Shown here: piece after piece, positions 1-64,000 of the stretch
How the letters are laid out: every line of letters starts with the position of its first letter
Position numbering within the stretch: the first letter of the stretch is position 1
DNA from: Dictyostelium discoideum
Lineage: Eukaryota
Assembly (NCBI GenBank): GCA_000004695.1
Contig: CM000154.2
Span: 3,840,001-3,904,000, forward strand
Direction: 5' to 3'
DNA length: 64,000 nt
Notes under the pieces: model-generated
What the model saw: the letters and a program-made list of their open reading frames with translations, nothing else
What the model was told of the DNA's origin: nothing
The model's database searches: none
Position numbers and translations under genes: made by a program

Positions 1-206
1 TGGTAATCAGAAACAGAAATATTGCACCAGTTTTAATGTTAACAAATATCTTTAAAACAAAAAAAAAATAAAAAAAAAAAGTAAAAAAAAAAAAATTAAA
101 AAAAAAAAAAAAGAAAACCATTTTGTATAAATAAATTAATAAAACAAAATCATTTTTTAAAATATACAGTTATAAATATTATTTTTTTTTTTTTTTTTTT
201 TTTTAT

Positions 207-3200
207 TTAAACAATCGTTTGACTAATTTTAAGATCAGATGGATCAACTTCGTATGGAGTATCGTCTGGTAAAATGATATTATTATTGTTAATATCATTG
301 TTATTATCATTATTACTATTATTACTATTTTTATTGGTATCATTTTCTTCAGCATTCTTCTTATTATTTAATTCGCTAATAACCTGTGGGATAGTATCTT
401 TATGGTGAATTACCAAAGAAGAGATTGGACATTTTGACCAATAAGGTTCATCATCAAGATTCTGATCAGAATCATCACTAGAACGAAGATTATCCATTTC
501 AACTTCTACATGACCATCAGTGATTTCGCCAGCTTTACCCAATGGATTAGCACTACCACTATTGTTAAGATTACCAGAGCTACCATGGTTACCAGATTTA
601 CTGAACGAACCACCACGATGGGCAGAAGCAGATAGATTATTTGTACTACCATTTTTAATATGTGGATGATCATCAAACTCTTCAAGATGCTCAATATCTC
701 TTTCAGGTAATGGAGAGTTAGTGGAAGGATTCTTTTTATAACCTGGTAAATGAACCATTGATAAAGATTTCTTCATAATGTCAATACCTGGTACATGGAA
801 AGATGGGAAAGAGTTGATATTTTGTTTAGTTGGTTCAAATGGTACAATTAAAAGATCATAATTTGAACATTCACTTAATAAAACCTTTAATCTTGAACGT
901 TGTGGTTTATAGATTACATTAATTGATGATCTGTTCTTTCCATTGATTACAGACTCTAAATGAGTTTCAAACTTTTTAAATCCAACAACATTGTTTTGAT
1001 TTGAACTTGTTGCAATTGAACCACTATTGATTGAATCGGCACCAGTGGCTGAGCTTGGTGTATTAATTGGTAATTGATTTTCACCAATCATTGGAGTTGG
1101 TTGCATTGAATGAATATTATTAATATCTAAATGAGTTGTTGGTGTAATTTCACTTTGAGCTAAAGTATTATCTGCGCTTATATGATGTCTATGAGTTAAA
1201 ATTGAATTATTTTGACCACTAGATATTAATTCATTATTATTATTATTATTATTATTATTGTTATTATTGTTATTATTATTAATATCACTATCAGCAATTG
1301 GTTGACTATGAATTAATAATTTTGAATCTTGAGTAGATGATTTAAGTTTCTTTTGTTGTTCCCAATATAATTCATTATCGAAAACAATGATTGTTATTTT
1401 TGTATTATTTGAAGAAGCCATTGTATTTGCAATGTTTAATGCTTCTTGATCATTTGGATTTCTTTGAGCATTATAAGCTAAAAGTATTCTCTTGAAACGA
1501 TGATAACCACCTCTTGAACCTGATTTATCAGTGAATAAACCAACATGAGAATTTGAATTTTTAATTAAACTATATACAACATCACTACTTAGATTACCGC
1601 CTCTACCATGTCCTTGTCTACTACCTTCACCAATGATTATTAAACCTGCACCTCTACTCTCTGAGAATTCCAAAACATCTTTGGAAAGATTATCATTATC
1701 GGATACGATTGATTTGATTGAGATTTTCATTTTCAAATGTTGACTTTGTGCTGAAAGATGTGTGAAAGCCTCCTTTGACATATCTTTACGAATTTGACTT
1801 ATGAAATCTGATGGTCTATCATTCACCTCTGCCAATGCTAATAAATAAATCTTTTTCAATTTTCTACGAGTGAAACCTGTTGCTTGAACTTTGTTACCAA
1901 TACAATAACCTAAATCAACTAATGATGGACCAATATCTAAACTACTGGTACAAAGTACAACAGTTTGTTCACCTGGTATGGCCTTCTTTGGTTTCTTATT
2001 GAATAATGAAATGATTGGACTTGTTAAGATTGTTGTGAAAACTGCCATTAACACCATAATACCAAACACATTTTTTTCAATGATTTTAAAATCTAATCCT
2101 AAATTCAATACAATCAATTCTACTAAACCTCTTGTATTCATTAAAACACCAATATAGAAGGAGTCACGTGTACTTGAACCTAAAATCTTTGCCATAATAC
2201 CTGCACCGAAAATTTTACCAGCACATGCACAACTAATGATTACCAATACACCTAACCAAGATTCACCGGTATTCAATGTGGTAAGGTCAGTTCTTAAACC
2301 AGAGATAACAAAATACAATGGTAAAAGGAATACTAAAACCAAATCTTCAATCTTTTCAGTAATTGCTTGATTGAAACCATGTGTCTTTGGTATGACTGCT
2401 CCCAATGTAAATGCGCCAAACATTGCATGAATACCAATCCATTCAGTTGCTAATGAACAAAGGAATAAAAGGAAAACCGTACCCGACATGATGATATTGG
2501 ATGGGTGTGGTGCATGTCCGTGAGAATCCAATTTCCAAATTCTACCCACAACTCTCAATAGCACCGGTCTGACCACCACAATCAAAATCACCACAAATAC
2601 TGCCGATGCCAACAATGTCCATAGGGCATCCAATGATCCTGCAGAGCCTGCCAATGACACAGACACACCCAATAGAATCCAACCGCAAATATCATTGATA
2701 GCAGCGCATGCAATTGCAAGAATACCAATCTTTGTTGCTAATAACTTTCTTGCGGTGAGAATACGTGCCAACACTGGGAATGCTGTAATGCACAATGCCA
2801 CACCAATGAAAATACCCAATGAATAACTCCATACGGTATTTTGAATCTCTGCCAAGTAAACCGATGCTGCAATACCCAACCCAAATGGAATTGCAATCGA
2901 TGCTGCTGAAATCAATAATGATGTCTTAATTTGTCCTTTAAATAAAGTTGGATCTAATTCCAACCCAATGATAAACATAAAAAATACCAACCCAATTTGT
3001 GCAAATACATTTAAAATCTTTAATGATGCATCTGTAAATAAATGTGATGAAAATCCTGGTATTTTACCTAACGCCGTTGGTCCTAACAATATACCAGATA
3101 TAATCTCTGCTATCACTGGTGGTTGTTGAATCTTGGCAAATAACCATGTTACACATCTTGATATAAATATAATTAATAAACATTGAACTAAAAATAATCC

Positions 3201-3233
3201 TACATCTTCATGTAATGGGTTTGCTGTTACCAT
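207..3233 (-). CDS. Cation/H+ (K+/H+) antiporter of the CPA2 / Kha1-CHX type; single exon, 1008 aa, 10-12 TM N-terminal transporter domain plus long Asn-rich hydrophilic C-terminal domain
   Basis: Uninterrupted 1008-aa ORF. N-terminus 'LFLVQCLLIIFISRCVTWLFAKIQQPPVIAEIISGILLGPTALG' matches the Kha1/KefB-type CPA2 signature. Multiple hydrophobic helices follow, and the C-terminal part has poly-N and poly-S runs. Confidence 0.85.
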   Translation of the reverse strand: MVTANPLHEDVGLFLVQCLLIIFISRCVTWLFAKIQQPPVIAEIISGILLGPTALGKIPGFSSHLFTDASLKILNVFAQIGLVFFMFIIGLELDPTLFKGQIKTSLLISAASIAIPFGLGIAASVYLAEIQNTVWSYSLGIFIGVALCITAFPVLARILTARKLLATKIGILAIACAAINDICGWILLGVSVSLAGSAGSLDALWTLLASAVFVVILIVVVRPVLLRVVGRIWKLDSHGHAPHPSNIIMSGTVFLLFLCSLATEWIGIHAMFGAFTLGAVIPKTHGFNQAITEKIEDLVLVFLLPLYFVISGLRTDLTTLNTGESWLGVLVIISCACAGKIFGAGIMAKILGSSTRDSFYIGVLMNTRGLVELIVLNLGLDFKIIEKNVFGIMVLMAVFTTILTSPIISLFNKKPKKAIPGEQTVVLCTSSLDIGPSLVDLGYCIGNKVQATGFTRRKLKKIYLLALAEVNDRPSDFISQIRKDMSKEAFTHLSAQSQHLKMKISIKSIVSDNDNLSKDVLEFSESRGAGLIIIGEGSRQGHGRGGNLSSDVVYSLIKNSNSHVGLFTDKSGSRGGYHRFKRILLAYNAQRNPNDQEALNIANTMASSNNTKITIIVFDNELYWEQQKKLKSSTQDSKLLIHSQPIADSDINNNNNNNNNNNNNNNNELISSGQNNSILTHRHHISADNTLAQSEITPTTHLDINNIHSMQPTPMIGENQLPINTPSSATGADSINSGSIATSSNQNNVVGFKKFETHLESVINGKNRSSINVIYKPQRSRLKVLLSECSNYDLLIVPFEPTKQNINSFPSFHVPGIDIMKKSLSMVHLPGYKKNPSTNSPLPERDIEHLEEFDDHPHIKNGSTNNLSASAHRGGSFSKSGNHGSSGNLNNSGSANPLGKAGEITDGHVEVEMDNLRSSDDSDQNLDDEPYWSKCPISSLVIHHKDTIPQVISELNNKKNAEENDTNKNSNNSNNDNNNDINNNNIILPDDTPYEVDPSDLKISQTIV

Positions 3234-4888
3234 AGTTTTATTCTTTTATTTATTTTCCCTTTTCTCTTTTTAAATATTATTTATTATTATTTATTATTAT
3301 TATTTTACTTTTTTTTTTTAATATGTGAAAATTTGTAAAATTAATATTTATTTTTTATTTTTTTATTATTTTTTTTTTTTATATATATATAAATATTAAT
3401 TTAATTTTTTTTTAAAATTAAAGTGAATTCATATTGTTTTTTAATTATTATAATTTCTATTTATTTTGAAGAATTATGGATAATAAAAAAAAATTACCTA
3501 CCTTTTTTTTAATTTGGTAAACAACTTCCTATTTATAGAAATCTGGATATTATATTAGATATTTAAATAAATTCTTTTGGAAAATAAAAAGGAAGAAAAT
3601 AAAAAGTTAAATAAGTTAGTTGGGTTTCGTTGTGTTTTTCTTTTAAAAAAAAAAAAATAAAAAAAATAAATTAAAAATAAAAAAATAAAAATTATTTTAA
3701 AATAAAAAAAAAAAAAAAAAAATATCTTTTTTTCTGTTGCAGTCGACTGTTTTTTTTTTTACTTTTTTAAAAATGCAAATGGACAAAATTAAATAACTAC
3801 CCGCTTAGTTTTTTTTTTTTCTTTTTTTTTTTTTTGTATAATTTTTTTTTATTTATTTATTTATTTCATTTGATTAGATGATAATAAAAAAAAAAAAATA
3901 AAAAAAAATTATAAATGAAAAAAAAAACTCATAGATTTTTATTTTTTTTTTTATAATATTATTTTTATTTATTTATTTTTATTTATTTTTATTTTTATTT
4001 TTATTTATTTATTTATTTTTTAATTATTTTTTTTTTTTCTTATAAATAAAAATAATTTTTATATTTTTCTTTTAAATTATTCCGATTGTTACAATAATAA
4101 AAATATCAGAGTGGAAAAGTAAAAATTTTCAAAAAAAAAAGATTGATAAAGATTTGTAAAATAATAAATGTGGGGGTGCAATGATTACTTTAAAAGAATG
4201 AGTTGGTCCTTTTTGATTATTTAGTTTTATTTTTAAAAAAATAAAAAAAAAAAAAGTATTAAAGACAATTTTAAGAAAAAAACTATTATGATTTATATTT
4301 ATATTTAATTTTTATTATAAATATTATTACAATTACAAAAATAATAAAAAATAAAAAAAAAAAATAAAAAAAAAAAAAAAATAAAAAAAAAAATTAAATA
4401 ATAATATTTAATTGTCATCAAAAAATAAACAAAAAAAAAAAGCATATATATACATATTTACATATTGTGGTAAGGAATTTTTTTCATGTACACAAATAAA
4501 CCAATAAACAAAAAAACAATAAAATATATTAAAAAAGATAAAAAAGGGTATATGTGTGTTTAGTGTGTGAAAAAGTGGGGTTTATTTATTTATTTTTATT
4601 TTTATTTTTTTTGTTTTTTTTATTATTATTTATTTATTTTTATTTTTATTTTTTTTTTATTTTTTTTACAATTATTATATTACTTTAATATTTATTATAA
4701 AAATAAAAATGTGAGGAGAAAAGGAAAACAAAAAAGAAAAAAAATAAAAAATTAAAAAAAAATAAAAAGATTATAGTGTCACAATTAAAATAATTAGCGT
4801 ACCTTTTTTTTTTTTAATATTAAAAAATATTTATAGTAATAATCCGATTATTATAAAGTTTAGTTTGGGAAAATAAAAATAAATAAAG

Positions 4889-4930
<42 letters not shown>

Positions 4931-5620
4931 ATTTTTAAAAATGTATGTGTAGGGCGAAAAAATAAAAATAAAAATAAAAATAATTTGTTAGTGTAAAAGA
5001 AATCGTATGAAGCCAGGCTCAAATCCAAACCTTTTAAAAATTCAATCTTTTTTTTTTTAATTTTTTAATTTTTTTTAATTTTTTTTTTTATTTTTTGTTT
5101 TTTTTGTTTTTTTTTTTTATACAATTTTTGACAATTACCAGTCAAATTAAACAAAAAAATTTTCCGTGGAAGTATGTGTCGCTTTATTATAAACAAATAA
5201 TACTGGGATTGAAAAATTTACGTTAATAAATAGAAAAAACAATCAAAATAAACGGTTAATTTTTTTTTTTTTTTTAAAAAAGATATTTTTAAACTTCAAT
5301 AATATCAGATCAAAAAACTTCTTCTTTTTCGAAATGTTTGATTTGATTTGATTTATTTACGTTCTCAAGAATGTTTCGCTTAGTTATCAATTTATATTTA
5401 TAGAGCCATAATATAATAATAATAATGCAAAAAAATATTCACAGTAAAATTGAAAAAGCAATTTTTATTTTTATTTTTTTTTCCACAAGAAATTTTTTTT
5501 TTTTTTTTTAAAGAATTTAAATTGTACAAAAACCTTCATTGGTAGAGCCACGCTTTTCAATCACTTTTATATAATAAAAAAATTGAACTCGAGCAGATTT
5601 CAACTAAACAACATCAACAT

Positions 5621-5693
5621 GTCGGGTTGGCTCAGTTGGTAGAGCGTAGGTCTCATAATCCTAAGGTCCAGAGTTCGATCCTCTGACTCGACA
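5621..5693 (+). tRNA. tRNA-Met (anticodon CAU), elongator type, 73 nt, no intron
   Basis: GTCGGGT acceptor stem pairs with ACTCGAC. D-arm is GCTCAGTTGGTAGAGC. The anticodon loop CTCATAA gives anticodon CAT. T-arm is CAGAGTTCGATCCTCTG, and the discriminator is A. The sequence closely resembles eukaryotic elongator tRNA-Met. Confidence 0.9.
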
Positions 5694-5726
5694 ATTATTT
5701 TTTCAATAATACTCCTTTAAGATCAA

Positions 5727-5739
5727 GGGTTCGACTCTT
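5727..5739 (+). promoter_or_regulatory. External B box (ex-B) 34 nt downstream of the tRNA-Met gene
   Basis: GGGTTCGACTCTT closely matches the B-box consensus GGTTCGANTCC. It duplicates the internal B box GAGTTCGATCCTC. Extra downstream B boxes are an established feature of many Dictyostelium tRNA genes. Confidence 0.5.
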
Positions 5740-5983
5740 ATTCTGTATTAATAAGCCATGTTTGGAATCTCTATATTTTTTTTAATATCCTAATACTTTT
5801 AAACAAATTAGTGTTTATTTTATTCCGTTAATTCTTTTATCATTACAATAGTTGATTAATTCGTTCATTGATATGATATTATCTATAATGAATCTGCCTT
5901 CAGCTAAATGATAAGCCTATAAACAAATACTAAATAAAAACTCGTATTAACACAGATGGACATATATCAATCTTGTTAGTCCA

Positions 5984-6026
<43 letters not shown>

Positions 6027-6562
6027 ATTTTAATTTATTTAATTTTTTTAAAAAAATTTCAAAAAAAATCAACAATTCATAAATAAGCTAAATTAACTAT
6101 CTTCTTTGCTTTGTTTGAAATTTCATTTGCATACAATGAATTCAACCATTTTTGAAAATAAATTGTTGATAATCACCAAATGATAAAGTCCTATTCCTCA
6201 CCCAGCCGATATCGACTCACAAGAATTAGGTGTCCATGAAGAAGGTATGGCCTGAATCCTTGCTTTTGCCAAACAAATCAAGAAATTTGTCACTTCAATC
6301 TTTAAATTTGGAATTTCAAAATATAATTTCTCAAAAATTTCTTTAAATAAAATTCAATAAATTAAATATCCACAAACATTAGGTTATAAATATTTTTATT
6401 TTATTTTATTTTATTTTATTTTATTTTATTTTAATTTATTTTTTTTTATTTTATTTTTTTTTTTTTTTTTTTTTTTTTTTATTTTTATTTTTCTTTTTTA
6501 AATTAAAAAAAAAAAAAAAATCGTTATTTTTCAACCACAATAATGTGATATTAAGATATAAA

Positions 6563-9100
<2,538 letters not shown>

Positions 9101-9198
9101 AAATAAATAAAATAATAATAGTATTTTAAATGTGTATTATTATTATGTACAATTAAAAATAAATGATTATTTTTTTAATTATTTTATTTATATTTTAA

Positions 9199-9626
9199 TT
9201 ATTCATCCCAATCATCTTCACCAAAACTATTTTCCAAAGAGAATTGTTCAGTTTGTTGTTGTTGTTGTTGTTTTTGTTGATTTGATGGTTTTATATTTTC
9301 ACTATCATTTTTTTTATTATTTATTGTATTGACTTCATTATCTTCATTGTTCCTTTGTTTTTTATTATTTGATGAAAAAGATGATAATTGATCATCATTG
9401 TCATCATCATCATTTTCTTCATAGTTTAGGTCATCTTCTATTCTACTGGATATATCTTGAATATCATATATACTATAATCAAATTGTTCTTCTTCTATAT
9501 ACATTGATTCCTCTTCAATTAAGTTATAATCTATATTTTCATTAAAATCTTCTACAATTGTAAAACTTTCATCATTTTCTTCTTCTTTTTGTTGTTGTTC
9601 CTCAACTTTAATATTATTATTCTTTA

Positions 9627-9670
<44 letters not shown>

Positions 9671-10149
9671 GGGTTATTTAGATTATGATTATTTGTTTTA
9701 TTTTTATTATTATTTAAAAATAAAGTTCCATTTGGATCAATTAACTTTTTATAATATTTATAAAAAATATGAATTACTTCATAAGTCCATAGTGATTCTC
9801 TATTTGGTTTATCAGATAAATCTAATACATTTATATATACAATATCAAATTGATTATTATTAATTTCTCTTGAATTTTCAAAGGATTCATCATTCTCTGA
9901 TTTTGGAAAAAGTTCTAATGTCATTTGTAAATATTGACCAACTTTAAATGGAAATAAATCATTTATTCCAATTAAAAATGTATCTGATCCATCATCTAAC
10001 ATTATATAATTTTGATTTTTCTCTACAACTATACCTTGAACTAGTAGTGAAATAATATTCATCTCTCCTAAATTGAACTTTGTTTCCTCATTTTCAACTT
10101 TAACTTTTATTTTACTTAAAAATGATAAAAATATTTTTACTAATTCCAT
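9199..10149 (-). CDS. RMI2-like OB-fold protein (RecQ-mediated genome instability protein 2 homologue) with acidic Asp/Glu-rich C-terminal tail; single exon, 316 aa
   Basis: 'IISLLVQGIVVEKNQNYIMLDDGSDTFLI' and 'LDLSDKPNRESLWTYEVIHIF' align with the human RMI2 OB-fold segments 'VWMQGRVV...RDPSGDFSV' and '[20 protein letters not shown]'. The C-terminus is poly-acidic/poly-Q. Confidence 0.55.
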
Positions 10150-10224
10150 TATTTTTTTATCTTTTTTTTTTTTTTTTTTTTTTTACAACAACACGGTGTA
10201 AAAATAAATGAAATTAAAAATAAA

Positions 10225-10256
<32 letters not shown>

Positions 10257-10327
10257 ATCTGAAAAATAAAATTGGTTGAATTCAAAGAAAATTATTTATT
10301 TTTAAAACAAATAAAATAAATTTTTTT

Positions 10328-13714
<3,387 letters not shown>

Positions 13715-13978
13715 CTTTTAGTATTACTATTAATATTATTAAAATAATATTACAAAAAAAGAAAATAAATAAATAAATAAATAAATATATATGAATATAT
13801 ATTACTTTGGAAAAAGATAAAAAAAAAAAAAAAAAAACCAAAACGCTGTCTCGCAAAATTAAAAAAAAAAAAAAAAAATTTAAAAAAAAAATCTATTTTT
13901 TTTTTTTTTTTTTTTTTAAATTATTGCTCATATTTTTACCAATTTTATAAAAATAAAAATAATTATTTTATTATTAAA
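13715..13978. promoter_or_regulatory. Putative bidirectional promoter between divergently oriented EFR3 (minus) and the Nudix gene (plus)
   Basis: 264-bp AT-rich spacer between two ATGs on opposite strands. This is inference only. Confidence 0.35.
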
Positions 13979-15303
13979 ATGATTAAATCACCAATTAAAG
14001 TTAAATTATCATCAACAGTCATAGTTTTATTAAAATGGGGAGTTGATAAATTACCAAAATCAATTAATAAGAAACCATTAAAAAATTATGATTATAGAGT
14101 AATGTTAGTTAAAAGATCAAATCAAATTAAATTCTTTCCATCAGCACATGTTTTTCCAGGTGGTGCAGTTGATGAAAATGATAATTCTAAAGAATGGGAA
14201 CAAGTTATTGAAAAACCAATACCATCAAATCTTTCAATTAGAATTAGTGCATTAAGAGAAATCTTTGAAGAAACTAATTTCTTTTTGGACAAGAATGAAA
14301 AATTAATAAATGATAAAAATAAACCAATAATTGAAAAACTTCAAAGTGATTTAATGAATAAAGAAACTTCAAAAACTAATAACTTTTTATTAAATTTCAT
14401 TAAAGATAGTGGTATTAAATTAAAACTTGACCAACTATATCAATGGGCAAGGTTTGTTATCTTAAAATATACATATATATATATATTTTCTAAACACTTT
14501 TGACATATTAACAATTTTAATTTTTTTTTATTTAATTTTTTTTTATTTTTAATAATATCCTTTTATGTCTAAATAATAATATTAAAATAAAAAAAATAAA
14601 AAATTATCAATTTAATTTTTTAATTTTTTATTTTTTATTTTTTATTTTTATAAACTTTATTTTAATATAAAAATAAAAAATATATAGATGGATAACACCA
14701 ATATTAGGACCAAAACAAACTCATAGATTTGATACATATTTTTATGTTATTCCAATTTATCAATATCCTGAATCATGTAAAATTGATGGTACAGAAAATG
14801 TTGAAATGGATTGGCTTTCACCTGAAGAAGCATTAGAAGAACATAGAATCGGTAAAATTAGTTTACCACCACCAACTTGGTTTACATTTCATCAACTTTC
14901 AAAATGTCATACTATCGATCAAGTTATTGAATTAGCTAAAGAAAGAGACTCTTTAGATATTTTATATGATCCAATAATGACAAAACCAACAATACCTTCA
15001 AATGCATCAACAAATTTACCACAAGAAAGATATCAAGTTTTATCTGGTGACTATATTTATGAACAAGAAAAACAAAAACAACAACAACAACAACAATCTT
15101 CTGATTCTTCAACAAATCCAAATTCAAATTCAAATCCAAATCCAAATCTAAATCCAAGTCATAAAAATAGAATTATAACACGTAGTAGAATTGGCGATTT
15201 AAATGATCAATTCTCTTGGATTTATGAATATCAAAATAATATTCCTGGCTCGGTTGATAGTCAAATTGATGGTGCCAATACAATTTTACCACCAAAACTT
15301 TAA
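13979..15303 (+). CDS. NUDT19-like Nudix hydrolase (putative peroxisomal CoA diphosphatase), 2 exons: 13979-14451, 14688-15303
   Basis: Nudix box 'FPGGAVDENDNSKEWEQ...ISALREIFEETNFFL' resembles NUDT19 (FPGG...RE.FEE). The second exon 'RWITPILGPKQTHRFDTYFYVIP...WLSPEEALEEHRIGKISLPPPT' is in frame after a GTTTGT donor and TATATAG acceptor. Confidence 0.7.
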
Positions 15304-15504
15304 AAAAAAAAAAAAAAAAAAAAGACACAAATCAAAAACCACCCTATCTTTTATTATTAATAATTATAATTAAGAGAATCACCATCCCCAAAAAAACACA
15401 TTGGAAATATATATATTATATGGATGACAGCATCCAAACAATATTTATAAAATAATAATAATATATTATTTCAATTAAGAAAAAAAAAAAAAAAAAAAAA
15501 AAAA

Positions 15505-15857
15505 CTATCACCCAAATTAATTCTTTCAAATAATAAAATAAAATAAAATTTATATATTACAGAATTTTAAATTAATTTATTTTTAAATTTCCAGTTTCTT
15601 TATCAGCACAAGAATAAATTTTGAAGTGATCCAACATAAATTAAATGATAATGTTCAGCTATTTTTTTTTTTTTTTTTTTTATTAAATATATTAAATAAT
15701 TAGTATACATTTTTGTTTTTGTTTTAATTAAAAAAATAAAAATAAAATACACTTACCAACAGTAACAATTTATGTCTAAAATGTAATAAACCAAAATCAT
15801 AATTAAAAATTCCTCTACCCATGAATAATGGCGGTGAAATACCAGTTAGATATTTCA
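15505..15857 (-). pseudogene. Degenerate partial duplicate of the DGAT2 3' region (exon 3 remnant with ~70-bp deletion, intron 2, last ~90 bp of exon 2), same orientation as dgat2
   Basis: Strong nucleotide similarity of 15505-15857 to 16647-17095. Examples are 'aaataaaataaaatttatatattaca', 'ccagtttctttatcagcacaag' and 'aaatacacttaccaacagtaac...ccaaaatcataattaaaaattcctctacccatgaataatgg'. The coding frame is not retained. Confidence 0.65.
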
Positions 15858-16011
15858 AATTAATTGTTCTGGTGCTATTTCAAGTGCCACTTCAAATGTT
15901 AAACATTCTCTTAAGGGATGTGATAGTTGTGCACAATACCCAATACCCATGCAACATAATACATAGATTCAGCACTATTTTTTGGAGTTGGAAGACCATT
16001 GGTTTAAAAAA

Positions 16012-16253
16012 GGGTCCTAATCCATTGCCTCTTAGGATATACTAATTACAGTGAACAACCATCCAACCATGAACAAAAATGCTTATTATGCAATAATGGC
16101 CTTTGTGAAAACGTTAAAGCGGCACTTTAAGATTTGTTGCCACTTTAACGTTTTCTAGAAGACCATAATTGTACAATAAGCCGTTTAATTCTTGATTAGA
16201 TGGTGGTTCAATGTAATTAGAATTTCTAAGGAGCCATGGATTAGAACCCTAGG
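16012..16253. mobile_element. Candidate foldback/MITE-like element: ~44-bp imperfect terminal inverted repeats flanking a GC-richer core with a central 17-bp hairpin
   Basis: Left TIR 16012-16056 'GGGTCCTAATCCATTGCCTCTTAGGATATACTAATTACAGTGAAC'. The reverse complement of 16204-16253 is 'GGGTTCTAATCCATGGCTCCTTAGAAATTCTAATTACATTGAAC', about 84% identical. The internal hairpin has arm 16107-16125 (gaaaacgttaaagcggcac) pairing with 16139-16155. The GC content is far above the surrounding intergenic DNA. Confidence 0.4.
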
Positions 16254-16407
16254 GTTTTATTTTTTTTATTGATGAAATAATTAACATATATAATATCACA
16301 AAAAAAAAAAAAAAAAAATCCGGATTGCCTGTTATATATATTTAATAAATACAAAGGATAGTTATTTCCTGATTTATTTAATATTTTGGTTAATAATTTA
16401 AAAATAA

Positions 16408-16438
<31 letters not shown>

Positions 16439-16719
16439 ATCTTTTATATAGTTTTATAAAAAGTGTCTAAAAAAATATAAAATTGGTGTCTGTCACAATT
16501 TAATTTAATTTTTTTTCAATTTAAAATTATTTCTAATTAATACCAAACAAAAAAAAAAAAAATATCAAAAAAAAAAAAAAAATTAAATAATAAAATATCA
16601 AGATCCCAACCAAAAAATAATAATAATAATAATAATAATAAATAATCATCCAAGTTAATTCTTCCAAATAATAAAATAAAATAAAATAAAATTTATATAT
16701 TACAAATTTTTAAATTAAT

Positions 16720-16875
16720 TTAATTTATTTTTAAATTTCCAGTTTCTTTATCAGCACAAGAATTTTTGTGTTTGTCAAATAAATTTTGAAGTGCTTCAAC
16801 ATAAATTTGATGATAATGTTCAATAACTTGATCAGTAGGTGATTTAATCTTTGGTATATCAATTGGTTCGCCAAC

Positions 16876-16921
<46 letters not shown>

Positions 16922-17913
16922 ATTAGTATATACATTTTTGTTTTTGTTTTTGTTTTTGTTTTTGTTATTATATTTTAAATAAATAATATAAAATACACTT
17001 ACCAACAGTAACGATTTTATGTCTAACTGGTAATAAACCAAAATCATAATTAAAAATTCCTCTACCCATGAATAATGGTGGTGCGATACCAGTTAGATCT
17101 TTGATTTTAGTTTGAATCTTTCTAACTAATGAACCACGTGGATTTGGTACTTGATCATAGATATCATTTTCACCAAATGAATAAACTGGTACTAATGATG
17201 CACCATTTACCAATGCTAATTTAATGAAACCTTTTCTCTTTTTCAATGTAATTTCATTAAGCCCAGGACGGGCGTCTAGTGATTCCTCTGCTCCACCAAC
17301 TACCAAACAAATTGATTCACCAGCTCCTGAATTTAAAATATTTTCACAACTTTTCTTTGAAACTGATGACATACCAAAACTCATTAAAACATCTCTTAAA
17401 AATGGTATCTTAAAAAAAAAAAAAAAAAAATTTATTAATTAGTACTCTCTCTCCCTCTCTAAAATAAATTATAATACATACTTTAAAATTTGATTCTAAT
17501 GTTAATAAATGTACTTTTAAACCAGGTAATTTTTCGTCAATATTATTAGCATTTGTAGCGAAATTACAAAAAGCACCAATACTAATGATACCATGTGGAT
17601 GATAGGCAAAGATGTAATTCTTTTTTGGATCATAATTTGAATTGATAATTAAAGAGATTGGGAAATAATCTCTAAAGTAACGCCACAGTATTGAATTTCT
17701 AACTAAACTTACACGTCTACCACCACTTTCATGTTTTGTATCGAAATAAAACATCCAAACTAAATAAGGTATTGCAATACCCCAAAACAATGGTATCACT
17801 ATTAAATTGAATGCCATTATTAAACATACTGGTAATACCATTGCATAAATTGCAACTGCCATAGTTTCTAACCTTCTATATAATGGAACATTCCATGGTA
17901 CAAACCTAACCAT
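16720..17913 (-). CDS. dgat2: Diacylglycerol O-acyltransferase 2 (DGAT2/MGAT family), 3 exons: 17482-17913, 17003-17408, 16720-16874 (330 aa)
   Basis: HPHG motif ('AYHPHGIISIGAFCNF'). 'VVGGAEESLDARPGLNEITLKKRKGFIKLALVNGASLVPVYSFGEN' and 'VVGEPIDIPKIKSPTDQVIEHYHQIYVEALQNLFDKHK' are near-collinear with human DGAT2. Donors are GTATGT/GTAAGT and phases are consistent. Confidence 0.85.
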
Positions 17914-18233
17914 ATTATTTTTTTTTTTTTTATTTTTTTTTTTTATATTTAAAAAATGAATAGAATTTATTATGAAACTAAATATATATATAAATTATCA
18001 CAGATATTAAAATAATATATGATACAAAAAAATAATAATAATAAATGTAATATTAAAAAAAAAAGATAATATAAATTTGTATGAATGTGTGAAATTAATT
18101 TACAAAATAAAAAATAAAAAAAAAAAATAAAAAATAAAAAAAAATAAAAAAAAAAAAAAATTAAGATAAAAAAAAAATCTAATTTTTTTTATTTTGTACA
18201 TATATACACACTATTGCAACACACTTTTTTTTT

Positions 18234-19007
<774 letters not shown>

Positions 19008-19611
19008 AATAACGGTTGCTTGGAGTTACGTTTGATCAGAAAATTTTTTATTTTTTACTTTTTTTTTTTTTTCACTTTTTTTTTTTTTTTTTTCATTTTT
19101 TTTTTTTTTCGGTTGGCATAAATAGAATTTTTTTTGAATTTTTCATTTTTTTTTCAACAAGCAACAAAGCAAAAGGTAAATATTTAGTTATATAATAAAA
19201 AAAAAAAAAAGAAAAATTAGTGATATGAATCAAATGATTGAAAACCAATATTTATAGAAGTCTTCTGAAAGTCAATGAGGAATACTTATTTACCATGCAA
19301 CACCATCTGATCATTTATATCAATAATTTTTTTTTTTTTTTAAAAAAAAAAAATCTTATTCTCCATTATTGGTTTATGAAATTAAAAAAAAAAAAAAAAA
19401 AATATTCAAATTATTAATAATTAATTATTCTTTTTTTTTTTATTTATTTTCTAATCTAATAGGTTTTCTGCTTGTGTACACTCTTGATTCTCTTTGATCC
19501 CCTTTCCTTTTTTTAAAAAATAAAAATAAATGAAATTCTTATATAATGAATTTGCAAACAAAAAAAAACAAATAATGACTTTTTTTTTTTTTTCTTTTTT
19601 TATAATTTAAT

Positions 19612-20109
19612 TTATTTACTACTATTTCTTTTTGTTAAAAAATATTCTCTTTTAATTTTGATGAAATTATTAATTTTTCTTTTTTTCCAAATTATAACAC
19701 CAACGATTGCAGTACTAAAGACAACACATAAAACTACAGCGATAATAACTTTATTCCTAAAGATGAGATTACCATTATTATTATCATCAGTAATGATTAC
19801 TTTACCATCATCAGTTACTCTACAAGTACTAGTTGGTGAAATTAATAAACTAAGTGATGATTTAGTTTGTGTTAATTGGTATTTACAGGGATCGTTAATA
19901 GTTTCATAAGAGTTTGATGTTTTATTGTATGAATTTAATTTCAATGTGAATGAATTGGTTAAATTTGAATTTGAATAATTTAAAAATGTAATATTACCAC
20001 TTGTATTAGTATTATTTAAATAAACATTAATAGTTTTATTTGTATTACTAGTGGTTGTTGCTGCTGATGATGATAATGATCCATCAATTGATAATATCGA
20101 TCTTTTTAA

Positions 20110-20141
<32 letters not shown>

Positions 20142-23001
20142 CATTAATTTCTTCATTGGATGCTATATATTCACCAAGTATAAGAATATGAGTAAAATCA
20201 ATACCAGCAGTATCATTACCATTGATTAAAATATCGAAATGAGAGTTTGAATTTTGAGATAATGAACCATTAACAATTAGCTTTGTAATTGATGAATTTG
20301 TACCAATTGAAGAGTTGAATGATGATTTAATATCATTTTCAATAATACCATTACCATTAATATTACCATTATGAATTAATATAGTTTTTGAACTATTATT
20401 TGTTTTATTATTATTATTATTATTATCAATTGATAAAATTGAATTTGATAAATTAATAATACTATTAGCTGAAGTATTAAATTGATTTAATATTAATTTC
20501 ATATCTTTTAATATTAAATCACCAAAATTATTAAATTTATTAAGTTTTGTTGTAGGATAGTATGAATCTGTTGAATTGGTTGTATTTGAAGAAGAATTTG
20601 AAGAAGATGATGAAGAGGAGGAGGAAGAAGAAGAAGAATCTGAAGAAGAAGAAAACATCCAAGATTTATAATTATTTATAACATGATTACCATTATCAGG
20701 TGAATGAAATAAACTATTGGATTTTAAAGTTACATCACCATTATTTTCAAAATAAGAATTACCAAATAATTGAAATTTACCACCATCATTAATTTCAAAA
20801 TTTTGATTATTTATAAAATTTGAATTATTTAAATTAACTAAACTTTGATTATTAATTTGTGATAAATGATTATTATTTGATGTTGTTGATGATGTAGTTT
20901 TAATTATAGTTTTTGATAAATAAAAATTTGAAAAATCAATTGAAATTATTGAATTATCACTTAAATGTAAATTTGAATTTTCAAAATAAATATTTGAATT
21001 ATTTGATAAATTTAAAATTGTATTACCATTTAATTTTAAAGAAGAACCTCTATTAAAATTAATAGTTGAACCTTGATCAATTGTTACGATTGAATTTTCA
21101 TTTAATAATAAATTTGAACCTAATCCATTTAAAGAGAATTTTGAATTACTTGATATTTTCAATTGAGAATTATGATTTAACTGAATTAAATTATTATTAT
21201 GTGAATGAATTGAATTATCACTAATTAATAACATTGATGAATTTAATAAATTGAATGGATTATTCGTATTTAGGAATGAGTTTGATGATAATTGGAATTG
21301 AGCATTATCAGATAGCATTGTAATTTTAGATTCCATATTTACATCTGTACAATTCTTTAAAAGGAATATAGACTTATCTGATAAATTAATTGATGACCCC
21401 ATGAATTGAAAAACACTATTTTCATTCTGGAATATTGAATTACCAATTGAATGAATATTTGAGCGAATTCCAATAGAACTTTGATTTACAATTATTTTAG
21501 AATCATCATTTAAATAAAAATCACCAGAATCACTCACTATATACCCATTGGAATTGATAGATAGAGTACCATTACCATTCAATTTGAAATTACCATTCAC
21601 ATGTAATCCACCCTCATTATTTAAATTTATTGTTGATTTATCACCCAACAAAAATTGAGATTTAATCTCTAATAGTGAATTATTTATAATCGTTTTACCA
21701 CCATTACTTATGAACTGATCCATTTGGACTAACGATTGATTATTTGCATTCAACGTTGAGTTTGAGTCACTTAATTCTAATAACAATCCTTTTAAATTTG
21801 ATAATGGTGAATTTAAATTCACTTTTGAACCATCTGAAATTGACATACCACCTTTTGAATCTTGAGTGTTCAATAAATTATCAATATTTAAAATTGAACC
21901 ACCTTTAACAATTGATTGTGTTGAGTTTATAGTTAATGGTGAATTTACATTAATAATACCTTTACTATTTATATTAAACAGGTTTGTATTTATTGATATT
22001 GGTAAATCAATATTAAATAATCCACCATTATTATAAAAATTATTTGAATTAATTGATGTTGTTTTTGAATTAACTTGTAAATTATTATTATTATTATTAC
22101 TATCTTTTGAAGTGGAAGAAGATGATGATGAAGATGTTGTTAATACATTCATTGTTGGTACAAATTGATTTGATGCTGATGCTGATGATGATGATGATGC
22201 TGCTGATATATTTGTTCGTAAAATACCAGTTTTTGATATATTTAAATCTGAATTAATATCTAAAATACTATTACTATCTAAAATATTTACAATTCCATCA
22301 ATTTGAAAATGACTTGTTGTACGTAAACATTCACCACTATTATTATTACATCCAATATTCATACTTGAACCATTTGATAATGATAATGATCCATTAAATT
22401 GTAATGTGAATGCAACATTTAAAGTATTTGATGTTTTTTTACTTACATCACCAATTACTGTTTCTGGTGAATTAATTATTGTTGTTTTACTATTATAATA
22501 TACACAATTTGAAGATTGACCAGATGCTATTGTACCAGACGAAGATGTCGTTGAACCAGATGCTGATGATGATGATGATGTTGTTGTTGTTGTTGAAGAT
22601 GATGACGAATGAAATGATGATGATGTTTTAGTTGTATTTGTTGAACTTATCATTGTACCATTATTTTTTGAAAGTGATGGTGTTGTCGAATTTAGTTTTT
22701 GTGGCAAAATGGTATTGGTAACTGTTGACGAAACTGATGAAGACGATGATGATGATTGAACCAATGTTGAAGTTAAATTAAATTTTTTATATGTTTGATT
22801 TGACATTAAAGATAAATCACCACAAGAAATTGATGATTCATTTAAAGATGATGATGATGAAGTTATATTATTATTATTGTTGGTAGTATCATTTTGTGTT
22901 GTTAATATATGGCCACTTACAAAATAATTATTAAAAATTATATTATTTAAACATATCGAACATAAAATTATAATTAATAATTTTAAAAATAATTTTATCA
23001 T
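19612..23001 (-). CDS. Large (1129 aa) Ser/Thr/Asn-rich type-I membrane glycoprotein-like protein: signal peptide, repetitive 'NxSxLxI'-type (beta-helix-like) extracellular region, single C-terminal TM and short basic tail
   Basis: Uninterrupted ORF. N-terminal hydrophobic leader 'MIKLFLKLLIIILCSICL'. C-terminal TM 'IIAVVLCVVFSTAIVGVIIWKKRK'. The composition is very S/T/N-rich. Confidence 0.7.
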
Positions 23002-23394
23002 TTTTTCGTTATTTATTATTTATTATTAATATTATTTTTTTTTGGTATATATTTTTTTTTTTTTTTTTTTTTTTCTCTCTTTATAATATTATTTTTTATT
23101 TTATTTTATTTTTTTATATAAAAAATATATTTAATTAAAATATTATAATTAAAATAGAAAAAATTTATTTGAATAGATTAAGTAGTTAGCTCTATAATAA
23201 AATAATTTGTTTAAGAAAGGAAAAAAAAAAAAGGAAAAAAAAAAATTATTTTTAACATTAAAAAAAATAAATAAAAAAAAAAAAAAAAAAAAAGAAATAA
23301 AAAAAGATCAAATCTTGTTATTAAATAAGATTTTGATAAAAAAAATATATATAAAGTGTATTACACTAATAAATATTGTTTTATTTTGTTTTTG

Positions 23395-23450
<56 letters not shown>

Positions 23451-24341
23451 TTGTTTAAAATAATAATAATAATAATAATAATAATTTTAATTAAAATATA
23501 TCTTTTATCATTAACCACATGAACACTTTCCCCCACACACTGTTTCTGTCAAAAAATATACGATAAAAAAAAAAAAAAAAAATTTCTTTTTAATTTTTTT
23601 TTTTTTATTTTTAAATTATTTGATTATATATCACACACAGTCCAGTACAGGTTTTCTGAAAAAAAAAAAAAAAAAAAAAAAAAACAAAAATCATATTTGA
23701 TGTTATTCTTTAAAAGGAATGTTAAATATATATATAAGGCTATAAAAATTAATATTTTAACTACACTGATGTCATTACCCATCCTTTGTTGTTTGATTTT
23801 TTTATTGTAAAATTAAAAAAAAAAATAAAAAAAGAAAAAAAAAAAATAAAATAAAAAAAAAAAAAACAAAAACATCATCATAAATATTTAATTGAAGAAA
23901 AGATAAAAAGAATTATTACTTTATCTGATTTTTTGAATTTTTTCTAATAATTTAATATTAATGATATATTTTATTTTATTTATTTAATTATTTTTTATAG
24001 TAAATATTTAATAATTTTGTAATTGTTAAAATAAATTAAATTAATTTCAAAATTCTATTAGTCTATTTATATTACAAGCAAATTTAATTGAATTTTATTT
24101 AATTTTAATTATATTATTCTTTTTTTAATTTAATTTTCTTCAATATCATTATACCCACAAATTACAATAAAATTTTTTTTTTATCTTTATACCACTATAT
24201 ATTATTATTATAATCAAATAATAGTATACATTTATTTATATATATATTGATGGCAGTGGAAAGTTTTTTGTTATTTTATTTTGAATTGAGTCTATCATTA
24301 GCTTGAAAAAAAAACCAAATTAGGTTTATTTTTGGAATAAC

Positions 24342-24407
24342 GGGTGTGAAAGTAAGTGTTTGAGTGTGAGATACGTGTGGGTGGGTGTCTGTGTGGGTGT
24401 GGGGGTA
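24342..24407. repeat. G/T-rich TG1-3-like tract (gggtgtgaaagtaagtgtttgagtgtgagatacgtgtgggtgggtgtctgtgtgggtgtggggg) in otherwise AT-rich intergenic DNA
   Basis: Seen directly in the sequence. It is about 70% G+T with almost no A-runs and is unique in the window. Confidence 0.5.
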
Positions 24408-24763
24408 ATTGGAAGAGCAAATTAATTTTTTTTTTTTTTTTTGAATTTAATAAATTTCTATTTTTGGTTTAATTTATTTATTTAATATTAAAGTATGATC
24501 CTATATTATTATTAGGGTTTTTGTAACCTATTAAAAAAATTACAAAATAATCGTTGTTTTATTGCCAATTATAAATATAAAAATCAAACCCATATACTTC
24601 TACTCATGATAAAACACCAATACATATACCTATAAATAACTTTTACTAAAATGAATTTATGAAAAAGCTAATTTAATTTTTAACCAATTTATTCTATCAA
24701 TTATTTAAAAATTTAAATTAAAATTTAAATAAATTGTTAAAATGGTTTTTCGGTTGGTTATTG

Positions 24764-24800
<37 letters not shown>

Positions 24801-25107
24801 CAAATATAATAATTTAACATTAACATTTGTAACTAATATAATAGATTAAAACATTTTATTAACTTCATCTGGTCAGTTTGTTTTTTTTTTTTAGGTCTTT
24901 TTTTTTGGGTCTTTTTTTTTTTTTTTTAAAAGAAAAAAAAAATTTTGATGGGTAAAAATGGCTTTAAAATCAAAATCCACCAAAAATTAAAACAAAGAAT
25001 AAAATTAAAAAAAAGAAAAAAAAAAATAAAAAAGAAAAGAAAAAAATAAAGAAAAAAAAAAAAAAAAAAAAAAAAAAATACTTTTTATTATTTCAAACTG
25101 TATCGCA

Positions 25108-25376
25108 ATGATCAAATATCTTATTTTAATTTTAATTTTAATTTTAAATATATATTATTCTAATGGGTCTGATTGCTCATATTTTGACAATGGAAGAAAT
25201 ACTTTATATGATTTAAAATCCTTTTTTTATTATCCGTAAATATTAAAATTTAAAATAATTTATTTAATTTCCCAATTCATACTAACCTTTATCATTATAA
25301 ATTTTAAATAAAAATATAAAAATAGAGATGGAACTGTGTACGTATTTTTTTTTCTATAAATAAATTACTAATTTAA

Positions 25377-25440
<64 letters not shown>

Positions 25441-27890
25441 GTTTCAAAGAATATTATAGATCCCAAGCTTTGAGCAGTAAATGGGATATTAGTTTTAATT
25501 TATGCTCTGAAGGACAATTGAGTGTTTGTCAAGGAAAAGGAAAATATGCATGTCAAACAAATTATGATTCTAATTGGGTGTTTGTGGATGTATATGATTT
25601 AGGAAGTTTAAATAAAACAAATTTCATGGATGATGGTGTTACATTAACATATAGAGGGTATATAAGTCCCGATTCCCCTAGAGGATGGTGTATAGAAGGT
25701 TCATATGAAGTAAACTATAGAATAACAAATTTCAATTTATTGTGTGATAAGGGTGTTGAGAATGTTGATGTATTAAATGCAACGGAACCAATCGGTTGTT
25801 ATTACAATGTTACTCTTAAAAGTAAACAATTTTGTGAATGCCCATTGCAATGTAGCCCACCACATGGTAAATGTGTTAATGGTGAATGTGTTTGTGACCA
25901 ATTTTCAAATGGAACATCTTGTGAAAAATTGATAATTACTATTGATTCTGTAGTCAATACAACAATTAATGGTGGAATAGGGTATATTCATTTCAGTAAT
26001 TTTTCAATGACTTTTCCATTATTTCAGTTAAAAATCGGTGACCTTTATTGTACCAATGTTATGTTATTAAACAGTTCAACACTTCAATTTACAATCAGTC
26101 CTGGTATTGGAATTCACAATGTTGAAATTATTAATGGAAATTCATCATACTTGTCATATGATTCATTTGGATATCAATGTAATTCTGATTGCTCTCCTCC
26201 CCATGGTGAGTGCAATTTAACACTTGGAAGTTGTTCATGTGATACTCAAACCAATGGAACAAATTGTGAAAACTTGATAATTACTATTGATTCTGTAATA
26301 AATACAACAATAAGTGGTGGGATTGGGTATATTCATTTCAGTAATTTTACAGTGACTTTTCCATTGTTTCAATTAAAAATTGGAGGTGTTTATTGTACAA
26401 ATGTTAAATTATTAAACAGTTCAACACTTCAATTTTCTATTGGTCCTGGTAATGGTATTCACAATGTTGAAATTATTAATGGAAATTCATCTTACTTGTC
26501 ATATGATTCATTTGGATATCAATGTAACACTGCTTGCTCTCCTCCACATGGTGAGTGCAATTTAACACTTGGAAGTTGTTCATGTGATACTCAAACTAAT
26601 GGAACAAATTGTGAAAATTCAAAATTGTTTTTAAATAACATTATCCCAACTGATGAAAATGGTGGTACAACTTATTTATATGGTTATTTTGGAAATACAA
26701 CTTCTAATTTATCAATAATGATTGGAGATAATGATTGCACAAATATTGAACAACTAAATGAAACATTAATTAAATGTGACGTTGGAAAGGGTTCTGGTTT
26801 TAAAGATGTGATTTTAAAAGATAGAGATTTAATAGTACATGTTTTGAATTTATTTCAATACTTTAAACCAATAACAACAAACCCACCAAAGCATTGTATT
26901 GATAATTGTGGTGCTCCAAATAATGGAATTTGTACTTCTACAGGTTGTATGTGTATTTCACCATGGATAGGTAATGACTGTAAATCTAAAATTATTTCAA
27001 TTCCTCAACCATCATTAAATTATTCGAATCCAGTTACAGACATACAATTGATTGACAATAAGGTAGATACTAAACTATTCCGTTCACTAGTATCAATTGT
27101 AAAATTAAGAGAATTAGATTTCCAGTCTAAACAAGTGAATTCATTTACATTTATAGAATGGGAATATTATAAAATTAATGAATCAACAAGCCAATATAAA
27201 TCAAATATTACAAATTTAGGTTTAACTACTTTTATTACTGTAACTTTACAATGGTTTGAAAATGAAACTAATGTTGTATTTGTAAATCAAAATATTAAAA
27301 TGAACCCTTCATCAATTAAATACACAATTGAGATTTCTGAATATAAATTCAGCAGTAACTTAAATCAATTACAATTAGTAATGATGGCTTCATTGTCTAT
27401 TAATAAAACAAATGATATTTGTTCAAATAAAGAGTTTAGTGAAACTTCAAGTGGTGATGATTCAAATTATTTAAAAATTCAAATTGATGATCATTCTTTA
27501 TATGGTAGATTTATAAAAAGAGCATTAATTGATTCAATTCCAAGATCAATTGATAATGTTCCTTTGGACTCTTCAATGAATCAAGTTGATAGTGCCTCTT
27601 TGTCTCAATCATATATTGGTATTTCAGTTCCTTTTTTTAAAAAACAAATAATAATTGATCCTGATTTTTCAGTACTTCTCAGTTCATCTTCTGATTCTTT
27701 CAAATCTGAATCTTCAATTTGTTCATTTAATAAAGAATCAAAATTTTCAGGTGGATTAATTTCAGCAATAGTTTTATGTAGTTTTTTTGTATTTGCAAGT
27801 TTAATAACAATGGTTGCATATAGTTATTATAAAAAAAGATATGATAGAAATATAATGAAAGAAATTCGAACAAAATTATCTAAAAGGTAA
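25108..27890 (+). CDS. Type-I membrane protein, paralog A: signal peptide exon (25108-25235) plus main exon (25460-27890); Cys-rich N-terminal domain, 4 EGF-like modules alternating with 3 IPT/TIG-like domains, TM, short cytoplasmic tail (about 852 aa)
   Basis: Exon 1 encodes 'MIKYLILILILILNIYYSNGSDCSYFDNGRNTLYDLKSFFYYP', with a GTAAAT donor and TTATAG acceptor in phase. EGF-like 'CSPPHGECNLTLGSCSCDTQTNGTNCEN'. TIG-like 'IITIDSVINTTISGGIGYIHFSNF...LKIGGVYCTNVKLLNSSTLQFSIGPGNGIHNVEII'. TM 'GGLISAIVLCSFFVFASLITMVAY' followed by KKRYDRN. Confidence 0.8.
25932..26615. repeat. Intragenic tandem duplication, two copies of 342 bp (one EGF+TIG module) inside paralog A
   Basis: 'ttgataattactattgattctgta...' recurs at 25932 and 26274 with about 90% identity across 342 bp (114 codons). 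Paralog B has only one copy of this module. Confidence 0.8.
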
Positions 27891-28511
27891 GTTGAACCAT
27901 ATATGTAAAAAAAAAAAAAAAAAAATAATTAAATAAATTAATAAATAAATAAGTAAAATAAATGAATAAATTTAAATGGTTATGACTGTTATTCTTTAAA
28001 AAAAAATTTCTCTGCTTTCTAAATTTTTATTTTTGTTTTTAAAATTGTGTTTATGTTAATTTTATAATCTTTTTTGCCAAATGAACCTTTTACCTATTAC
28101 TCAATTGTTACACAATCATTTTATATAGGAAATTGCAAACTACAATAAGAAATTAAAACATATTATTGATTTAATCTAATTGTTTTTATTGGTCTTTTTT
28201 TTTTAGTTTTTTTTTTTTTTTTCAAAAGAAAAAAAAAAATTTATTGGGTCCGACTTTTGTTAAAAATGGCTTTAAAATCTAAATTTAAATCCACCAATCA
28301 ATTTTTTCTTTTTTTTATTTATAATTATATTTAAAAAAAATTAAAACTTAGAAGAAAAAAATTCAAATTTATTCAAATTTATACCAAACTCTTTTTTCTG
28401 ATAGAGTTTTATTAATTCCATAAAAAAAAAAAAAAAAAAAAAGAAAAGAAAAAACAAAGGATAAAAAAAAAAAAAAAAAAACATTCTTTGATTATTTTTA
28501 AACAGTTTGTA

Positions 28512-30914
28512 ATGATATACTCTATTTTAATTTTAATTTTAATATTATATATACAATATTCTAATGGATCTGATTGTTCATATTTTGACAATGGGAGAAA
28601 TACTTTATATGACTTGAAATCCTTTTTTTATTATCCGTAAATATTAATATTTAAAATTTTTTTTCCTATTCTTACTAACCTGATTTATTATAAATTTAAA
28701 AATATTCAAATAGAAATGGTACTATGTATGTATATTTTTTATCTTTATATAAATTTCTATTTTTATATTAATTTTTTTTTTTTTTTTTAAAAAAGCTTTA
28801 AAGAGTTTTATAGATCCCATACTATGTTAGGTAACTGGGATATTACTTTTAATTTATGTGCTGAACATCAATTGAGTATTTGTAATGGAACAGTAAAATA
28901 TGCATGTCAAACAAATTATGGACCTGATGGGTTTTTTTTGGATGAATATGATTTAGGAAGTTTAAATAAAACAAATTTCATCGATGATGGTGTTATATTA
29001 ACATATAGAGGGTATATAAGTCCTAACTCCACCAGAGGAACGTGTACAGAAGGTGCATATGAAGTAAACTATAGAATTACCGATTTTAATTTATTGTGTG
29101 ATAAGGGTGTTGACAATCTTGATGTTTCAAATGTAATTCAACCAATTGGTTGTTTTTATAATGTTACTCTTAAAAGTAAAAAATTTTGTGAATGTTCATT
29201 GCAATGTAGCCCTCCACATGGTAAATGTGTTAATGGTGAATGTGTTTGTGATCAATTTTCAAATGGAACATTTTGTGAATACTTGATAATTATTTTTGAT
29301 TCTGTTATAAATACTACAATTAATGGTGGAATAGGGTATATCCATTTCAGTAATTTTTCATTGGATTCTCCAATATTCCAATTAAAACTTGGTGATGTTT
29401 ATTGTAATGATGTCATATTATTAAACAGTTCAACAATTCAATTTTCAATTGGTCCTGGTATTGGTATTTACAATGTTGAAATTATTAATGGAAATTCTTC
29501 ATATTTGTCTCTTAATTCATTTGCATACCAATGTAATACTGATTGCTCTCCTCCCCATGGTAAATGCGATTTAATACTTGGAAGTTGTTCATGTGATACT
29601 CAAACTAATGGAACAAATTGTGAAAATTCAAAATTGTTTTTAAATAATATTGACCCAACTGATGAAAATGGTGGTACAACTTATTTATATGGTTATTTTG
29701 GAAATACAACTTCTAATTTATCAATAATGATTGGAGATAACTATTGTATGAATATTGAACAAATAAATGAAACATTAATTAAATGCGACGTTGGAAAGGG
29801 TTCTGGTTTTAAAGATGTGATTTTAAAAGATAGAGATTTAATAGTACATGTTTTGAATTTATTTCAATACTTTAAACCAATAACAACAAACCCACCAAAA
29901 CGATGTATTGGTAATTGTGGTGCTCCAAATAATGGAATTTGTACTTCTACAGGTTGTATGTGTATTTCACCATGGATAGGTAATGACTGTAAATCTAAAA
30001 TTATTTCAATTCCTCAACCATCATTAAATTATTCGAATCCAGTTACAGACATACAATTGATTGACAATAAGGTAGATACTAAACTATTCCGTTCACTAGT
30101 ATCAATTGTAAAATTAAGAGAATTAGATTTCCAGTCTAAACAAGTGAATTCATTTACATTTATAGAATGGGAATATTATAAAATTAATGAATCAACAAAT
30201 CAATATAAATCAAATATTACAAATTTAGGTTTAACTACTTTTATTAATGTAACTTTACAATGGTTTGAAAATGAAACTAATGTTGAATTTTCAAATCAAA
30301 ATATTAAAATGAACCCTTCATCAATTAAATATACAATTGAAATTTCTGAATATAAATTCAGCAGTAACTTAAATCAATTACAATTAGTAATGATGGCTTC
30401 ATTGTCTATTAATAAAACAAATGATATTTGTTCAAATAAAGAGTTTAGTGAAACTTCAAGTGGTGATGATTCAAATTATTTAAAAATTCAAATTGATGAT
30501 CATTCTTTATATGGTAGATTTATAAAAAGAGCATTAATTGATTCAATTCCAAGATCAATTGATAATGTTCCTTTGGACTCTTCAATGAATCAAGTTGATA
30601 ATGCTTCTTTGTCTCAATCATATATTGGTATTTCAGTTCCTTATTTTAAAAAACAAATAATAATTGATCCTGATTTTTCAGTACTTCTCAGTTCATCTGA
30701 TTCTTTCAAATCTGAATCTTCAATTTGTTCATTTAATAAAGAATCAAAATTTTCAGGTGGATTAATTTCAGCAATAGTTTTATGTAGTTTTTTTGTATTT
30801 GCAAGTTTAGTAACAATGGCTGTATATAGCTATTATAAAAAAAGATATGACAGAAATATAGTAAAAGAAATTCAATTAAAATTATCTAAAAGACAAGTTG
30901 ATATATATATGTAA
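28512..30914 (+). CDS. Type-I EGF/TIG membrane protein, paralog B: exons 28512-28636 and 28814-30914 (about 741 aa)
   Basis: Same two-exon structure as paralog A, with identical splice-site context 'ttattatccGTAAAT...ttttatAG|atccca'. It is about 85-95% identical to A over shared regions but lacks one EGF+TIG module. Confidence 0.8.
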
Positions 30915-31495
30915 AAAAATTATTAAAAATTATCCTCTCTTTTTTTCTTTTATATTGATCTGTTTTTGGTTTAATTTATTTATTTAATTTTAAAGTATGA
31001 TCCTATACTATTATTTGGTTTATAACCTAATATAAAAATTATAAAAATCATCTTAATAAATAAATAAATTTAATCCACACTATGATTATAACTGTTTTCT
31101 TAAAAAAATTTTCTCTATTTTCTTAATTTTTATTTTTGTTTTTATATATAATGATTGTGTTCATGTTAATTTTATAATGGATATTAAAAACTCGCCCACG
31201 CATGTGAGAAAAGTCTAATTATAGATTTTTGCAAAGTGAGCATTTTACCTTTTACACAATTGTTACATAGACACTTATATTACAAAACCATAAATAAGAA
31301 AATAAAACTTTTTATTGATTTAATCTGACCATTCGGTTTTTTTAGTCTATTTTTTGGTTTATTTTTTTGACCATTTTTAACAAAAGTCCAACCCAATGGC
31401 TTTAAAATCTAAATTTAATCCACCAATCAATTTTATTCTTTTTTTTCTTTATTATTATTTTTAAAAAAAATTAAAACGTAGAAGAAAAAAAAAAG

Positions 31496-31530
<35 letters not shown>

Positions 31531-31552
31531 TATTATTTTTTAACAGTTTGTA

Positions 31553-33765
31553 ATGATTAAATATTTTTAATTTTAATTTTGATATTCAATACAACATTCT
31601 AATGGATCTGATTGTTCATATTTTGACAATGTTAGAAATACTTTTTATGACTTGAAATCCTTTTTTTATTATTATATCCCAATCCATGTACGATAGATGG
31701 AATATTTATTTTAATCTATGCTCTGAACACAAAATAGGTATTTGTAATGGAACAGCAAAATATGCATGCCAAACAAAATATGATTCTAATTGGGATATTC
31801 AGGATGTAAATGATTTAGGAAGTTTAAATAAAACAAATTTCATGGATGATGGTGTTACATTAACATATAGAGGTTATATAAGTCCCGATTCCCCTAGAGG
31901 ATGGTGTTCAGAAGGTGCATATGAAATAAGCTTTCTAATTACCAATTTTAATTTATTGTGTGATAAAGGTGTTGACAATGTTGATGTATCAGAGGCAAAA
32001 GAACCCATTAGTTGTTATTATAATGTTACTCTTAAAAGTAAAAAAATTTGTCAATGTCCATCGGCACTGCAATGTAGTCAACCACATGGTAAATGTGTTA
32101 ATTGTGAATGTGTTTGTGATCAATCTTCAAGTGGAACATTTTGTGAAAATTTGATAATTACAATTGATTCTGTAATTAATACAACAATTAATGGTGGGAT
32201 TGAGTATATCCATTTCAGTAATTTTCCAATGACTTTTCAATATTTGAATTAAAAATTGGAGGTGTTTATTGTACAGACCTTGAAATATTAAACAGTTCAA
32301 CCCTTCAATTTACAATCAGTCCTGGTATTGGAATTCACAATGTTGAAATTATTAATGTATTTTTTCATACTTGTCATATGATTCATTTGGATATCAATGT
32401 AATTCTGATTGCTCTCCTCCCCATGGCGAGTGCAATTTAACACTTTGAAGGTGTTCATGTGATACTCAAACTAATGGAACAAATTGTGAAAATTCTACAT
32501 TGTTTTTAAATTACATTGACCCAACTGATGAAAATGGTGGTACAACTTATTTATTTGGTTTTTTTGGAATTACAACTTCTAATTTATTAATAAAGATTGG
32601 AGATCATGTTTGTACAAATATCGAACAACTAAATGAAATATTAATTAAATGCGATGTTGGAAAGGGTTCTGGTTTTAAATATGTGATTTCAAACGATAGA
32701 GATTTAACTGTACATGTTATGAATTTATTTCAATACTTTAAACCAATAACTATAAACCCACAAAACAATGTGTTGCTCTAAATAATGGAATTTGTACTTC
32801 TAAAAGTAGTGTATGTATTTCACCATGGATTGGAAATGACTGTAAATCTAAAATTATTTCAATTCCTCAACCATCATTAAATTATTCGAATCCAGTTACA
32901 GACATACAATTGATTGAAAATAAGGTAGATACTAAACTATTCCGTTCATTGGTATCAATTGTTAAATTAAGAGAATTAGATTTCCAGTCTAAACAAGTGA
33001 ATTCATTTACATTTATAGAATGGGAATATTATAAAATTAATGAATAAACAAATCAATATACATCAAATATTACAAATTTATGTTTAACTACTTTTATTAA
33101 TGTAACTTTACAATGGTTTGAAAATGAAACTAATGTTGTATTTGTAAATCAAAATATTAAAATGAATCCTTCATCAATTAAATATACAATTGAAATTTCT
33201 GAATATAAATTCAGCAGTAACTTAAATCAATTACAATTAGTAATGACGGCCTCATTATCTGTTAATAAAACAAATGATATTTGTTCAAATAAAGAGTTTA
33301 GTGAAACTTCAAGTGGTGATGATTCAAATTATTTAAAGATACAAATTGATGATCATTCTTTATATGGTAGATTTATAAAAAGAGCATTAATTGATTCAAT
33401 TCCAAGACCAATTGATAATGTTCCATTGGACTCTTAAATGAATCAAGTTGATAGTGCTTCTATGTCTCAATCATATATTGGTATTTCAGTTCCTTATTTT
33501 AAAAAACAAATTATAATTGATCCTGATTTTTCAGTACTTGTTCATCTTCTGATTCTTTCACATCTGAATCTTCAATTTGTTCATTTAATAAAGAATCAAA
33601 ATTTTCTGTGGATTAATTTCAGCAATAGTTTTATGTTGTTTTTTTGTATTTGCAAGCTTAATGACAATGGTTGCATATAGTTATTATAAAAAAAGATATA
33701 ATAGAAATATAGTCAAAGAAATTAAAATAAAATTATCTAAAAGACAAGTTGAAAGTAATATGTAA
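31553..33765 (+). pseudogene. Decayed third paralog (C) of the EGF/TIG membrane protein family
   Basis: Homologous to A and B end-to-end but broken into four ORFs in different frames (31686-32252, 32500-32781, 33162-33437, 33438-33680). There is an in-frame stop at codon 6 of the signal-peptide exon (ATGATTAAATATTTTTAA). The intron is largely deleted ('ttattat|tatatccca'). Several frameshifts follow. Confidence 0.8.
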
Positions 33766-34031
33766 AAAAAAAATAAAAAAATAAAAAAATTAACAAATAC
33801 ATAAAAAAAAAAATTATCCTCTCTTTTTTTCTTTTTTAAATATATACATATAAATGTAAAATAAGATGAAATAAAAAAAAAATAAAAAAATAAAGAAAAA
33901 TAAAAAAATAAAATCCTACAGCTGTATGCTTTTTAATTAATGTGAAATTAATTCATTTCCTTAAACTCAAAACAATTATTTAAAAAAAAAAAACAATTAA
34001 AATAAGAAAAAAAAAAAAATTTAAATCATAA

Positions 34032-34080
<49 letters not shown>

Positions 34081-34325
34081 ATATCTACTATTGTCTATTG
34101 CAAAAATAAATTTCAAATAAAAAAATAAAATTTATTGTACAAGTTGTTTATTTATTTTGTTATTAGAATTTGAAGCAAAGAAAGCATTTTAAATCACTGC
34201 GAATTTTTTCACTTTTTTTTCGCACTCACACAAAAAAAAATGTTTAAAAATAGAGCACGAAAAATAAATTTAAAAATCATATGAGAAATAATATTTTTAA
34301 ATCACTTCTGATAAAGGGCGAATTA

Positions 34326-34380
<55 letters not shown>

Positions 34381-34924
34381 AAAATTGAAATATGAAAAAA
34401 AAAAATACGAAAAAAAAAAGATTAAAAAAAAAAGTGATCATACATAAAAAAACTAAATTAATTTTTTAATTTTTTTAATTTAATTTAAAATAATTTAATT
34501 TAATTTTTTTTTTTTTTTCTGGGAGTATTAATTAAAAATTAAAAAAAATATTTATTTTTGTTTCCATAAGATTTTTTAACTGCCACCGGTTATATTTTCC
34601 TGAAATATGGGTATTTGGATTTTTTTAAATTTAATAAAAAAAAAATTTTTATTGGATAGGGTCCCCCAAACCGGTTTTTTGATATTTAATAGTGTGGAAC
34701 CCCTCTTGGGCGAGTTATTTTTGGAAAAAAAAAAAAAAAAAAAAATTGATTTTTTTTTTTTTTTTTTTTTTTTTTTGGTTAATTTGTTGAATCAGACTGC
34801 CTGTTATCCTCTCTTTTTTTTTTTTTTTTTTTTTTTCCTTTGACCATTTTTTTATATATATTTTTGTGCCTTATTTAAATAGTTGGCTTTATACAGAATT
34901 AATTTTTTTAAAAATTTTGATTTT

Positions 34925-34958
<34 letters not shown>

Positions 34959-35069
34959 CACGATTATTAAAATTAATTTTCAAATCGTAAATCCGAAATT
35001 TTATTTTTTTTTTATTTTTTTTTTTAGTATTATGTATTTATTTTTTTTATTTTTTTTTTTCTTAAAATA

Positions 35070-35106
<37 letters not shown>

Positions 35107-35193
35107 CAAATTATAATTTTTAATAATAAAAATAAATTAAATTAAAATAAAATAAAATAAAATAAAATAAAAATAAAAATAAAATAAAATAAA

Positions 35194-36827
35194 ATGACAA
35201 CAAATTCAAAATCATTAAATTTATTACAATCATTAACATGTGGAATTTGTCAAAATTTATTTAAAGACCCAAATACATTGATACCCTGTGGTCATGCATT
35301 TTGTTTAGATTGTTTAACAACCAATGCATCAATTAAAAATTGTATTCAATGTAAAGTTGAATATACAACCTATATACCAAATCATCCATTAAAACAAATG
35401 ATTGATTGTTTAGATCAGAGTAGTAATAATAATAATAGTAATAATAATAGTAATGGTGAAAATACAAATAATAATAATAATATAATTAATAATGAAAGAA
35501 GTTCATTTAATGGTTCAAATTCAAATTCTATAATTGGATTTATAGAAGGATTAAGTGATAGTACTAGTAATGGTCGTAGATTTAGTCAACAAGATGGATT
35601 AAGATACTCAAGTGGTTTATTAGATGGTAGTAATAGTGGTGGTAGTAATAATATTAGATATTGTATGGAACATTATGAACATTATTATGCATTTTGTAAT
35701 GATTGTCAAGCACCAGTTTGTCCAAGTTGTTTATTGACAACACATAATCGACATGGAATGATACCGTTAACTAAAGATTCAATCGCTACAAAGATGAAAG
35801 AATACAGAGACATTGTTCAATCATTCAAAACAAAGATGTCTCAATACAAGGATAACATAACATTATATCAAAAGGAGATTGAACTATTGGATAGTACATT
35901 CTTACAATGCAAGCAATCGATTCAATTGATGATATCAAATCTACACAAAGTATTAAAATCACGTGAAACCTATCTATTGAAAGAAATTAGTAGCATTCAC
36001 TACGCCAGCCACATGGAACTAACCGACCGTTCAAGCACATTAGAGAATGAAATCAGTGAAATGGAGAAACTAATCGGTAATGGTACTGACAAATTTAAAG
36101 ATGCTACAGAGATATTAAATAATCAAAATTTGAAATTTGAATTTCTTGAACAATTTCATCATAGTCGTACTCAAAGTAAAAAGAACCAAAATCAAGATGG
36201 ATTGAAACCACTCTTTAAAACCGACCTTTTATTCTACAAAGCAAACAACGAACGTGTAACCGAAATGATTAACGGCACCTTGGGTAACATATCACTATTG
36301 ACATTCCCATTGGACGATATTGGTGAAGTCAACATTTGGGATGAGCCAAAGGAGAATATTTGCATTGAAAAAGTTAGAACCAACTCCAATGGCATTGAAG
36401 AGTTTGAAGTGAAATATGGAAGTTTAAATAAATTGATTGAACGTCTTTGTCTACCCAATTGCTACGATGACAACTATGTTAACATTTTCCTTCTCACTTA
36501 TCATAGTTTTTGTTCCTCTAAAAAACTTTTGAAAAAGTTAATTGAACGTTTTACAATTCCAGAGGATTTAGAAGCTCATGGTCTAACTCTAGCAAGTATT
36601 CATGAAATTCATATGAAAATTAGAAGCGTCCTTGTCAAATGGATTAATGAATATTCACCAAAATTCGATCAAGATACAATTCATTTATTCCAAAATTTCA
36701 ATTGTAGAATGCAATCTGAATATACAAGTATTCAAGAAATTGAAAATTTATTATTAAATTCAAATGAAAATTCACCTTCAATAACTTCTTCACAATCTTT
36801 ATCATCACAATCATTATATTCACAAAC

Positions 36828-36858
<31 letters not shown>

Positions 36859-38028
36859 TCTAATAATCTACAACCAACAATTCAAACTAATCAAACACTA
36901 TCATCAAATATAAATAATATAACAATTTCAAATTTAAATAATAGTAATTTAACCAATAATGGTACATGTAAAATACAAAATTCACCACCAAAAAATTATC
37001 AACAATCAAATTATTCATCAATATTTAATGGTCCATCATCATCATCCTCTTCTTCACCATCTTCACCAATTTTAAGTTTAAATTCATTAGCATTAATTAA
37101 TGGTAATGATAATTTAGTTTTTGAATCACCATTAAATTCACCACGTAATAATAATAATAATAATAATAATAATTCACCAAGATCATCATCATTTGGTGCT
37201 TCATCAGCTTTAAAATTTAATAGTAATAATAATAGTTTAAATATAAATAGTAATATGGGTGGTCCATATTTTCCATCACCAAGTTCACCAACCACCAATA
37301 ATATACCAAATATTAATCATTTTTCAAGTAGGATTTTATCATCATCAAAGAATCTGGAATTTAATGATATTGATGAATTTGAAATTGCCAAACAATTGAC
37401 TTTAATAGAATTTGAAAACTTTGGACGTATAAAACCAATCGATCTATTGACATGTGTAGATTTAAAACATAAAACACCTCATATCACAAACATTATGGAA
37501 AGATTCCATAATATCTCCACTTGGGTTAGTACTACCATTGTTAGAGGTGAAAATTTGAAAAACAGAGTTAAAATCGTGAATAAATTCATAAAGATAGCAG
37601 AACATTTGAAAAATTTAAATAATTTCAACTCACTAACTGCTATATTAGTGGCAATTCAAAGATCAACAGTAACTAAAAAAGATTTGGTTAAACAATCTGT
37701 AAAGATTATCACTGATCTCGAGAAATTAATGTCCTCTGATGACTCTTATTCTACCTATAGAACTCGTTTAGCTCAATGTTCACCACCTTGTGTTCCATAC
37801 ATTAGTATCTATCTTCAAGATATTATGGATTTAGAGAAAAAGAATCCTTCAAATATCATTGTTCAAACCTCTTCAAATAAAACTCAAGAATTTATTAATT
37901 TCACTCGTCGTTCTTTAATTAGTAAAGTAATCTTAGATTTAGCAAGTTATCAACGTTTTGGTTATTCAACAATTTTACCAATTTCAAATATTCAAGAATA
38001 TTTAAATGTACATATAGATGAATTATAA
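35194..38028 (+). CDS. RING finger + B-box + coiled-coil (TRIM/RBCC-like) N-terminus fused to RasGEF N-terminal and RasGEF (CDC25-homology) catalytic domains; single exon, 944 aa
   Basis: RING 'CGICQNLFKDPNTLIPCGHAFCLDCL...CIQCK'. B-box 'YCMEHYEHYYAFCNDCQAPVCPSCLLTTHNRHG'. A coiled-coil stretch follows. RasGEF-N 'LNKLIERLCLPNCYDDNYVNIFLLTYHSF'. RasGEF 'IAKQLTLIEFENFGRIKPIDLL...NFNSLTAILVAI...YLQDIMDLEK'. Confidence 0.85.
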
Positions 38029-39006
38029 AAAAAAAAAAAAAAAATAAACTAAAAATAAATAAACTAAAAATAAATAAAAATATAAACTTAAAGATATTTA
38101 AAAAAAAAAAAACTATGTTGCATAGAAAATAAAAAAATAAAAGTAAAAAAAAAAAAAGAGTCGACAAACCCCACCAACCTATTCCTTAAAATAAATAAAA
38201 AAAAAAAATAATTCTGTCTTTTATATATTTTCTTTTTTTTTTTTTTTTTTTTTTTATTATTTTTTTTTTTTTTTTTTTTAATTTGTTTTATTTTATTTTT
38301 AGATATTTTTAAAATATATAATATTTATAAAAACTATTTTAATCCCACCAGTGAGATTTAATGCCTGGCGCCCACGTCGATTTCTTTTTTTTTTTTTTGA
38401 AATTTTTTTTTTGAAATTATTTTTTTTTTTTTTTTTATAATTTATTTTGAATTTTTCAATATTTTATATATTTTAGTCATATATATATAAAAACCAAATT
38501 GTATGATTTTTTAATTAATTAATTTATTTTATTTTTATTTTTATAATATTTTAATTTATTTGTTTTATGTAAATTATTTTGTCTTTTTTTTTTATACACC
38601 AACAAAACACCCCACATCGACCAACGATTTTTTTTTTTTTTTTTTTTTAAAAAATTTTATTTTATTTTTTTTTTAATTTTTTTTTTTTATTTTTTTATTT
38701 TTTGAATTTTTTCAATAACTTTTTTGTATCATAATTTGCACACATTGTTTTTTTTATCATTATTTATTTTATTTATACACATTGTTTTTTTACACACACT
38801 AAAATTTAATATATTATATTAACCATTCATCTAATTCACACCACTCAAAGGTACATTAATTAAAAATCAAAAAAAAAAAAAAAATTTCAAAGAAAAAAAA
38901 AAAAAAAAACAAATCAATCATCAAGTCTTCAACTTTCTATATACACAAACAACTCTTAAAAACTCAAACATACAAATATTATAAACTAAATATATATATA
39001 CATAAA

Positions 39007-39466
39007 ATGTCGTAAGTATTGTTTATTAATATATTAGTTTATTTACTTATTTATTTAAATACAATTATAAATATTAATATTAATATTTATAAATAATAAA
39101 AATAAAATTAAAAATAAAAATAAAAATAAAAATAAAAATAAAAATAAAAATAAAAATAATTCTAGAAATAATCCAAATAATTCAGGTCAACCAAATAAAA
39201 CACAATCAATTCTACAAGAAGTTGATAAAGTTAAAGATGTTATGCATAATAATATTGGATTAATGTTAAATAATCATGATAAAGCTTCAAATTTACAAGA
39301 TAAAACAGCATCAATGAGTAACAATGCTCGTCTTTTCAAAAAACAAACTGTTACAATCAGAAGACAAATGTGGTGTAGAAATATGAAATTACAACTTATT
39401 ATTATTGCTGTAGTCATTTTAGTATTGGCTGTAATTTTAATTCCAATTATTATGAAATTCGTATAA
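39007..39466 (+). CDS. Synaptobrevin/VAMP-type R-SNARE, 2 exons: 39007-39011 (ATGTC) and 39166-39466 (about 101 aa)
   Basis: SNARE motif 'ILQEVDKVKDVMHNNIGLMLNNHDKASNLQDKTASMSNNARLFKKQTVTIRRQMWCRNMKLQLIIIAVVILVLAVILIPII', with the R-SNARE arginine and a C-terminal TM. The ATG is followed after 5 nt by GTAAGT, and the acceptor TTCTAG is in phase. Confidence 0.7.
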
Positions 39467-40553
39467 TAAGAAAAAAATAAAAGAATTTAAAATAAAAATA
39501 AAAAAATAATAAAAATAAAATAAAATAAAAAATTTTTAAAAAAAAAATAAAAAAAAAAAAAAAACAAATTAAGCTATTATTTATTATTGATTTATTCAGA
39601 TAATATAAATTTTATTTCAATTTAATTTCAACTGAAAAAATAAAAAATAAAAAATAAAAAATGAAAAAGATATTAAAAATAGATCAAAAAAAAAAAAAAA
39701 AAAAGTTATTATTAGTTGTGTATATGTGTGTTATAAAATTTTCATCCAATTTATTTTCATATCAAAACAGTTCATACAAATATCTTTTTTTTTTTTTTTT
39801 TTTTAATGCCATCAAAAAATATCTTGGAAAAAAAAAAAAAAAATTTTTAATTAAAATAAAATTTTATTTGTGTGTTTATGTATAAAAAAAAAAAAACATT
39901 TTATTTTAAATTTTAAATTTTTTATTTATTTTTAGAATTTTATCTATTTTTAATTTAAGGATTTAAAAAAAAAAAAAAAAAAATAAGTCTGTATTTCATT
40001 TCCAATTGCAGGAATTTAAAAATTACAATAATTATTAATATTAAATTTAATTAAATTAATTTATAAATAATATCATCGAAAAAGTTAAAAAAAAAGGCAA
40101 AAGACTTTCATTTATTTATATTTTGACACATAGGCATGATTACTATTTTTATTATGTGTTACTAATACTATCATTTACACACACACACATACACAAAACT
40201 TTTACCGTTTTTTAACCATCTGTGGTGTATACAACCACTTTATTTTTTATTTTTTTATTTTTTTTAATTATTTATTTAATTATTTTTATATTTTTATTTT
40301 ATTTTAAATATATTTATTTTTATTTTATTTTATTTTATTTTTAATTTTCTTTTTTTTTTTTTTTCTTTTAGTTGTTTTTTTTATATCAATAATTATAAAT
40401 TGTACGATATTATTTGTTTAGTTATTTTTGGTTTTTTTTTTATTAAAAAAAATAATAATAATAAAAATAATAAAGTTTATTTATTTAGTACTGTTTTATA
40501 TGTATATATTTATATAAAAAATAGAGTTATTGTTCAAACTTTTTTTTCCTAAT

Positions 40554-40616
<63 letters not shown>

Positions 40617-41785
40617 TATTATTGTTTTTTCCAAATATATACATATTAATTGTTTTGAAGGTAAGATTATATTATTTTTTTATTTTTTATTTTTTTATTT
40701 TTTTATTTTTTTATTTAATTTCCTTTTTTTTTTTTTTTTTTTTTTATTTTTTTTTTTTTTACCCTTTATTTATAAATCTAACTTTTCAATTAAATGTGCA
40801 AAGTGTAAATCAAAATTTTTTTTTTTTTTTTTTTTTTTCCTTTTTTTTTTTTTTTTTTTTTTTTCCAAAAAACAACAAATTTCAATTAAATCCCTGGCAA
40901 ACACAATCACATATGGTTACAAACCCTACAAAAAAAATTTTGGGTTTTAAAAAAAAAACTACAAACCAACATCCAATCGTTTTGGAAAATTAAAAAAAAA
41001 CTTTTGGGGATGGCCATTGGGTTCGAAGGGGCAAAGAATTTCCAAATTTTTGTTTTTTTTTATTTTTTTTTTATTTTTATAAAAAAAAAAATTATTTAAA
41101 TAAAAAAAAAAAAAAATTTATTTTTTTTTTATTTTTATTTTTTTTTTTATTTTTATTTTTTAAAATAACAAAGCCCCCAATTTTAATTTTTTTTTTTTTT
41201 TTTTTTATAAAATGATTGGTTTTTTTTTTCTTTCTTTTTTTAATTTATTTGTTTTTATTAATGTTTTAATAATAGTTGTTTTTTTTGTTTTTTTGTTTTT
41301 TTTTTTTTTTTGTTTTGTTTATTTTAAAAACATTATATTTATAAATAAAAATTTGTTGGTAGTTGTTGTTTTGTCTATTTTTTTTTTTTCCCGTTGGCAG
41401 ATTCAAATATTAATATTAATAAATTCACACTTTTTTTTTTTTAATTTTATTTTTTTTTATTTTTATTTTTTTTTTTAAAATTAAAGTTTTTTTTTCTTTG
41501 ATTTTGTTACCACTTTTTTTTTTTTTTTTTTTTTCTCACCCATTATTTAAAATTTTATTTTTATTTTATTCATTATTATTTTTTTATTTTTTTTTTCACC
41601 CATTATCCTTCACAAATAATTTATTTATTAATATATAATTTAGTTTATTATTATATTAATATATCTTATTTATTATTTTATTTTATTTGTACACACTCAC
41701 AATAAATCACATATATAAAAATAAAATTAGTTTTGTTTTTCTCAATATCTAATATTATTTTAAAAAATAAAAGGTGCACTTAATA

Positions 41786-43661
41786 ATGTCTTCAGGTTTA
41801 AAAACTCAAACAACTATTGACATCTTACACGTAAGTAAAAACCTTTTTTTTTTTTTTTTTTTTTTTTTTTGAAATCTCGATTTCGGATTGTAATATGACG
41901 AAATTTTTTAAAAATATAGGATCATTCAGTGGAATCATCATCAGATCATCTTTATATTTTAAAACAACAACAACAACATCAACATGAAGATACAGACTCC
42001 CCAAAGAAAAAGAAATTAAGACACCAATGTGAAGAGACATCACAATATATAGTACCATCATTAAATGATGAAGTAGATGACCTTGGCCATCACCACCTCC
42101 ACCATCATCATGTAAATAATATTAATAACTCATTACTAAAACAAGGTCTTTCAGCATTATCTTCATTATCAGCATCATCAACATCATCAATTTCACCATC
42201 CTCATCACAGTCTTCATCACCATTAAAACAATCAGAACGTTCTATTGCTACAAGCATTGACAGTATGAATGACAGTACTAGTAGCAGCAGCAGTAGCAAC
42301 AATAATAATAATTTTTCATCAGTTCCATCACATAATATTTATACACCATCTTGTCTTTTATCAAATCTCAATAATGACACTGATTCTATTATTCCAAATA
42401 TGAATGGTAGTACTGATGGTGATGGTGGTGATATTAGAAGAGAAAAAGTTGATGAAAATGATGAGGAAGTATTATGTAATGATAACCATCTCTCAAAAGA
42501 TAATGAACAAGAGGATAATATGGTCTCATTCTTAAATGAATCAAATGAAGAAGTAATTCAAACAAATAACAACAACAATAATGATAATAATAATAGTAGT
42601 AATATATGTATAAATAATTTTTGTAATATTAATAATAACCAACAGCAACAACAACAACAACAACAACAACAACAAAATAATGTTAACTCTTCTATCATTT
42701 TAGAAGATTCAAATAAAGAAAACAAAACCGAAAGCAATAATAGTAATAGTAATAGTAATAGTAGTCCATCATTTTTCCATAATCTTCAACAACATCCAAC
42801 ATCAGCAGCAACAACAACAACAACCACAACCACCACTATAACTACTACTTCAGCAACAACATCAATAATTATTAAAGAAGATAATAGTGATGATGAAATA
42901 GATGATGAATGTGATGATGAAAGTGAAGAAGAGGAAGAGGATGAAGAAGAATTTAATCCATTTTTATTTATAAAACAATTAGCAAATGCAACCACTATGC
43001 CACCACCAGTTGCATTACCACCCAAGGAGCATTCTTCACCAAAGATTTCATTGGTGTTGGATTTAGATGAAACTCTAGTTCATTGTAGTACAGAACCATT
43101 GGAACAACCACATCTTACTTTCCCTGTTTTCTTTAATAATACAGAATATCAAGTATTTGCTAAAAAGAGACCTTTCTTTGAAGAATTCCTTCACAAAGTT
43201 TCAGATATCTTTGAAGTAATTATATTCACTGCTTCTCAAGAGGTTTATGCTAATAAATTATTAAATATGATTGATCCAAATAATAAGATAAAGTAAGTCT
43301 TTTTTTTTTATTTTTTTTTTTATTTTGGATAAACCAAATTTAAATTTATTTATTAATTAATTAATTTTTTTTTTTTTAAGGTATAGATTATATCGTGATT
43401 CATGTGTTTATGTTGATGGAAATTATTTAAAAGATCTTTCAGTTTTAGGTAGAGATTTAAAACAAGTAGTAATTATTGATAATTCACCACAATCATTTGG
43501 ATTTCAAGTTGATAATGGCATTCCAATTGAATCTTGGTTCGAGGATGAAAATGACAAAGAATTACTTCAATTGGTGCCATTTTTAGAGTCATTAACAAAT
43601 GTTGAAGATGTTAGACCCCATATTAGAGATAAATTTAAACTTTATCAATTAATTTCACAAG

Positions 43662-43666
<5 letters not shown>
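41786..43666 (+). CDS. SCP/NIF-family CTD-like phosphatase (FCP1-homology domain) with long low-complexity N-terminal region, 3 exons: 41786-41830, 41920-43292, 43381-43666
   Basis: DxDxT motif '[13 protein letters not shown]'. '[44 protein letters not shown]' and the exon-3 sequence '[53 protein letters not shown]' are collinear with human CTDSP1. Donors are GTAAGT and phases are consistent. Confidence 0.8.
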
Positions 43667-43712
<46 letters not shown>

Positions 43713-43815
43713 ATAAAGGATTAAAAAAAAAAAAAAAAAGGAAAGGAAAAAGAAAAAGAAAAAAATAAAAGAAGGTTTTTTTTTTATTTTATTTTGTGAT
43801 AATAATAATGGTTGG

Positions 43816-43850
<35 letters not shown>

Positions 43851-44017
43851 TTTTTGAACACAATACCGAATTTGTAGGTTTTTATTTTCAAAACCCATCA
43901 ACCGACCTCGAAAAAAAGATATTTTTTTATTTTTTTTTTTTTGGATCCTTTATAAATTTTTTTATTTTTTTTTTTTTTTATTTTTTTATTTTTTTATTTT
44001 TTTTTTATTTTTTTTCG

Positions 44018-44420
44018 GTGTTAACGAAAATGATATCCAAATGGTCACTCTTAAAAGTAATATTAGTTTTATTATTTTTAAGGGTTGAAATATCATTAGT
44101 TTCATCACTTGAAAATTCTATATCAAGTTCATCAGCACCACCACCACCTTCACGGTTTATAGATGATAATATATATGTAAAGAATTGGGGATTTGAATTT
44201 GGAGATTATGAATGGGCGGGTGACACCGATTCCGTAATTGAATATGATGGAGTTGGTTCATATCATTTATTAGGTTTGGCTAAATTTGGTTTTAATATTG
44301 ACGGAGAACAATTTATAGAACAATTTGTATTTATTCCAAAAATAAATAATACTGAACAATTAAAATTTCAATTTAGTATATTATTTCCAAGAATTAATTC
44401 ATCATCTTCATCAACATCAG

Positions 44421-44517
<97 letters not shown>

Positions 44518-47500
44518 TTTATCAATAGAATCAATTCAATTTATTATTCAATTAGATAATATTACATTATTTAAATATAATTCAGAGAATGATTTAATTT
44601 TTACAAATACAATAGATTATTATCAAACTATTTCAATGGATTTGGATAATGAATTATTTGGAGATTCAAACTATCACCTTTTAAAAATAACTTCAAATAA
44701 AATGAAATCATTAAATGAAAATGGAAATGAAAATGAAAATCCATTATCAATTTCAATTGATAATATTTTAATTTATAAATTACCAATTCAAACTATAAGT
44801 AGGTATTTTAATTAATTGATTTAATATTATTTTTTCAAATTATTAATTTATTATTATTTTTAGGTTCAGATTTATATGTATCAATAAATGGTAATGATGA
44901 AATTGGTAATGGTACAATTCAATCACCATTTAGAACTATTCAAAAAGCTATTGATTCAATGAATAATACAGATCCAAATCAAGATTATACTATTTATATA
45001 ATTGGTACAACTTATGAATTTCAACAAGGTGAAACGGTTTTTAATAGAGGAAAAAGAATTAATTTAAAAAGTTTTCAAAGTAATGATTATTATTATTATG
45101 ATGATGATAATGATGATGGTAATGTTTTAATTGAAATTTCAGAAGATTATTTTGGATTACTTTTTGTATCAACTTCAGTTATATATCAATTGAATTCTAG
45201 TATTACAGTGATAAATGAAACTAATATTCAATGGATAGTTAATGATTATCAACAATTGTTTAATCAAGCATTATTATTTAATTTTCAAAGTATTGAGTTT
45301 TCAATTTATAATTTAACATTTAAAGATTTAAATAATGATAATCAACAAATAAATGAAACATTTTCAGCATGTCAATATTCAAATTTGGCAATATACGGAT
45401 TAACATTTTCAAATGTACTAAATCCACCATTTCATGGATTTTTCATTGGAAATAGAGGTTCGACAATGTCACTTTACGATTTTTATTTAGAATACTTTGG
45501 TCAATTTGGTATTAATAATTTCATTTCAATGTTTTATAATAATTTTAAAATTGAAACTGCTGAATTTTTTTGTTTTCAAGCAATGTTTATATTCCAAGAA
45601 TCAAATGTAACAATTAATAATATATATGTTAATGGGTTTTGTCCATTCATAGTGGATTTAGGTGATAATCAACAATTTTCAATTGAAAATTCAGTATTTA
45701 CAAATATAACATTAGATGATAATTATTTAATAGCGATTTCAGCACCTCAACTATTGTTAGGAGGAGGAGGAGTAGATTCAGCGATACAGTCAATGGTTAA
45801 CCCTTCAACAGTAATAAGTTTAAAAAATTTAAAAATTTTTGATTGTCAAATGTTAAGGTTTCTATTATCAGATATTCTTGGATTTTTAGAAATTGATGGA
45901 CTTCAAATGGATGGTATTTTTAGTTTAACTGAATTATTTCGAATTTCAAATCCATTTCAAATGAAAAATTCAAATGTTGGTGGAATATATCTACCAAGGC
46001 AATCACTATCACCATTCAATATACCAATTGCAAAATTTTATTTTTTAGAAGGTACTTTTGAAAATGTTATATTTAGTGAAATTAGTTCAAATATTATTAA
46101 ATCATTTTTATATTTTGATAGTTGTATAATAGAATTTTATAATTGTTCATTTTTAGACTCTGATGATGTATCATTCGTTAGTTCAACACAATCAGAGATT
46201 GTATTTGATACATTCGTTTTCTCTGGTCTTCAAAATGGTATTGTCTTCTATGAAGGGAATGGAACGAAATTGTTTTTAAATAATATTACTATGAAGAATA
46301 GTCAAATTGGGTTAGCATCGGATAGTTCATATGATATAGTTTTAAATAATTCAAAAATAATTAACAATGCAGCTTTAAACATGCAAAAGTATTCAATACC
46401 AATGTTCACATGTTTAAATGAAATTGTCATTGAAAATACATTATTTTACAATAATGAAGCTTTTACATTAATTTCAACATTAAATAATAATTTAACATTG
46501 GTGAATAATAAATTCCATTCAAATGTGTATGGTCCGTTAATTGTTGCAAGTCAAGGTGTATTCTATGCAGATCAATTAGAGATTGTTGGTAGTTATTCAG
46601 CAAATACTTACTCAAGTGCATCAATCTATTTATATACAATGACTTCAATTAGTTTTATAAATTCAAATTTCATTGGTGTATCTTGTCCATTGAGTATAAC
46701 ATTTTCAGTGGATACCTATTTTGATAATTTAAATTTTATAAATTCAACAGGTGATACAATTGTAATTAATTTATTTTATGTTTTGGGTACTTGGAGTAAC
46801 TCATTTATTGAATCACTTTCAACTTCATTATTAGCACCATCTTTTAATTATCAATATTCTGGAATTGAATTCTCAAACGTTTCATTCTCTTCAATATCTT
46901 CATCAAATTATCCATTTGGTATATACACTGGCTCAATGGTTGGTTTTTATTATTGTAATTTTTCACAATCAATGAGTGTGGTCAGTGGTGGTATGTTAAT
47001 GTACCAAATGAGTGATGTTTTATTTCAAAATTGTAATTTCAATTCTAATTCATTAAAAGATGCGATTTTAGTATCACAATTTTCAAATATACAAATGAAT
47101 GATTGTAATTTCATTGATAATAATGCTATGCTGACATCAACAGTTTCAGCACTTGAAAGTAATTTAACATTTACCAATACATTATTCTTTGAAAATACTT
47201 TATCAATAACAATTAATATTACAAATTCAAATGTTAATTTTAATAATTGTACATTCCTAGACAACAATTCCCCAAGTTCAATTATATTATCCAATAGTTC
47301 AAGTATTACATTTAATTCATCGAAAATGAGGAATAGCAATTCAAAGAGTTATTCAACATTTTCTTTAATTCAAGATACTGAAAGTAATTTAATATTTCAA
47401 AATTCAACATTCTCATCTTTATTATTATTTAATACACCGATTTTCTTTTTAAATGGAACTAGAATGTCAAGTTTTAATTCAACATTTTCAAATACCACAA

Positions 47501-50046
47501 ATTTGAATGGTTGCGGTGGTGTTTTCTTTTTTTATAGATGTGATATACTTTTAATTTCAAATGAATTTCAATTTAATAATGCTCATTTAGGTGGTGCAAT
47601 TTATTCAATTTATTCAAAACTTGAAATTTTATATTCAACATTTTCAAATTTACTTTCAACTAGTGGTTCTGCAATATTTAATTATAAATCAAATGTTACA
47701 TTATCTGAAACTATTTTTAAAGAAAATCAAGCAAAACGAGGACCTTATACAGATATTCAAGATACAAGTTCAATATTTTTTAGTGGTGGTTCAATTTTCA
47801 TTTCAAAGGATTACTTTAATACAAATAATATTAATGATGGTGATGGTGATGGTGATGGTGGTGATGGTGATGATAATGATTTTATTTTACCAATTTATGA
47901 AAAGAGGTATCTTTATTCTAGATTTAATATTGAATATTGTCAATTCATTTCAAATAGTGCAATTAAAAATGGTGGTGCAATTTTTAATAATGATCAATAT
48001 TCAAATATTAATATTACAATCTCACAATTTTATTATAATCAAGCATATTTATCAGGTGGTGGTGCTATTTATCCATTATACCCAATTACAGAGAATATGG
48101 TTTATTTTTATGGTGATATAGCACCATATGGTAATTATATTGCTTCCAATATCTCAAGATTAAATATATCATTAGCTCCAAATAATTTTGGTATTCAAGC
48201 TTCAACTCCATTTTTAATTTACATTAGTGCTATTGATATTTTTGGAAATACAATTTATAGTGAAAATCCATTAATTTATTATATTTCATTAGAGATAAAT
48301 GTATATAATGGTAGTGGTAGTGGTGGTTATTTAATGAATACAACTTTAGTGTCAAATGCATATACAGGTTATATTAATAGTTTTGAAATTGAAAATAGTA
48401 AGAGTCTTAATGTTGGTTCTATTTTCTCATTCAAGGCTTCACTTACATCAGATCAACAATTAAAAAAAGTCATAACTACAACAATATGGAATTCAACGAT
48501 TGTAGGTTGCCATCAAGATCAGTATGTCGATAGTAATGGTATTTGTCAAATTTGTCCACCAGGTACGTCAGGTTATAATAGTATAGATTGCTTCACATGT
48601 GCAGATCAATTATATTGCCCAGGTGGTGACGTAGTTGAATGGGTTACTGGATATTGGTTTGATAATAGTACAACAATTGATATAGGCCCACCAATAATTT
48701 ATTCATGTGATCCAACATTATGTATAGACTATACGTGTAGAGAAAATCATCAAGGTATTCTTTGTGGTCAATGTTTACCTGGCCATTCTAAAGTTATGAA
48801 CTACTGTGTACTATGTTTTGATGCCCTTACTTTTTTTAACCCATTCATTGTATTCTTTTTTACAGTGTTTGTATTAATGGTTACAATATTATTACTATTT
48901 TATGATATGCCAAATAGATCAATACTTTATTCAACATTTACAAATATTCAATTCATTAGTATGTTGGCACAGAAATCTTCAAATTATACATTCTTTCAAA
49001 TTTTTAATTTCCGTATTGATTACATTTCTAATTTTTGTGCATCAAATAATTTAAATTTCCTTGAAAAATCTTTTATTGGTTATGGTTCGATGTTTTTTAT
49101 ATTATTAGTTTCAAATATTTTAAAATCAACCAATTTCAAATTTATTCAAAAAATAAAAAGTAAAATAAATTCAACCACTACCACCACCACCACCACCACC
49201 ACCACAACCACAACTATAACGCCAATCAAATTAAAACCAACATTTTTAAATAATTTCATTTCATCATCAATTCTATTCTTTATACCGAGTTGTTTATTTG
49301 CAATTCAAACATTAAATTGTGTATTTATAAATGGTATCTATTATTTATACTATGATACAGAGATAACTTGTTTTGATAGTTTTGAACATACAATTGGAAT
49401 GGTTATTTCTTGTTTGGTACTCGCATATTATTTAATTGTAATCATTTATTATTTAATAATATTAATTAAAAATAATGGTTTTATTTGGATATTTCAATTA
49501 ATTTTACAAAGAGTATTTAAACTTCGTAATATTAATAATTATAGTAATAATAGTATAAATCAATCAGATTTTGCTCAATTAAATTATCGTGGTTTAAATT
49601 CAAAAACAACAAAAACAACAAATAATGTAAAATTTAAAAAATTAAAAAAATCAAAAAAAGAAACAAAATTAAAAATAATTTATTTTTCACATTTTATCAA
49701 AAGATATCAATTCTTTCAAGAATTACAAATAATTTTAAACTTTTTATTTGTGGCATCCTCAACATTTTTAATTCAAAGTTCTTCAAAATCAGAGTTAATT
49801 ATTTTATCATTTTTAAGTATTTTCTTTTATATTCAAGTTTTATTACAACCTTTTAAAAACAAAGAAAGAAATTCTATTGAAATTTTGTTTAGTTTTATTT
49901 TATTATTTGCATCTTTAGTTAATAACTCTAGATTTTTTAGTACATTTCATATTGGTTATACATTATTAGCTTTGTCAGGCTTAGTTTTACTTTTAACAAT
50001 TTTTTACCATTTTAAAAAATTAAAATTAAAAAAAATAAATAAATAA
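44018..50046 (+). CDS. Very large (~1.98 k aa) protein: signal peptide, poly-Ser tract, right-handed beta-helix/Pmp-repeat (GGAI, FxxN) extracellular region, Cys-rich module, ~8 C-terminal TM helices; 2 exons: 44018-44798, 44864-50046
   Basis: Exon 1 has signal 'MLTKMISKWSLLKVILVLLFL' and (TCA)n poly-Ser. A GTAGGT donor / TTTTTAG acceptor joins in phase to 'GSDLYVSINGNDEIGNGTIQSPFRTIQKAIDSM', typical of pectate-lyase-fold N-termini. 'FQFNNAHLGGAIYSIY' and 'NGGAIFNND...SGGGAIYPLYP' are Pmp-type repeats. 'CPPGTSGYNSIDCFTCADQLYCPGG' follows, and multiple hydrophobic helices run after residue ~1290. Confidence 0.7.
44407..44513 (+). repeat. (TCA)n coding microsatellite (poly-Ser, ~35 residues)
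   Basis: Perfect catcatcat... run within exon 1 of the large Pmp-repeat gene. Confidence 0.9.
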
Positions 50047-50594
50047 TAAAATATATTATAATTTTTTTTTTTTTTATTTATTTAATTTATAATTTATTAA
50101 TTTAGTATAGTTAATTATAATTTATAATTTATAATAATATATTTATTTTATATTCACTACTTATTAATAATTAATTAATTATTATTATTTAAATATGTTT
50201 TATATCAATTATTTATTATAATTTTTATAATATGATTATAAAATAAAATAATTAATGATAAAAAAAAAAAAAAATAAAAAAAAAAAAAAAAACCAATCAT
50301 AAGTCTAAAAATATAAAATTAAAAAAAATTTATTTATATTTTTTTAAAAAAAAAATAATTAAATTATATATTTAAAAAAAAAAAAAGGTAGATTAATAAT
50401 TTTTATTTGTTTTTTATTTTTTTATTTTTTTTTTTTTTGGACAGTAATCGAGTTCTCCAAATTGAAAAAAAAAAAAAAAAATCATTTTAAAAAAAAAAAA
50501 ATCTCAAAAAAAAAAAATGAAGAATTACAAAAATAAAAAAAGATAAAAAAAGATAAATAAATTAATAAATAAATAAATAATTAAATAAATAAAA

Positions 50595-51900
50595 TTGAAG
50601 ATGAATTTAATTTTTAAATATTATTTATTGTTTTTGATCTGTATTTATAAAGTGTCATCTGATTTCTCACCATTAACAATCAAAAGGTTGAATGCTTTTA
50701 TTGATTTAGAATACCAAGATTATTTTCAAATAAATTCAGTAATTTCATTTAATCAAACTATTTTTCAAAGTAATCAAATAAATTATATTACTTCACTCGA
50801 TAATTCTGGTAAGTTTAAATATATATAAATTTTCTATTTTCTTTTTTTTCACCTTTTTTTTACTTTTTTTTTTTTTCACTTTTTTTTTTCACTTTTTTTT
50901 TTTTTTTTTCTCCAAATAAAATTCGTACTAATAAAATTAAAACCAAAAATTTTGAAGACTTAATAATAAATGATAATAAATTTAATAGTTGGAAATTAAA
51001 TAAAGAATCAAATGAATTAAAGATAATTAATTTAGAGATTGAAAATCAATATGATATCGATTTACCGTTAGAATTTATAGGTAATTTTGAAAATGTTTAT
51101 ATCACTAATAATACTGGGTTTTCATCAAGTTGTTTTATTTATGCAGGAGTGGAGATACCTTATACTCTTGATTATTCAAATAATGATACATCAACCTATA
51201 AAATATTTCAATTTAAAACAACTCCTTTAAGTTTAAAATTAAAATTTAAACCATCTTCATTATTTCCTTCTTCTTCTTCCTCTTCTTCCTCTTCTCCTTC
51301 TTCCTCTTCTCCTTCTTCAATTACTATTAAAGATACATCAAATTTAGAAACTTTAAATAGTTTATTAGATAATAACTATATTGTATTTGAAATTGATAAA
51401 AATCAAAAATTATTGTCAAAGTTTTTCCTACCAAAAATTCACATTGGCGAAGGATTAAATAAAATTGGAATCACAAGAAAATCTGTTAAAGATTATTTAT
51501 TAACAACATGTAATAATACATATGAACCAATAACAACTGTTGGTAATTCTAATAATGTGTAAGTTTTATATTTTATATTTTTTAATTTTTTAATTTTTTA
51601 ACTAATAATTATAAACTATTTTATAGATATGATCAGTTTTATTTATTTAGAAATAATACAATTAATAATATTTTATCAACAGGATGTGATATTAATTCAA
51701 TGGATATCTATTCACCAGATAGTTCAATAATATTATCTTGTGATATAATGAATACAAAATTTACAAATATTACATCTAACATTTCAATGTTATTCAAATT
51801 ATCAAGTTTTCCCATTATAAATTCAACTGCAATTCCTATTTTAAGTGGTGGAATTGTACCATTATCTACAAACTATGATAAATCATTTTCAACTCTATGT

Positions 51901-51936
<36 letters not shown>

Positions 51937-53275
51937 TTGTGTATATATATTTAAAACTTTTTTTTATATTAACAAAAAAAAAAAAAAAAAAAAAAAAAAA
52001 TAATAATAATAATTTATTATATTTTAGATATTGATATTTTAAATAAAGGAAATGATAATGCTTTATTTAAAATTATATTACAATATTGTAGAAATGATGG
52101 TAAATTTAATTTTAATATTTCAGATGACCAATTAATAATTGATAGAAATGAAAAATCAATGATAGTTAATAATGATAATTACCCAACTAGATTAACTTTC
52201 TCTTTAAAGAGTAGATCAAGTTCAATATCAACATTAGGTTTTTGTAAATTTTCAATCTATCAAAATGATCAATATTATTCAGATTTTATAACAAACTTTT
52301 CAACTTCAATTCTAGAATTTACACCAAATCCAAATAATATAGCAGGAAGAGAAGTTAGAATTAATAATAATTATAATAATTTAGAAAATAAAATTGTTTC
52401 GACTACTACAAATTGTTTAGCACCTAAAATATTAAAAACTATAAATGGTGTTGAATATTGTGTTAATGAATGTACAATTGATCAATTATTTAATAGTGAT
52501 ACATTAGAATGTACACCAACAAAATGTTATATAAAGTATATTTCAAATGTACCACAAAAGATTTACTATAATTCAAATAATGGTTTATGTGAAAGTACAC
52601 CAAGTTGTCCAAACGGTTATATATATGAATCTAATACATGTGTAGCCCCAAAACCAATAATAAATGATTCAAATTCTAATAGTAATAGTTTCAGTGATTC
52701 CTCTTCATCTTTTGTATTCCCATCATTTAGTGATGGTTCTTATTTTAATGAATTACCTGATGCTCCTAGTGGTCCCTCAACAGCTTTAATTATTATTATT
52801 TTCGTTGTTGCTTCTGTATTACTATTTATTGTACTTTTCTTTATTATTAGAAAATGTTGTTCACGTAAATCAAAAGAAAGAGTTAAAAAAGATAAAATTA
52901 AAGAGTATTATAGTAATAGACCAATAAAACAATTAGATCAACAACCACAGCAGCAGCAACAACAACAACAGTTTCAACAATTTCAACAACTACAACCACA
53001 ACCATTAATCCAAAAACCACAACCACAACAACAACAACACCAAAGACAAAGACCAATCCAACAACAAATAGTACAAACAAATCAAGTTATTCAAAGAAGA
53101 CCACAACAAAATCGTCAATTATCACCTCAGCAAATGCAACAAAGAAGACAACAGCAATTACAACAAAATCATGGAGTTCAAAGAGGATTACCACAGCAAT
53201 ATGGCCAGTTATCACCTCAGCAAATGCAGCAAATGCAGCAAAGAAGACAACAACACCAACAACAGCAATATCTAT

Positions 53276-53277
<2 letters not shown>
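50595..53277 (+). CDS. Hypothetical type-I membrane protein (signal peptide, Cys-rich ectodomain, TM, Gln/Pro-rich cytoplasmic tail), 4 exons: 50595-50808, 50958-51558, 51627-51898, 52028-53277 (~779 aa)
   Basis: Four ORF segments on the same strand are connected by GTAAGT/GTATGT donors and AG acceptors with consistent phases. Signal 'MKMNLIFKYYLLFLICIYKVSS'. TM 'ALIIIIFVVASVLLFIVLFFII' followed by RKCCSRK. The tail is poly-Q. No family assignment is possible. Confidence 0.55.
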
Positions 53278-53351
<74 letters not shown>

Positions 53352-53390
53352 TCAACAAAAACAACAACAACAACATCAACAAAAACAGTA
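53278..53390. repeat. (CAA)n microsatellite (~37 repeats) immediately 3' of the stop codon and in frame with it
   Basis: caacaacaa... begins directly after TAA 53275-53277. The same frame stays open to a TAA at 53395-53397. Confidence 0.9.
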
Positions 53391-53525
53391 CTTTTAAAAA
53401 TAGTAAAATACACAATTTAATTAATTAAGTTTAAGATTAAAATTTTAATATTAATATTTTTATTATTGTTTTATATAACTTTTTTTTTTTTTTTAAAAAA
53501 AAAAAAAAGAATTGAATTTGTATAT

Positions 53526-54095
53526 TTATAATTTATATCTGTTATAGAGAGATGAACCAATACCAAATGCAGAACCACCCAATAATGCAAAGAATGAGAT
53601 ATGGGATAAGCAAGTGTGAACATTTTTTGCACAATCATTTTCTTTTTCCTTTTTGCAACAGTATGAACAACAGTTTAACATTTTACTTACTAACCAAGTT
53701 CCACCCAATAACAATGAACATTTTGGTGAAATGTAATATGAAAACATAAATGTTGCTGGAATAATGGCACCCAATGCTTCTGAGGTATTTTGATATTCGT
53801 GTGCAATTCTCTCGAATTCTGGGTCGCCTTGTACATGTGGTGCTTTTACCTTTTTTTTTTTTTTTATTATTTTTAAAAAAATAATATTAATAGTCAATTT
53901 ACTATATATTTTTTTTTTTATATTTTAATTGATTTTATTATTTATTTTTAATTTTTTAAATTTACTTACATTATATCTTTTACGAGCTTCACCTAATTTG
54001 TATGCTTGGACACTCCATAATCCAATAGCAATGGTTGAAATTGCTGATGGGAACACTATGAAATCTGGAAAAATTGATTTTGTATCAAATGGCAT
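53526..54095 (-). CDS. MAPEG family, microsomal glutathione S-transferase 3-like, 2 exons: 53970-54095, 53526-53849 (~149 aa)
   Basis: 'KLGEARKRYNVKAPHVQGDPEFERIAHEYQNTSEALG' aligns with MGST3 'NVSKARKKYKVEYP...DPENGHIFNCIQRAHQNTLE'. Four hydrophobic helices are present. The intron has a GTAAGT donor (plus-strand 'acttac' 53964-53969) and an AAAAG acceptor. Confidence 0.75.
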
Positions 54096-55672
54096 TTTTA
54101 TATTACTTTGTTAAAACTATATTAAAATTTGAATAAAAAAAAAGTATTGATAAATCACTAATAATAAAAAATTAAAATTTTAATATAAAAAAAAAAAAAA
54201 ATAATAATAAAATTTTAATAATAAAAAATATAAAAAAAAATAAAAAATATAATAAAAATGTAAACAAAATGTAAACAAAATGTAAACAAAATGTAAATAA
54301 TTACCACTACCACTATTTTTTATTCTTTTTATGGAAAATAGATAATTTTAACCCCATTTACAAACAACAGTGGGGGCAACACTATCACAAATAATAATAA
54401 TAATGAACATACATTTTCCACTATCAAAACCCAACCCACAAACACACTATTAAATAAAAATATCGTGAATATACATAAAAATTAACTTTTTATATAAAAA
54501 TACAAATACAATAATTATTAATTATTTTTTTTAAAAATAACAACAATAGGATTTCTATGTAATTAAAAAAAAAAAAAAAAAAAAATTTAATTTAAAAATA
54601 AGATAAAATAAAATAAAATATTTTTATAATGATCCATTGATTAATTTTGTTTCAATTTTTATTTTTAATTTTTTTTTAATATTGATTAATCACCGTTTAA
54701 ACAATAATAATAGTTTTATTTATGAATTTTATATTTTAAAAAGTAATAATTATCTTTTTTTTTGAAAGAATGTATTTGATTTGATGAATTAGTTAAATAA
54801 GATAAGATTTAGAAGCACTGATTCCGAAAAACAATAAACTTTTCAAGTTAGTTTTTTTTTATTTTTTTATATTTGTTTGATAAAATCATTTGGGTCTCTG
54901 AAATTACCAGTGTCTTTTGAAAGAGTTAATTTCAAGTCTTTTGCTTTTTTTATATATTCTAAGGTAGCTAGTTTATACCATTTATTAAGTAGGATATTGT
55001 TTTTTTTTTTTTTTTTGTTTTGTTTTTATATTACCAATTGGGCTTTTGTTGTTTCAAAAAAAATAATTTCAGTTTTTTGCAATTCACAATATTCTATTTA
55101 TTTTTTATTCGAGAATCGAACCCCCATCTTACAAATAGTCAAATGTTCGATTCTCGATTCATCCATTATTGGAAATTTTTTAGTTTTGGAGTTCCAAAAA
55201 AAAAAAAAAAAAAAATTGTAAAAGTTTAAATGCATCCAAACGATATTAAAAATATTATTTCAAAACCACTAAATAAATTAATTGATAAAAAGGATTTAAA
55301 AAGGATTTATTTAATATTTTATAACTAAAAAAAATTAGAACATAAAATATTACGTCATGATTATTAATATCCAAGACGTTAAAAAGTTTAATTTTCAATT
55401 TAAAAAACAATAAAATCTGGGGAGACAGATAAAAAATTTTTTTAAAAAGTGGGAATCTAACACTTTTTCTTTGATAATAGAGTAATACAGTTATTAATTA
55501 AATTTTTTATTTTTAATTTTTTTTTTTTTTTTTTATTTTTTTTTTTTATTTTTTTTTTATTATAGAAGAAATATATTTTTTTTTTATAATAAATATTTTA
55601 TTTTTTAACTCCTTTTTTGTATATATATACATTTAAAATAGATTTATTTTTTTTAAATTTTTAAATAAAAAA

Positions 55673-57403
55673 ATGAATTTAATTTATACTATCATTTTGA
55701 CAATAATAATATTGGTTTTAATAATATCAATTAAAGTAATTATGATTTTAAAAAATAAAAATTTAGAAAATTAATTAATAGTTTTTTTGTTATAAAATTT
55801 AGGATTTATTTTTTGAAGATAAAATTAAAAAAATTAACAAATCAATACCCAGTCCTCCAACAATTCCCATTTTTGGAAATTTACTACAAATAAATTCAAA
55901 AGATGTTGCAACTTGTTTTAATGATTTTTATAAGCAATATGGAAAAGTTTATAGACTTAGATTAGGTAGTGTTGAAACTGTAGTTCTAACTGGTGGAGAT
56001 ATTATTGATGAATGTTTTAATAAAAAATATAGAGATTTTTTAAAAGCAAGATATGTTAAATTTTCAAGATATTTAGGAAAAGATACTAATATTTTACATT
56101 CAAATGGTGATTATCATTTTCTTTTGAAAGGAGTTTTATCAAGTCAAGTTACTGTTAGAAAATTAAATAATGGAAGATTGGAATTTAATAAATATATATT
56201 GCAAATGTTTAATAATTTAAATAATAATGATGAGGGGTCAACAATGTTTCTTGCTAATGATGTTCCATCTCAAATTAAAAAACTTATTTTAAAAGTTGTT
56301 TTAAATTTCACATTAGGTATTGAAGAAAATGATGATATAAATTTATCACTTTTTCAAAATGGTTCTAATATTTTTAAAGCTGCTGGTCTTTTTATTTACT
56401 CCGACTATTTACCATTTCTATTCCCACTAGATATAAAGTCAATGGCTAAATCTAACATGATTTCAAGTTATGTGTTTGTAAGAGATTATTTAGCAAAGAA
56501 ATTAGAAGAAGTTAAGAAAAAAGAATATATAATTAATGGTGATGATGATGGTGGTGTTGATACTTCCCAAACACCACTAATCGAGAGCTATTATAAACTT
56601 TATTTACAAGGTTTAATCGGATATGATTCTATTTTATTATCAATTGTTGATATAATTATTGCATCAGTTGATACAACATCAAATTCAATTTCTTTTATTA
56701 TAGCTAGATTAACTAATCATCAGGAAATTCAATCTAAAATTTATGAAGAAATTATGAGTAATGATATTAATAATAATTCAAATAATATTTCATTTTCTGA
56801 TCATTCCAAATATCCATATATAATTTCAATAATGAATGGTAATTATAAATTATAAAATTAAAAAATATTTATAAATTATTAAATTAAATAATTTTTATTT
56901 TTAAAAAATAGAAACATATAGATACTATGCATCAGTTCCTTTACCTGAACCAAATATGACTACTGAAGATATTGAAGTGGATGGATATAAAATTGCAAAA
57001 GGTACACAAATTTACAAAAATATAAGAGGTACACTTATATCAAAAGAGTTTTGGGGTGAAGATGCATTAGAATTTAAACCAGAAAGGTTTAAAACTCAAA
57101 CTTTAAATCAAAAAGGACTTCTTCATTTTGGTGCTGGTATGTATTATTATTATTAATATAAAATATAATTTTTTTTTTTTTTATTTTATTATTTTACTAA
57201 AAATTCTACTAAAAAAATAAAAAGGACCAAGAGGTTGTCCAGGTGCCAGGTTTACTGAATGTTTTTTTTTTACATTAATGGTTTTATTATTTAAGAATTA
57301 TAAATTACAAAATCCAAATGATAATCCAATTGATGATAGAGGAGATGTTGGTTTATCAATGCAATGTAAACCATATGATGCATTATTTATAAAACGAAAT
57401 TAA
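55673..57403 (+). CDS. Cytochrome P450 monooxygenase, 4 exons: 55673-55735, 55803-56838, 56912-57136, 57225-57403 (~500 aa)
   Basis: N-terminal membrane anchor 'MNLIYTIILTIIILVLIISIK'. Pro-rich hinge 'PSPPTIPIFGNLLQI'. ExxR region 'ETYRYY'. Heme-binding 'FGAG|PRGCPGARF' is split by an intron (GTATGT...AAAAAG). Phases are consistent. Confidence 0.8.
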
Positions 57404-57559
57404 ATATTAAACAAAATAAAGATATATAGAACTGGAATTAGTTTTTTTTTTTTTTTCTAAAAAATTATATATATGATTTAAAAAATTAAGGGCCACTCCG
57501 AAAAGCATATTTTTTTTTTTTCATAACTGTTCTTATATCAAATTGTATCAATAATGTTC

Positions 57560-59256
57560 TTACCAAGCCAAGAATACAAGATTATTTTCTTTAATTGAAA
57601 TTTGGGAAATATGGTTCAGTAGTTTTATTGAAATTTAAGAATGGATTTGGTAAAACCATATCACCACCTTTGTTACCACCAAGACATTGAATACATGATG
57701 GTACTGTTCCATTGAGTTGGTTATAGTTTAAATATAATAATTTTTTCTTCAATATGATTCGGGAATATCACCCACAACCTTTTTTAAAAAAATAAATAAA
57801 AAATTTCAATGTGTTAAATTAAATTACATTTTTAAAATAAAATATAGTTAATCATCTTTACTTACGACAGACTGGTATATGTAAATTCCAGTGAGTAATG
57901 GTGAGTTATCAATATTTGGTAAATATTGTTCATACTCATTATTTTCATCATAATAATAAGCAAGGTTTGAGAAATCAATACATTCATATTTTAATTGTTG
58001 AATATTGAACTTTTATCAAAATGTCTTAATTTTTTTTAAAAAATTTAAATTGTTGTTATAAAGGTAAATTTTTTTAAATTTTTTTTTGTAAGAATATTAC
58101 TACCTACATTTCTAAATAATTTTTAGACCTAATGTATGAAAGATCAATAATACCAACTGATTGGTCAATAATTGCACCTGAACCATAAATATATAAAAAA
58201 TCAATTACTGGAACATTTGATAAGAATGAATGAATTGAAAATTCTTGAGGATTATCACTATCAGTAAATTCAATACTTAAACCTTTTAAATTTTTAAAAA
58301 CCACATTGTTTGAAATGGAAAAGTTGTGTTTTTTTAAAAAGCAATAATATAATATTACCCAAATTTCAAAATTGATGAAAACTATAAAAATTTAGTAGCA
58401 ACTGATGGAATTGAAAAATTAATAATTACTGGTACTAATTTAGGTTGGTATGGAAATGATTTAACACCAATTATCGCAAATTCAAAATTAGGTATTACCA
58501 TTCCAAAGGGTGTTGTTACAAATAAGAGTATTACTGTAACTTTCCAAAATGGTGAACAAAGAACATTTAATTATAGTTACGTTCTTCCTTTCATTAAATC
58601 TTATAGTTTTTTAGAATTAAACGGTCATAAATATTTCACAATAAATGGTACTGGTTTCGATTTTGAGAATTCTAATAACATCACTATTAATGGTCAACAA
58701 ATTACATTTTATAATGCAATGGGAGGAGGTGATAATGATGGTATGGTATTATTACCTATTAATAATTTACCAAGTTTTGATAGTGAGACAATCCACGTTT
58801 GTAGGTGGTCAAAGTTCAAATGAAGTTACATTTTATTATTTCAACTCAATCAATATTACTGAAGAGAATTTAGTTTTAAATAATACAGGTGGTTCAGTAG
58901 ATGTTAATGGTTCATTTGGTACTAATAATATATCATTAGTTTCTGTCTCAATCAATGGTACCAATTGTATAGTTACATCATACACAAACTCAAAATTAAC
59001 AATTACATATCCATCGAATCATGTTGGAGATAATTATGTTTTAACTTTGAATGTTGGTGGTTATGCAGTTAATCTTGTTGTTGAATACATTGAAGGCGGT
59101 GAAACTCCAACACCATCAACAACACCATCAACAACACCATCAACAACTCCAAGTTCAACTCAATCACCTGGCGATGATGGATCAACATCTTCAACATTAT
59201 CAATTTCATTTTATTTAATTACTTTGTTATTATTAACACAACAATTTATTCAATAA
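57560..59256. pseudogene. Rearranged partial duplicate of the downstream LRR-TIG gene: inverted segment (gene exon 2 end, exon 3 and start of exon 4) at ~57560-58322 joined to direct copy of the rest of exon 4 at 58338-59256
   Basis: The minus-strand ORF 58104-58304 '[31 protein letters not shown]...' matches 61890-62080. The minus strand of 57850-58030 matches exon 3 and of 57560-57780 matches the exon 4 start ('VVGDIPESY...[17 protein letters not shown]'). Plus-strand 58355-59256 matches 62690-63576, including the [10 protein letters not shown] linker and hydrophobic C-terminus. Confidence 0.65.
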
Positions 59257-60640
59257 TCAAAAATAAATTTTCTTAATTTATAAAAACCTATTTTTTTATT
59301 ATTTTTTTTAAATCTCTAAATATCTTTTTTTATTTTTTTTAATATATTATTATTTTTGCATAATGTCCCATGCCAATTTCATCACATTAATTTAAGAAGC
59401 TTATTAATTTATTAATTTGAGCATACACCTATTTTTAGTCATTGTCACTTATTAATGCTATTACTATTACTATCCTTTCCAATTGGTGTTATCATCTTCT
59501 TACTCTTATTTAGTAACTGATTCAGGTTTGAAAATTATTAAAATAGAGTTTTTGAAGCCAAATCATCTGTTGTTGGTGTTGTTGATGTTCTGTACCTGTT
59601 GATTTTGTTGCTTTTGTTGCTTTTGTTGGTTTTATTGCTTTTGTTGCTGTTGTTGCTGTTTTTGTTGCTGTTTTTTGATTTGATTGTGTTAATCTGAAAC
59701 AGAATCAACATGTTGAGTCGACAACAGAATCATTTGATCATCAACAACAAATGGGTATTTATCTGGTTGTGTTCCTGAAGTTGTTCCTGTGGTTGTTGTT
59801 GATACGATAACTACCTACTAATAATGATTGAAATTCACCATCAATATTGGTGATTGTTGAAAACCTGTATTGAAATAAGTTCTATAAATTGGTTGTGAAT
59901 GTTAAACAATATTTACCATCGACAAGTAGATTATCTGTTTGTTACTAGAATAGATCCTATTGGAGTTGTTGTTGTTGCTATGACGGTAAAATAATCACCT
60001 GCTAATAAATTATCAAAGATATAGTAGCATCAGAGTCTGTTGTTGTTTGAGTTACACTTCCATTTGAATCTTGAAGTAGTGATAATTGGACACATGGAAA
60101 GAATTGATTATCTTCTCTCTTTCCATCGCTATTCTTATAAACACGATACTGATACGATATCATTGAGTGGAACTAAACCAATATTGATTGTGTTAATTTG
60201 AAACAGTATTCGCATGTTAACTAATCTTAAATTACAATTGATATTGGTCTGTATTGCTAATAAATGATTGAAATTGTATTCACAATCAACACCTGTTTTA
60301 ACTGAAGCTGTTATAACTCATATTGCTTACACCATCGAAGCTGCCCGTGGACATATTGATATCATCAACAAACTCATAGTCCAACTAAAATTATGGGAAG
60401 CATCGTTACTAAATCTTTCAAATGGTTTGGAATTATCTTCCATCCATTTATCAAATCTACTGGGTATCAGCTTGTGATGTTTTAAGGTATTTGATAGATC
60501 AGCTATATCCAATACTCTTTTTCCTCACCCAAACTCATTATATTATATTATTTATGGTGAATGGGTTTGTAGTAAAATAACAATGAAAAAAAAAAAAAAA
60601 AAATAAATAAATAAATAAAATTTGCAGCGCCACACAAAAA

Positions 60641-60688
<48 letters not shown>

Positions 60689-61076
60689 GTGTAAATTTAA
60701 AGAGGGTTGGAGTATGATTGATTAAAATAAAAAAATAAATAAAAAAAAAAAAAAAATTTTATTACTTTTTCAAGGAAAGGGGCGATGAGATTTGAAAAAA
60801 AAAAAAAACCCGATTTCTCCAAAAAAAAAAATTATTTTAAATTTAAATTTTTTTTTTCTAAATACTTTCATACTTTTTGGCTTGATCAGTTTTATTTGAA
60901 AATTAATTTTTTTTTTTTTTTTTTTTTTATTTATAATTTTTTTTTTTATAAAATTAAAAAAAGTTTTTTTAGATAATTTTTTTTAAATTTATTACAGGGT
61001 AAAATCTTTTTTTTTTTATTTTAATTTTTTTATATCATTTTTTCATTATTTTATTATTATTTAAAAATAAAAAAAA

Positions 61077-61431
61077 ATGAAAATTATTTTAATATTATCA
61101 ATTTTTTTAATATGTTTTTTACAACTTGGACAATCAGTTATTGATCCATCTCAAAATGAGGTCATGTCAGATTTACTATTTAATTTGTACGGTTATGATA
61201 AGAGTCTAGATCCATGTAACAATAATTATGTTGAGTGTGAATATATCAATACAACAAGTACCATTCAAACTGTTAAATCTTTGTCTTTAGGTGCTCCCTT
61301 ACATCAATATGTAATCACTCAAGATTTAACTCCACTCCAAAATTTAACCAGTTTTGAAGTAAATGAAAAAATTTATTTAACTTCATCCTTTTTTAATTAT
61401 ATTAATAAATTCTCTCAACTTGAAAGAATGT

Positions 61432-61527
<96 letters not shown>

Positions 61528-63576
61528 TTAATAATTTAAATAATAGAGTTACATATTCTCTTAATCTAACAATTCCAGATGATACAATTTTCCCAGCAAT
61601 TTTTGAAACATTTACTATTTATAAACCTTCAGTTCCATTAAGTAAAGTAATTTTTGAATCACCTATTAAAAACTTATATGTTGATTCCCCTTTAACTGGT
61701 TACAGTATTCCAACTTTAGTAAATGTCAATCCATATCTTGGAAACCTTCAACTTCCAGTAACTTACTATTCAGGTTTTCCTTCAAATTTGTCTCAAGCAT
61801 TCCCAAATTTACAATATTTAGCCATCTATGTAAATAATGATATGAATCAAAATAATTACCACAACTTTTCCATTTCAAACATTGGAGTTTTTAAAAATTT
61901 AAAAGGTTTGGATATTGAATTTACTGATAGTGATAATCCTCAAGAGTTTTCAATTCATTCATTCTTATCAAATGTTCCAATAATTGATAATTTATATATT
62001 TATGGTCAAGGTGTAACTATTGACCCATCAGTTGGTATTATTGATCTTTCATACATTAATCCTAAAACTTTTTTAAAAATGTAGGTAATAATTAATATAC
62101 TTACAAAAAAAAAAAAAAAATACCTTTAACAACAATTTAAATTTTTTAAAAATAAAATTAGACAAATTCAACAAACTTCATTATTAAACAATTGTAAAGG
62201 CATTATTTTAAAATCACCAAAAAAAGCTTCTTTCAATTCTTACTATAATACATTTTCATATGAATGTATTGATTTCTCAAACATTGCTGATTTTTCTGAT
62301 TATTATAATGATTATGAACAATATTTACCAAATATTGATAATGCTCCATTACTCACTGGAGTTGACATATATCAGTCTGTTGTAAGTTTATCTTTACTTA
62401 GGTTATAATTAATTTTAAATTTATTTTATTATAAAAAAAATGTAGTTTAATTTAACACTTTTAAATTTTTTTTTTTAATTTTTTAAAAAGGTTGTAGGTG
62501 ATATTCCTGAATCATATTGTAGAATAAATTATTTGTCTCTATACTATAACCAACTCAATGGAACAGTACCATCATGTATTCAATGTCTTGGTGGTGTCAA
62601 AGGTGGTGACATAGTATTACCAAATCCATTTTTAAATTTCAATAAAACTACTGAACCATATTGCCCAACTTTCAAAATTGATGAAAATTATACACACTTA
62701 GTAGCAACTGATGGAACTGAAAAATTAATAATTACTGGTACTAATTTAGGTTGGGATGGAAATGATATAACACCAATTATCGCAAATTCAAAATTAGGTA
62801 TTACCATTCCAAAGGGTGTTGGTACAAATAAGAGCATTACTGTAACTTTCCAAAATGGTGAACAAAGAACATTTAATTATAGTTACGTTCCTCCTTTTAT
62901 TAAATCATATGGTTTTTTGGAATTAGACGGTCATAAATATTTCACAATAAATGGTACTGGTTTCGATTTTGTGGATTCAAATAACATCACTATTAATGAT
63001 CAACAAATTACATTTGATAATGCAATGGGAGGAGGTGATAATGATGGTTTGATAATATTCCCTATTGATGAATTACCAAATTTTGCTACTGAGAGTAAAT
63101 TTACAGTATCTGCACTTGTAGGAGGTCAAAGTTCAAATGAAGTTACATTTTATTATTTCAACTCAATCAATATTACTGAAGAGAAATTAGTTTTAAATAA
63201 TACAGGTGGTTCAGTAGATATTAATGGTTCATTTGGTACTAATAATACATCATTAGTTTCAGTCTCAATCAATGGTACCAATTGTTTAGTTACATCATAC
63301 ACAAACTCAAAATTAACAATTACATATCCATCAAATCAAGTTGGAGATAATTATGTTTTAACTTTGAATGTTGGTGGTTATGCAGTTAATCTTGTTGTTG
63401 AATACATTGAAGGCGGTGAAACTCCAACACCATCAACAACACCATCAACAACACCATCAACAACTCCAAGTTCAACACCAACCCAATCACCTGATGATGA
63501 TGGATCAACATCTTCAACACTATCAACATCTTTTTATTTGATTACCTTGTTATTTTTAATTCAACAATTTATTTAA
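61077..63576 (+). CDS. Secreted/GPI-anchored-type surface protein with signal peptide, plant-like LRR segment, IPT/TIG domain, Thr/Pro-rich linker and hydrophobic C-terminus; 4 exons: 61077-61429, 61547-62080, 62162-62381, 62491-63576
   Basis: Signal '[20 protein letters not shown]'. LRR-like '[31 protein letters not shown]'. TIG-like '[57 protein letters not shown]' and '[10 protein letters not shown]'. The '(TPSTTPS)n' linker and '[17 protein letters not shown]' are GPI-signal-like. Donors are GTAAGT/GTAGGT and phases are consistent. Confidence 0.75.
61436..61523 (+). repeat. 88-nt uninterrupted poly(A) tract inside intron 1 of the LRR-TIG gene, starting 6 nt after the donor
   Basis: Seen directly: gtaagt followed by ~88 a. 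Confidence 0.95.
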
Positions 63577-64000
63577 AATGTGATTTTAAGTGTAATAAAA
63601 GGAAATTATCATTATTTCAAACAAAAGCCAAATCAATTAATTTATTTTATGTAAGCCTTATAATTTTAATGGTAGTTTATAAACAGTTTTAACATCTTTA
63701 TTTTTTATAATTTTTTTTAGTTGTTGAATTATATACATATTATGATGACTTGATTATGTACTATTATTATTATTTCTAGTTAATGGGTTACTTTTACCTT
63801 TTATTTAAAATACCACTTTTAGTTTTTGCTAAAATATCACTATTACAACTACTACTAATTTGATTATTAATTAAAAATAAAAGTACTAATTTACACAAAG
63901 TTCAATTGGATCTAATGATTTCGATAGATGATTTAAATTTACAAGATAACACATTTCCATTGGTTATCAATTATATTTTATAATTGTAAATAGAACTTGT

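Follow-up and report, generated by a model that had tools for sequence, protein, structure and literature searches.

Related systems

Several described systems come close to the locus reported here: unprocessed partial pseudogenes made by small tandem (segmental) duplication, rearrangements of the FoSTeS/MMBIR or fold-back-priming type, foldback or MITE-like transposons including thug-S, and the young long-hairpin miRNA "modules" of dictyostelids such as dfi-mir-1190. Junction inserts in classical MMBIR are usually templated from nearby sequence. Among the transposons, the Tdd, DDT and thug DNA transposons together account for 1.5% of the Dictyostelium genome (PMC5633606). Unusually long, well-paired hairpins mark young miRNAs, the dfi-mir-1190 precursor being 238 nt in length with a folding energy of -142.8 kcal/mol, and the spacers that hold some D. 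discoideum miRNA loci have much shorter counterparts in D. firmibasis (Edelbroek 2024, PMC11014262). The start sites of pri-miRNAs carry a motif made of an oligo-T tract and then a G (Liao 2018).

Our locus is the spacer between two convergent genes, dgat2 and a gene for a NUDIX-domain protein, in a 64-kb stretch of Dictyostelium discoideum DNA that we call the window. It holds a second copy of the dgat2 tail (D'), and between D' and the copy that belongs to the gene (D) there is an insert (X), part of which is a long palindrome. D' resembles an unprocessed tandem-duplication pseudogene in that it keeps intron 2 and the 3' flank, is truncated at its 5' end, has frame-destroying deletions, lies beside its parent and decays in a strain-specific way. 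It differs in that D and D' do not abut but are parted by ~0.7 kb of non-local DNA with a palindrome in it.

The likeness to FoSTeS/MMBIR and fold-back priming lies in a duplication whose junction carries an insert, an inverted duplication around a 13-nt spacer, one arm contiguous with a flank of the same composition, a homopolymer breakpoint, and arms that were near-identical at birth. The difference is that we found no nearby template for the inserted and inverted DNA, and ~20% divergence hides the microhomologies at switch points. With foldback and MITE transposons, including thug-S, the palindrome shares a short AT/GC-mixed sequence, nearly all of it in two long inverted arms, and a lineage-specific presence, but it has no target-site duplication, no element-sized empty site, no second copy (64-kb window and eight loci) and no match to thug-S miRNAs. 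Like the young miRNA modules, it belongs to an intergenic, lineage-specific insertion that enlarges a spacer, and its hairpin of ~240 nt has a comparable energy; unlike them, it is absent from published lists, shows no sign of constraint and has no small RNAs known from it.

A duplicated dgat2 tail

We compared eight genomes over 21-kb syntenic loci (L001-L008), of which L002 is identical to the window. The two genes and the parts of the duplication are as follows, in window positions and with the strand where one applies.

16720-17913, minus strand: dgat2 (diacylglycerol O-acyltransferase 2), functional gene, from its spliced CDS, Pfam match and cluster membership
13978-15303, plus strand: gene for a NUDIX-domain protein of 362 aa (Pfam PF00293), convergent neighbour, given for context only
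16615-17104, minus strand: D, the copy of the duplicated segment still joined to the rest of dgat2, from alignment to D' and to the single-copy orthologues in L007, L001 and L008
15508-15857, minus strand: D', truncated, intron-containing (unprocessed) dgat2 pseudogene fragment, from alignment to D
15483-15507: homopolymer tract of A on the plus strand (T when read in the direction of the gene) that forms the distal end of the duplicated unit; D/D' homology stops here in multi-species alignments
15858-15899: proximal junction zone with weak residual similarity along the D/D' diagonal, from ungapped identity

The exons of dgat2 (17913-17482, 17408-17003 and 16874-16720 on the minus strand) splice into a CDS for a 330-aa protein, which matches Pfam PF03982 and shares a 90%-identity cluster with Dgat2 of D. 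discoideum AX4 (Q54GC1). The NUDIX protein matches PF00293 with E = 1.1e-4 and 22.6 bits (cutoff 21.1 bits), and all eight loci compared have a called gene in the syntenic position. An Rfam search of the whole window gave a tRNA-Met as its sole match.

The 3' end of dgat2 has undergone tandem duplication over some 0.4-0.5 kb, from the end of exon 2 to the oligo-T tract ~100 nt past the stop codon. In D, intron 2 and exon 3 are preceded by the end of exon 2 and followed by ~105 nt of 3' flank, and the homology of D to the ancestral flank ends within an oligo-T/ATT tract. D' begins within exon 2, of which it has the last ~100 nt, and runs through intron 2 and exon 3 into, likewise, ~105 nt of flank; exon 1 and the greater part of exon 2 are missing from it, and it lies adjacent to its parent in the same orientation. 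With blastn, 15447-15855 aligns with 16582-17102 at E = 1.4e-72. A preliminary description of the window had reported a degenerate partial copy of dgat2 (exon 3, intron 2 and the end of exon 2) some 800 bp 3' of the gene, and this was correct: a MAFFT alignment of 15505-15857 with 16643-17104 gives 89.5% identity over 353 ungapped nt, and the nearest end of D' is 863 bp past the dgat2 stop codon. The copy does not, as was also proposed there, end exactly where the GC-rich segment begins. Clear homology stops at ~15857 and is followed by ~110-150 bp of unrelated sequence with 34% GC. Along the D/D' diagonal the ungapped identity is 80-100% inside D' and 50% over 15860-15899, against a background of 28% +/- 7%.

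Relative to D, D' has seven deletions that add up to 109 nt, including 17 nt and 58 nt within exon 3. The deletions differ from strain to strain and are independent. Retention of intron and flank, adjacency, orientation, disablement and absence of constraint all mark D' as an unprocessed partial pseudogene. D' runs on collinearly into the ancestral spacer and NUDIX gene, and D into the rest of dgat2; in L007, L001, L008 and L003 the stretch that matches window positions 15855-15200 is contiguous with an intact dgat2. Throughout, dgat2 itself stayed intact, with copy D still fused to it.

The insert and its palindrome

The insert X is ~0.7 kb in total and lies between D and D'. Its parts are listed below.

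15866-16010: X1, unique segment with 34% GC that runs into the left palindrome arm; no significant similarity found
16011-16124: left palindrome arm (arm B), putative template arm, from inverted symmetry; its role is suggested by contiguity with X1 and by composition
16125-16137: central spacer or loop of the palindrome, 13 nt, from a repeat search with which the folds agree
16138-16250: right palindrome arm (arm A), putative fold-back copy, from its match to the reverse-complemented left arm
16262-16340: micro-inversion that abuts the palindrome, in the window/AX4 haplotype only, from a reverse-orientation match to L004, L005 and L006
16345-16614: X2, AT-rich rest of the junction insert between D and the palindrome, only in insertion-bearing haplotypes

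From 16011 to 16250 there is one continuous, imperfect palindrome with arms of ~114 nt, a loop of 13 nt and ~80% of positions paired; blastn finds the self-reverse match at E = 1e-42. In the other strains the arms are ~135 nt, which gives an overall palindrome length of 240-270 bp. Identity between the right arm and the reverse-complemented left arm is 77.9% in this genome; in the other haplotypes it is 77-83%. The GC content of the palindrome is higher than that of the surrounding spacer.

The preliminary description had seen ~44-bp inverted repeats with a hairpin between them and took the segment for a foldback structure. The inverted symmetry is real and does not fall to background, and the folding bears out the foldback; the repeats and the hairpin are not separate features, being the outer and inner parts of the one palindrome. 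In the same way the 17-bp stem reported at 16107-16155 is there but is not perfect: a run of 13 perfect bp is followed by a single C.A mismatch, which is G.U on the minus strand, and then by another 3 bp.

As RNA, the plus strand folds at -106.3 kcal/mol (z = -13.2) and the minus strand at -121.7 kcal/mol (z = -15.9), and in neither case did any of 200 dinucleotide shuffles fold as well. Per nucleotide, over ~246 nt, this is -0.43 (plus) and -0.49 (minus) kcal/mol, on the stable side of the -0.2 kcal/mol/nt used for precursors. Folding is strong in all four haplotypes that carry the structure (z = -13 to -16).

Beside the palindrome, the window has a T19-GTGAT on the minus strand (16318-16295) which matches L004, L005 and L006 in reverse orientation only. 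The micro-inversion strips the outermost ~18 bp of pairing that those three loci have kept. X2 is missing from L007, L001, L008 and L003.

We searched for the origin of the insert in several ways. Neither the rest of dgat2 nor the 64-kb window nor the eight loci contain anything significantly similar to X1. A six-frame query of the insert against 5.8 billion proteins gave no match at E <= 10, and in an Rfam search over 15300-16700 nothing came near the gathering score of any family. No second copy of the palindrome or of X was found in the window or the eight 21-kb syntenic loci, about 230 kb of Dictyostelium sequence and thus a search of low power. A scan of metagenomes with a conserved 17-mer returned 120+ matches, all of them chance matches of <=27 nt.

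The rest of dgat2 was considered as a source of 15856-16253 and rejected, as local alignments on both strands scored no better than shuffles; a tblastx match to dgat2 exon 1 (27.6 bits) had no DNA-level support. One arm and the reconstructed ancestral arm contain an apparent open frame of 37-42 codons, which raised the idea of a coding origin for the insert or arms; this idea was dropped when no protein matched. By our estimate, one of the six frames would hold an open frame this long by chance in ~20% of cases.

Distribution across eight genomes

The structure is present in L002, L004, L005 and L006, which are three D. discoideum haplotypes and one 'cf. discoideum'. It is absent from L007, a sister 'cf. 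discoideum', and from L001, L008 and L003 (D. citrinum, D. dimigraforme and D. firmibasis). Read in the direction of dgat2, the carriers have the gene with D, then X (~0.7 kb), D', the ancestral spacer and the NUDIX gene. The spacer from dgat2 to the NUDIX gene measures 1348-1552 bp in the four carriers and 240-399 bp in the four non-carriers, so that what non-carriers are without is ~1.1-1.2 kb, made up of X and one dgat2 tail, and not a unit of 240-270 bp. The carriers form a clade with at least 96.3% identity in the neighbouring EFR3-like gene, and L007 is its sister at 95%. The rearrangement dates to the ancestor that D. discoideum sensu stricto shares with one 'cf. discoideum' lineage.

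Age and decay

Among the carrier haplotypes, arm A and arm B have 1 fixed difference in 110 ungapped columns, with arm A of L006 often showing the arm-B state, and D and D' have 1 fixed difference in 185 columns. These counts indicate that the palindrome was near-perfect originally and that both features arose just before the carriers diverged. On sequence comparison, then, the palindrome is about as old as the duplication.

The arm-to-arm identity of 77-83% is close to the identity of orthologous arms between the window and L006 (80-83%). Identity of arms within a genome is slightly above that across genomes (0.80 vs 0.78 overall, and 0.826 vs ~0.77 for L006), an excess that we estimate at ~1.3 SD. 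When the window is compared with L006, the ancestral spacer has an identity of 0.92, D' of 0.90 and the arms of 0.73-0.80; the rate at which the arms change equals or exceeds that of the neutral DNA beside them. RNAalifold gave an unfavourable covariation term of +5.06, with double-sided changes in 4 of 103 pairs and many pairs broken, and we found no net covariation or stem-maintaining constraint in the four haplotypes. The higher within-genome arm identity and the 4 double-sided pair changes leave room for weak co-evolution of the arms. Counts of G.U against A.C mismatches (8:3, 7:4, 6:4 and 4:5) gave no significant RNA strand signal. A test for AT-biased decay of the arms was ambiguous, since polarisation by consensus is unreliable with shared ancestry.

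Instability near the palindrome continues. The window/AX4 haplotype has its micro-inversion, the centre of the palindrome has been remodelled in L006, and there are deletions elsewhere. Going by evolutionary rates only, everything except D has probably decayed neutrally since the event and kept rearranging, and no function need be invoked.

Origin of the structure

We believe that one complex rearrangement, or two events that followed each other very closely, probably combined a tandem duplication with a junction filler containing a fold-back, and that the locus is the resulting scar, now a neutral relic. The likely process is repair of a replication fork or double-strand break in which the template was switched, as in FoSTeS/MMBIR or fold-back priming. 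One breakpoint lies within the homopolymer tract, and ~0.7 kb of foreign filler DNA (X) would have been set at the D/D' junction. Within the filler, a GC-richer fragment of ~265 bp may have been partly copied back on itself, with fold-back or template-switch synthesis over the 13-nt turn producing a near-perfect palindrome of ~2 x 135 bp. D stayed with the gene, and D' turned into the truncated unprocessed pseudogene.

Several features fit a fold-back: the arms were near-identical at origin, the spacer is 13 nt, and the left arm is contiguous with X1, which would be the flank of its source. X was presumably captured from elsewhere as filler, having no match in the window, the eight loci, the protein database or Rfam. 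A template locus for the fold-back was not found in the available sequence (window, eight loci and proteins), and the junctions are too diverged to read.

Alternative explanations

Transposon. The palindrome, or the whole of X, might be a non-autonomous DNA transposon copy of the foldback or MITE-like kind, from an uncharacterised Dictyostelium family or one related to thug or DDT, inserted at or beside a fresh tandem duplication of the dgat2 tail. We consider this unlikely. It is a weakened form of the earlier proposal that insertion or excision of a small DNA element had mobilised the flanking dgat2 sequence. That proposal is not supported, as the empty sites are without the whole ~1.2 kb and four haplotypes have no target-site duplication. 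Moreover, the whole ~0.7 kb insert lies between the two dgat2 tails; this is the geometry of a tandem duplication with an insert at its junction and not that of a captured flank.

For the weaker form, a foldback of 240-270 bp with arms near-identical at birth is what such an element would look like, inverted termini included, as the whole of it is two inverted arms. It is also GC-richer than the surrounding spacer, is not derived from local sequence and has a lineage-specific pattern of presence and absence, in an organism with poorly characterised DNA transposon families. Against this, the ends of the palindrome have no target-site duplication in any of four haplotypes, as the preliminary description had foreseen might be found against its own reading: the flanks in L004 read ...GGTTAT / ATTGG...CCAAT / GGTCTT..., and no direct repeat of 2-10 bp is present there or in L005, L006 and the window. 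What the empty sites are without is X plus one dgat2 tail instead of an element-sized unit, no second copy was seen in the ~230 kb of Dictyostelium sequence (low power), and a six-frame protein query shows no transposase-like coding remnant. The birth date of the palindrome is also that of the duplication, which would be a coincidence if the events were independent. A relationship to thug-S was looked for with miRNA_can_D3-5p and -3p as its proxy, and neither matches the palindrome within 4 edits. Local alignment against the thug-S-derived miRNA sequences stayed at the shuffle background in 5 of 6 tests; a partial resemblance to miRNA_can_D3-5p was also at background level and was set aside.

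Hairpin RNA. It is rather improbable that the palindrome is now a young hairpin-RNA locus, either a proto-miRNA or an endogenous hairpin-siRNA diced by DrnB/RbdB. Such a locus would be akin to the lineage-specific dictyostelid miRNA modules and would be transcribed by read-through from dgat2 or the NUDIX gene, or from an oligo-T/G start site of its own. The length and energy of the hairpin are within the range of accepted dictyostelid precursors, and all four haplotypes still fold strongly. There is also a T19-G motif ~45 nt upstream on the minus strand (16318-16299) which resembles the pri-miRNA start-site motif (Liao 2018). It has this orientation only in the window/AX4 haplotype, and such motifs are common, with 13 in the window. 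The arms are without purifying selection or net covariation, and no target was identified, the arms having no similarity to dgat2 or any protein.

Nor is the locus among published D. discoideum miRNAs or candidates, and its sequence matches none of them (Meier 2016, Liao 2018, Edelbroek 2024). The sequences in Table S1 of Liao 2018 and Table 2 of Meier 2016 do not match the hairpin within 3-4 edits, its 10-mers are absent from the supplements of Edelbroek 2024, and its 15-16-mers gave no match in a full-text search of the literature. On chromosome 5, the 2024 set has mir-1176 and mir-1177 only (Edelbroek 2024, PMC11014262).

A reading that joins this one to our preferred explanation is speculative, and we would not expect it to be right. 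A one-step rearrangement would have made a near-perfect hairpin with a ~135-bp stem between convergent genes, and this would now be a lineage-specific source of hairpin RNA (proto-miRNA or hairpin-siRNA) that was missed through strict criteria for miRNA precision. If it were true, the locus would be a dated, polymorphic case, seen in four diverged alleles against four outgroups with empty sites, of the birth of a miRNA module from a repair-generated fold-back duplication, an origin that differs from inverted duplication of target genes and from transposons.

Chance or artefact. We give practically no credence to the idea that the duplication and inverted symmetry are due to chance in AT-rich DNA or to an assembly artefact: AT-rich low-complexity sequence does yield many spurious blastn matches in the window, but the key matches reach E = 1e-42 and 1e-72 within sequence of 25-35% GC, 0/200 dinucleotide shuffles fold as well, and, against an artefact, the structure recurs in five independent assemblies with arms that have diverged among them.

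Significance

The finding is a modest one. An odd, enlarged spacer beside dgat2 is explained as a neutral rearrangement scar, and the transposon reading of it is corrected. As a natural example it is well dated, since eight genomes bracket the event and the palindrome was near-perfect at birth. Its later history is legible over four alleles, in the ~20% divergence of the arms, the remodelled centre, the micro-inversion and the deletions, which makes the locus useful for studies of palindrome instability. It also bears on how lineage-specific hairpin and miRNA loci originate in Dictyostelia, a question raised by Edelbroek et al. 2024 (PMC11014262).

Comparison of the locus in eight genomes

We took the syntenic locus from eight genomes through the members of the Dgat2 cluster, and the spacer between dgat2 and the convergent NUDIX-domain gene falls into two size classes. 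It is 1348-1552 bp in four carriers (the D. discoideum assemblies L002, L004 and L005, and L006 from a D. cf. discoideum), with L002 100% identical to the window, and 240-399 bp in L007 (the other D. cf. discoideum), L001 (D. citrinum), L008 (D. dimigraforme) and L003 (D. firmibasis). The carriers are at least 96.3% identical in a neighboring EFR3-like gene and form one clade with L007 (95%) as sister, which points to a single gain, and we regard a single origin as demonstrated. In the insertion-free species, the stretch corresponding to 15855-15200 of the window is directly continuous with an intact dgat2 3' end. This fixes the order, in the sense of the gene, as dgat2 with its duplicated tail (D), an insert (X), a truncated second copy (D'), the ancestral spacer and the NUDIX gene. 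About 0.4-0.5 kb of the dgat2 tail has thus been duplicated in tandem, with an insert at the junction, and the distal breakpoint falls within an oligo-T tract.

Features of the dgat2-NUDIX region.
16720-17913, minus strand: dgat2, three exons, 330-aa product
17104 to ~16615, gene sense: D, part of dgat2
~16614 to ~15858, gene sense: X insert, about 0.7 kb
15857 to 15508, gene sense: D', followed by the ancestral spacer and the NUDIX gene
13978-15303, plus strand: NUDIX-domain gene, convergent on dgat2

In the window, D' and a palindrome lie in the 1417 bp between the two stop codons. The dgat2 protein has a DAGAT domain and shares a 90%-identity cluster with D. discoideum AX4 Dgat2 (Q54GC1). 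Directly upstream of dgat2 is an ORF (18234-19007, minus strand) whose very long N-terminus is rich in Asn/Lys homopolymers and whose C-terminal part is Cys-rich. Across the 64 kb of the window, Rfam and ARAGORN identify only a tRNA-Met (CAT) at 5620-5694 (+), which is ~10 kb from the spacer and a possible TRE retrotransposon target.

The partial dgat2 copy

The preliminary description reported a partial dgat2 copy, and this copy is real: blastn matches 15447-15855 to 16582-17102 (E = 1.4e-72), and 15505-15857 aligned to 16643-17104 with MAFFT has 89.5% identity over 353 ungapped positions. Relative to its parent, D' has seven deletions totaling 109 nt, including ones of 17 nt and 58 nt within exon 3. 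Because intron 2 is kept, the duplication occurred at the DNA level and D' is an unprocessed pseudogene fragment. The copy had also been said to end exactly at the GC-rich segment. Instead, clear homology ends at ~15857 and is followed by X1 (15866-16010), unrelated sequence of 34% GC.

Past ~15857 on the same diagonal, ungapped identity is 50% over 15860-15899 (~40 nt) and then drops to background (28% +/- 7%); this stretch may have diverged much faster, or come from error-prone synthesis at the junction. The locus is also unstable locally. Strain-specific deletions occur in D' and X1 (window equivalents 15762-15929; D' regions of L004, L005 and L006), and L005 is without ~170 bp across the X1/D' junction (L005:12006-12029). 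The 17-nt deletion is common to the window, L004 and L005 and is not in L006. L006 has an additional ~200 bp separating the 3' flank of dgat2 from the AT-rich portion of the insert (L006:11285-11470).

The palindrome

The inverted symmetry noted earlier also holds, with 16011-16250 matching itself in reverse complement (blastn, E = 1e-42). What had been read as separate 44-bp TIRs and a 17-bp hairpin are the outside and the core of a single unbroken, imperfect palindrome, an inverted duplication whose arms (B, 16011-16124; A, 16138-16250) a repeat search places 13 nt apart. Folded as RNA, it reaches -106.3 kcal/mol (z = -13.2) for the plus strand and -121.7 kcal/mol (z = -15.9) for the minus strand. 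Chance similarity or an assembly artefact is excluded by the blastn E-values, the fold z-scores and recurrence across the carrier assemblies.

L004, L005 and L006 have a longer palindrome of about 2 x 135 bp. A derived micro-inversion at ~16262-16340, adjoining the palindrome, has cost the window/AX4 haplotype the outermost ~18 bp of pairing. In L006 (palindrome L006:11846-12113) the center at ~11970-12000 is remodelled, with a new CACCAA...TTGGTG stem.

For dating we aligned eight arms (two from each of four haplotypes). Arms A and B have 1 fixed difference in 110 ungapped columns, and the remaining 56 columns that vary are polymorphic from one haplotype to another, with L006 arm A often keeping the arm-B state. 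At the start of carrier divergence, then, the palindrome was in essence perfect. Compared in the same way, D and D' have 1 fixed difference in 185 columns, so duplication and palindrome are contemporaneous within resolution.

Origin and fate of the rearrangement

The region carries the scar of a complex, lineage-specific rearrangement, made up of a partial unprocessed dgat2 pseudogene and a decaying fold-back palindrome, and we settle on a template switch during repair or replication as its most likely origin. Duplication, junction filler and palindrome would have arisen in one event, with fold-back priming or template switching making the palindrome and X probably brought in from elsewhere. 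Since the left arm is continuous with X1 and of the same composition, we infer that 15866-16130 is one captured fragment and the right arm its fold-back copy. The stretch 15866-16262 matched nothing else in the window or the eight loci and did not resemble the remainder of dgat2. A six-frame query with the insert gave no protein homologs at E <= 10, Rfam gave nothing convincing, and a metagenome scan with an insert 17-mer gave chance matches only.

The mobilization of dgat2 sequence by a foldback or MITE-like transposon, as originally proposed, is unsupported in that form, and we consider such an element an unlikely origin: there is no TSD, neither an element-sized empty site nor a coding remnant was found, and there is no relation to thug-S-derived miRNAs.

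A functional, unrecognized young hairpin-RNA or miRNA locus is more doubtful still. The size and energy of the hairpin are like those of accepted dictyostelid precursors, and dictyostelid miRNA loci are reported to be gained as modules inserted into enlarged spacers (Edelbroek et al. 2024, PMC11014262). Two minus-strand tracts of oligo-T (at least 15 nt) followed by G, at 16299-16318 (T19-G) and 16566-16582, lie within the insert, upstream of the hairpin in the dgat2 sense, and are similar to the motif that marks pri-miRNA start sites in Liao 2018. The whole window has 13 such instances, and the T19-G is correctly oriented only in the window/AX4 haplotype: the minus-strand T19-GTGAT of the window is ATCAC-A(n) in L004:11540-11625, L005:11530-11672 and L006:11750-11850. 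Against this reading, the locus is not in the published miRNA lists (Meier 2016, Liao 2018, Edelbroek 2024), and its arms are without sign of constraint.

The two arms of a genome are as alike (77-83% identity) as orthologous arms between the deepest carriers (80-83%), and the excess of within-genome over cross-genome arm identity is slight, at about 1.3 SD by our own estimate. Between the window and L006, identity is 0.73-0.80 in the arms, 0.90 in D', 0.84 in X2 (AT-rich, 16345-16614) and 0.92 in the ancestral spacer. The RNAalifold covariation term is unfavorable (+5.06), both sides have changed in only 4 of 103 pairs, and G.U versus A.C mismatch counts had no strand preference. As judged from these comparisons, an initially perfect inverted duplication that has since been decaying neutrally fits the arm rates, covariation and mismatch data together. 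The locus is valuable chiefly as a case in which the birth and decay of a palindrome are precisely bracketed.

Follow-up and report, generated by a model that had tools for sequence, protein, structure and literature searches.

Gene A and Its Neighbors

The window analyzed here is a stretch of 64,000 nucleotides from chromosome 5 of Dictyostelium discoideum AX4, and all of the features described below lie on its forward (+) strand. The repeat-bearing gene, called here gene A, is DDB_G0290285, a ComC-family membrane glycoprotein gene, and the product of its main exon is 100% identical to that entry. This exon extends over 25442..27890 including the stop codon and is supported by an open reading frame at 25470-27890, by Pfam domains, and by the match to DDB_G0290285. 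Two short exons are proposed upstream of it. Exon 1 (25108..25235) encodes a hydrophobic leader, the putative signal peptide MIKYLILILILILNIYYSNG. It is followed by a micro-exon of 12 nt (25326..25337; AGATGGAACTGT) encoding ...DGTV..., which is the sole tested combination that keeps the frame and restores the orthologue motif YYP[ND]GTVFKEYY. Joining 25108-25235, 25326-25337, and 25442-27890 gives an uninterrupted protein of 862 aa with an N-terminus matching full-length orthologue models, and on these sequence grounds gene A would consist of three exons. The deposited AX4 model of DDB_G0290285 is 820 aa long, starts with MELCT, and does not include the proposed exon 1. If our model is right, the deposited AX4 models of both intact genes in the cluster appear to lack the signal-peptide exon, and predictions of localisation and secretome would be misled.

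The second intact gene, paralog B (DDB_G0290349), lies at 28512..30914 with proposed exons at 28512-28636, 28714-28725, and 28796-30914, encoding 751 aa. Its single module, located at 29262-29606, agrees with the initial annotation of this DNA, which had noted a single-copy paralog about 3 kb downstream. Paralog C (31550..33780, outer boundaries approximate) is a pseudogene with fragmented open reading frames, carrying a stop codon in the signal-peptide exon as well as frameshifts. It also has one module (32130-32472), which suffered two 1-bp deletions and whose translation contains stops.

Domain Architecture of the Gene A Product

The domains in the main exon follow the order of an MRH-like domain, an EGF-like knot (EGF-a), two IPT/TIG+EGF modules, a further IPT/TIG domain (TIG2), an EGF domain (DUF7949), the ComC supersandwich, a predicted transmembrane helix, and a short tail; preceded by the signal peptide, this is the architecture that we propose for the whole protein. 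In the C-terminal half, ComC_SSD (PF22933) matches open reading frame residues 541-736 with 70.6 bits (cut-off 24; E 2e-19), and directly before it the EGF-type DUF7949 (PF25820) matches residues 478-508 with 44.3 bits against a cut-off of 27 (2e-11). The TIG family (PF01833) matches the whole protein with 36.2 bits against 20.9 (5.9e-09), in three stretches in A and two in B, and the best of these is TIG2. This unduplicated domain after the modules (26619..26900) reaches 26.9 bits against the cut-off of 20.9 when the stretch is scanned alone. The HMM of the modules matches TIG2 weakly, at about 20 bits, and thus the modules are distant relatives of TIG2. EGF-a, the cysteine knot preceding the first module (25833..25928), was recognized from the sequence and its translation, and its Pfam matches to EGF_Tenascin/EGF_Teneurin at residues 124-152 are below threshold. 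The last 21 nt of EGF-a (25908-25928, NGTSCEK) resemble the end of the module EGF, and they form the 5' edge of the repeat.

The AlphaFold2 model of the gene A product is of moderate confidence (mean pLDDT 65.9) and has a long C-terminal helix at residues 761-791 covering GLISAIVLCSFFVFASLITMVAY. From this model and the hydrophobic leader, we propose that DDB_G0290285 encodes a putative type I membrane glycoprotein. A CAA>TAA change in AX4 removes a conserved C-terminal motif, and given this loss the AX4 gene may be partly degenerate.

Foldseek was run with the whole chain, from which the assignments of the single modules and of the N-terminal domain are deduced. The N-terminal domain resembles the MRH domain of OS-9 (probability 1.0, 20% identity, rmsd 4.5 over 103 columns, E 6e-3), and CI-MPR domains match as well. 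The Pfam scan of residues 1-127 gave no match; the UniRef name of the DDB_G0290285 product is “MRH domain-containing protein.” The best matches of the chain are the IPT arrays of plexin A2/A4/A1 and Met (E 9e-9 to 3e-6), together with the IPT/TIG domain of EBF3. In the model each module consists of seven strands and two short hairpins with the same strand pattern as TIG2, mostly at pLDDT 70–85. When the modules were scanned one by one against Pfam, there was no TIG match at E <= 1, and the EGF half matched EGF_laminin, EGF_2, and EGF_Teneurin at E 0.14–0.5, below the gathering scores; evidence from the fold was therefore used instead. The cysteine pattern C-x3-C-x6-C-x6-C-x-C-x8-C is found in both copies. 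The predicted strands, the Foldseek matches, and the cysteines thus bear out the early suggestion that each unit contains one EGF-like and one TIG-like part, and they support the view that the module is a seven-strand Ig-like sandwich of IPT/TIG type, followed by a six-cysteine EGF-like knot, in what is predicted to be a receptor-like ectodomain. Each module carries six N-x-S/T sequons. It may therefore add a rigid, glycosylated spacer to the extracellular stalk, in which case the number of modules would set the distance at which the N-terminal lectin-like domain projects from the membrane.

A literature search on DDB_G0290285, DDB_G0290349, their UniProt accessions, and ComC together with lagC found nothing, and the gene family joining an MRH-like head to the ComC supersandwich domain is unstudied.

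The 345-bp Tandem Repeat

Tandem Repeats Finder reports a head-to-tail direct repeat at 25908-26617 with a period of 345, 2.1 copies, 90% matches, no indels, and a score of 1189. In the self-comparison at a lag of 345, 332/365 positions are identical (91.0%) between 25908-26272 and 26253-26617; identity at the same lag outside the repeat is about 30–40%, and the repeat is far beyond chance. It is in phase 0 within the long open reading frame of gene A. In the register of Tandem Repeats Finder, copy 1 (u1) occupies 25908..26252 and copy 2 (u2) occupies 26253..26597, each 345 bp long. In the register of the domains (IPT/TIG then EGF), the u1 module lies at 25929-26273 (residues 154-268; module HMM 231.8 bits) and the u2 module at 26274-26618 (residues 269-383; 227.5 bits). 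A partial third repeat of 20 nt follows at 26598..26617 (AATGGAACAAATTGTGAAAA), a microhomology common to the ends of EGF-a and of the module EGF, and this is likely the site of the original duplication breakpoint.

The initial annotation had described an in-frame internal duplication of one module, and both the self-comparison and the reading frame confirm it. Its unit of 342 bp (114 codons) is one codon too short, the measured unit being 345 bp (115 codons), and the repeat spans 25908-26617 instead of 25932-26615. The nucleotide identity of about 90% given there holds for the repeat as a whole, but it is uneven along the unit, rising from 86.8% over the initial 205 nt to 96.2% over the final 160 nt. 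The two copies differ at 33 sites, and copy 2 is free of stops and indels. The longest block of perfect identity is 50 bp long, located at 26202..26251 in copy 1 and identical to its partner at 26547..26596 in copy 2.

Copy Number Among Orthologues

The number of modules differs among the orthologues of gene A in five assemblies. There are three in lineage W, two in AX4, two in lineage Y, and one each in lineages R and T, and the units are exactly 345 bp. Over window positions 15306-40000 (24.7 kb), the long-read assembly L006 is the same as AX4 save for simple-repeat tracts and a 345-bp deletion, with no substitutions in the unique sequence outside the repeat, and it is copy 2 that is absent. 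We infer that L006 is the laboratory strain AX2-214, from its identity to AX4 and by elimination within the BioProject. Its single module is of u1 type through 26201 and of u2 type at 26252/26597, so that the interval of the crossover coincides with the 50-bp identity block at 26202-26251. A crossover within the longest identity block is the signature of unequal homologous recombination, given that the L006 assembly is correct. One unit would thus have been lost in L006 by a crossover inside the 50-bp identical stretch, and homologous unequal recombination between the copies has probably kept altering the number of modules. The claim that domain number varies by unequal crossing-over, made originally from AX4 and paralog B, is thereby upheld by orthologues with one, two, or three modules and by a precise u1/u2 recombinant deletion.

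The single module of L006 might also be an assembly collapse or a consensus error, both AX2 and AX4 truly possessing two modules, which we regard as rather unlikely. A mixed culture is a further conceivable source of the one-copy state. A tandem repeat is concerned, and the contig is otherwise identical to AX4, so a structural difference between sister laboratory strains is a priori rare. The assemblies, however, combine Nanopore and Illumina reads, with a coverage of 79x for AX2-214 (PMC12745789), and the array of only 710 bp is spanned by single Nanopore reads. The pipeline that gave one copy in L006 separated three in W and two in Y. Moreover, the switch from u1 type to u2 type is clean and falls inside the longest identity block, as in real homologous recombination, whereas a polished collapse of copies diverged by 9% would more likely yield a mixed consensus.

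The single module of lineage R was also considered as a visible recombinant of W type. Only one site is compatible with this, and its state is also the ancestral one, so that the comparison is uninformative.

Origin and Age of the Duplication

Our reading is that the 345-bp in-frame tandem duplication is real but old, and that its copy number changed later by unequal recombination; we give this a probability of about 0.85. As judged from sequence comparison, a single event in the ancestor of the D. discoideum complex probably gave rise to the duplication. AX4 and lineage Y have the same junction between modules, AATGGAACAAATTGTGAAAAC|TTGATAATT, which also occurs twice in lineage W, and this identity across AX4 and two diverged lineages favors a single, old origin. 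In the tree, 16/16 modules of the chromosome-5 cluster group in a single clade (100% bootstrap) that excludes the modules of D. firmibasis and those of a second subfamily. The duplication would postdate the split from D. firmibasis as well as the duplication that gave rise to genes A and B. Two adjoining EGF units end in similar 20-nt sequences, and recombination between these ends, unequal or illegitimate, is the likely mechanism. The relatives in D. firmibasis, D. citrinum, and D. dimigraforme have 2–4 modules of 117 codons; the idea that the two modules of AX4 are the remnant of an ancestral three-module array is ruled out by the separate chromosome-5 clade.

The synonymous divergence of the two copies is considerable. 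Between u1 and u2, dN is 0.060 and dS is 0.283, giving a dN/dS of 0.21, and both copies are maintained under purifying selection. The dS of the neighboring RasGEF gene is 0.062 between AX4 and R and 0.105–0.109 between AX4 and lineages Y and Z, and the value for u1/u2 is 2.5–4.5 times as high, a dating that presumes no sequence exchange with the paralogs. The dS of orthologous modules is 0.20–0.23, not above that of u1/u2; for gene A orthologues it is 0.20–0.25 in the N-terminal part and 0.13–0.17 in the C-terminal part. Along the unit, the u1/u2 dS falls from 0.39 in the 5' part to 0.15 in the 3' part. The parsimony-informative sites among u1, u2, B, and C are in conflict, with 4, 5, and 5 sites for the three groupings. 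Together with the uneven identity along the unit, these conflicting site patterns imply that some gene conversion or mosaicism occurred.

Such mosaicism gives some room to a chimeric origin, in which two modules that had already diverged were joined by unequal crossing-over between an A-like and a B- or C-like paralog of the cluster. Five sites support the pairs u1/B and u2/C, and another five the pairs u1/C and u2/B. In addition, the first module of lineage Y groups with the B type and its second with the A type in the tree, with weak support. The number of genes in the cluster varies among lineages from 2 to at least 5, and the 3' halves of A and B evolve in concert. We nevertheless hold this origin to be doubtful. 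Both AX4 units fall in the loose A-type group with the modules of W and R in the protein tree, neither is clearly nearer to B or C than to its partner, and both flanks of the array are of A type, orthologous to W_A, R_A, and Y_g1.

Far less credible is a very recent duplication, as proposed by the initial annotation. On such a reading, unequal crossing-over would have added the second module only lately, within the AX4 lineage, and paralog B would keep the ancestral single-copy state. It is true that the copies are adjacent, in frame, and 91% identical, that paralogs B and C and orthologues R and T have one module, and that the single clade of cluster modules places the duplication after the D. 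firmibasis split. Against it stand the 33 differences and the dS of 0.28 discussed above, as well as the fact that u1 is about as close to the module of pseudogene C (90.1% identity) as it is to u2. A truly recent module duplication in a related subfamily shows 94–97% nucleotide identity. The junction shared with the diverged lineages W and Y also speaks against a late event, and the one-copy allele in otherwise AX4-identical sequence, being a u1/u2 recombinant, derives from the two-copy state and is not ancestral.

The locus had also been flagged as a likely site of assembly collapse or expansion. The AX4 reference is a Sanger assembly of 2005, made from an AT-rich and repeat-rich genome. An artefactual expansion in it is very unlikely, given the distinct and constrained coding sequence of copy 2 and a junction common to other lineages, yet one AX4-identical assembly does have one copy, and the concern about copy number is to that extent genuine. 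A mis-assembly, with a spurious second copy added to a gene that truly has a single module in AX4, could appeal to that Nanopore and Illumina assembly, but we give it hardly any weight, as copy 2 has 33 private differences from copy 1 and differs by 11–14% from the modules of B and C, so that the window holds no source for it elsewhere, as the differences are distributed as in coding sequence (dN/dS 0.21, with neither stops nor indels), as the u1>u2 junction is present independently in two other long-read assemblies, and as Sanger reads should easily distinguish two sequences with a divergence of 9%.

We also considered whether the module or the N-terminal domain is under strong diversifying selection. 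In a 40-codon window between A and B, dN (0.27) is above dS (0.14); for the N-terminal part as a whole, dN/dS is close to 0.2 among orthologues and close to 0.5 among paralogs, and we make no claim of such selection.

Comparison with Known Repeat-Built Surface Proteins

Change of domain number by unequal recombination in surface proteins built from repeats is textbook biology, and the event described here, an old duplication with later copy-number change, is of an ordinary kind, and the gene is unstudied. It is nonetheless an unusually clean worked example in a social amoeba, with one gene showing one, two, and three modules over five chromosome-scale assemblies, a conserved junction that dates the first duplication, and one derivative allele whose crossover maps to a 50-bp interval. 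If the one-copy state of L006 is true and L006 is AX2-214, the ectodomain of a surface receptor is not the same in the two standard laboratory strains, which matters for comparing adhesion or developmental phenotypes between AX2 and AX4.

Plexin and Met stalks are the best structural matches of the gene A model, with a Foldseek probability of 1.0. In these type I receptors small disulphide knots and IPT Ig-like sandwiches alternate along the ectodomain, as is predicted for gene A. However, sequence identity is only 13–17% and the whole-chain TM-scores are low; gene A lacks a sema domain as well as a cytoplasmic kinase or GAP domain, and its knots are of EGF-like and not of PSI type. The similarity is one of fold and architecture and is not evidence of orthology.

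ComC, the “communication mutant C” of D. discoideum, is listed among the EGF-domain proteins as having both a signal peptide and a transmembrane segment, and the mutant shows aberrant aggregation (PMC4931340, PMC2873529). ComC and the ComC_SSD family share with gene A the C-terminal half, namely EGF (DUF7949), the ComC supersandwich, the predicted transmembrane helix, and the short tail. Three EGF-like domain-containing relatives of 1368–1392 aa (P0030-P0032) have only the C-terminal part in common with gene A (33–42% query coverage), and their N-terminal Pfam domains differ from the arrangement of gene A, in which the MRH-like domain is followed by a short IPT-EGF array.

Verstrepen et al. 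reportedly described, in 2005, intragenic tandem-repeat copy-number variation in fungal cell-wall adhesins such as FLO1 and ALS. Those proteins and gene A both have in-frame tandem coding repeats in an extracellular region of a surface glycoprotein, copy numbers that vary among strains, and recombination between units. The adhesin repeats are many, short, near-identical, and rich in Ser/Thr, whereas the units of gene A are whole folded domains of 115 residues, only one to three in number and diverged by 9%; with such few, diverged, and domain-sized units, the expected rate of change is much lower than that of adhesin repeats. One could imagine that module number is a fast-changing and selectable trait, a stalk-length “dial” for cell-cell or cell-prey recognition as in the yeast adhesins, with recombination frequent enough to separate sister laboratory strains. 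The difference between AX4 (two modules) and AX2-214 (one) would then alter the reach of a glycan-binding head and possibly produce an unrecognised phenotypic difference between AX2 and AX4, the most widely used pair of laboratory strains. We think it improbable that this is so.

A further comparison is offered by the Tgr (TIG-domain) allorecognition family, whose tgrBC locus is hypermutable in Dictyostelium (Holland et al. 2025, PMC12745789); neither “ComC” nor “EGF” occurs in the main text of that article. As with gene A, the Tgr proteins are Dictyostelium TIG/IPT surface proteins encoded in tandem clusters, with gene number and content variable in the same set of genomes. The family of gene A, unlike Tgr, is characterized by the ComC supersandwich together with the MRH-like head, and it resides on a different chromosome. 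The mode of selection differs too, since orthologues of gene A show a dN/dS of 0.14–0.3, that is, purifying selection, whereas strong diversification has been reported for tgrB1/C1.

The repeat unit and its neighbors

The window is AT-rich, with a G+C content of 14–29% per 2-kb window and an average of about 22%, and it matches chromosome 5 of D. discoideum AX4; DDB_G0290285 (gene A) is 100% identical to the open reading frame at 25470–27890. Tandem Repeats Finder detects a single long-period array in the window (25908–26617; period 345, 2.1 copies, 90% matches, 0 indels, score 1189). A self-comparison at lag 345 finds 332 of 365 positions identical between 25908–26272 and 26253–26617, and identity beyond this span is at the background level of 30–40%. 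This sets the unit at 345 bp, or 115 codons. The initial annotation had placed a 342-bp, 114-codon unit at 25932–26615; the tandem pair is confirmed, and the length has to be corrected, with about 24 nt having been clipped at the 5′ side. Both copies (u1 and u2) are open and the repeat starts at a codon boundary, while identity between them is uneven, rising from 86.8% in the first 205 nt to 96.2% in the last 160 nt.

Gene A (about 25108–27890, two modules) is the first of three paralogs arranged head-to-tail in the window. Paralog B (DDB_G0290349, about 28512–30914) has one module at 29262–29606, in agreement with the single copy first reported for it. Paralog C (about 31550–33780) also has one module, at 32130–32472, and is a pseudogene: the leader exon has a stop (ATG ATT AAA TAT TTT TAA), the reading frames are fragmented, and the module carries two deletions of 1 bp.

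Domain architecture and possible function

The Pfam profiles ComC_SSD, DUF7949 (an EGF) and TIG all exceed their cut-offs in A and B, with TIG matching at three places in A and at two in B. An isolated module gave no TIG match and only sub-threshold EGF matches against Pfam, and thus its description as TIG-like plus EGF-like, which proved essentially right, rests on the fold, the six-cysteine pattern and a weak profile homology to TIG2, the unduplicated IPT/TIG domain that follows the modules. In an AlphaFold2 model based on 25 family members (mean pLDDT 65.9; ectodomain mostly 70–85), seven strands and then two short hairpins make up each module, and TIG2 has the same pattern. Foldseek against PDB matched the ectodomains of plexin A2, A4 and A1 and the Met IPT domains (E 9e-9 to 3e-6), as well as the EBF3 IPT/TIG domain, the OS-9 MRH domain and CI-MPR domains; the last two would belong to the N-terminal domain. 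The gene A protein would read as a putative signal peptide, an MRH-like (lectin-type) head, a stalk in which EGF and IPT domains alternate, a ComC supersandwich domain, a putative transmembrane helix and a short tail.

ComC is an EGF-domain membrane protein required for normal aggregation (PMC2873529, PMC4931340). Translation of the module gives six N-x-S/T sequons per copy, and the most economical functional reading would be a rigid, glycosylated spacer, the number of which would determine how far the head domain reaches.

Age of the duplication

The two copies differ at 33 nucleotides and 14 amino acids (dN 0.060, dS 0.283), and the dN/dS of 0.21 together with this divergence indicates that purifying selection has long acted on both. 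To calibrate this divergence we turned to five long-read assemblies and their syntenic loci, taking the gene A orthologue by synteny and lowest N-terminal dN. The assemblies derive from Nanopore and Illumina reads with chromosome-scale contigs (Holland et al., 2025; PMC12745789), and diverged members of that study include “D. discoideum” CR116C and OT3A and the possible cryptic species M4B and S6B (PMC12745789). At the single-copy RasGEF neighbor, AX4 differs from sister lineage R by dS 0.062 and from lineages Y and Z by 0.105–0.109; gene A orthologues show dS 0.13–0.25 and orthologous modules 0.20–0.23. The intragenic copies have thus diverged at least as much as the lineages. Moreover, u1 is no closer to u2 (91.0%) than to the module of pseudogene C (90.1%), the three groupings of u1, u2, B and C draw conflicting support from 4, 5 and 5 parsimony-informative sites, and AX4, lineage Y and lineage W (at both of its junctions) have an identical inter-module junction, AATGGAACAAATTGTGAAAAC|TTGATAATT. 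Because of the dS calibration, the comparison with C and the common junction, the proposal that the duplication is very recent is not supported.

On the family scale the duplication is nevertheless not ancient. The 16 modules from the chromosome 5 cluster all group in one clade (bootstrap 100%) of a 54-module protein tree, with D. firmibasis modules and a second subfamily (117-codon modules, 1–4 copies) outside it, which suggests an origin within the D. discoideum complex. At its 5′ edge the repeat has a 20-nt sequence, AATGGAACANNTTGTGAAAA, common to the ends of the module’s own EGF and of EGF-a, the EGF-like knot preceding the first module, and it is likely the site of a founding unequal or illegitimate exchange.

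It is in the parts of A and B lying 3′ of the array, 97–100% identical, that the locus has the look of recent exchange. Comparison of 25470–27890 with 28824–30914 reveals a mosaic: the first ~240 aligned codons (N-terminal domain, EGF-a and module) are 79–93% identical per 40-codon window, and the half with the ComC supersandwich and transmembrane segments is 94–100% identical (mostly 96–100%), with dS 0 in several stretches. The pattern would be consistent with 3′ halves that undergo gene conversion or evolve in concert. At the 5′ end, dN (0.27) exceeds dS (0.14) in one 40-codon window but not over the whole N-terminal part, where dN/dS is 0.56. Between AX4 and its sister lineages, dS of the ComC-like gene is two to three times that of RasGEF (35194–38028; 0.06–0.11), possibly caused by exchange with paralogs or weaker codon constraint.

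Variation in module number

Module number varies among gene A orthologues: three in lineage W (ACTFIW_008497, 941 aa; 3.0 copies by the repeat finder), two in AX4 and in lineage Y (ACTFIY_001316, 866 aa), and one in lineage R (ACTFIR_002408). A further change is seen in GCA_054883475.1, the fifth assembly, with a 5.29-Mb chromosome record. Compared with window positions 15306–40000, it has 0 substitutions in unique sequence outside the repeat; substitution-type differences are confined to poly-A and TAATT-type simple repeats (24744–24800, 34460–34996 and 38260–38263) and to position 26252 within the repeat. Besides a 345-bp deletion, 17 further indel events are scattered over the region, and these and the simple-repeat differences may be true length variation or sequencing or assembly errors in either record. 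By elimination, we infer that this assembly is the laboratory strain AX2-214 of the same study, in which AX2 and AX4 are 99.5% identical at another locus (PMC12745789), a figure consistent with our BLAST results.

Gene A in this AX2-like assembly has one module, which equals u1 of AX4 at all diagnostic sites up to 26201, takes the u2 state at the next one (26252/26597) and then continues into the sequence 3′ of u2. The crossover interval, 26202–26251, coincides exactly with the longest stretch over which u1 and u2 match perfectly (50 bp). Since u2 carries 33 private differences, the two-copy allele is not derivable from the one-copy allele, and the latter would therefore be the derivative. It could have arisen by unequal sister-chromatid exchange, single-strand annealing or slippage between u1 and u2, a copy loss that would have occurred in a haploid, asexually propagated lineage; the junction is read directly from the assembly, and it points to this class of mechanism. 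The mapped recombinant strengthens the original suggestion that unequal crossing-over changes domain number here.

Collapse of the array during assembly would also yield one copy and is a more probable artefact than an expansion in AX4, but we still consider it unlikely, as the array spans just 710 bp, two- and three-copy arrays were resolved elsewhere by this pipeline, and the junction is one clean switch from u1 to u2. That the two copies of the AX4 reference are an expansion artefact is very unlikely, given that u2 differs by 11–14% from the B and C modules, with nothing else in the window to supply it, that its differences from u1 follow a coding pattern, and that its junction is common to independent assemblies.

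Change of domain number by unequal recombination is a well-known class of event, exemplified by adhesin repeat variation and receptor domain arrays. The value of this locus lies mainly in a possible AX2/AX4 difference and in an unstudied family of MRH-headed, ComC-tailed proteins.

The wider family and gene models

Bounded by RasGEF on one side and an upstream gene of 1129 aa on the other, the five syntenic loci hold two ComC-like genes in lineage Z, three in AX4 and in R, four in Y and at least five in W, counts that include truncated and fused gene models. One 546-aa protein of lineage W (P0019) lacks both EGF-a and the module. Proteins of the second subfamily, 55–59% identical, carry one to four IPT-EGF modules of 351 bp (117 codons), and the matches of our search included no AX4 member of it. 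On another chromosome of lineage R, modules three and four of ACTFIR_009896 (L007, 6642–7994) are 94–97% identical in nucleotides and mark a module duplication of genuinely recent date within this superfamily. In the annotation of the D. dimigraforme protein ACTA71_008948, the receptor is preceded by a fused DDE-transposase segment (PF01609, PF13359) at the N-terminus, probably from a transposon inserted beside the gene and merged in the gene model.

The deposited AX4 models of DDB_G0290285 (820 aa, MELCT...) and DDB_G0290349 (710 aa, MVLCI...) start inside a tiny internal exon and lack a signal peptide. Proposed three-exon models for gene A (25108–25235, 25326–25337 and 25442–27890; 862 aa) and paralog B (28512–28636, 28714–28725 and 28796–30914; 751 aa) recover the YYP[ND]GT[VI]FKE motif that is conserved in the orthologue models, together with a hydrophobic leader. 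Gene A ends (27885–27908) in ...SKR-TAA, followed in frame by GTT GAA CCA TAT ATG TAA, whereas paralog B (30892–30914) and the orthologues end in ...SKRQV[DE]xYM; CAA>TAA in AX4 therefore removes the last six conserved cytoplasmic-tail residues, QV[DE]xYM. The stop lies in a splice-donor-like string, AG|GTAAGT. Both this tail region and the sequence of pseudogene C are identical in the AX2-like assembly.

Follow-up and report, generated by a model that had tools for sequence, protein, structure and literature searches.

An apparently dead, partly inverted gene copy at the edge of a tandem array of putative surface-glycoprotein genes in Dictyostelium discoideum

The gp138/gp130 surface glycoproteins of Dictyostelium discoideum are dealt with by Fang et al. 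(1993, Dev Biol 156:201) and Aiba et al. (1997, J Biochem 121:238), both as they are cited in PMC2119896 and PMC2443395, and by Chia et al. (2005, Mol Biol Cell 16:2681). In terms of description, and not of sequence, they resemble the genes studied here in being a Dictyostelium-specific multigene family whose members, about 730-750 aa long, start with a signal peptide, carry many N-glycosylation sequons and a Thr/Pro-rich stalk, and end in a hydrophobic C-terminal tail of GPI type. The genes of the array described below probably belong to a gp138-like surface-glycoprotein family, an assignment that we presume from the general features of that family and from a single UniRef name ("Cell surface glycoprotein", given to a D. 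firmibasis homologue), and not from sequence comparison. As for rearrangements, Ranz et al. in 2007 reportedly put forward a staggered-break model in Drosophila, where inversions are flanked by short inverted duplications of the breakpoints, while replicative template switching (FoSTeS/MMBIR) is said, by Lee, Carvalho and Lupski in 2007 and by Hastings et al. in 2009, to give rise to complex deletion-inversion rearrangements. To our knowledge, the rearranged remnant reported here was not previously described.

The window that we analyzed is a stretch of 64,000 nucleotides of DNA from a D. discoideum laboratory lineage of AX4 type, in which a tandem array of LRR-TIG genes begins downstream of a cytochrome P450 gene, with the remnant as the unit nearest to the P450 gene. 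The parts of the remnant, the spacer that follows it, and the intact gene beyond are as follows.

57511..57598, plus strand: left flank, remnant of the spacer preceding the first array gene, 91% identical to positions 2201-2289 of the locus of another lineage (L001)
57595..58328, minus strand: inverted arm, which aligns as a disabled copy with gene positions 61860-62675 (from the middle of exon 2 into the early part of exon 4, with introns)
58328-58108, minus strand: inverted arm, exon 2b
58107-58025, minus strand: inverted arm, intron 2
58024-57866, minus strand: inverted arm, exon 3 with 61 nt missing
57865-57779, minus strand: inverted arm, intron 3
57778-57595, minus strand: inverted arm, exon 4a
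57595..57612, minus strand: X', the inverted-arm copy of segment 62658-62675 (18 bp), placed at the far left of that arm, ATATTTCCCAAATTTCAA as read on the minus strand
58329..58351, no strand: AT-rich filler of 23 nt at the inter-arm junction
58352..59256, plus strand: direct arm, a copy that spans gene positions 62658-63576 and thereby the TIG region, the Thr/Pro linker, and the hydrophobic tail
58352-58369, plus strand: direct-arm copy of the 18-bp segment 62658-62675, ATATTACCCAAATTTCAA
58645..59256, plus strand: 203-aa ORF in the direct arm, codons 1 to ~49 out of the parental frame, last ~154 in frame
59257..61076, no strand: array spacer separating the pseudo-copy from the intact gene
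61077..63576, plus strand: intact four-exon gene, 730 aa (exons 61077-61429, 61547-62080, 62162-62381, 62491-63576)

When aligned pairwise with the intact gene on both strands, both arms proved clearly related to it, in agreement with the first-pass annotation, which had proposed a rearranged and partly inverted pseudo-copy of the downstream family. BLASTN matched 58352-59253 to 62658-63576 on the plus strand (91.9% identity over 919 columns, E = 0) and 57581-58328 to 62691-61860 on the minus strand (78.6% over 832 columns, E = 0). The latter figure is low mostly because of gaps, and global alignment of the inverted arm with the intact gene gave 87.9% over 727 aligned columns, with 90.5% in exon 2b and 91.3% in exon 4a. 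The span originally given for the copy, 57560-59256, is right at its end and wrong at its start, as gene-derived sequence begins at 57595 with flank before it; this flank stops ~140 bp before the position of the ATG of the first array gene in L001, where gene 1 starts at 2429. The order at the locus is left flank, reverse complement of 62675..61860, filler, and 62658 to the end of the gene, with 61860 meeting 62658 at the junction. About 0.9 kb of the 5' part is lost, running from the promoter-proximal 140 bp through exon 1 and intron 1 as far as mid exon 2. A region of ~40 bp had been reported in both arms at the junction. Such sharing does exist, in two copies that are 17/18 identical, but its firm length is 18 bp, as the 34-bp overlap of the arms found by BLAST includes flank that merely resembles the gene; moreover, only the direct arm carries it at the junction, whereas in the inverted arm it sits at the far end, 730 bp away. 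The overlap could extend to about 47 bp if the 23-nt filler were a decayed continuation of the gene, to which (at 62629-62645) it shows a collinear, marginal 14/17 match (p about 0.07). No second copy of the filler, and no template for it, was found in the window or in the fetched loci. In the direct arm, 9+2 bp are deleted at 58787-58791, which shifts the frame, a further 6 bp are missing in frame at 59155/59156, and the stop lies one codon farther downstream. The intact ORF of 203 aa noted earlier is indeed there, and its in-frame codons cover the last part of the TIG region together with the Thr/Pro linker and hydrophobic tail, but the codons before these are not in the parental frame because of the 11-bp (9+2) deletion.

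The 730-aa translation of the intact gene matches a 730-aa gene call at the corresponding place in another assembly, and homologues of the protein were found in Dictyostelium only, none of them a named family member from AX4. Its layout is that of a signal peptide, an LRR solenoid, TIG/Ig-like domains, a Thr/Pro linker, and a C-terminal hydrophobic tail; 18 N-glycosylation sequons (NxS/T) are present, the N-terminal segment is signal-like, and the hydrophobic C-terminal end, which has no cytoplasmic tail, is predicted to be of GPI type. With 37.9 bits (E 1.8e-9), the TIG domain (Pfam PF01833, residues 505-591) is above its curated cut-off of 20.9, while none of the Pfam LRR models reached threshold on this protein (the score of LRR_14, 10.9 bits with E 0.18, is below the 40 required). 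A family profile compared to PDB sequences, in turn, matched the LRR ectodomains of HSL1 (E 2.1e-14) and LRX2 (7e-8), as well as PRK6 and TMM. In the AlphaFold model, residues 25-390 form a confidently predicted solenoid (block-mean pLDDT mostly 80-96), with a short strand every ~12-30 residues, typically about 22, and Foldseek matched internalin A, BRI1, PSKR, Lingo-1, and the IPT domains of plexin/MET. Profile and model hence predict an LRR region of LxxLxLxxN-type units along with the TIG domain, and, of the combination of LRR, TIG, and GPI-type tail first read from the four-exon gene, the LRR and TIG parts are borne out by the Pfam, profile, AlphaFold, and Foldseek results.

The pseudo-copy had been taken for a copy of the downstream gene itself, which we found not to be the case. 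Because its upstream and downstream flanks match, in L001, the flank of the first gene and the array spacer, it is an array unit of its own, a separate paralogue at the decaying edge of an array of variable copy number. Spacer positions 59501-60364 match the L001 spacer between genes 2 and 3, and 59449-60041 show a weak match to the spacer that follows the intact gene in L006. In other lineages, the same P450 gene is followed by 2 to at least 6 direct copies; the units at the array edge are degraded differently among lineages, and the edge unit is degraded in two other lineages too. In the L003 remnant, the 5' start is joined to the 3' tail, L007 holds a 168-aa 3' fragment, and in the L008 remnant a flipped ~70-76 bp piece of exon 2 lies between direct pieces. 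In gene 2 of L002, a perfect 36-nt inverted repeat flanks a flipped 32-nt core of exon 3, with a deletion adjacent to it. Small in-place inversions with adjacent deletions are seen in three independent cases among decaying copies of the family.

As the two arms contain successive stretches of the gene, with no more than 18 bp in common, one copy had an internal segment flipped, and the rearrangement is best described as an in-place inversion with a 5' loss of ~0.9 kb, and not as a fold-back or inverted duplication. A fold-back inverted duplication, as suggested at first pass, would call for mirror-image arms, which are absent (61860-62675 and 62658-63576 have only 18 bp in common); the structure is instead that of an inversion with an inverted breakpoint duplication, of the kind left by a staggered break or a double template switch. 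The accompanying suggestion that unequal crossover alone is not sufficient does stand, and because unequal crossover alone cannot yield an inversion, an origin by template switch is plausible. The most economical origin of the remnant would be a single complex event, in which the nascent strand leaves its template upstream of the gene, moves to the opposite strand, which it copies backwards between about 62675 and 61860, and returns to the original template at about 62658, in what would be a double template switch of the FoSTeS/MMBIR type. Inversion through a staggered break, followed by rejoining, would yield an identical product. At the right breakpoint, at least 18 bp would thereby be left on both sides of the flipped 0.8 kb, in inverted orientation. 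Template switch and break-and-rejoin do not appear separable at this locus. The microhomology at the left junction, about 2 bp (TT), is uninformative in DNA of 78% A+T, and no pre-existing inverted repeat was found at the two corresponding breakpoints of the intact gene. Subsequently, the direct arm, being collinear with the neighbouring intact gene, would have kept exchanging sequence with it by gene conversion while the inverted arm did not, and both arms would have decayed neutrally. We believe this whole account, that is, a dead array-edge unit that underwent an in-place flip and 5' loss in a single complex event, followed by conversion and neutral decay, to be the likely explanation of the locus.

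Tandem arrays whose units are 80-93% identical are prone to mis-assembly, and a mis-oriented segment or mis-joined reads of different array copies would need to be considered, even though we find an artefact of this sort extremely improbable. In GCA_054883475.1, a second assembly of the same lineage, the 2001 bp at 57400-59400 are 100% identical to the window, and elsewhere that assembly differs from it by one SNP and in homopolymer lengths, and is therefore a different assembly; with the same 2 kb found base for base in both, mis-assembly is unlikely. Furthermore, the arms differ by ~8-12% from the downstream gene at aligned positions and from every aligned copy of other lineages by at least 8% (direct arm) and at least 20% (inverted arm, with gaps counted), and no closer copy of either was seen in the rest of the array of the same lineage. 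Being distinct from all compared copies, they are not mis-joined reads of another copy, and an 18-bp flanking inverted repeat, far under any read length, cannot cause mis-orientation. The arms also differ in their affinities. The direct arm has 16 states in common with the intact gene that are absent from the L001 orthologue of that gene (4 unique among 17 copies), while the inverted arm has only 4 such states in common with the intact gene, compared to 24 common to gene and orthologue, and arm-specific substitution rates are 7.1% for the inverted and 2.8% for the direct arm. Such affinities could also mean different source copies, and both these rates and the grouping of the direct arm, but not the inverted one, with the intact gene would suit two unrelated fragments, with an old inverted relic of one paralogue lying beside a younger 3' partial duplicate of the downstream gene. 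We consider that reading improbable, however, as the arm breakpoints lie no more than 18 bp apart in gene coordinates and overlap without a gap, a coincidence expected by chance in roughly 1-2% of cases for a 2.5-kb gene, and exonic identity to the intact gene is alike in the two arms (90-91% inverted, 92% direct). The difference in affinity is explained if conversion was limited to the collinear arm, and the direct arm was likely homogenised with the intact gene in this manner. A more serious contender is a sequence of two double-strand-break steps leading to the same final structure, in which a staggered-break inversion of 61860-62675, with fill-in duplicating the 18 bp, was followed by an unrelated deletion that began 140 bp before the ATG and ended at 61859. 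Deletions of a simple kind are frequent in the array (the L003 join and the L007 fragment), and end joining typically leaves filler such as the 23 nt at the junction; nonetheless, this second step would need an endpoint that coincides exactly with the left breakpoint of the inversion. In L002, moreover, deletion, inversion, and flanking inverted duplication occur together while the copies of the repeat have not yet diverged (100% identity), which points to a single event. We thus grant the two-step route some chance, albeit a small one.

The reading frame of the inverted arm is broken by frameshifts and by in-frame stops, one of them a TGT-to-TGA change in exon 4a, with deletions of 61 nt in exon 3 and 1 nt in exon 4a, and the arm keeps the sequence of introns 2 and 3, as an unprocessed pseudogene does; promoter, exon 1, and signal peptide are missing from the remnant. 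The direct arm has 23 substitutions of its own, of which 5 are synonymous and 18 non-synonymous; distributed 8/7/8 over codon positions, they look neutral (22% synonymous against a neutral expectation of 23%, with modest power at 23 sites), whereas the changes in the intact gene (12 synonymous, 10 non-synonymous; p = 0.0013 against neutral; Fisher p = 0.033 for direct arm versus intact gene) indicate that the latter is under purifying selection. From its sequence, the remnant is judged a dead unprocessed pseudogene without a functional product. The idea that the ORF could still be expressed as a truncated surface protein, or more broadly that the direct arm is a working gene for a truncated GPI-anchored TIG protein, through ORF 58645-59256 or a spliced 283-aa model, draws on about 150 codons being open in each of two frames, on the hydrophobic out-of-frame N-terminus of the 203-aa ORF, which could mimic a signal peptide, and on a 283-aa gene called there by the annotation pipeline in GCA_054883475.1. 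We find it very unlikely, given the neutral substitution pattern, the frameshift in the TIG region with the out-of-frame N-terminus, and the absence of the native promoter, exon 1, and signal peptide. The probability that 23 random substitutions gain no stop is 0.28, so that the open frame of the direct arm needs no selection, and no gene with such a product was recorded in the collection searched. The 110-aa and 283-aa calls made on the two arms in GCA_054883475.1 are almost certainly pseudogene fragments, and as a caution for annotation, we advise against counting the ORF of 203 aa among the surface proteins.

The P450 gene lies on the plus strand, and the inverted arm, which starts ~190 bp past its stop codon, is on that strand antisense to exons 2-4 of the whole gene family, with an identity of about 85-91% in conserved exon blocks and of 71-80% over the whole arm with introns and gaps. 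P450 read-through or local transcription would hence give an antisense RNA joined to a sense 3' segment, and this RNA could feed the Dictyostelium RNAi machinery and lower array expression. Damping of the surface-glycoprotein array by such RNA is a speculation in which we place very little belief, as is its more modest counterpart, that the three in-place inversions might point to template switching as a characteristic mutational mode of this very A+T-rich genome. What is documented is a change in array copy number between lineages, from 2 to at least 6, and decay from the edge. Recurrent small in-place inversions with flanking deletion or duplication provide modest material for studying rearrangement mechanisms in an A+T-rich genome, and the remnant opens or settles no major question.

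Compared to extracellular proteins that combine LRRs and Ig-like/IPT domains, such as the plant receptors HSL1 and BRI1, Listeria internalin A, and plexin/MET, the product of the intact gene shares the plant-type LRR motif and the predicted order of a solenoid followed by beta-sandwich domains; unlike the LRR receptor systems, however, it has no kinase or transmembrane domain, and a GPI-type tail in their place. With the staggered-break and FoSTeS/MMBIR cases, the remnant has in common the in-place flip with a deletion beside it, a breakpoint piece that recurs, inverted, on either side, and junction filler, although it is small (0.8 kb, within one gene copy), old, and decayed, and junction microhomology is therefore no longer readable. 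Finally, like unprocessed pseudogenes at the edges of other arrays, it has kept introns and spacers, lost its 5' end, accumulated indels and stops, and evolved in an apparently neutral fashion, but it departs from the typical case in its internal inversion and in that one of its halves seems to be still homogenised with its neighbour.

The DNA upstream of the intact four-exon LRR-TIG surface-glycoprotein gene is a pseudogene that has been rearranged and is decaying neutrally; it sits at the edge of a tandem LRR-TIG array whose copy number varies among lineages. The first-pass annotation had described a rearranged, partly inverted pseudo-copy here, and that structure is real, as alignment to the intact gene matches both arms with E = 0, but the description was slightly inaccurate and the explanation is an ordinary one. 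In BLASTN, the direct arm (58352-59253) matches 62658-63576 of the gene with 91.9% identity, and the inverted arm (57581-58328) matches 62691-61860 with 78.6% identity. Within the inverted arm, ungapped blocks reach 86-90% identity to the gene and end at 57595, equivalent to 62675; in a global alignment identity is 87.9% over aligned columns (exon 2b, 90.5%; exon 3, with 61 nt missing, 84.3%; exon 4a, 91.3%), and both introns are still recognisable. The final ~14 bases of the BLAST match (57581-57594) resemble the gene only superficially and belong to the upstream flank, which leaves 18 bp as the firm overlap between the arms; 57511-57598 is 91% identical to 2201-2289 of L001, a comparison locus from another lineage, that is, to DNA 140-230 bp upstream of its first array gene.

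Features of the intact gene and of the remnant
61077-61429, 61547-62080, 62162-62381 and 62491-63576, + strand: four exons of the intact gene, GT..AG borders, translation of 730 aa
57595-58328, - strand: inverted arm of the remnant
58329-58351: junction filler of 23 nt between the two arms
58352-59256, + strand: direct arm of the remnant
57595-57612 (-) and 58352-58369 (+): firm overlap of the arms, 18 bp (62658-62675 of the gene), 17/18 identical

Read from left to right, the locus consists of the upstream flank, the reverse complement of 62675 to 61860, the filler, and 62658 to the end. The arms are consecutive, nearly non-overlapping parts of one gene copy, and the inverted arm carries the 18-bp shared segment at its distal end, the direct arm at its proximal end. 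Some 0.9 kb of DNA, from -140 to 61859, is missing, which removes exon 1 and intron 1 together with promoter-proximal DNA and the beginning of exon 2. The remnant is a segment inverted in place, and a short piece of the right breakpoint lies to either side of it. Both arms had been said to share ~40 bp at the junction; they do share sequence, but the inverted-arm copy sits at the distal end, and this geometry rules out the fold-back, or mirror-image, inverted duplication that had been put forward. The filler shows a marginal collinear match (14/17, p ~0.07) to 62629-62645 of the gene; if this match is real, the original overlap was ~47 bp. No second copy of the filler that would indicate a templated origin was found in the window or in the comparison loci L001-L008.

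Unequal crossover cannot invert DNA. Inverted repeats already present at both breakpoints could have recombined, but the intact gene holds no significant repeat there (p 0.16), and this route was rejected. A double template switch would explain all three features, deletion, inversion and short inverted duplication, by a single event: the template would be left upstream of the gene, the opposite strand would be copied from ~62675 back to 61860, and synthesis would return to the template at ~62658. The same product would result if staggered breaks were filled in and rejoined and a deletion occurred as well, and the junction microhomology of ~2 bp is uninformative at such base composition (the window has ~22% G+C and short, A+T-rich introns). 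What favours a single event is the second array gene of L002 (D. cf. discoideum GCA_054859205.1), where a perfect 36-nt inverted repeat in exon 3 (4483-4518 and 4551-4586, within 4483-4586) encloses a 32-nt exon 3 core that is flipped relative to all other copies, with ~35 bp deleted alongside. That gene has the same topology as the remnant (deletion, inversion and flanking inverted duplication) while still being young. A replication-based origin of the remnant, as first suggested, is reasonable but unproven.

A mis-assembly of the remnant seems very unlikely from the comparison with L006, a locus of the chromosome-level assembly GCA_054883475.1. Genes in the window match those of Dictyostelium discoideum. 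The cytochrome P450 gene ending near 57405 is, in our hand-built gene model, 98% identical to the AX4 protein P0015, and L006 encodes exactly that protein. L006 is collinear with window positions 45664-64000 and differs from them only by one SNP and in homopolymer lengths, so the window represents the AX4-type lab lineage in a separate assembly; positions 57400-59400 are identical base for base. The inverted repeat flanking the flipped segment is of 18 bp only, and neither L006 nor L007, which together cover the whole array, holds a copy closer to either arm than the downstream gene. Intron 1 of the intact gene (61430-61546) is nearly all poly(A), with a run of ~90 nt, and its poly(A) is 60 nt shorter in L006; the T-run at 60645-60685 is 10 nt shorter in the other assembly of this lineage. 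Divergence between the two assemblies is uneven: the 18 kb around the remnant are 99.9-100% identical to GCA_054883475.1, and the RasGEF/RING gene region at 33165-40039 is 98.8% identical to L005 of the same assembly (43 mismatches in 6.9 kb), despite which its 944-aa protein is identical in both.

In the AX4-type arrangement, the P450 gene is followed first by the remnant and then by the 730-aa gene. Beyond a spacer that holds two small gene calls on the minus strand come three full copies (734, 746 and 752 aa), a 3' fragment of 168 aa and unrelated genes; a protein search with the frame-corrected direct arm returned only two fragments, one of which pointed to the distal end of the array. Other lineages differ in the number of direct copies behind this P450 gene: at least five in L001, two in L003, and several plus fragments in L008/L002, while L004 has at least six in a sequence that excludes the P450 side. 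To the right of the remnant, the spacer matches that between L001 genes 2 and 3; the remnant thus takes the place of the initial one or two units of the array, and is a paralogue, not a fresh copy of the neighbouring intact gene. The first array unit of L001 is a 703-aa gene; in L003 the P450-proximal unit retains only its 5' start and a 165-bp 3' tail, and in L008 (9764-10420, genome of L002) a patchwork remnant of an array unit directly follows the P450 gene, with a direct 5' part to ~61667, an inverted exon 2 piece (~61710-61785), a G+C-rich 20-nt filler, and finally 33 bp from exon 4. Within the spacer, 59560-59700 carries a (TTG/CTG)n-like tract that on the minus strand would read as a Gln/Asn-rich coding repeat. 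The tract weakly resembles the spacer that follows the intact gene, in which small minus-strand genes are called by another annotation; it may represent a relic gene that every array unit carries.

Both arms group with the intact gene and L001 genes 3-5 in one clade. The direct arm has 16 states in common with the intact gene that are absent from the L001 orthologue of that gene, 4 of them unique among 17 copies; for the inverted arm there are only 4 such states, against 24 common to the gene and its L001 orthologue. The private substitution rate is 2.8% in the direct arm and 7.1% in the inverted arm. The simplest reading of this pattern is that, after the rearrangement, gene conversion occurred between the collinear direct arm and its neighbour, from which the flipped arm would have been excluded. 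The alternative, that the two arms are unrelated fragments, needs breakpoints coinciding within 18 bp by chance. To deduce arms of different age from the BLAST values of 78.6% and 91.9% would be misleading, as gaps lower the first figure and the exons are 90-91% and 92% identical; the same upstream region is, moreover, generally more diverged than the 3' region among intact paralogues too.

In the inverted arm, TGT has become TGA, a nonsense change, and 1 nt of exon 4a and 61 nt of exon 3 are deleted. The direct arm has lost 9+2 bp at 58787-58791 and, in frame, 6 bp of the linker, and its stop is displaced by one codon. The intact 203-aa ORF that had been proposed as a truncated surface protein (58645-59256, + strand) does exist as an open frame, but because of the 9+2-bp deletion it starts with ~49 out-of-frame codons before entering the parental frame. 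Measured against the L001 orthologue and two close paralogues, 23 substitutions are private to the direct arm (8/7/8 by codon position); 5 are synonymous and 18 non-synonymous, a synonymous share of 22% where neutrality predicts 23%. Of the 22 private to the intact gene, 12 are synonymous (p = 0.0013 against neutral; Fisher p = 0.033 between the two). With a probability of 0.28, 23 random substitutions would leave the frame free of stops, so selection need not be invoked for the open frame. Neutral substitutions, the frameshift and the loss of the 5' ~0.9 kb all argue against a functional product. Independent short-read contigs across the junction were sought by exact-product look-ups of the 203-aa ORF, of a 66-aa ORF on the minus strand and of a 372-aa ORF nearby; none of these returned a match.

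The 730-aa model of the intact gene agrees with a 730-aa gene call in L006, and its designation as an LRR-TIG gene of GPI type is a fair one. A Pfam search found a TIG domain (37.9 bits, E 1.8e-9), with all LRR models below threshold; a profile built from 13 family members matched plant LRR ectodomains in the PDB (HSL1, E 2.1e-14). The AlphaFold model of an 88%-identical orthologue (mean pLDDT 74) places a solenoid of repeated strand-turn units, confidently predicted, at residues 25-390 and beta-sandwich domains after it; Foldseek matched the former to internalin A, BRI1, PSKR and Lingo-1, and the latter to plexin/MET IPT domains. The protein has a signal-like N-terminal segment, 18 N-glycosylation sequons and a Thr/Pro stalk, and ends in a hydrophobic stretch with no cytoplasmic tail, which suggests a GPI anchor. 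Elsewhere in the window, two tandem paralogous ORFs (25470-27890 and 28824-30914, + strand) with ComC supersandwich, TIG, DUF7949 and EGF-like matches presumably represent its first TIG-domain family.

The exact 730-aa sequence had no match in the look-up collection, and protein searches returned homologues from Dictyostelium only, one of them named "Cell surface glycoprotein" in UniRef; no named AX4 member of the family was returned, though AX4 proteins of neighbouring genes were. This LRR-TIG family probably corresponds to the gp138/gp130 family. The latter is represented in the literature by Fang 1993 and Aiba 1997, as cited in PMC2119896 and PMC2443395.
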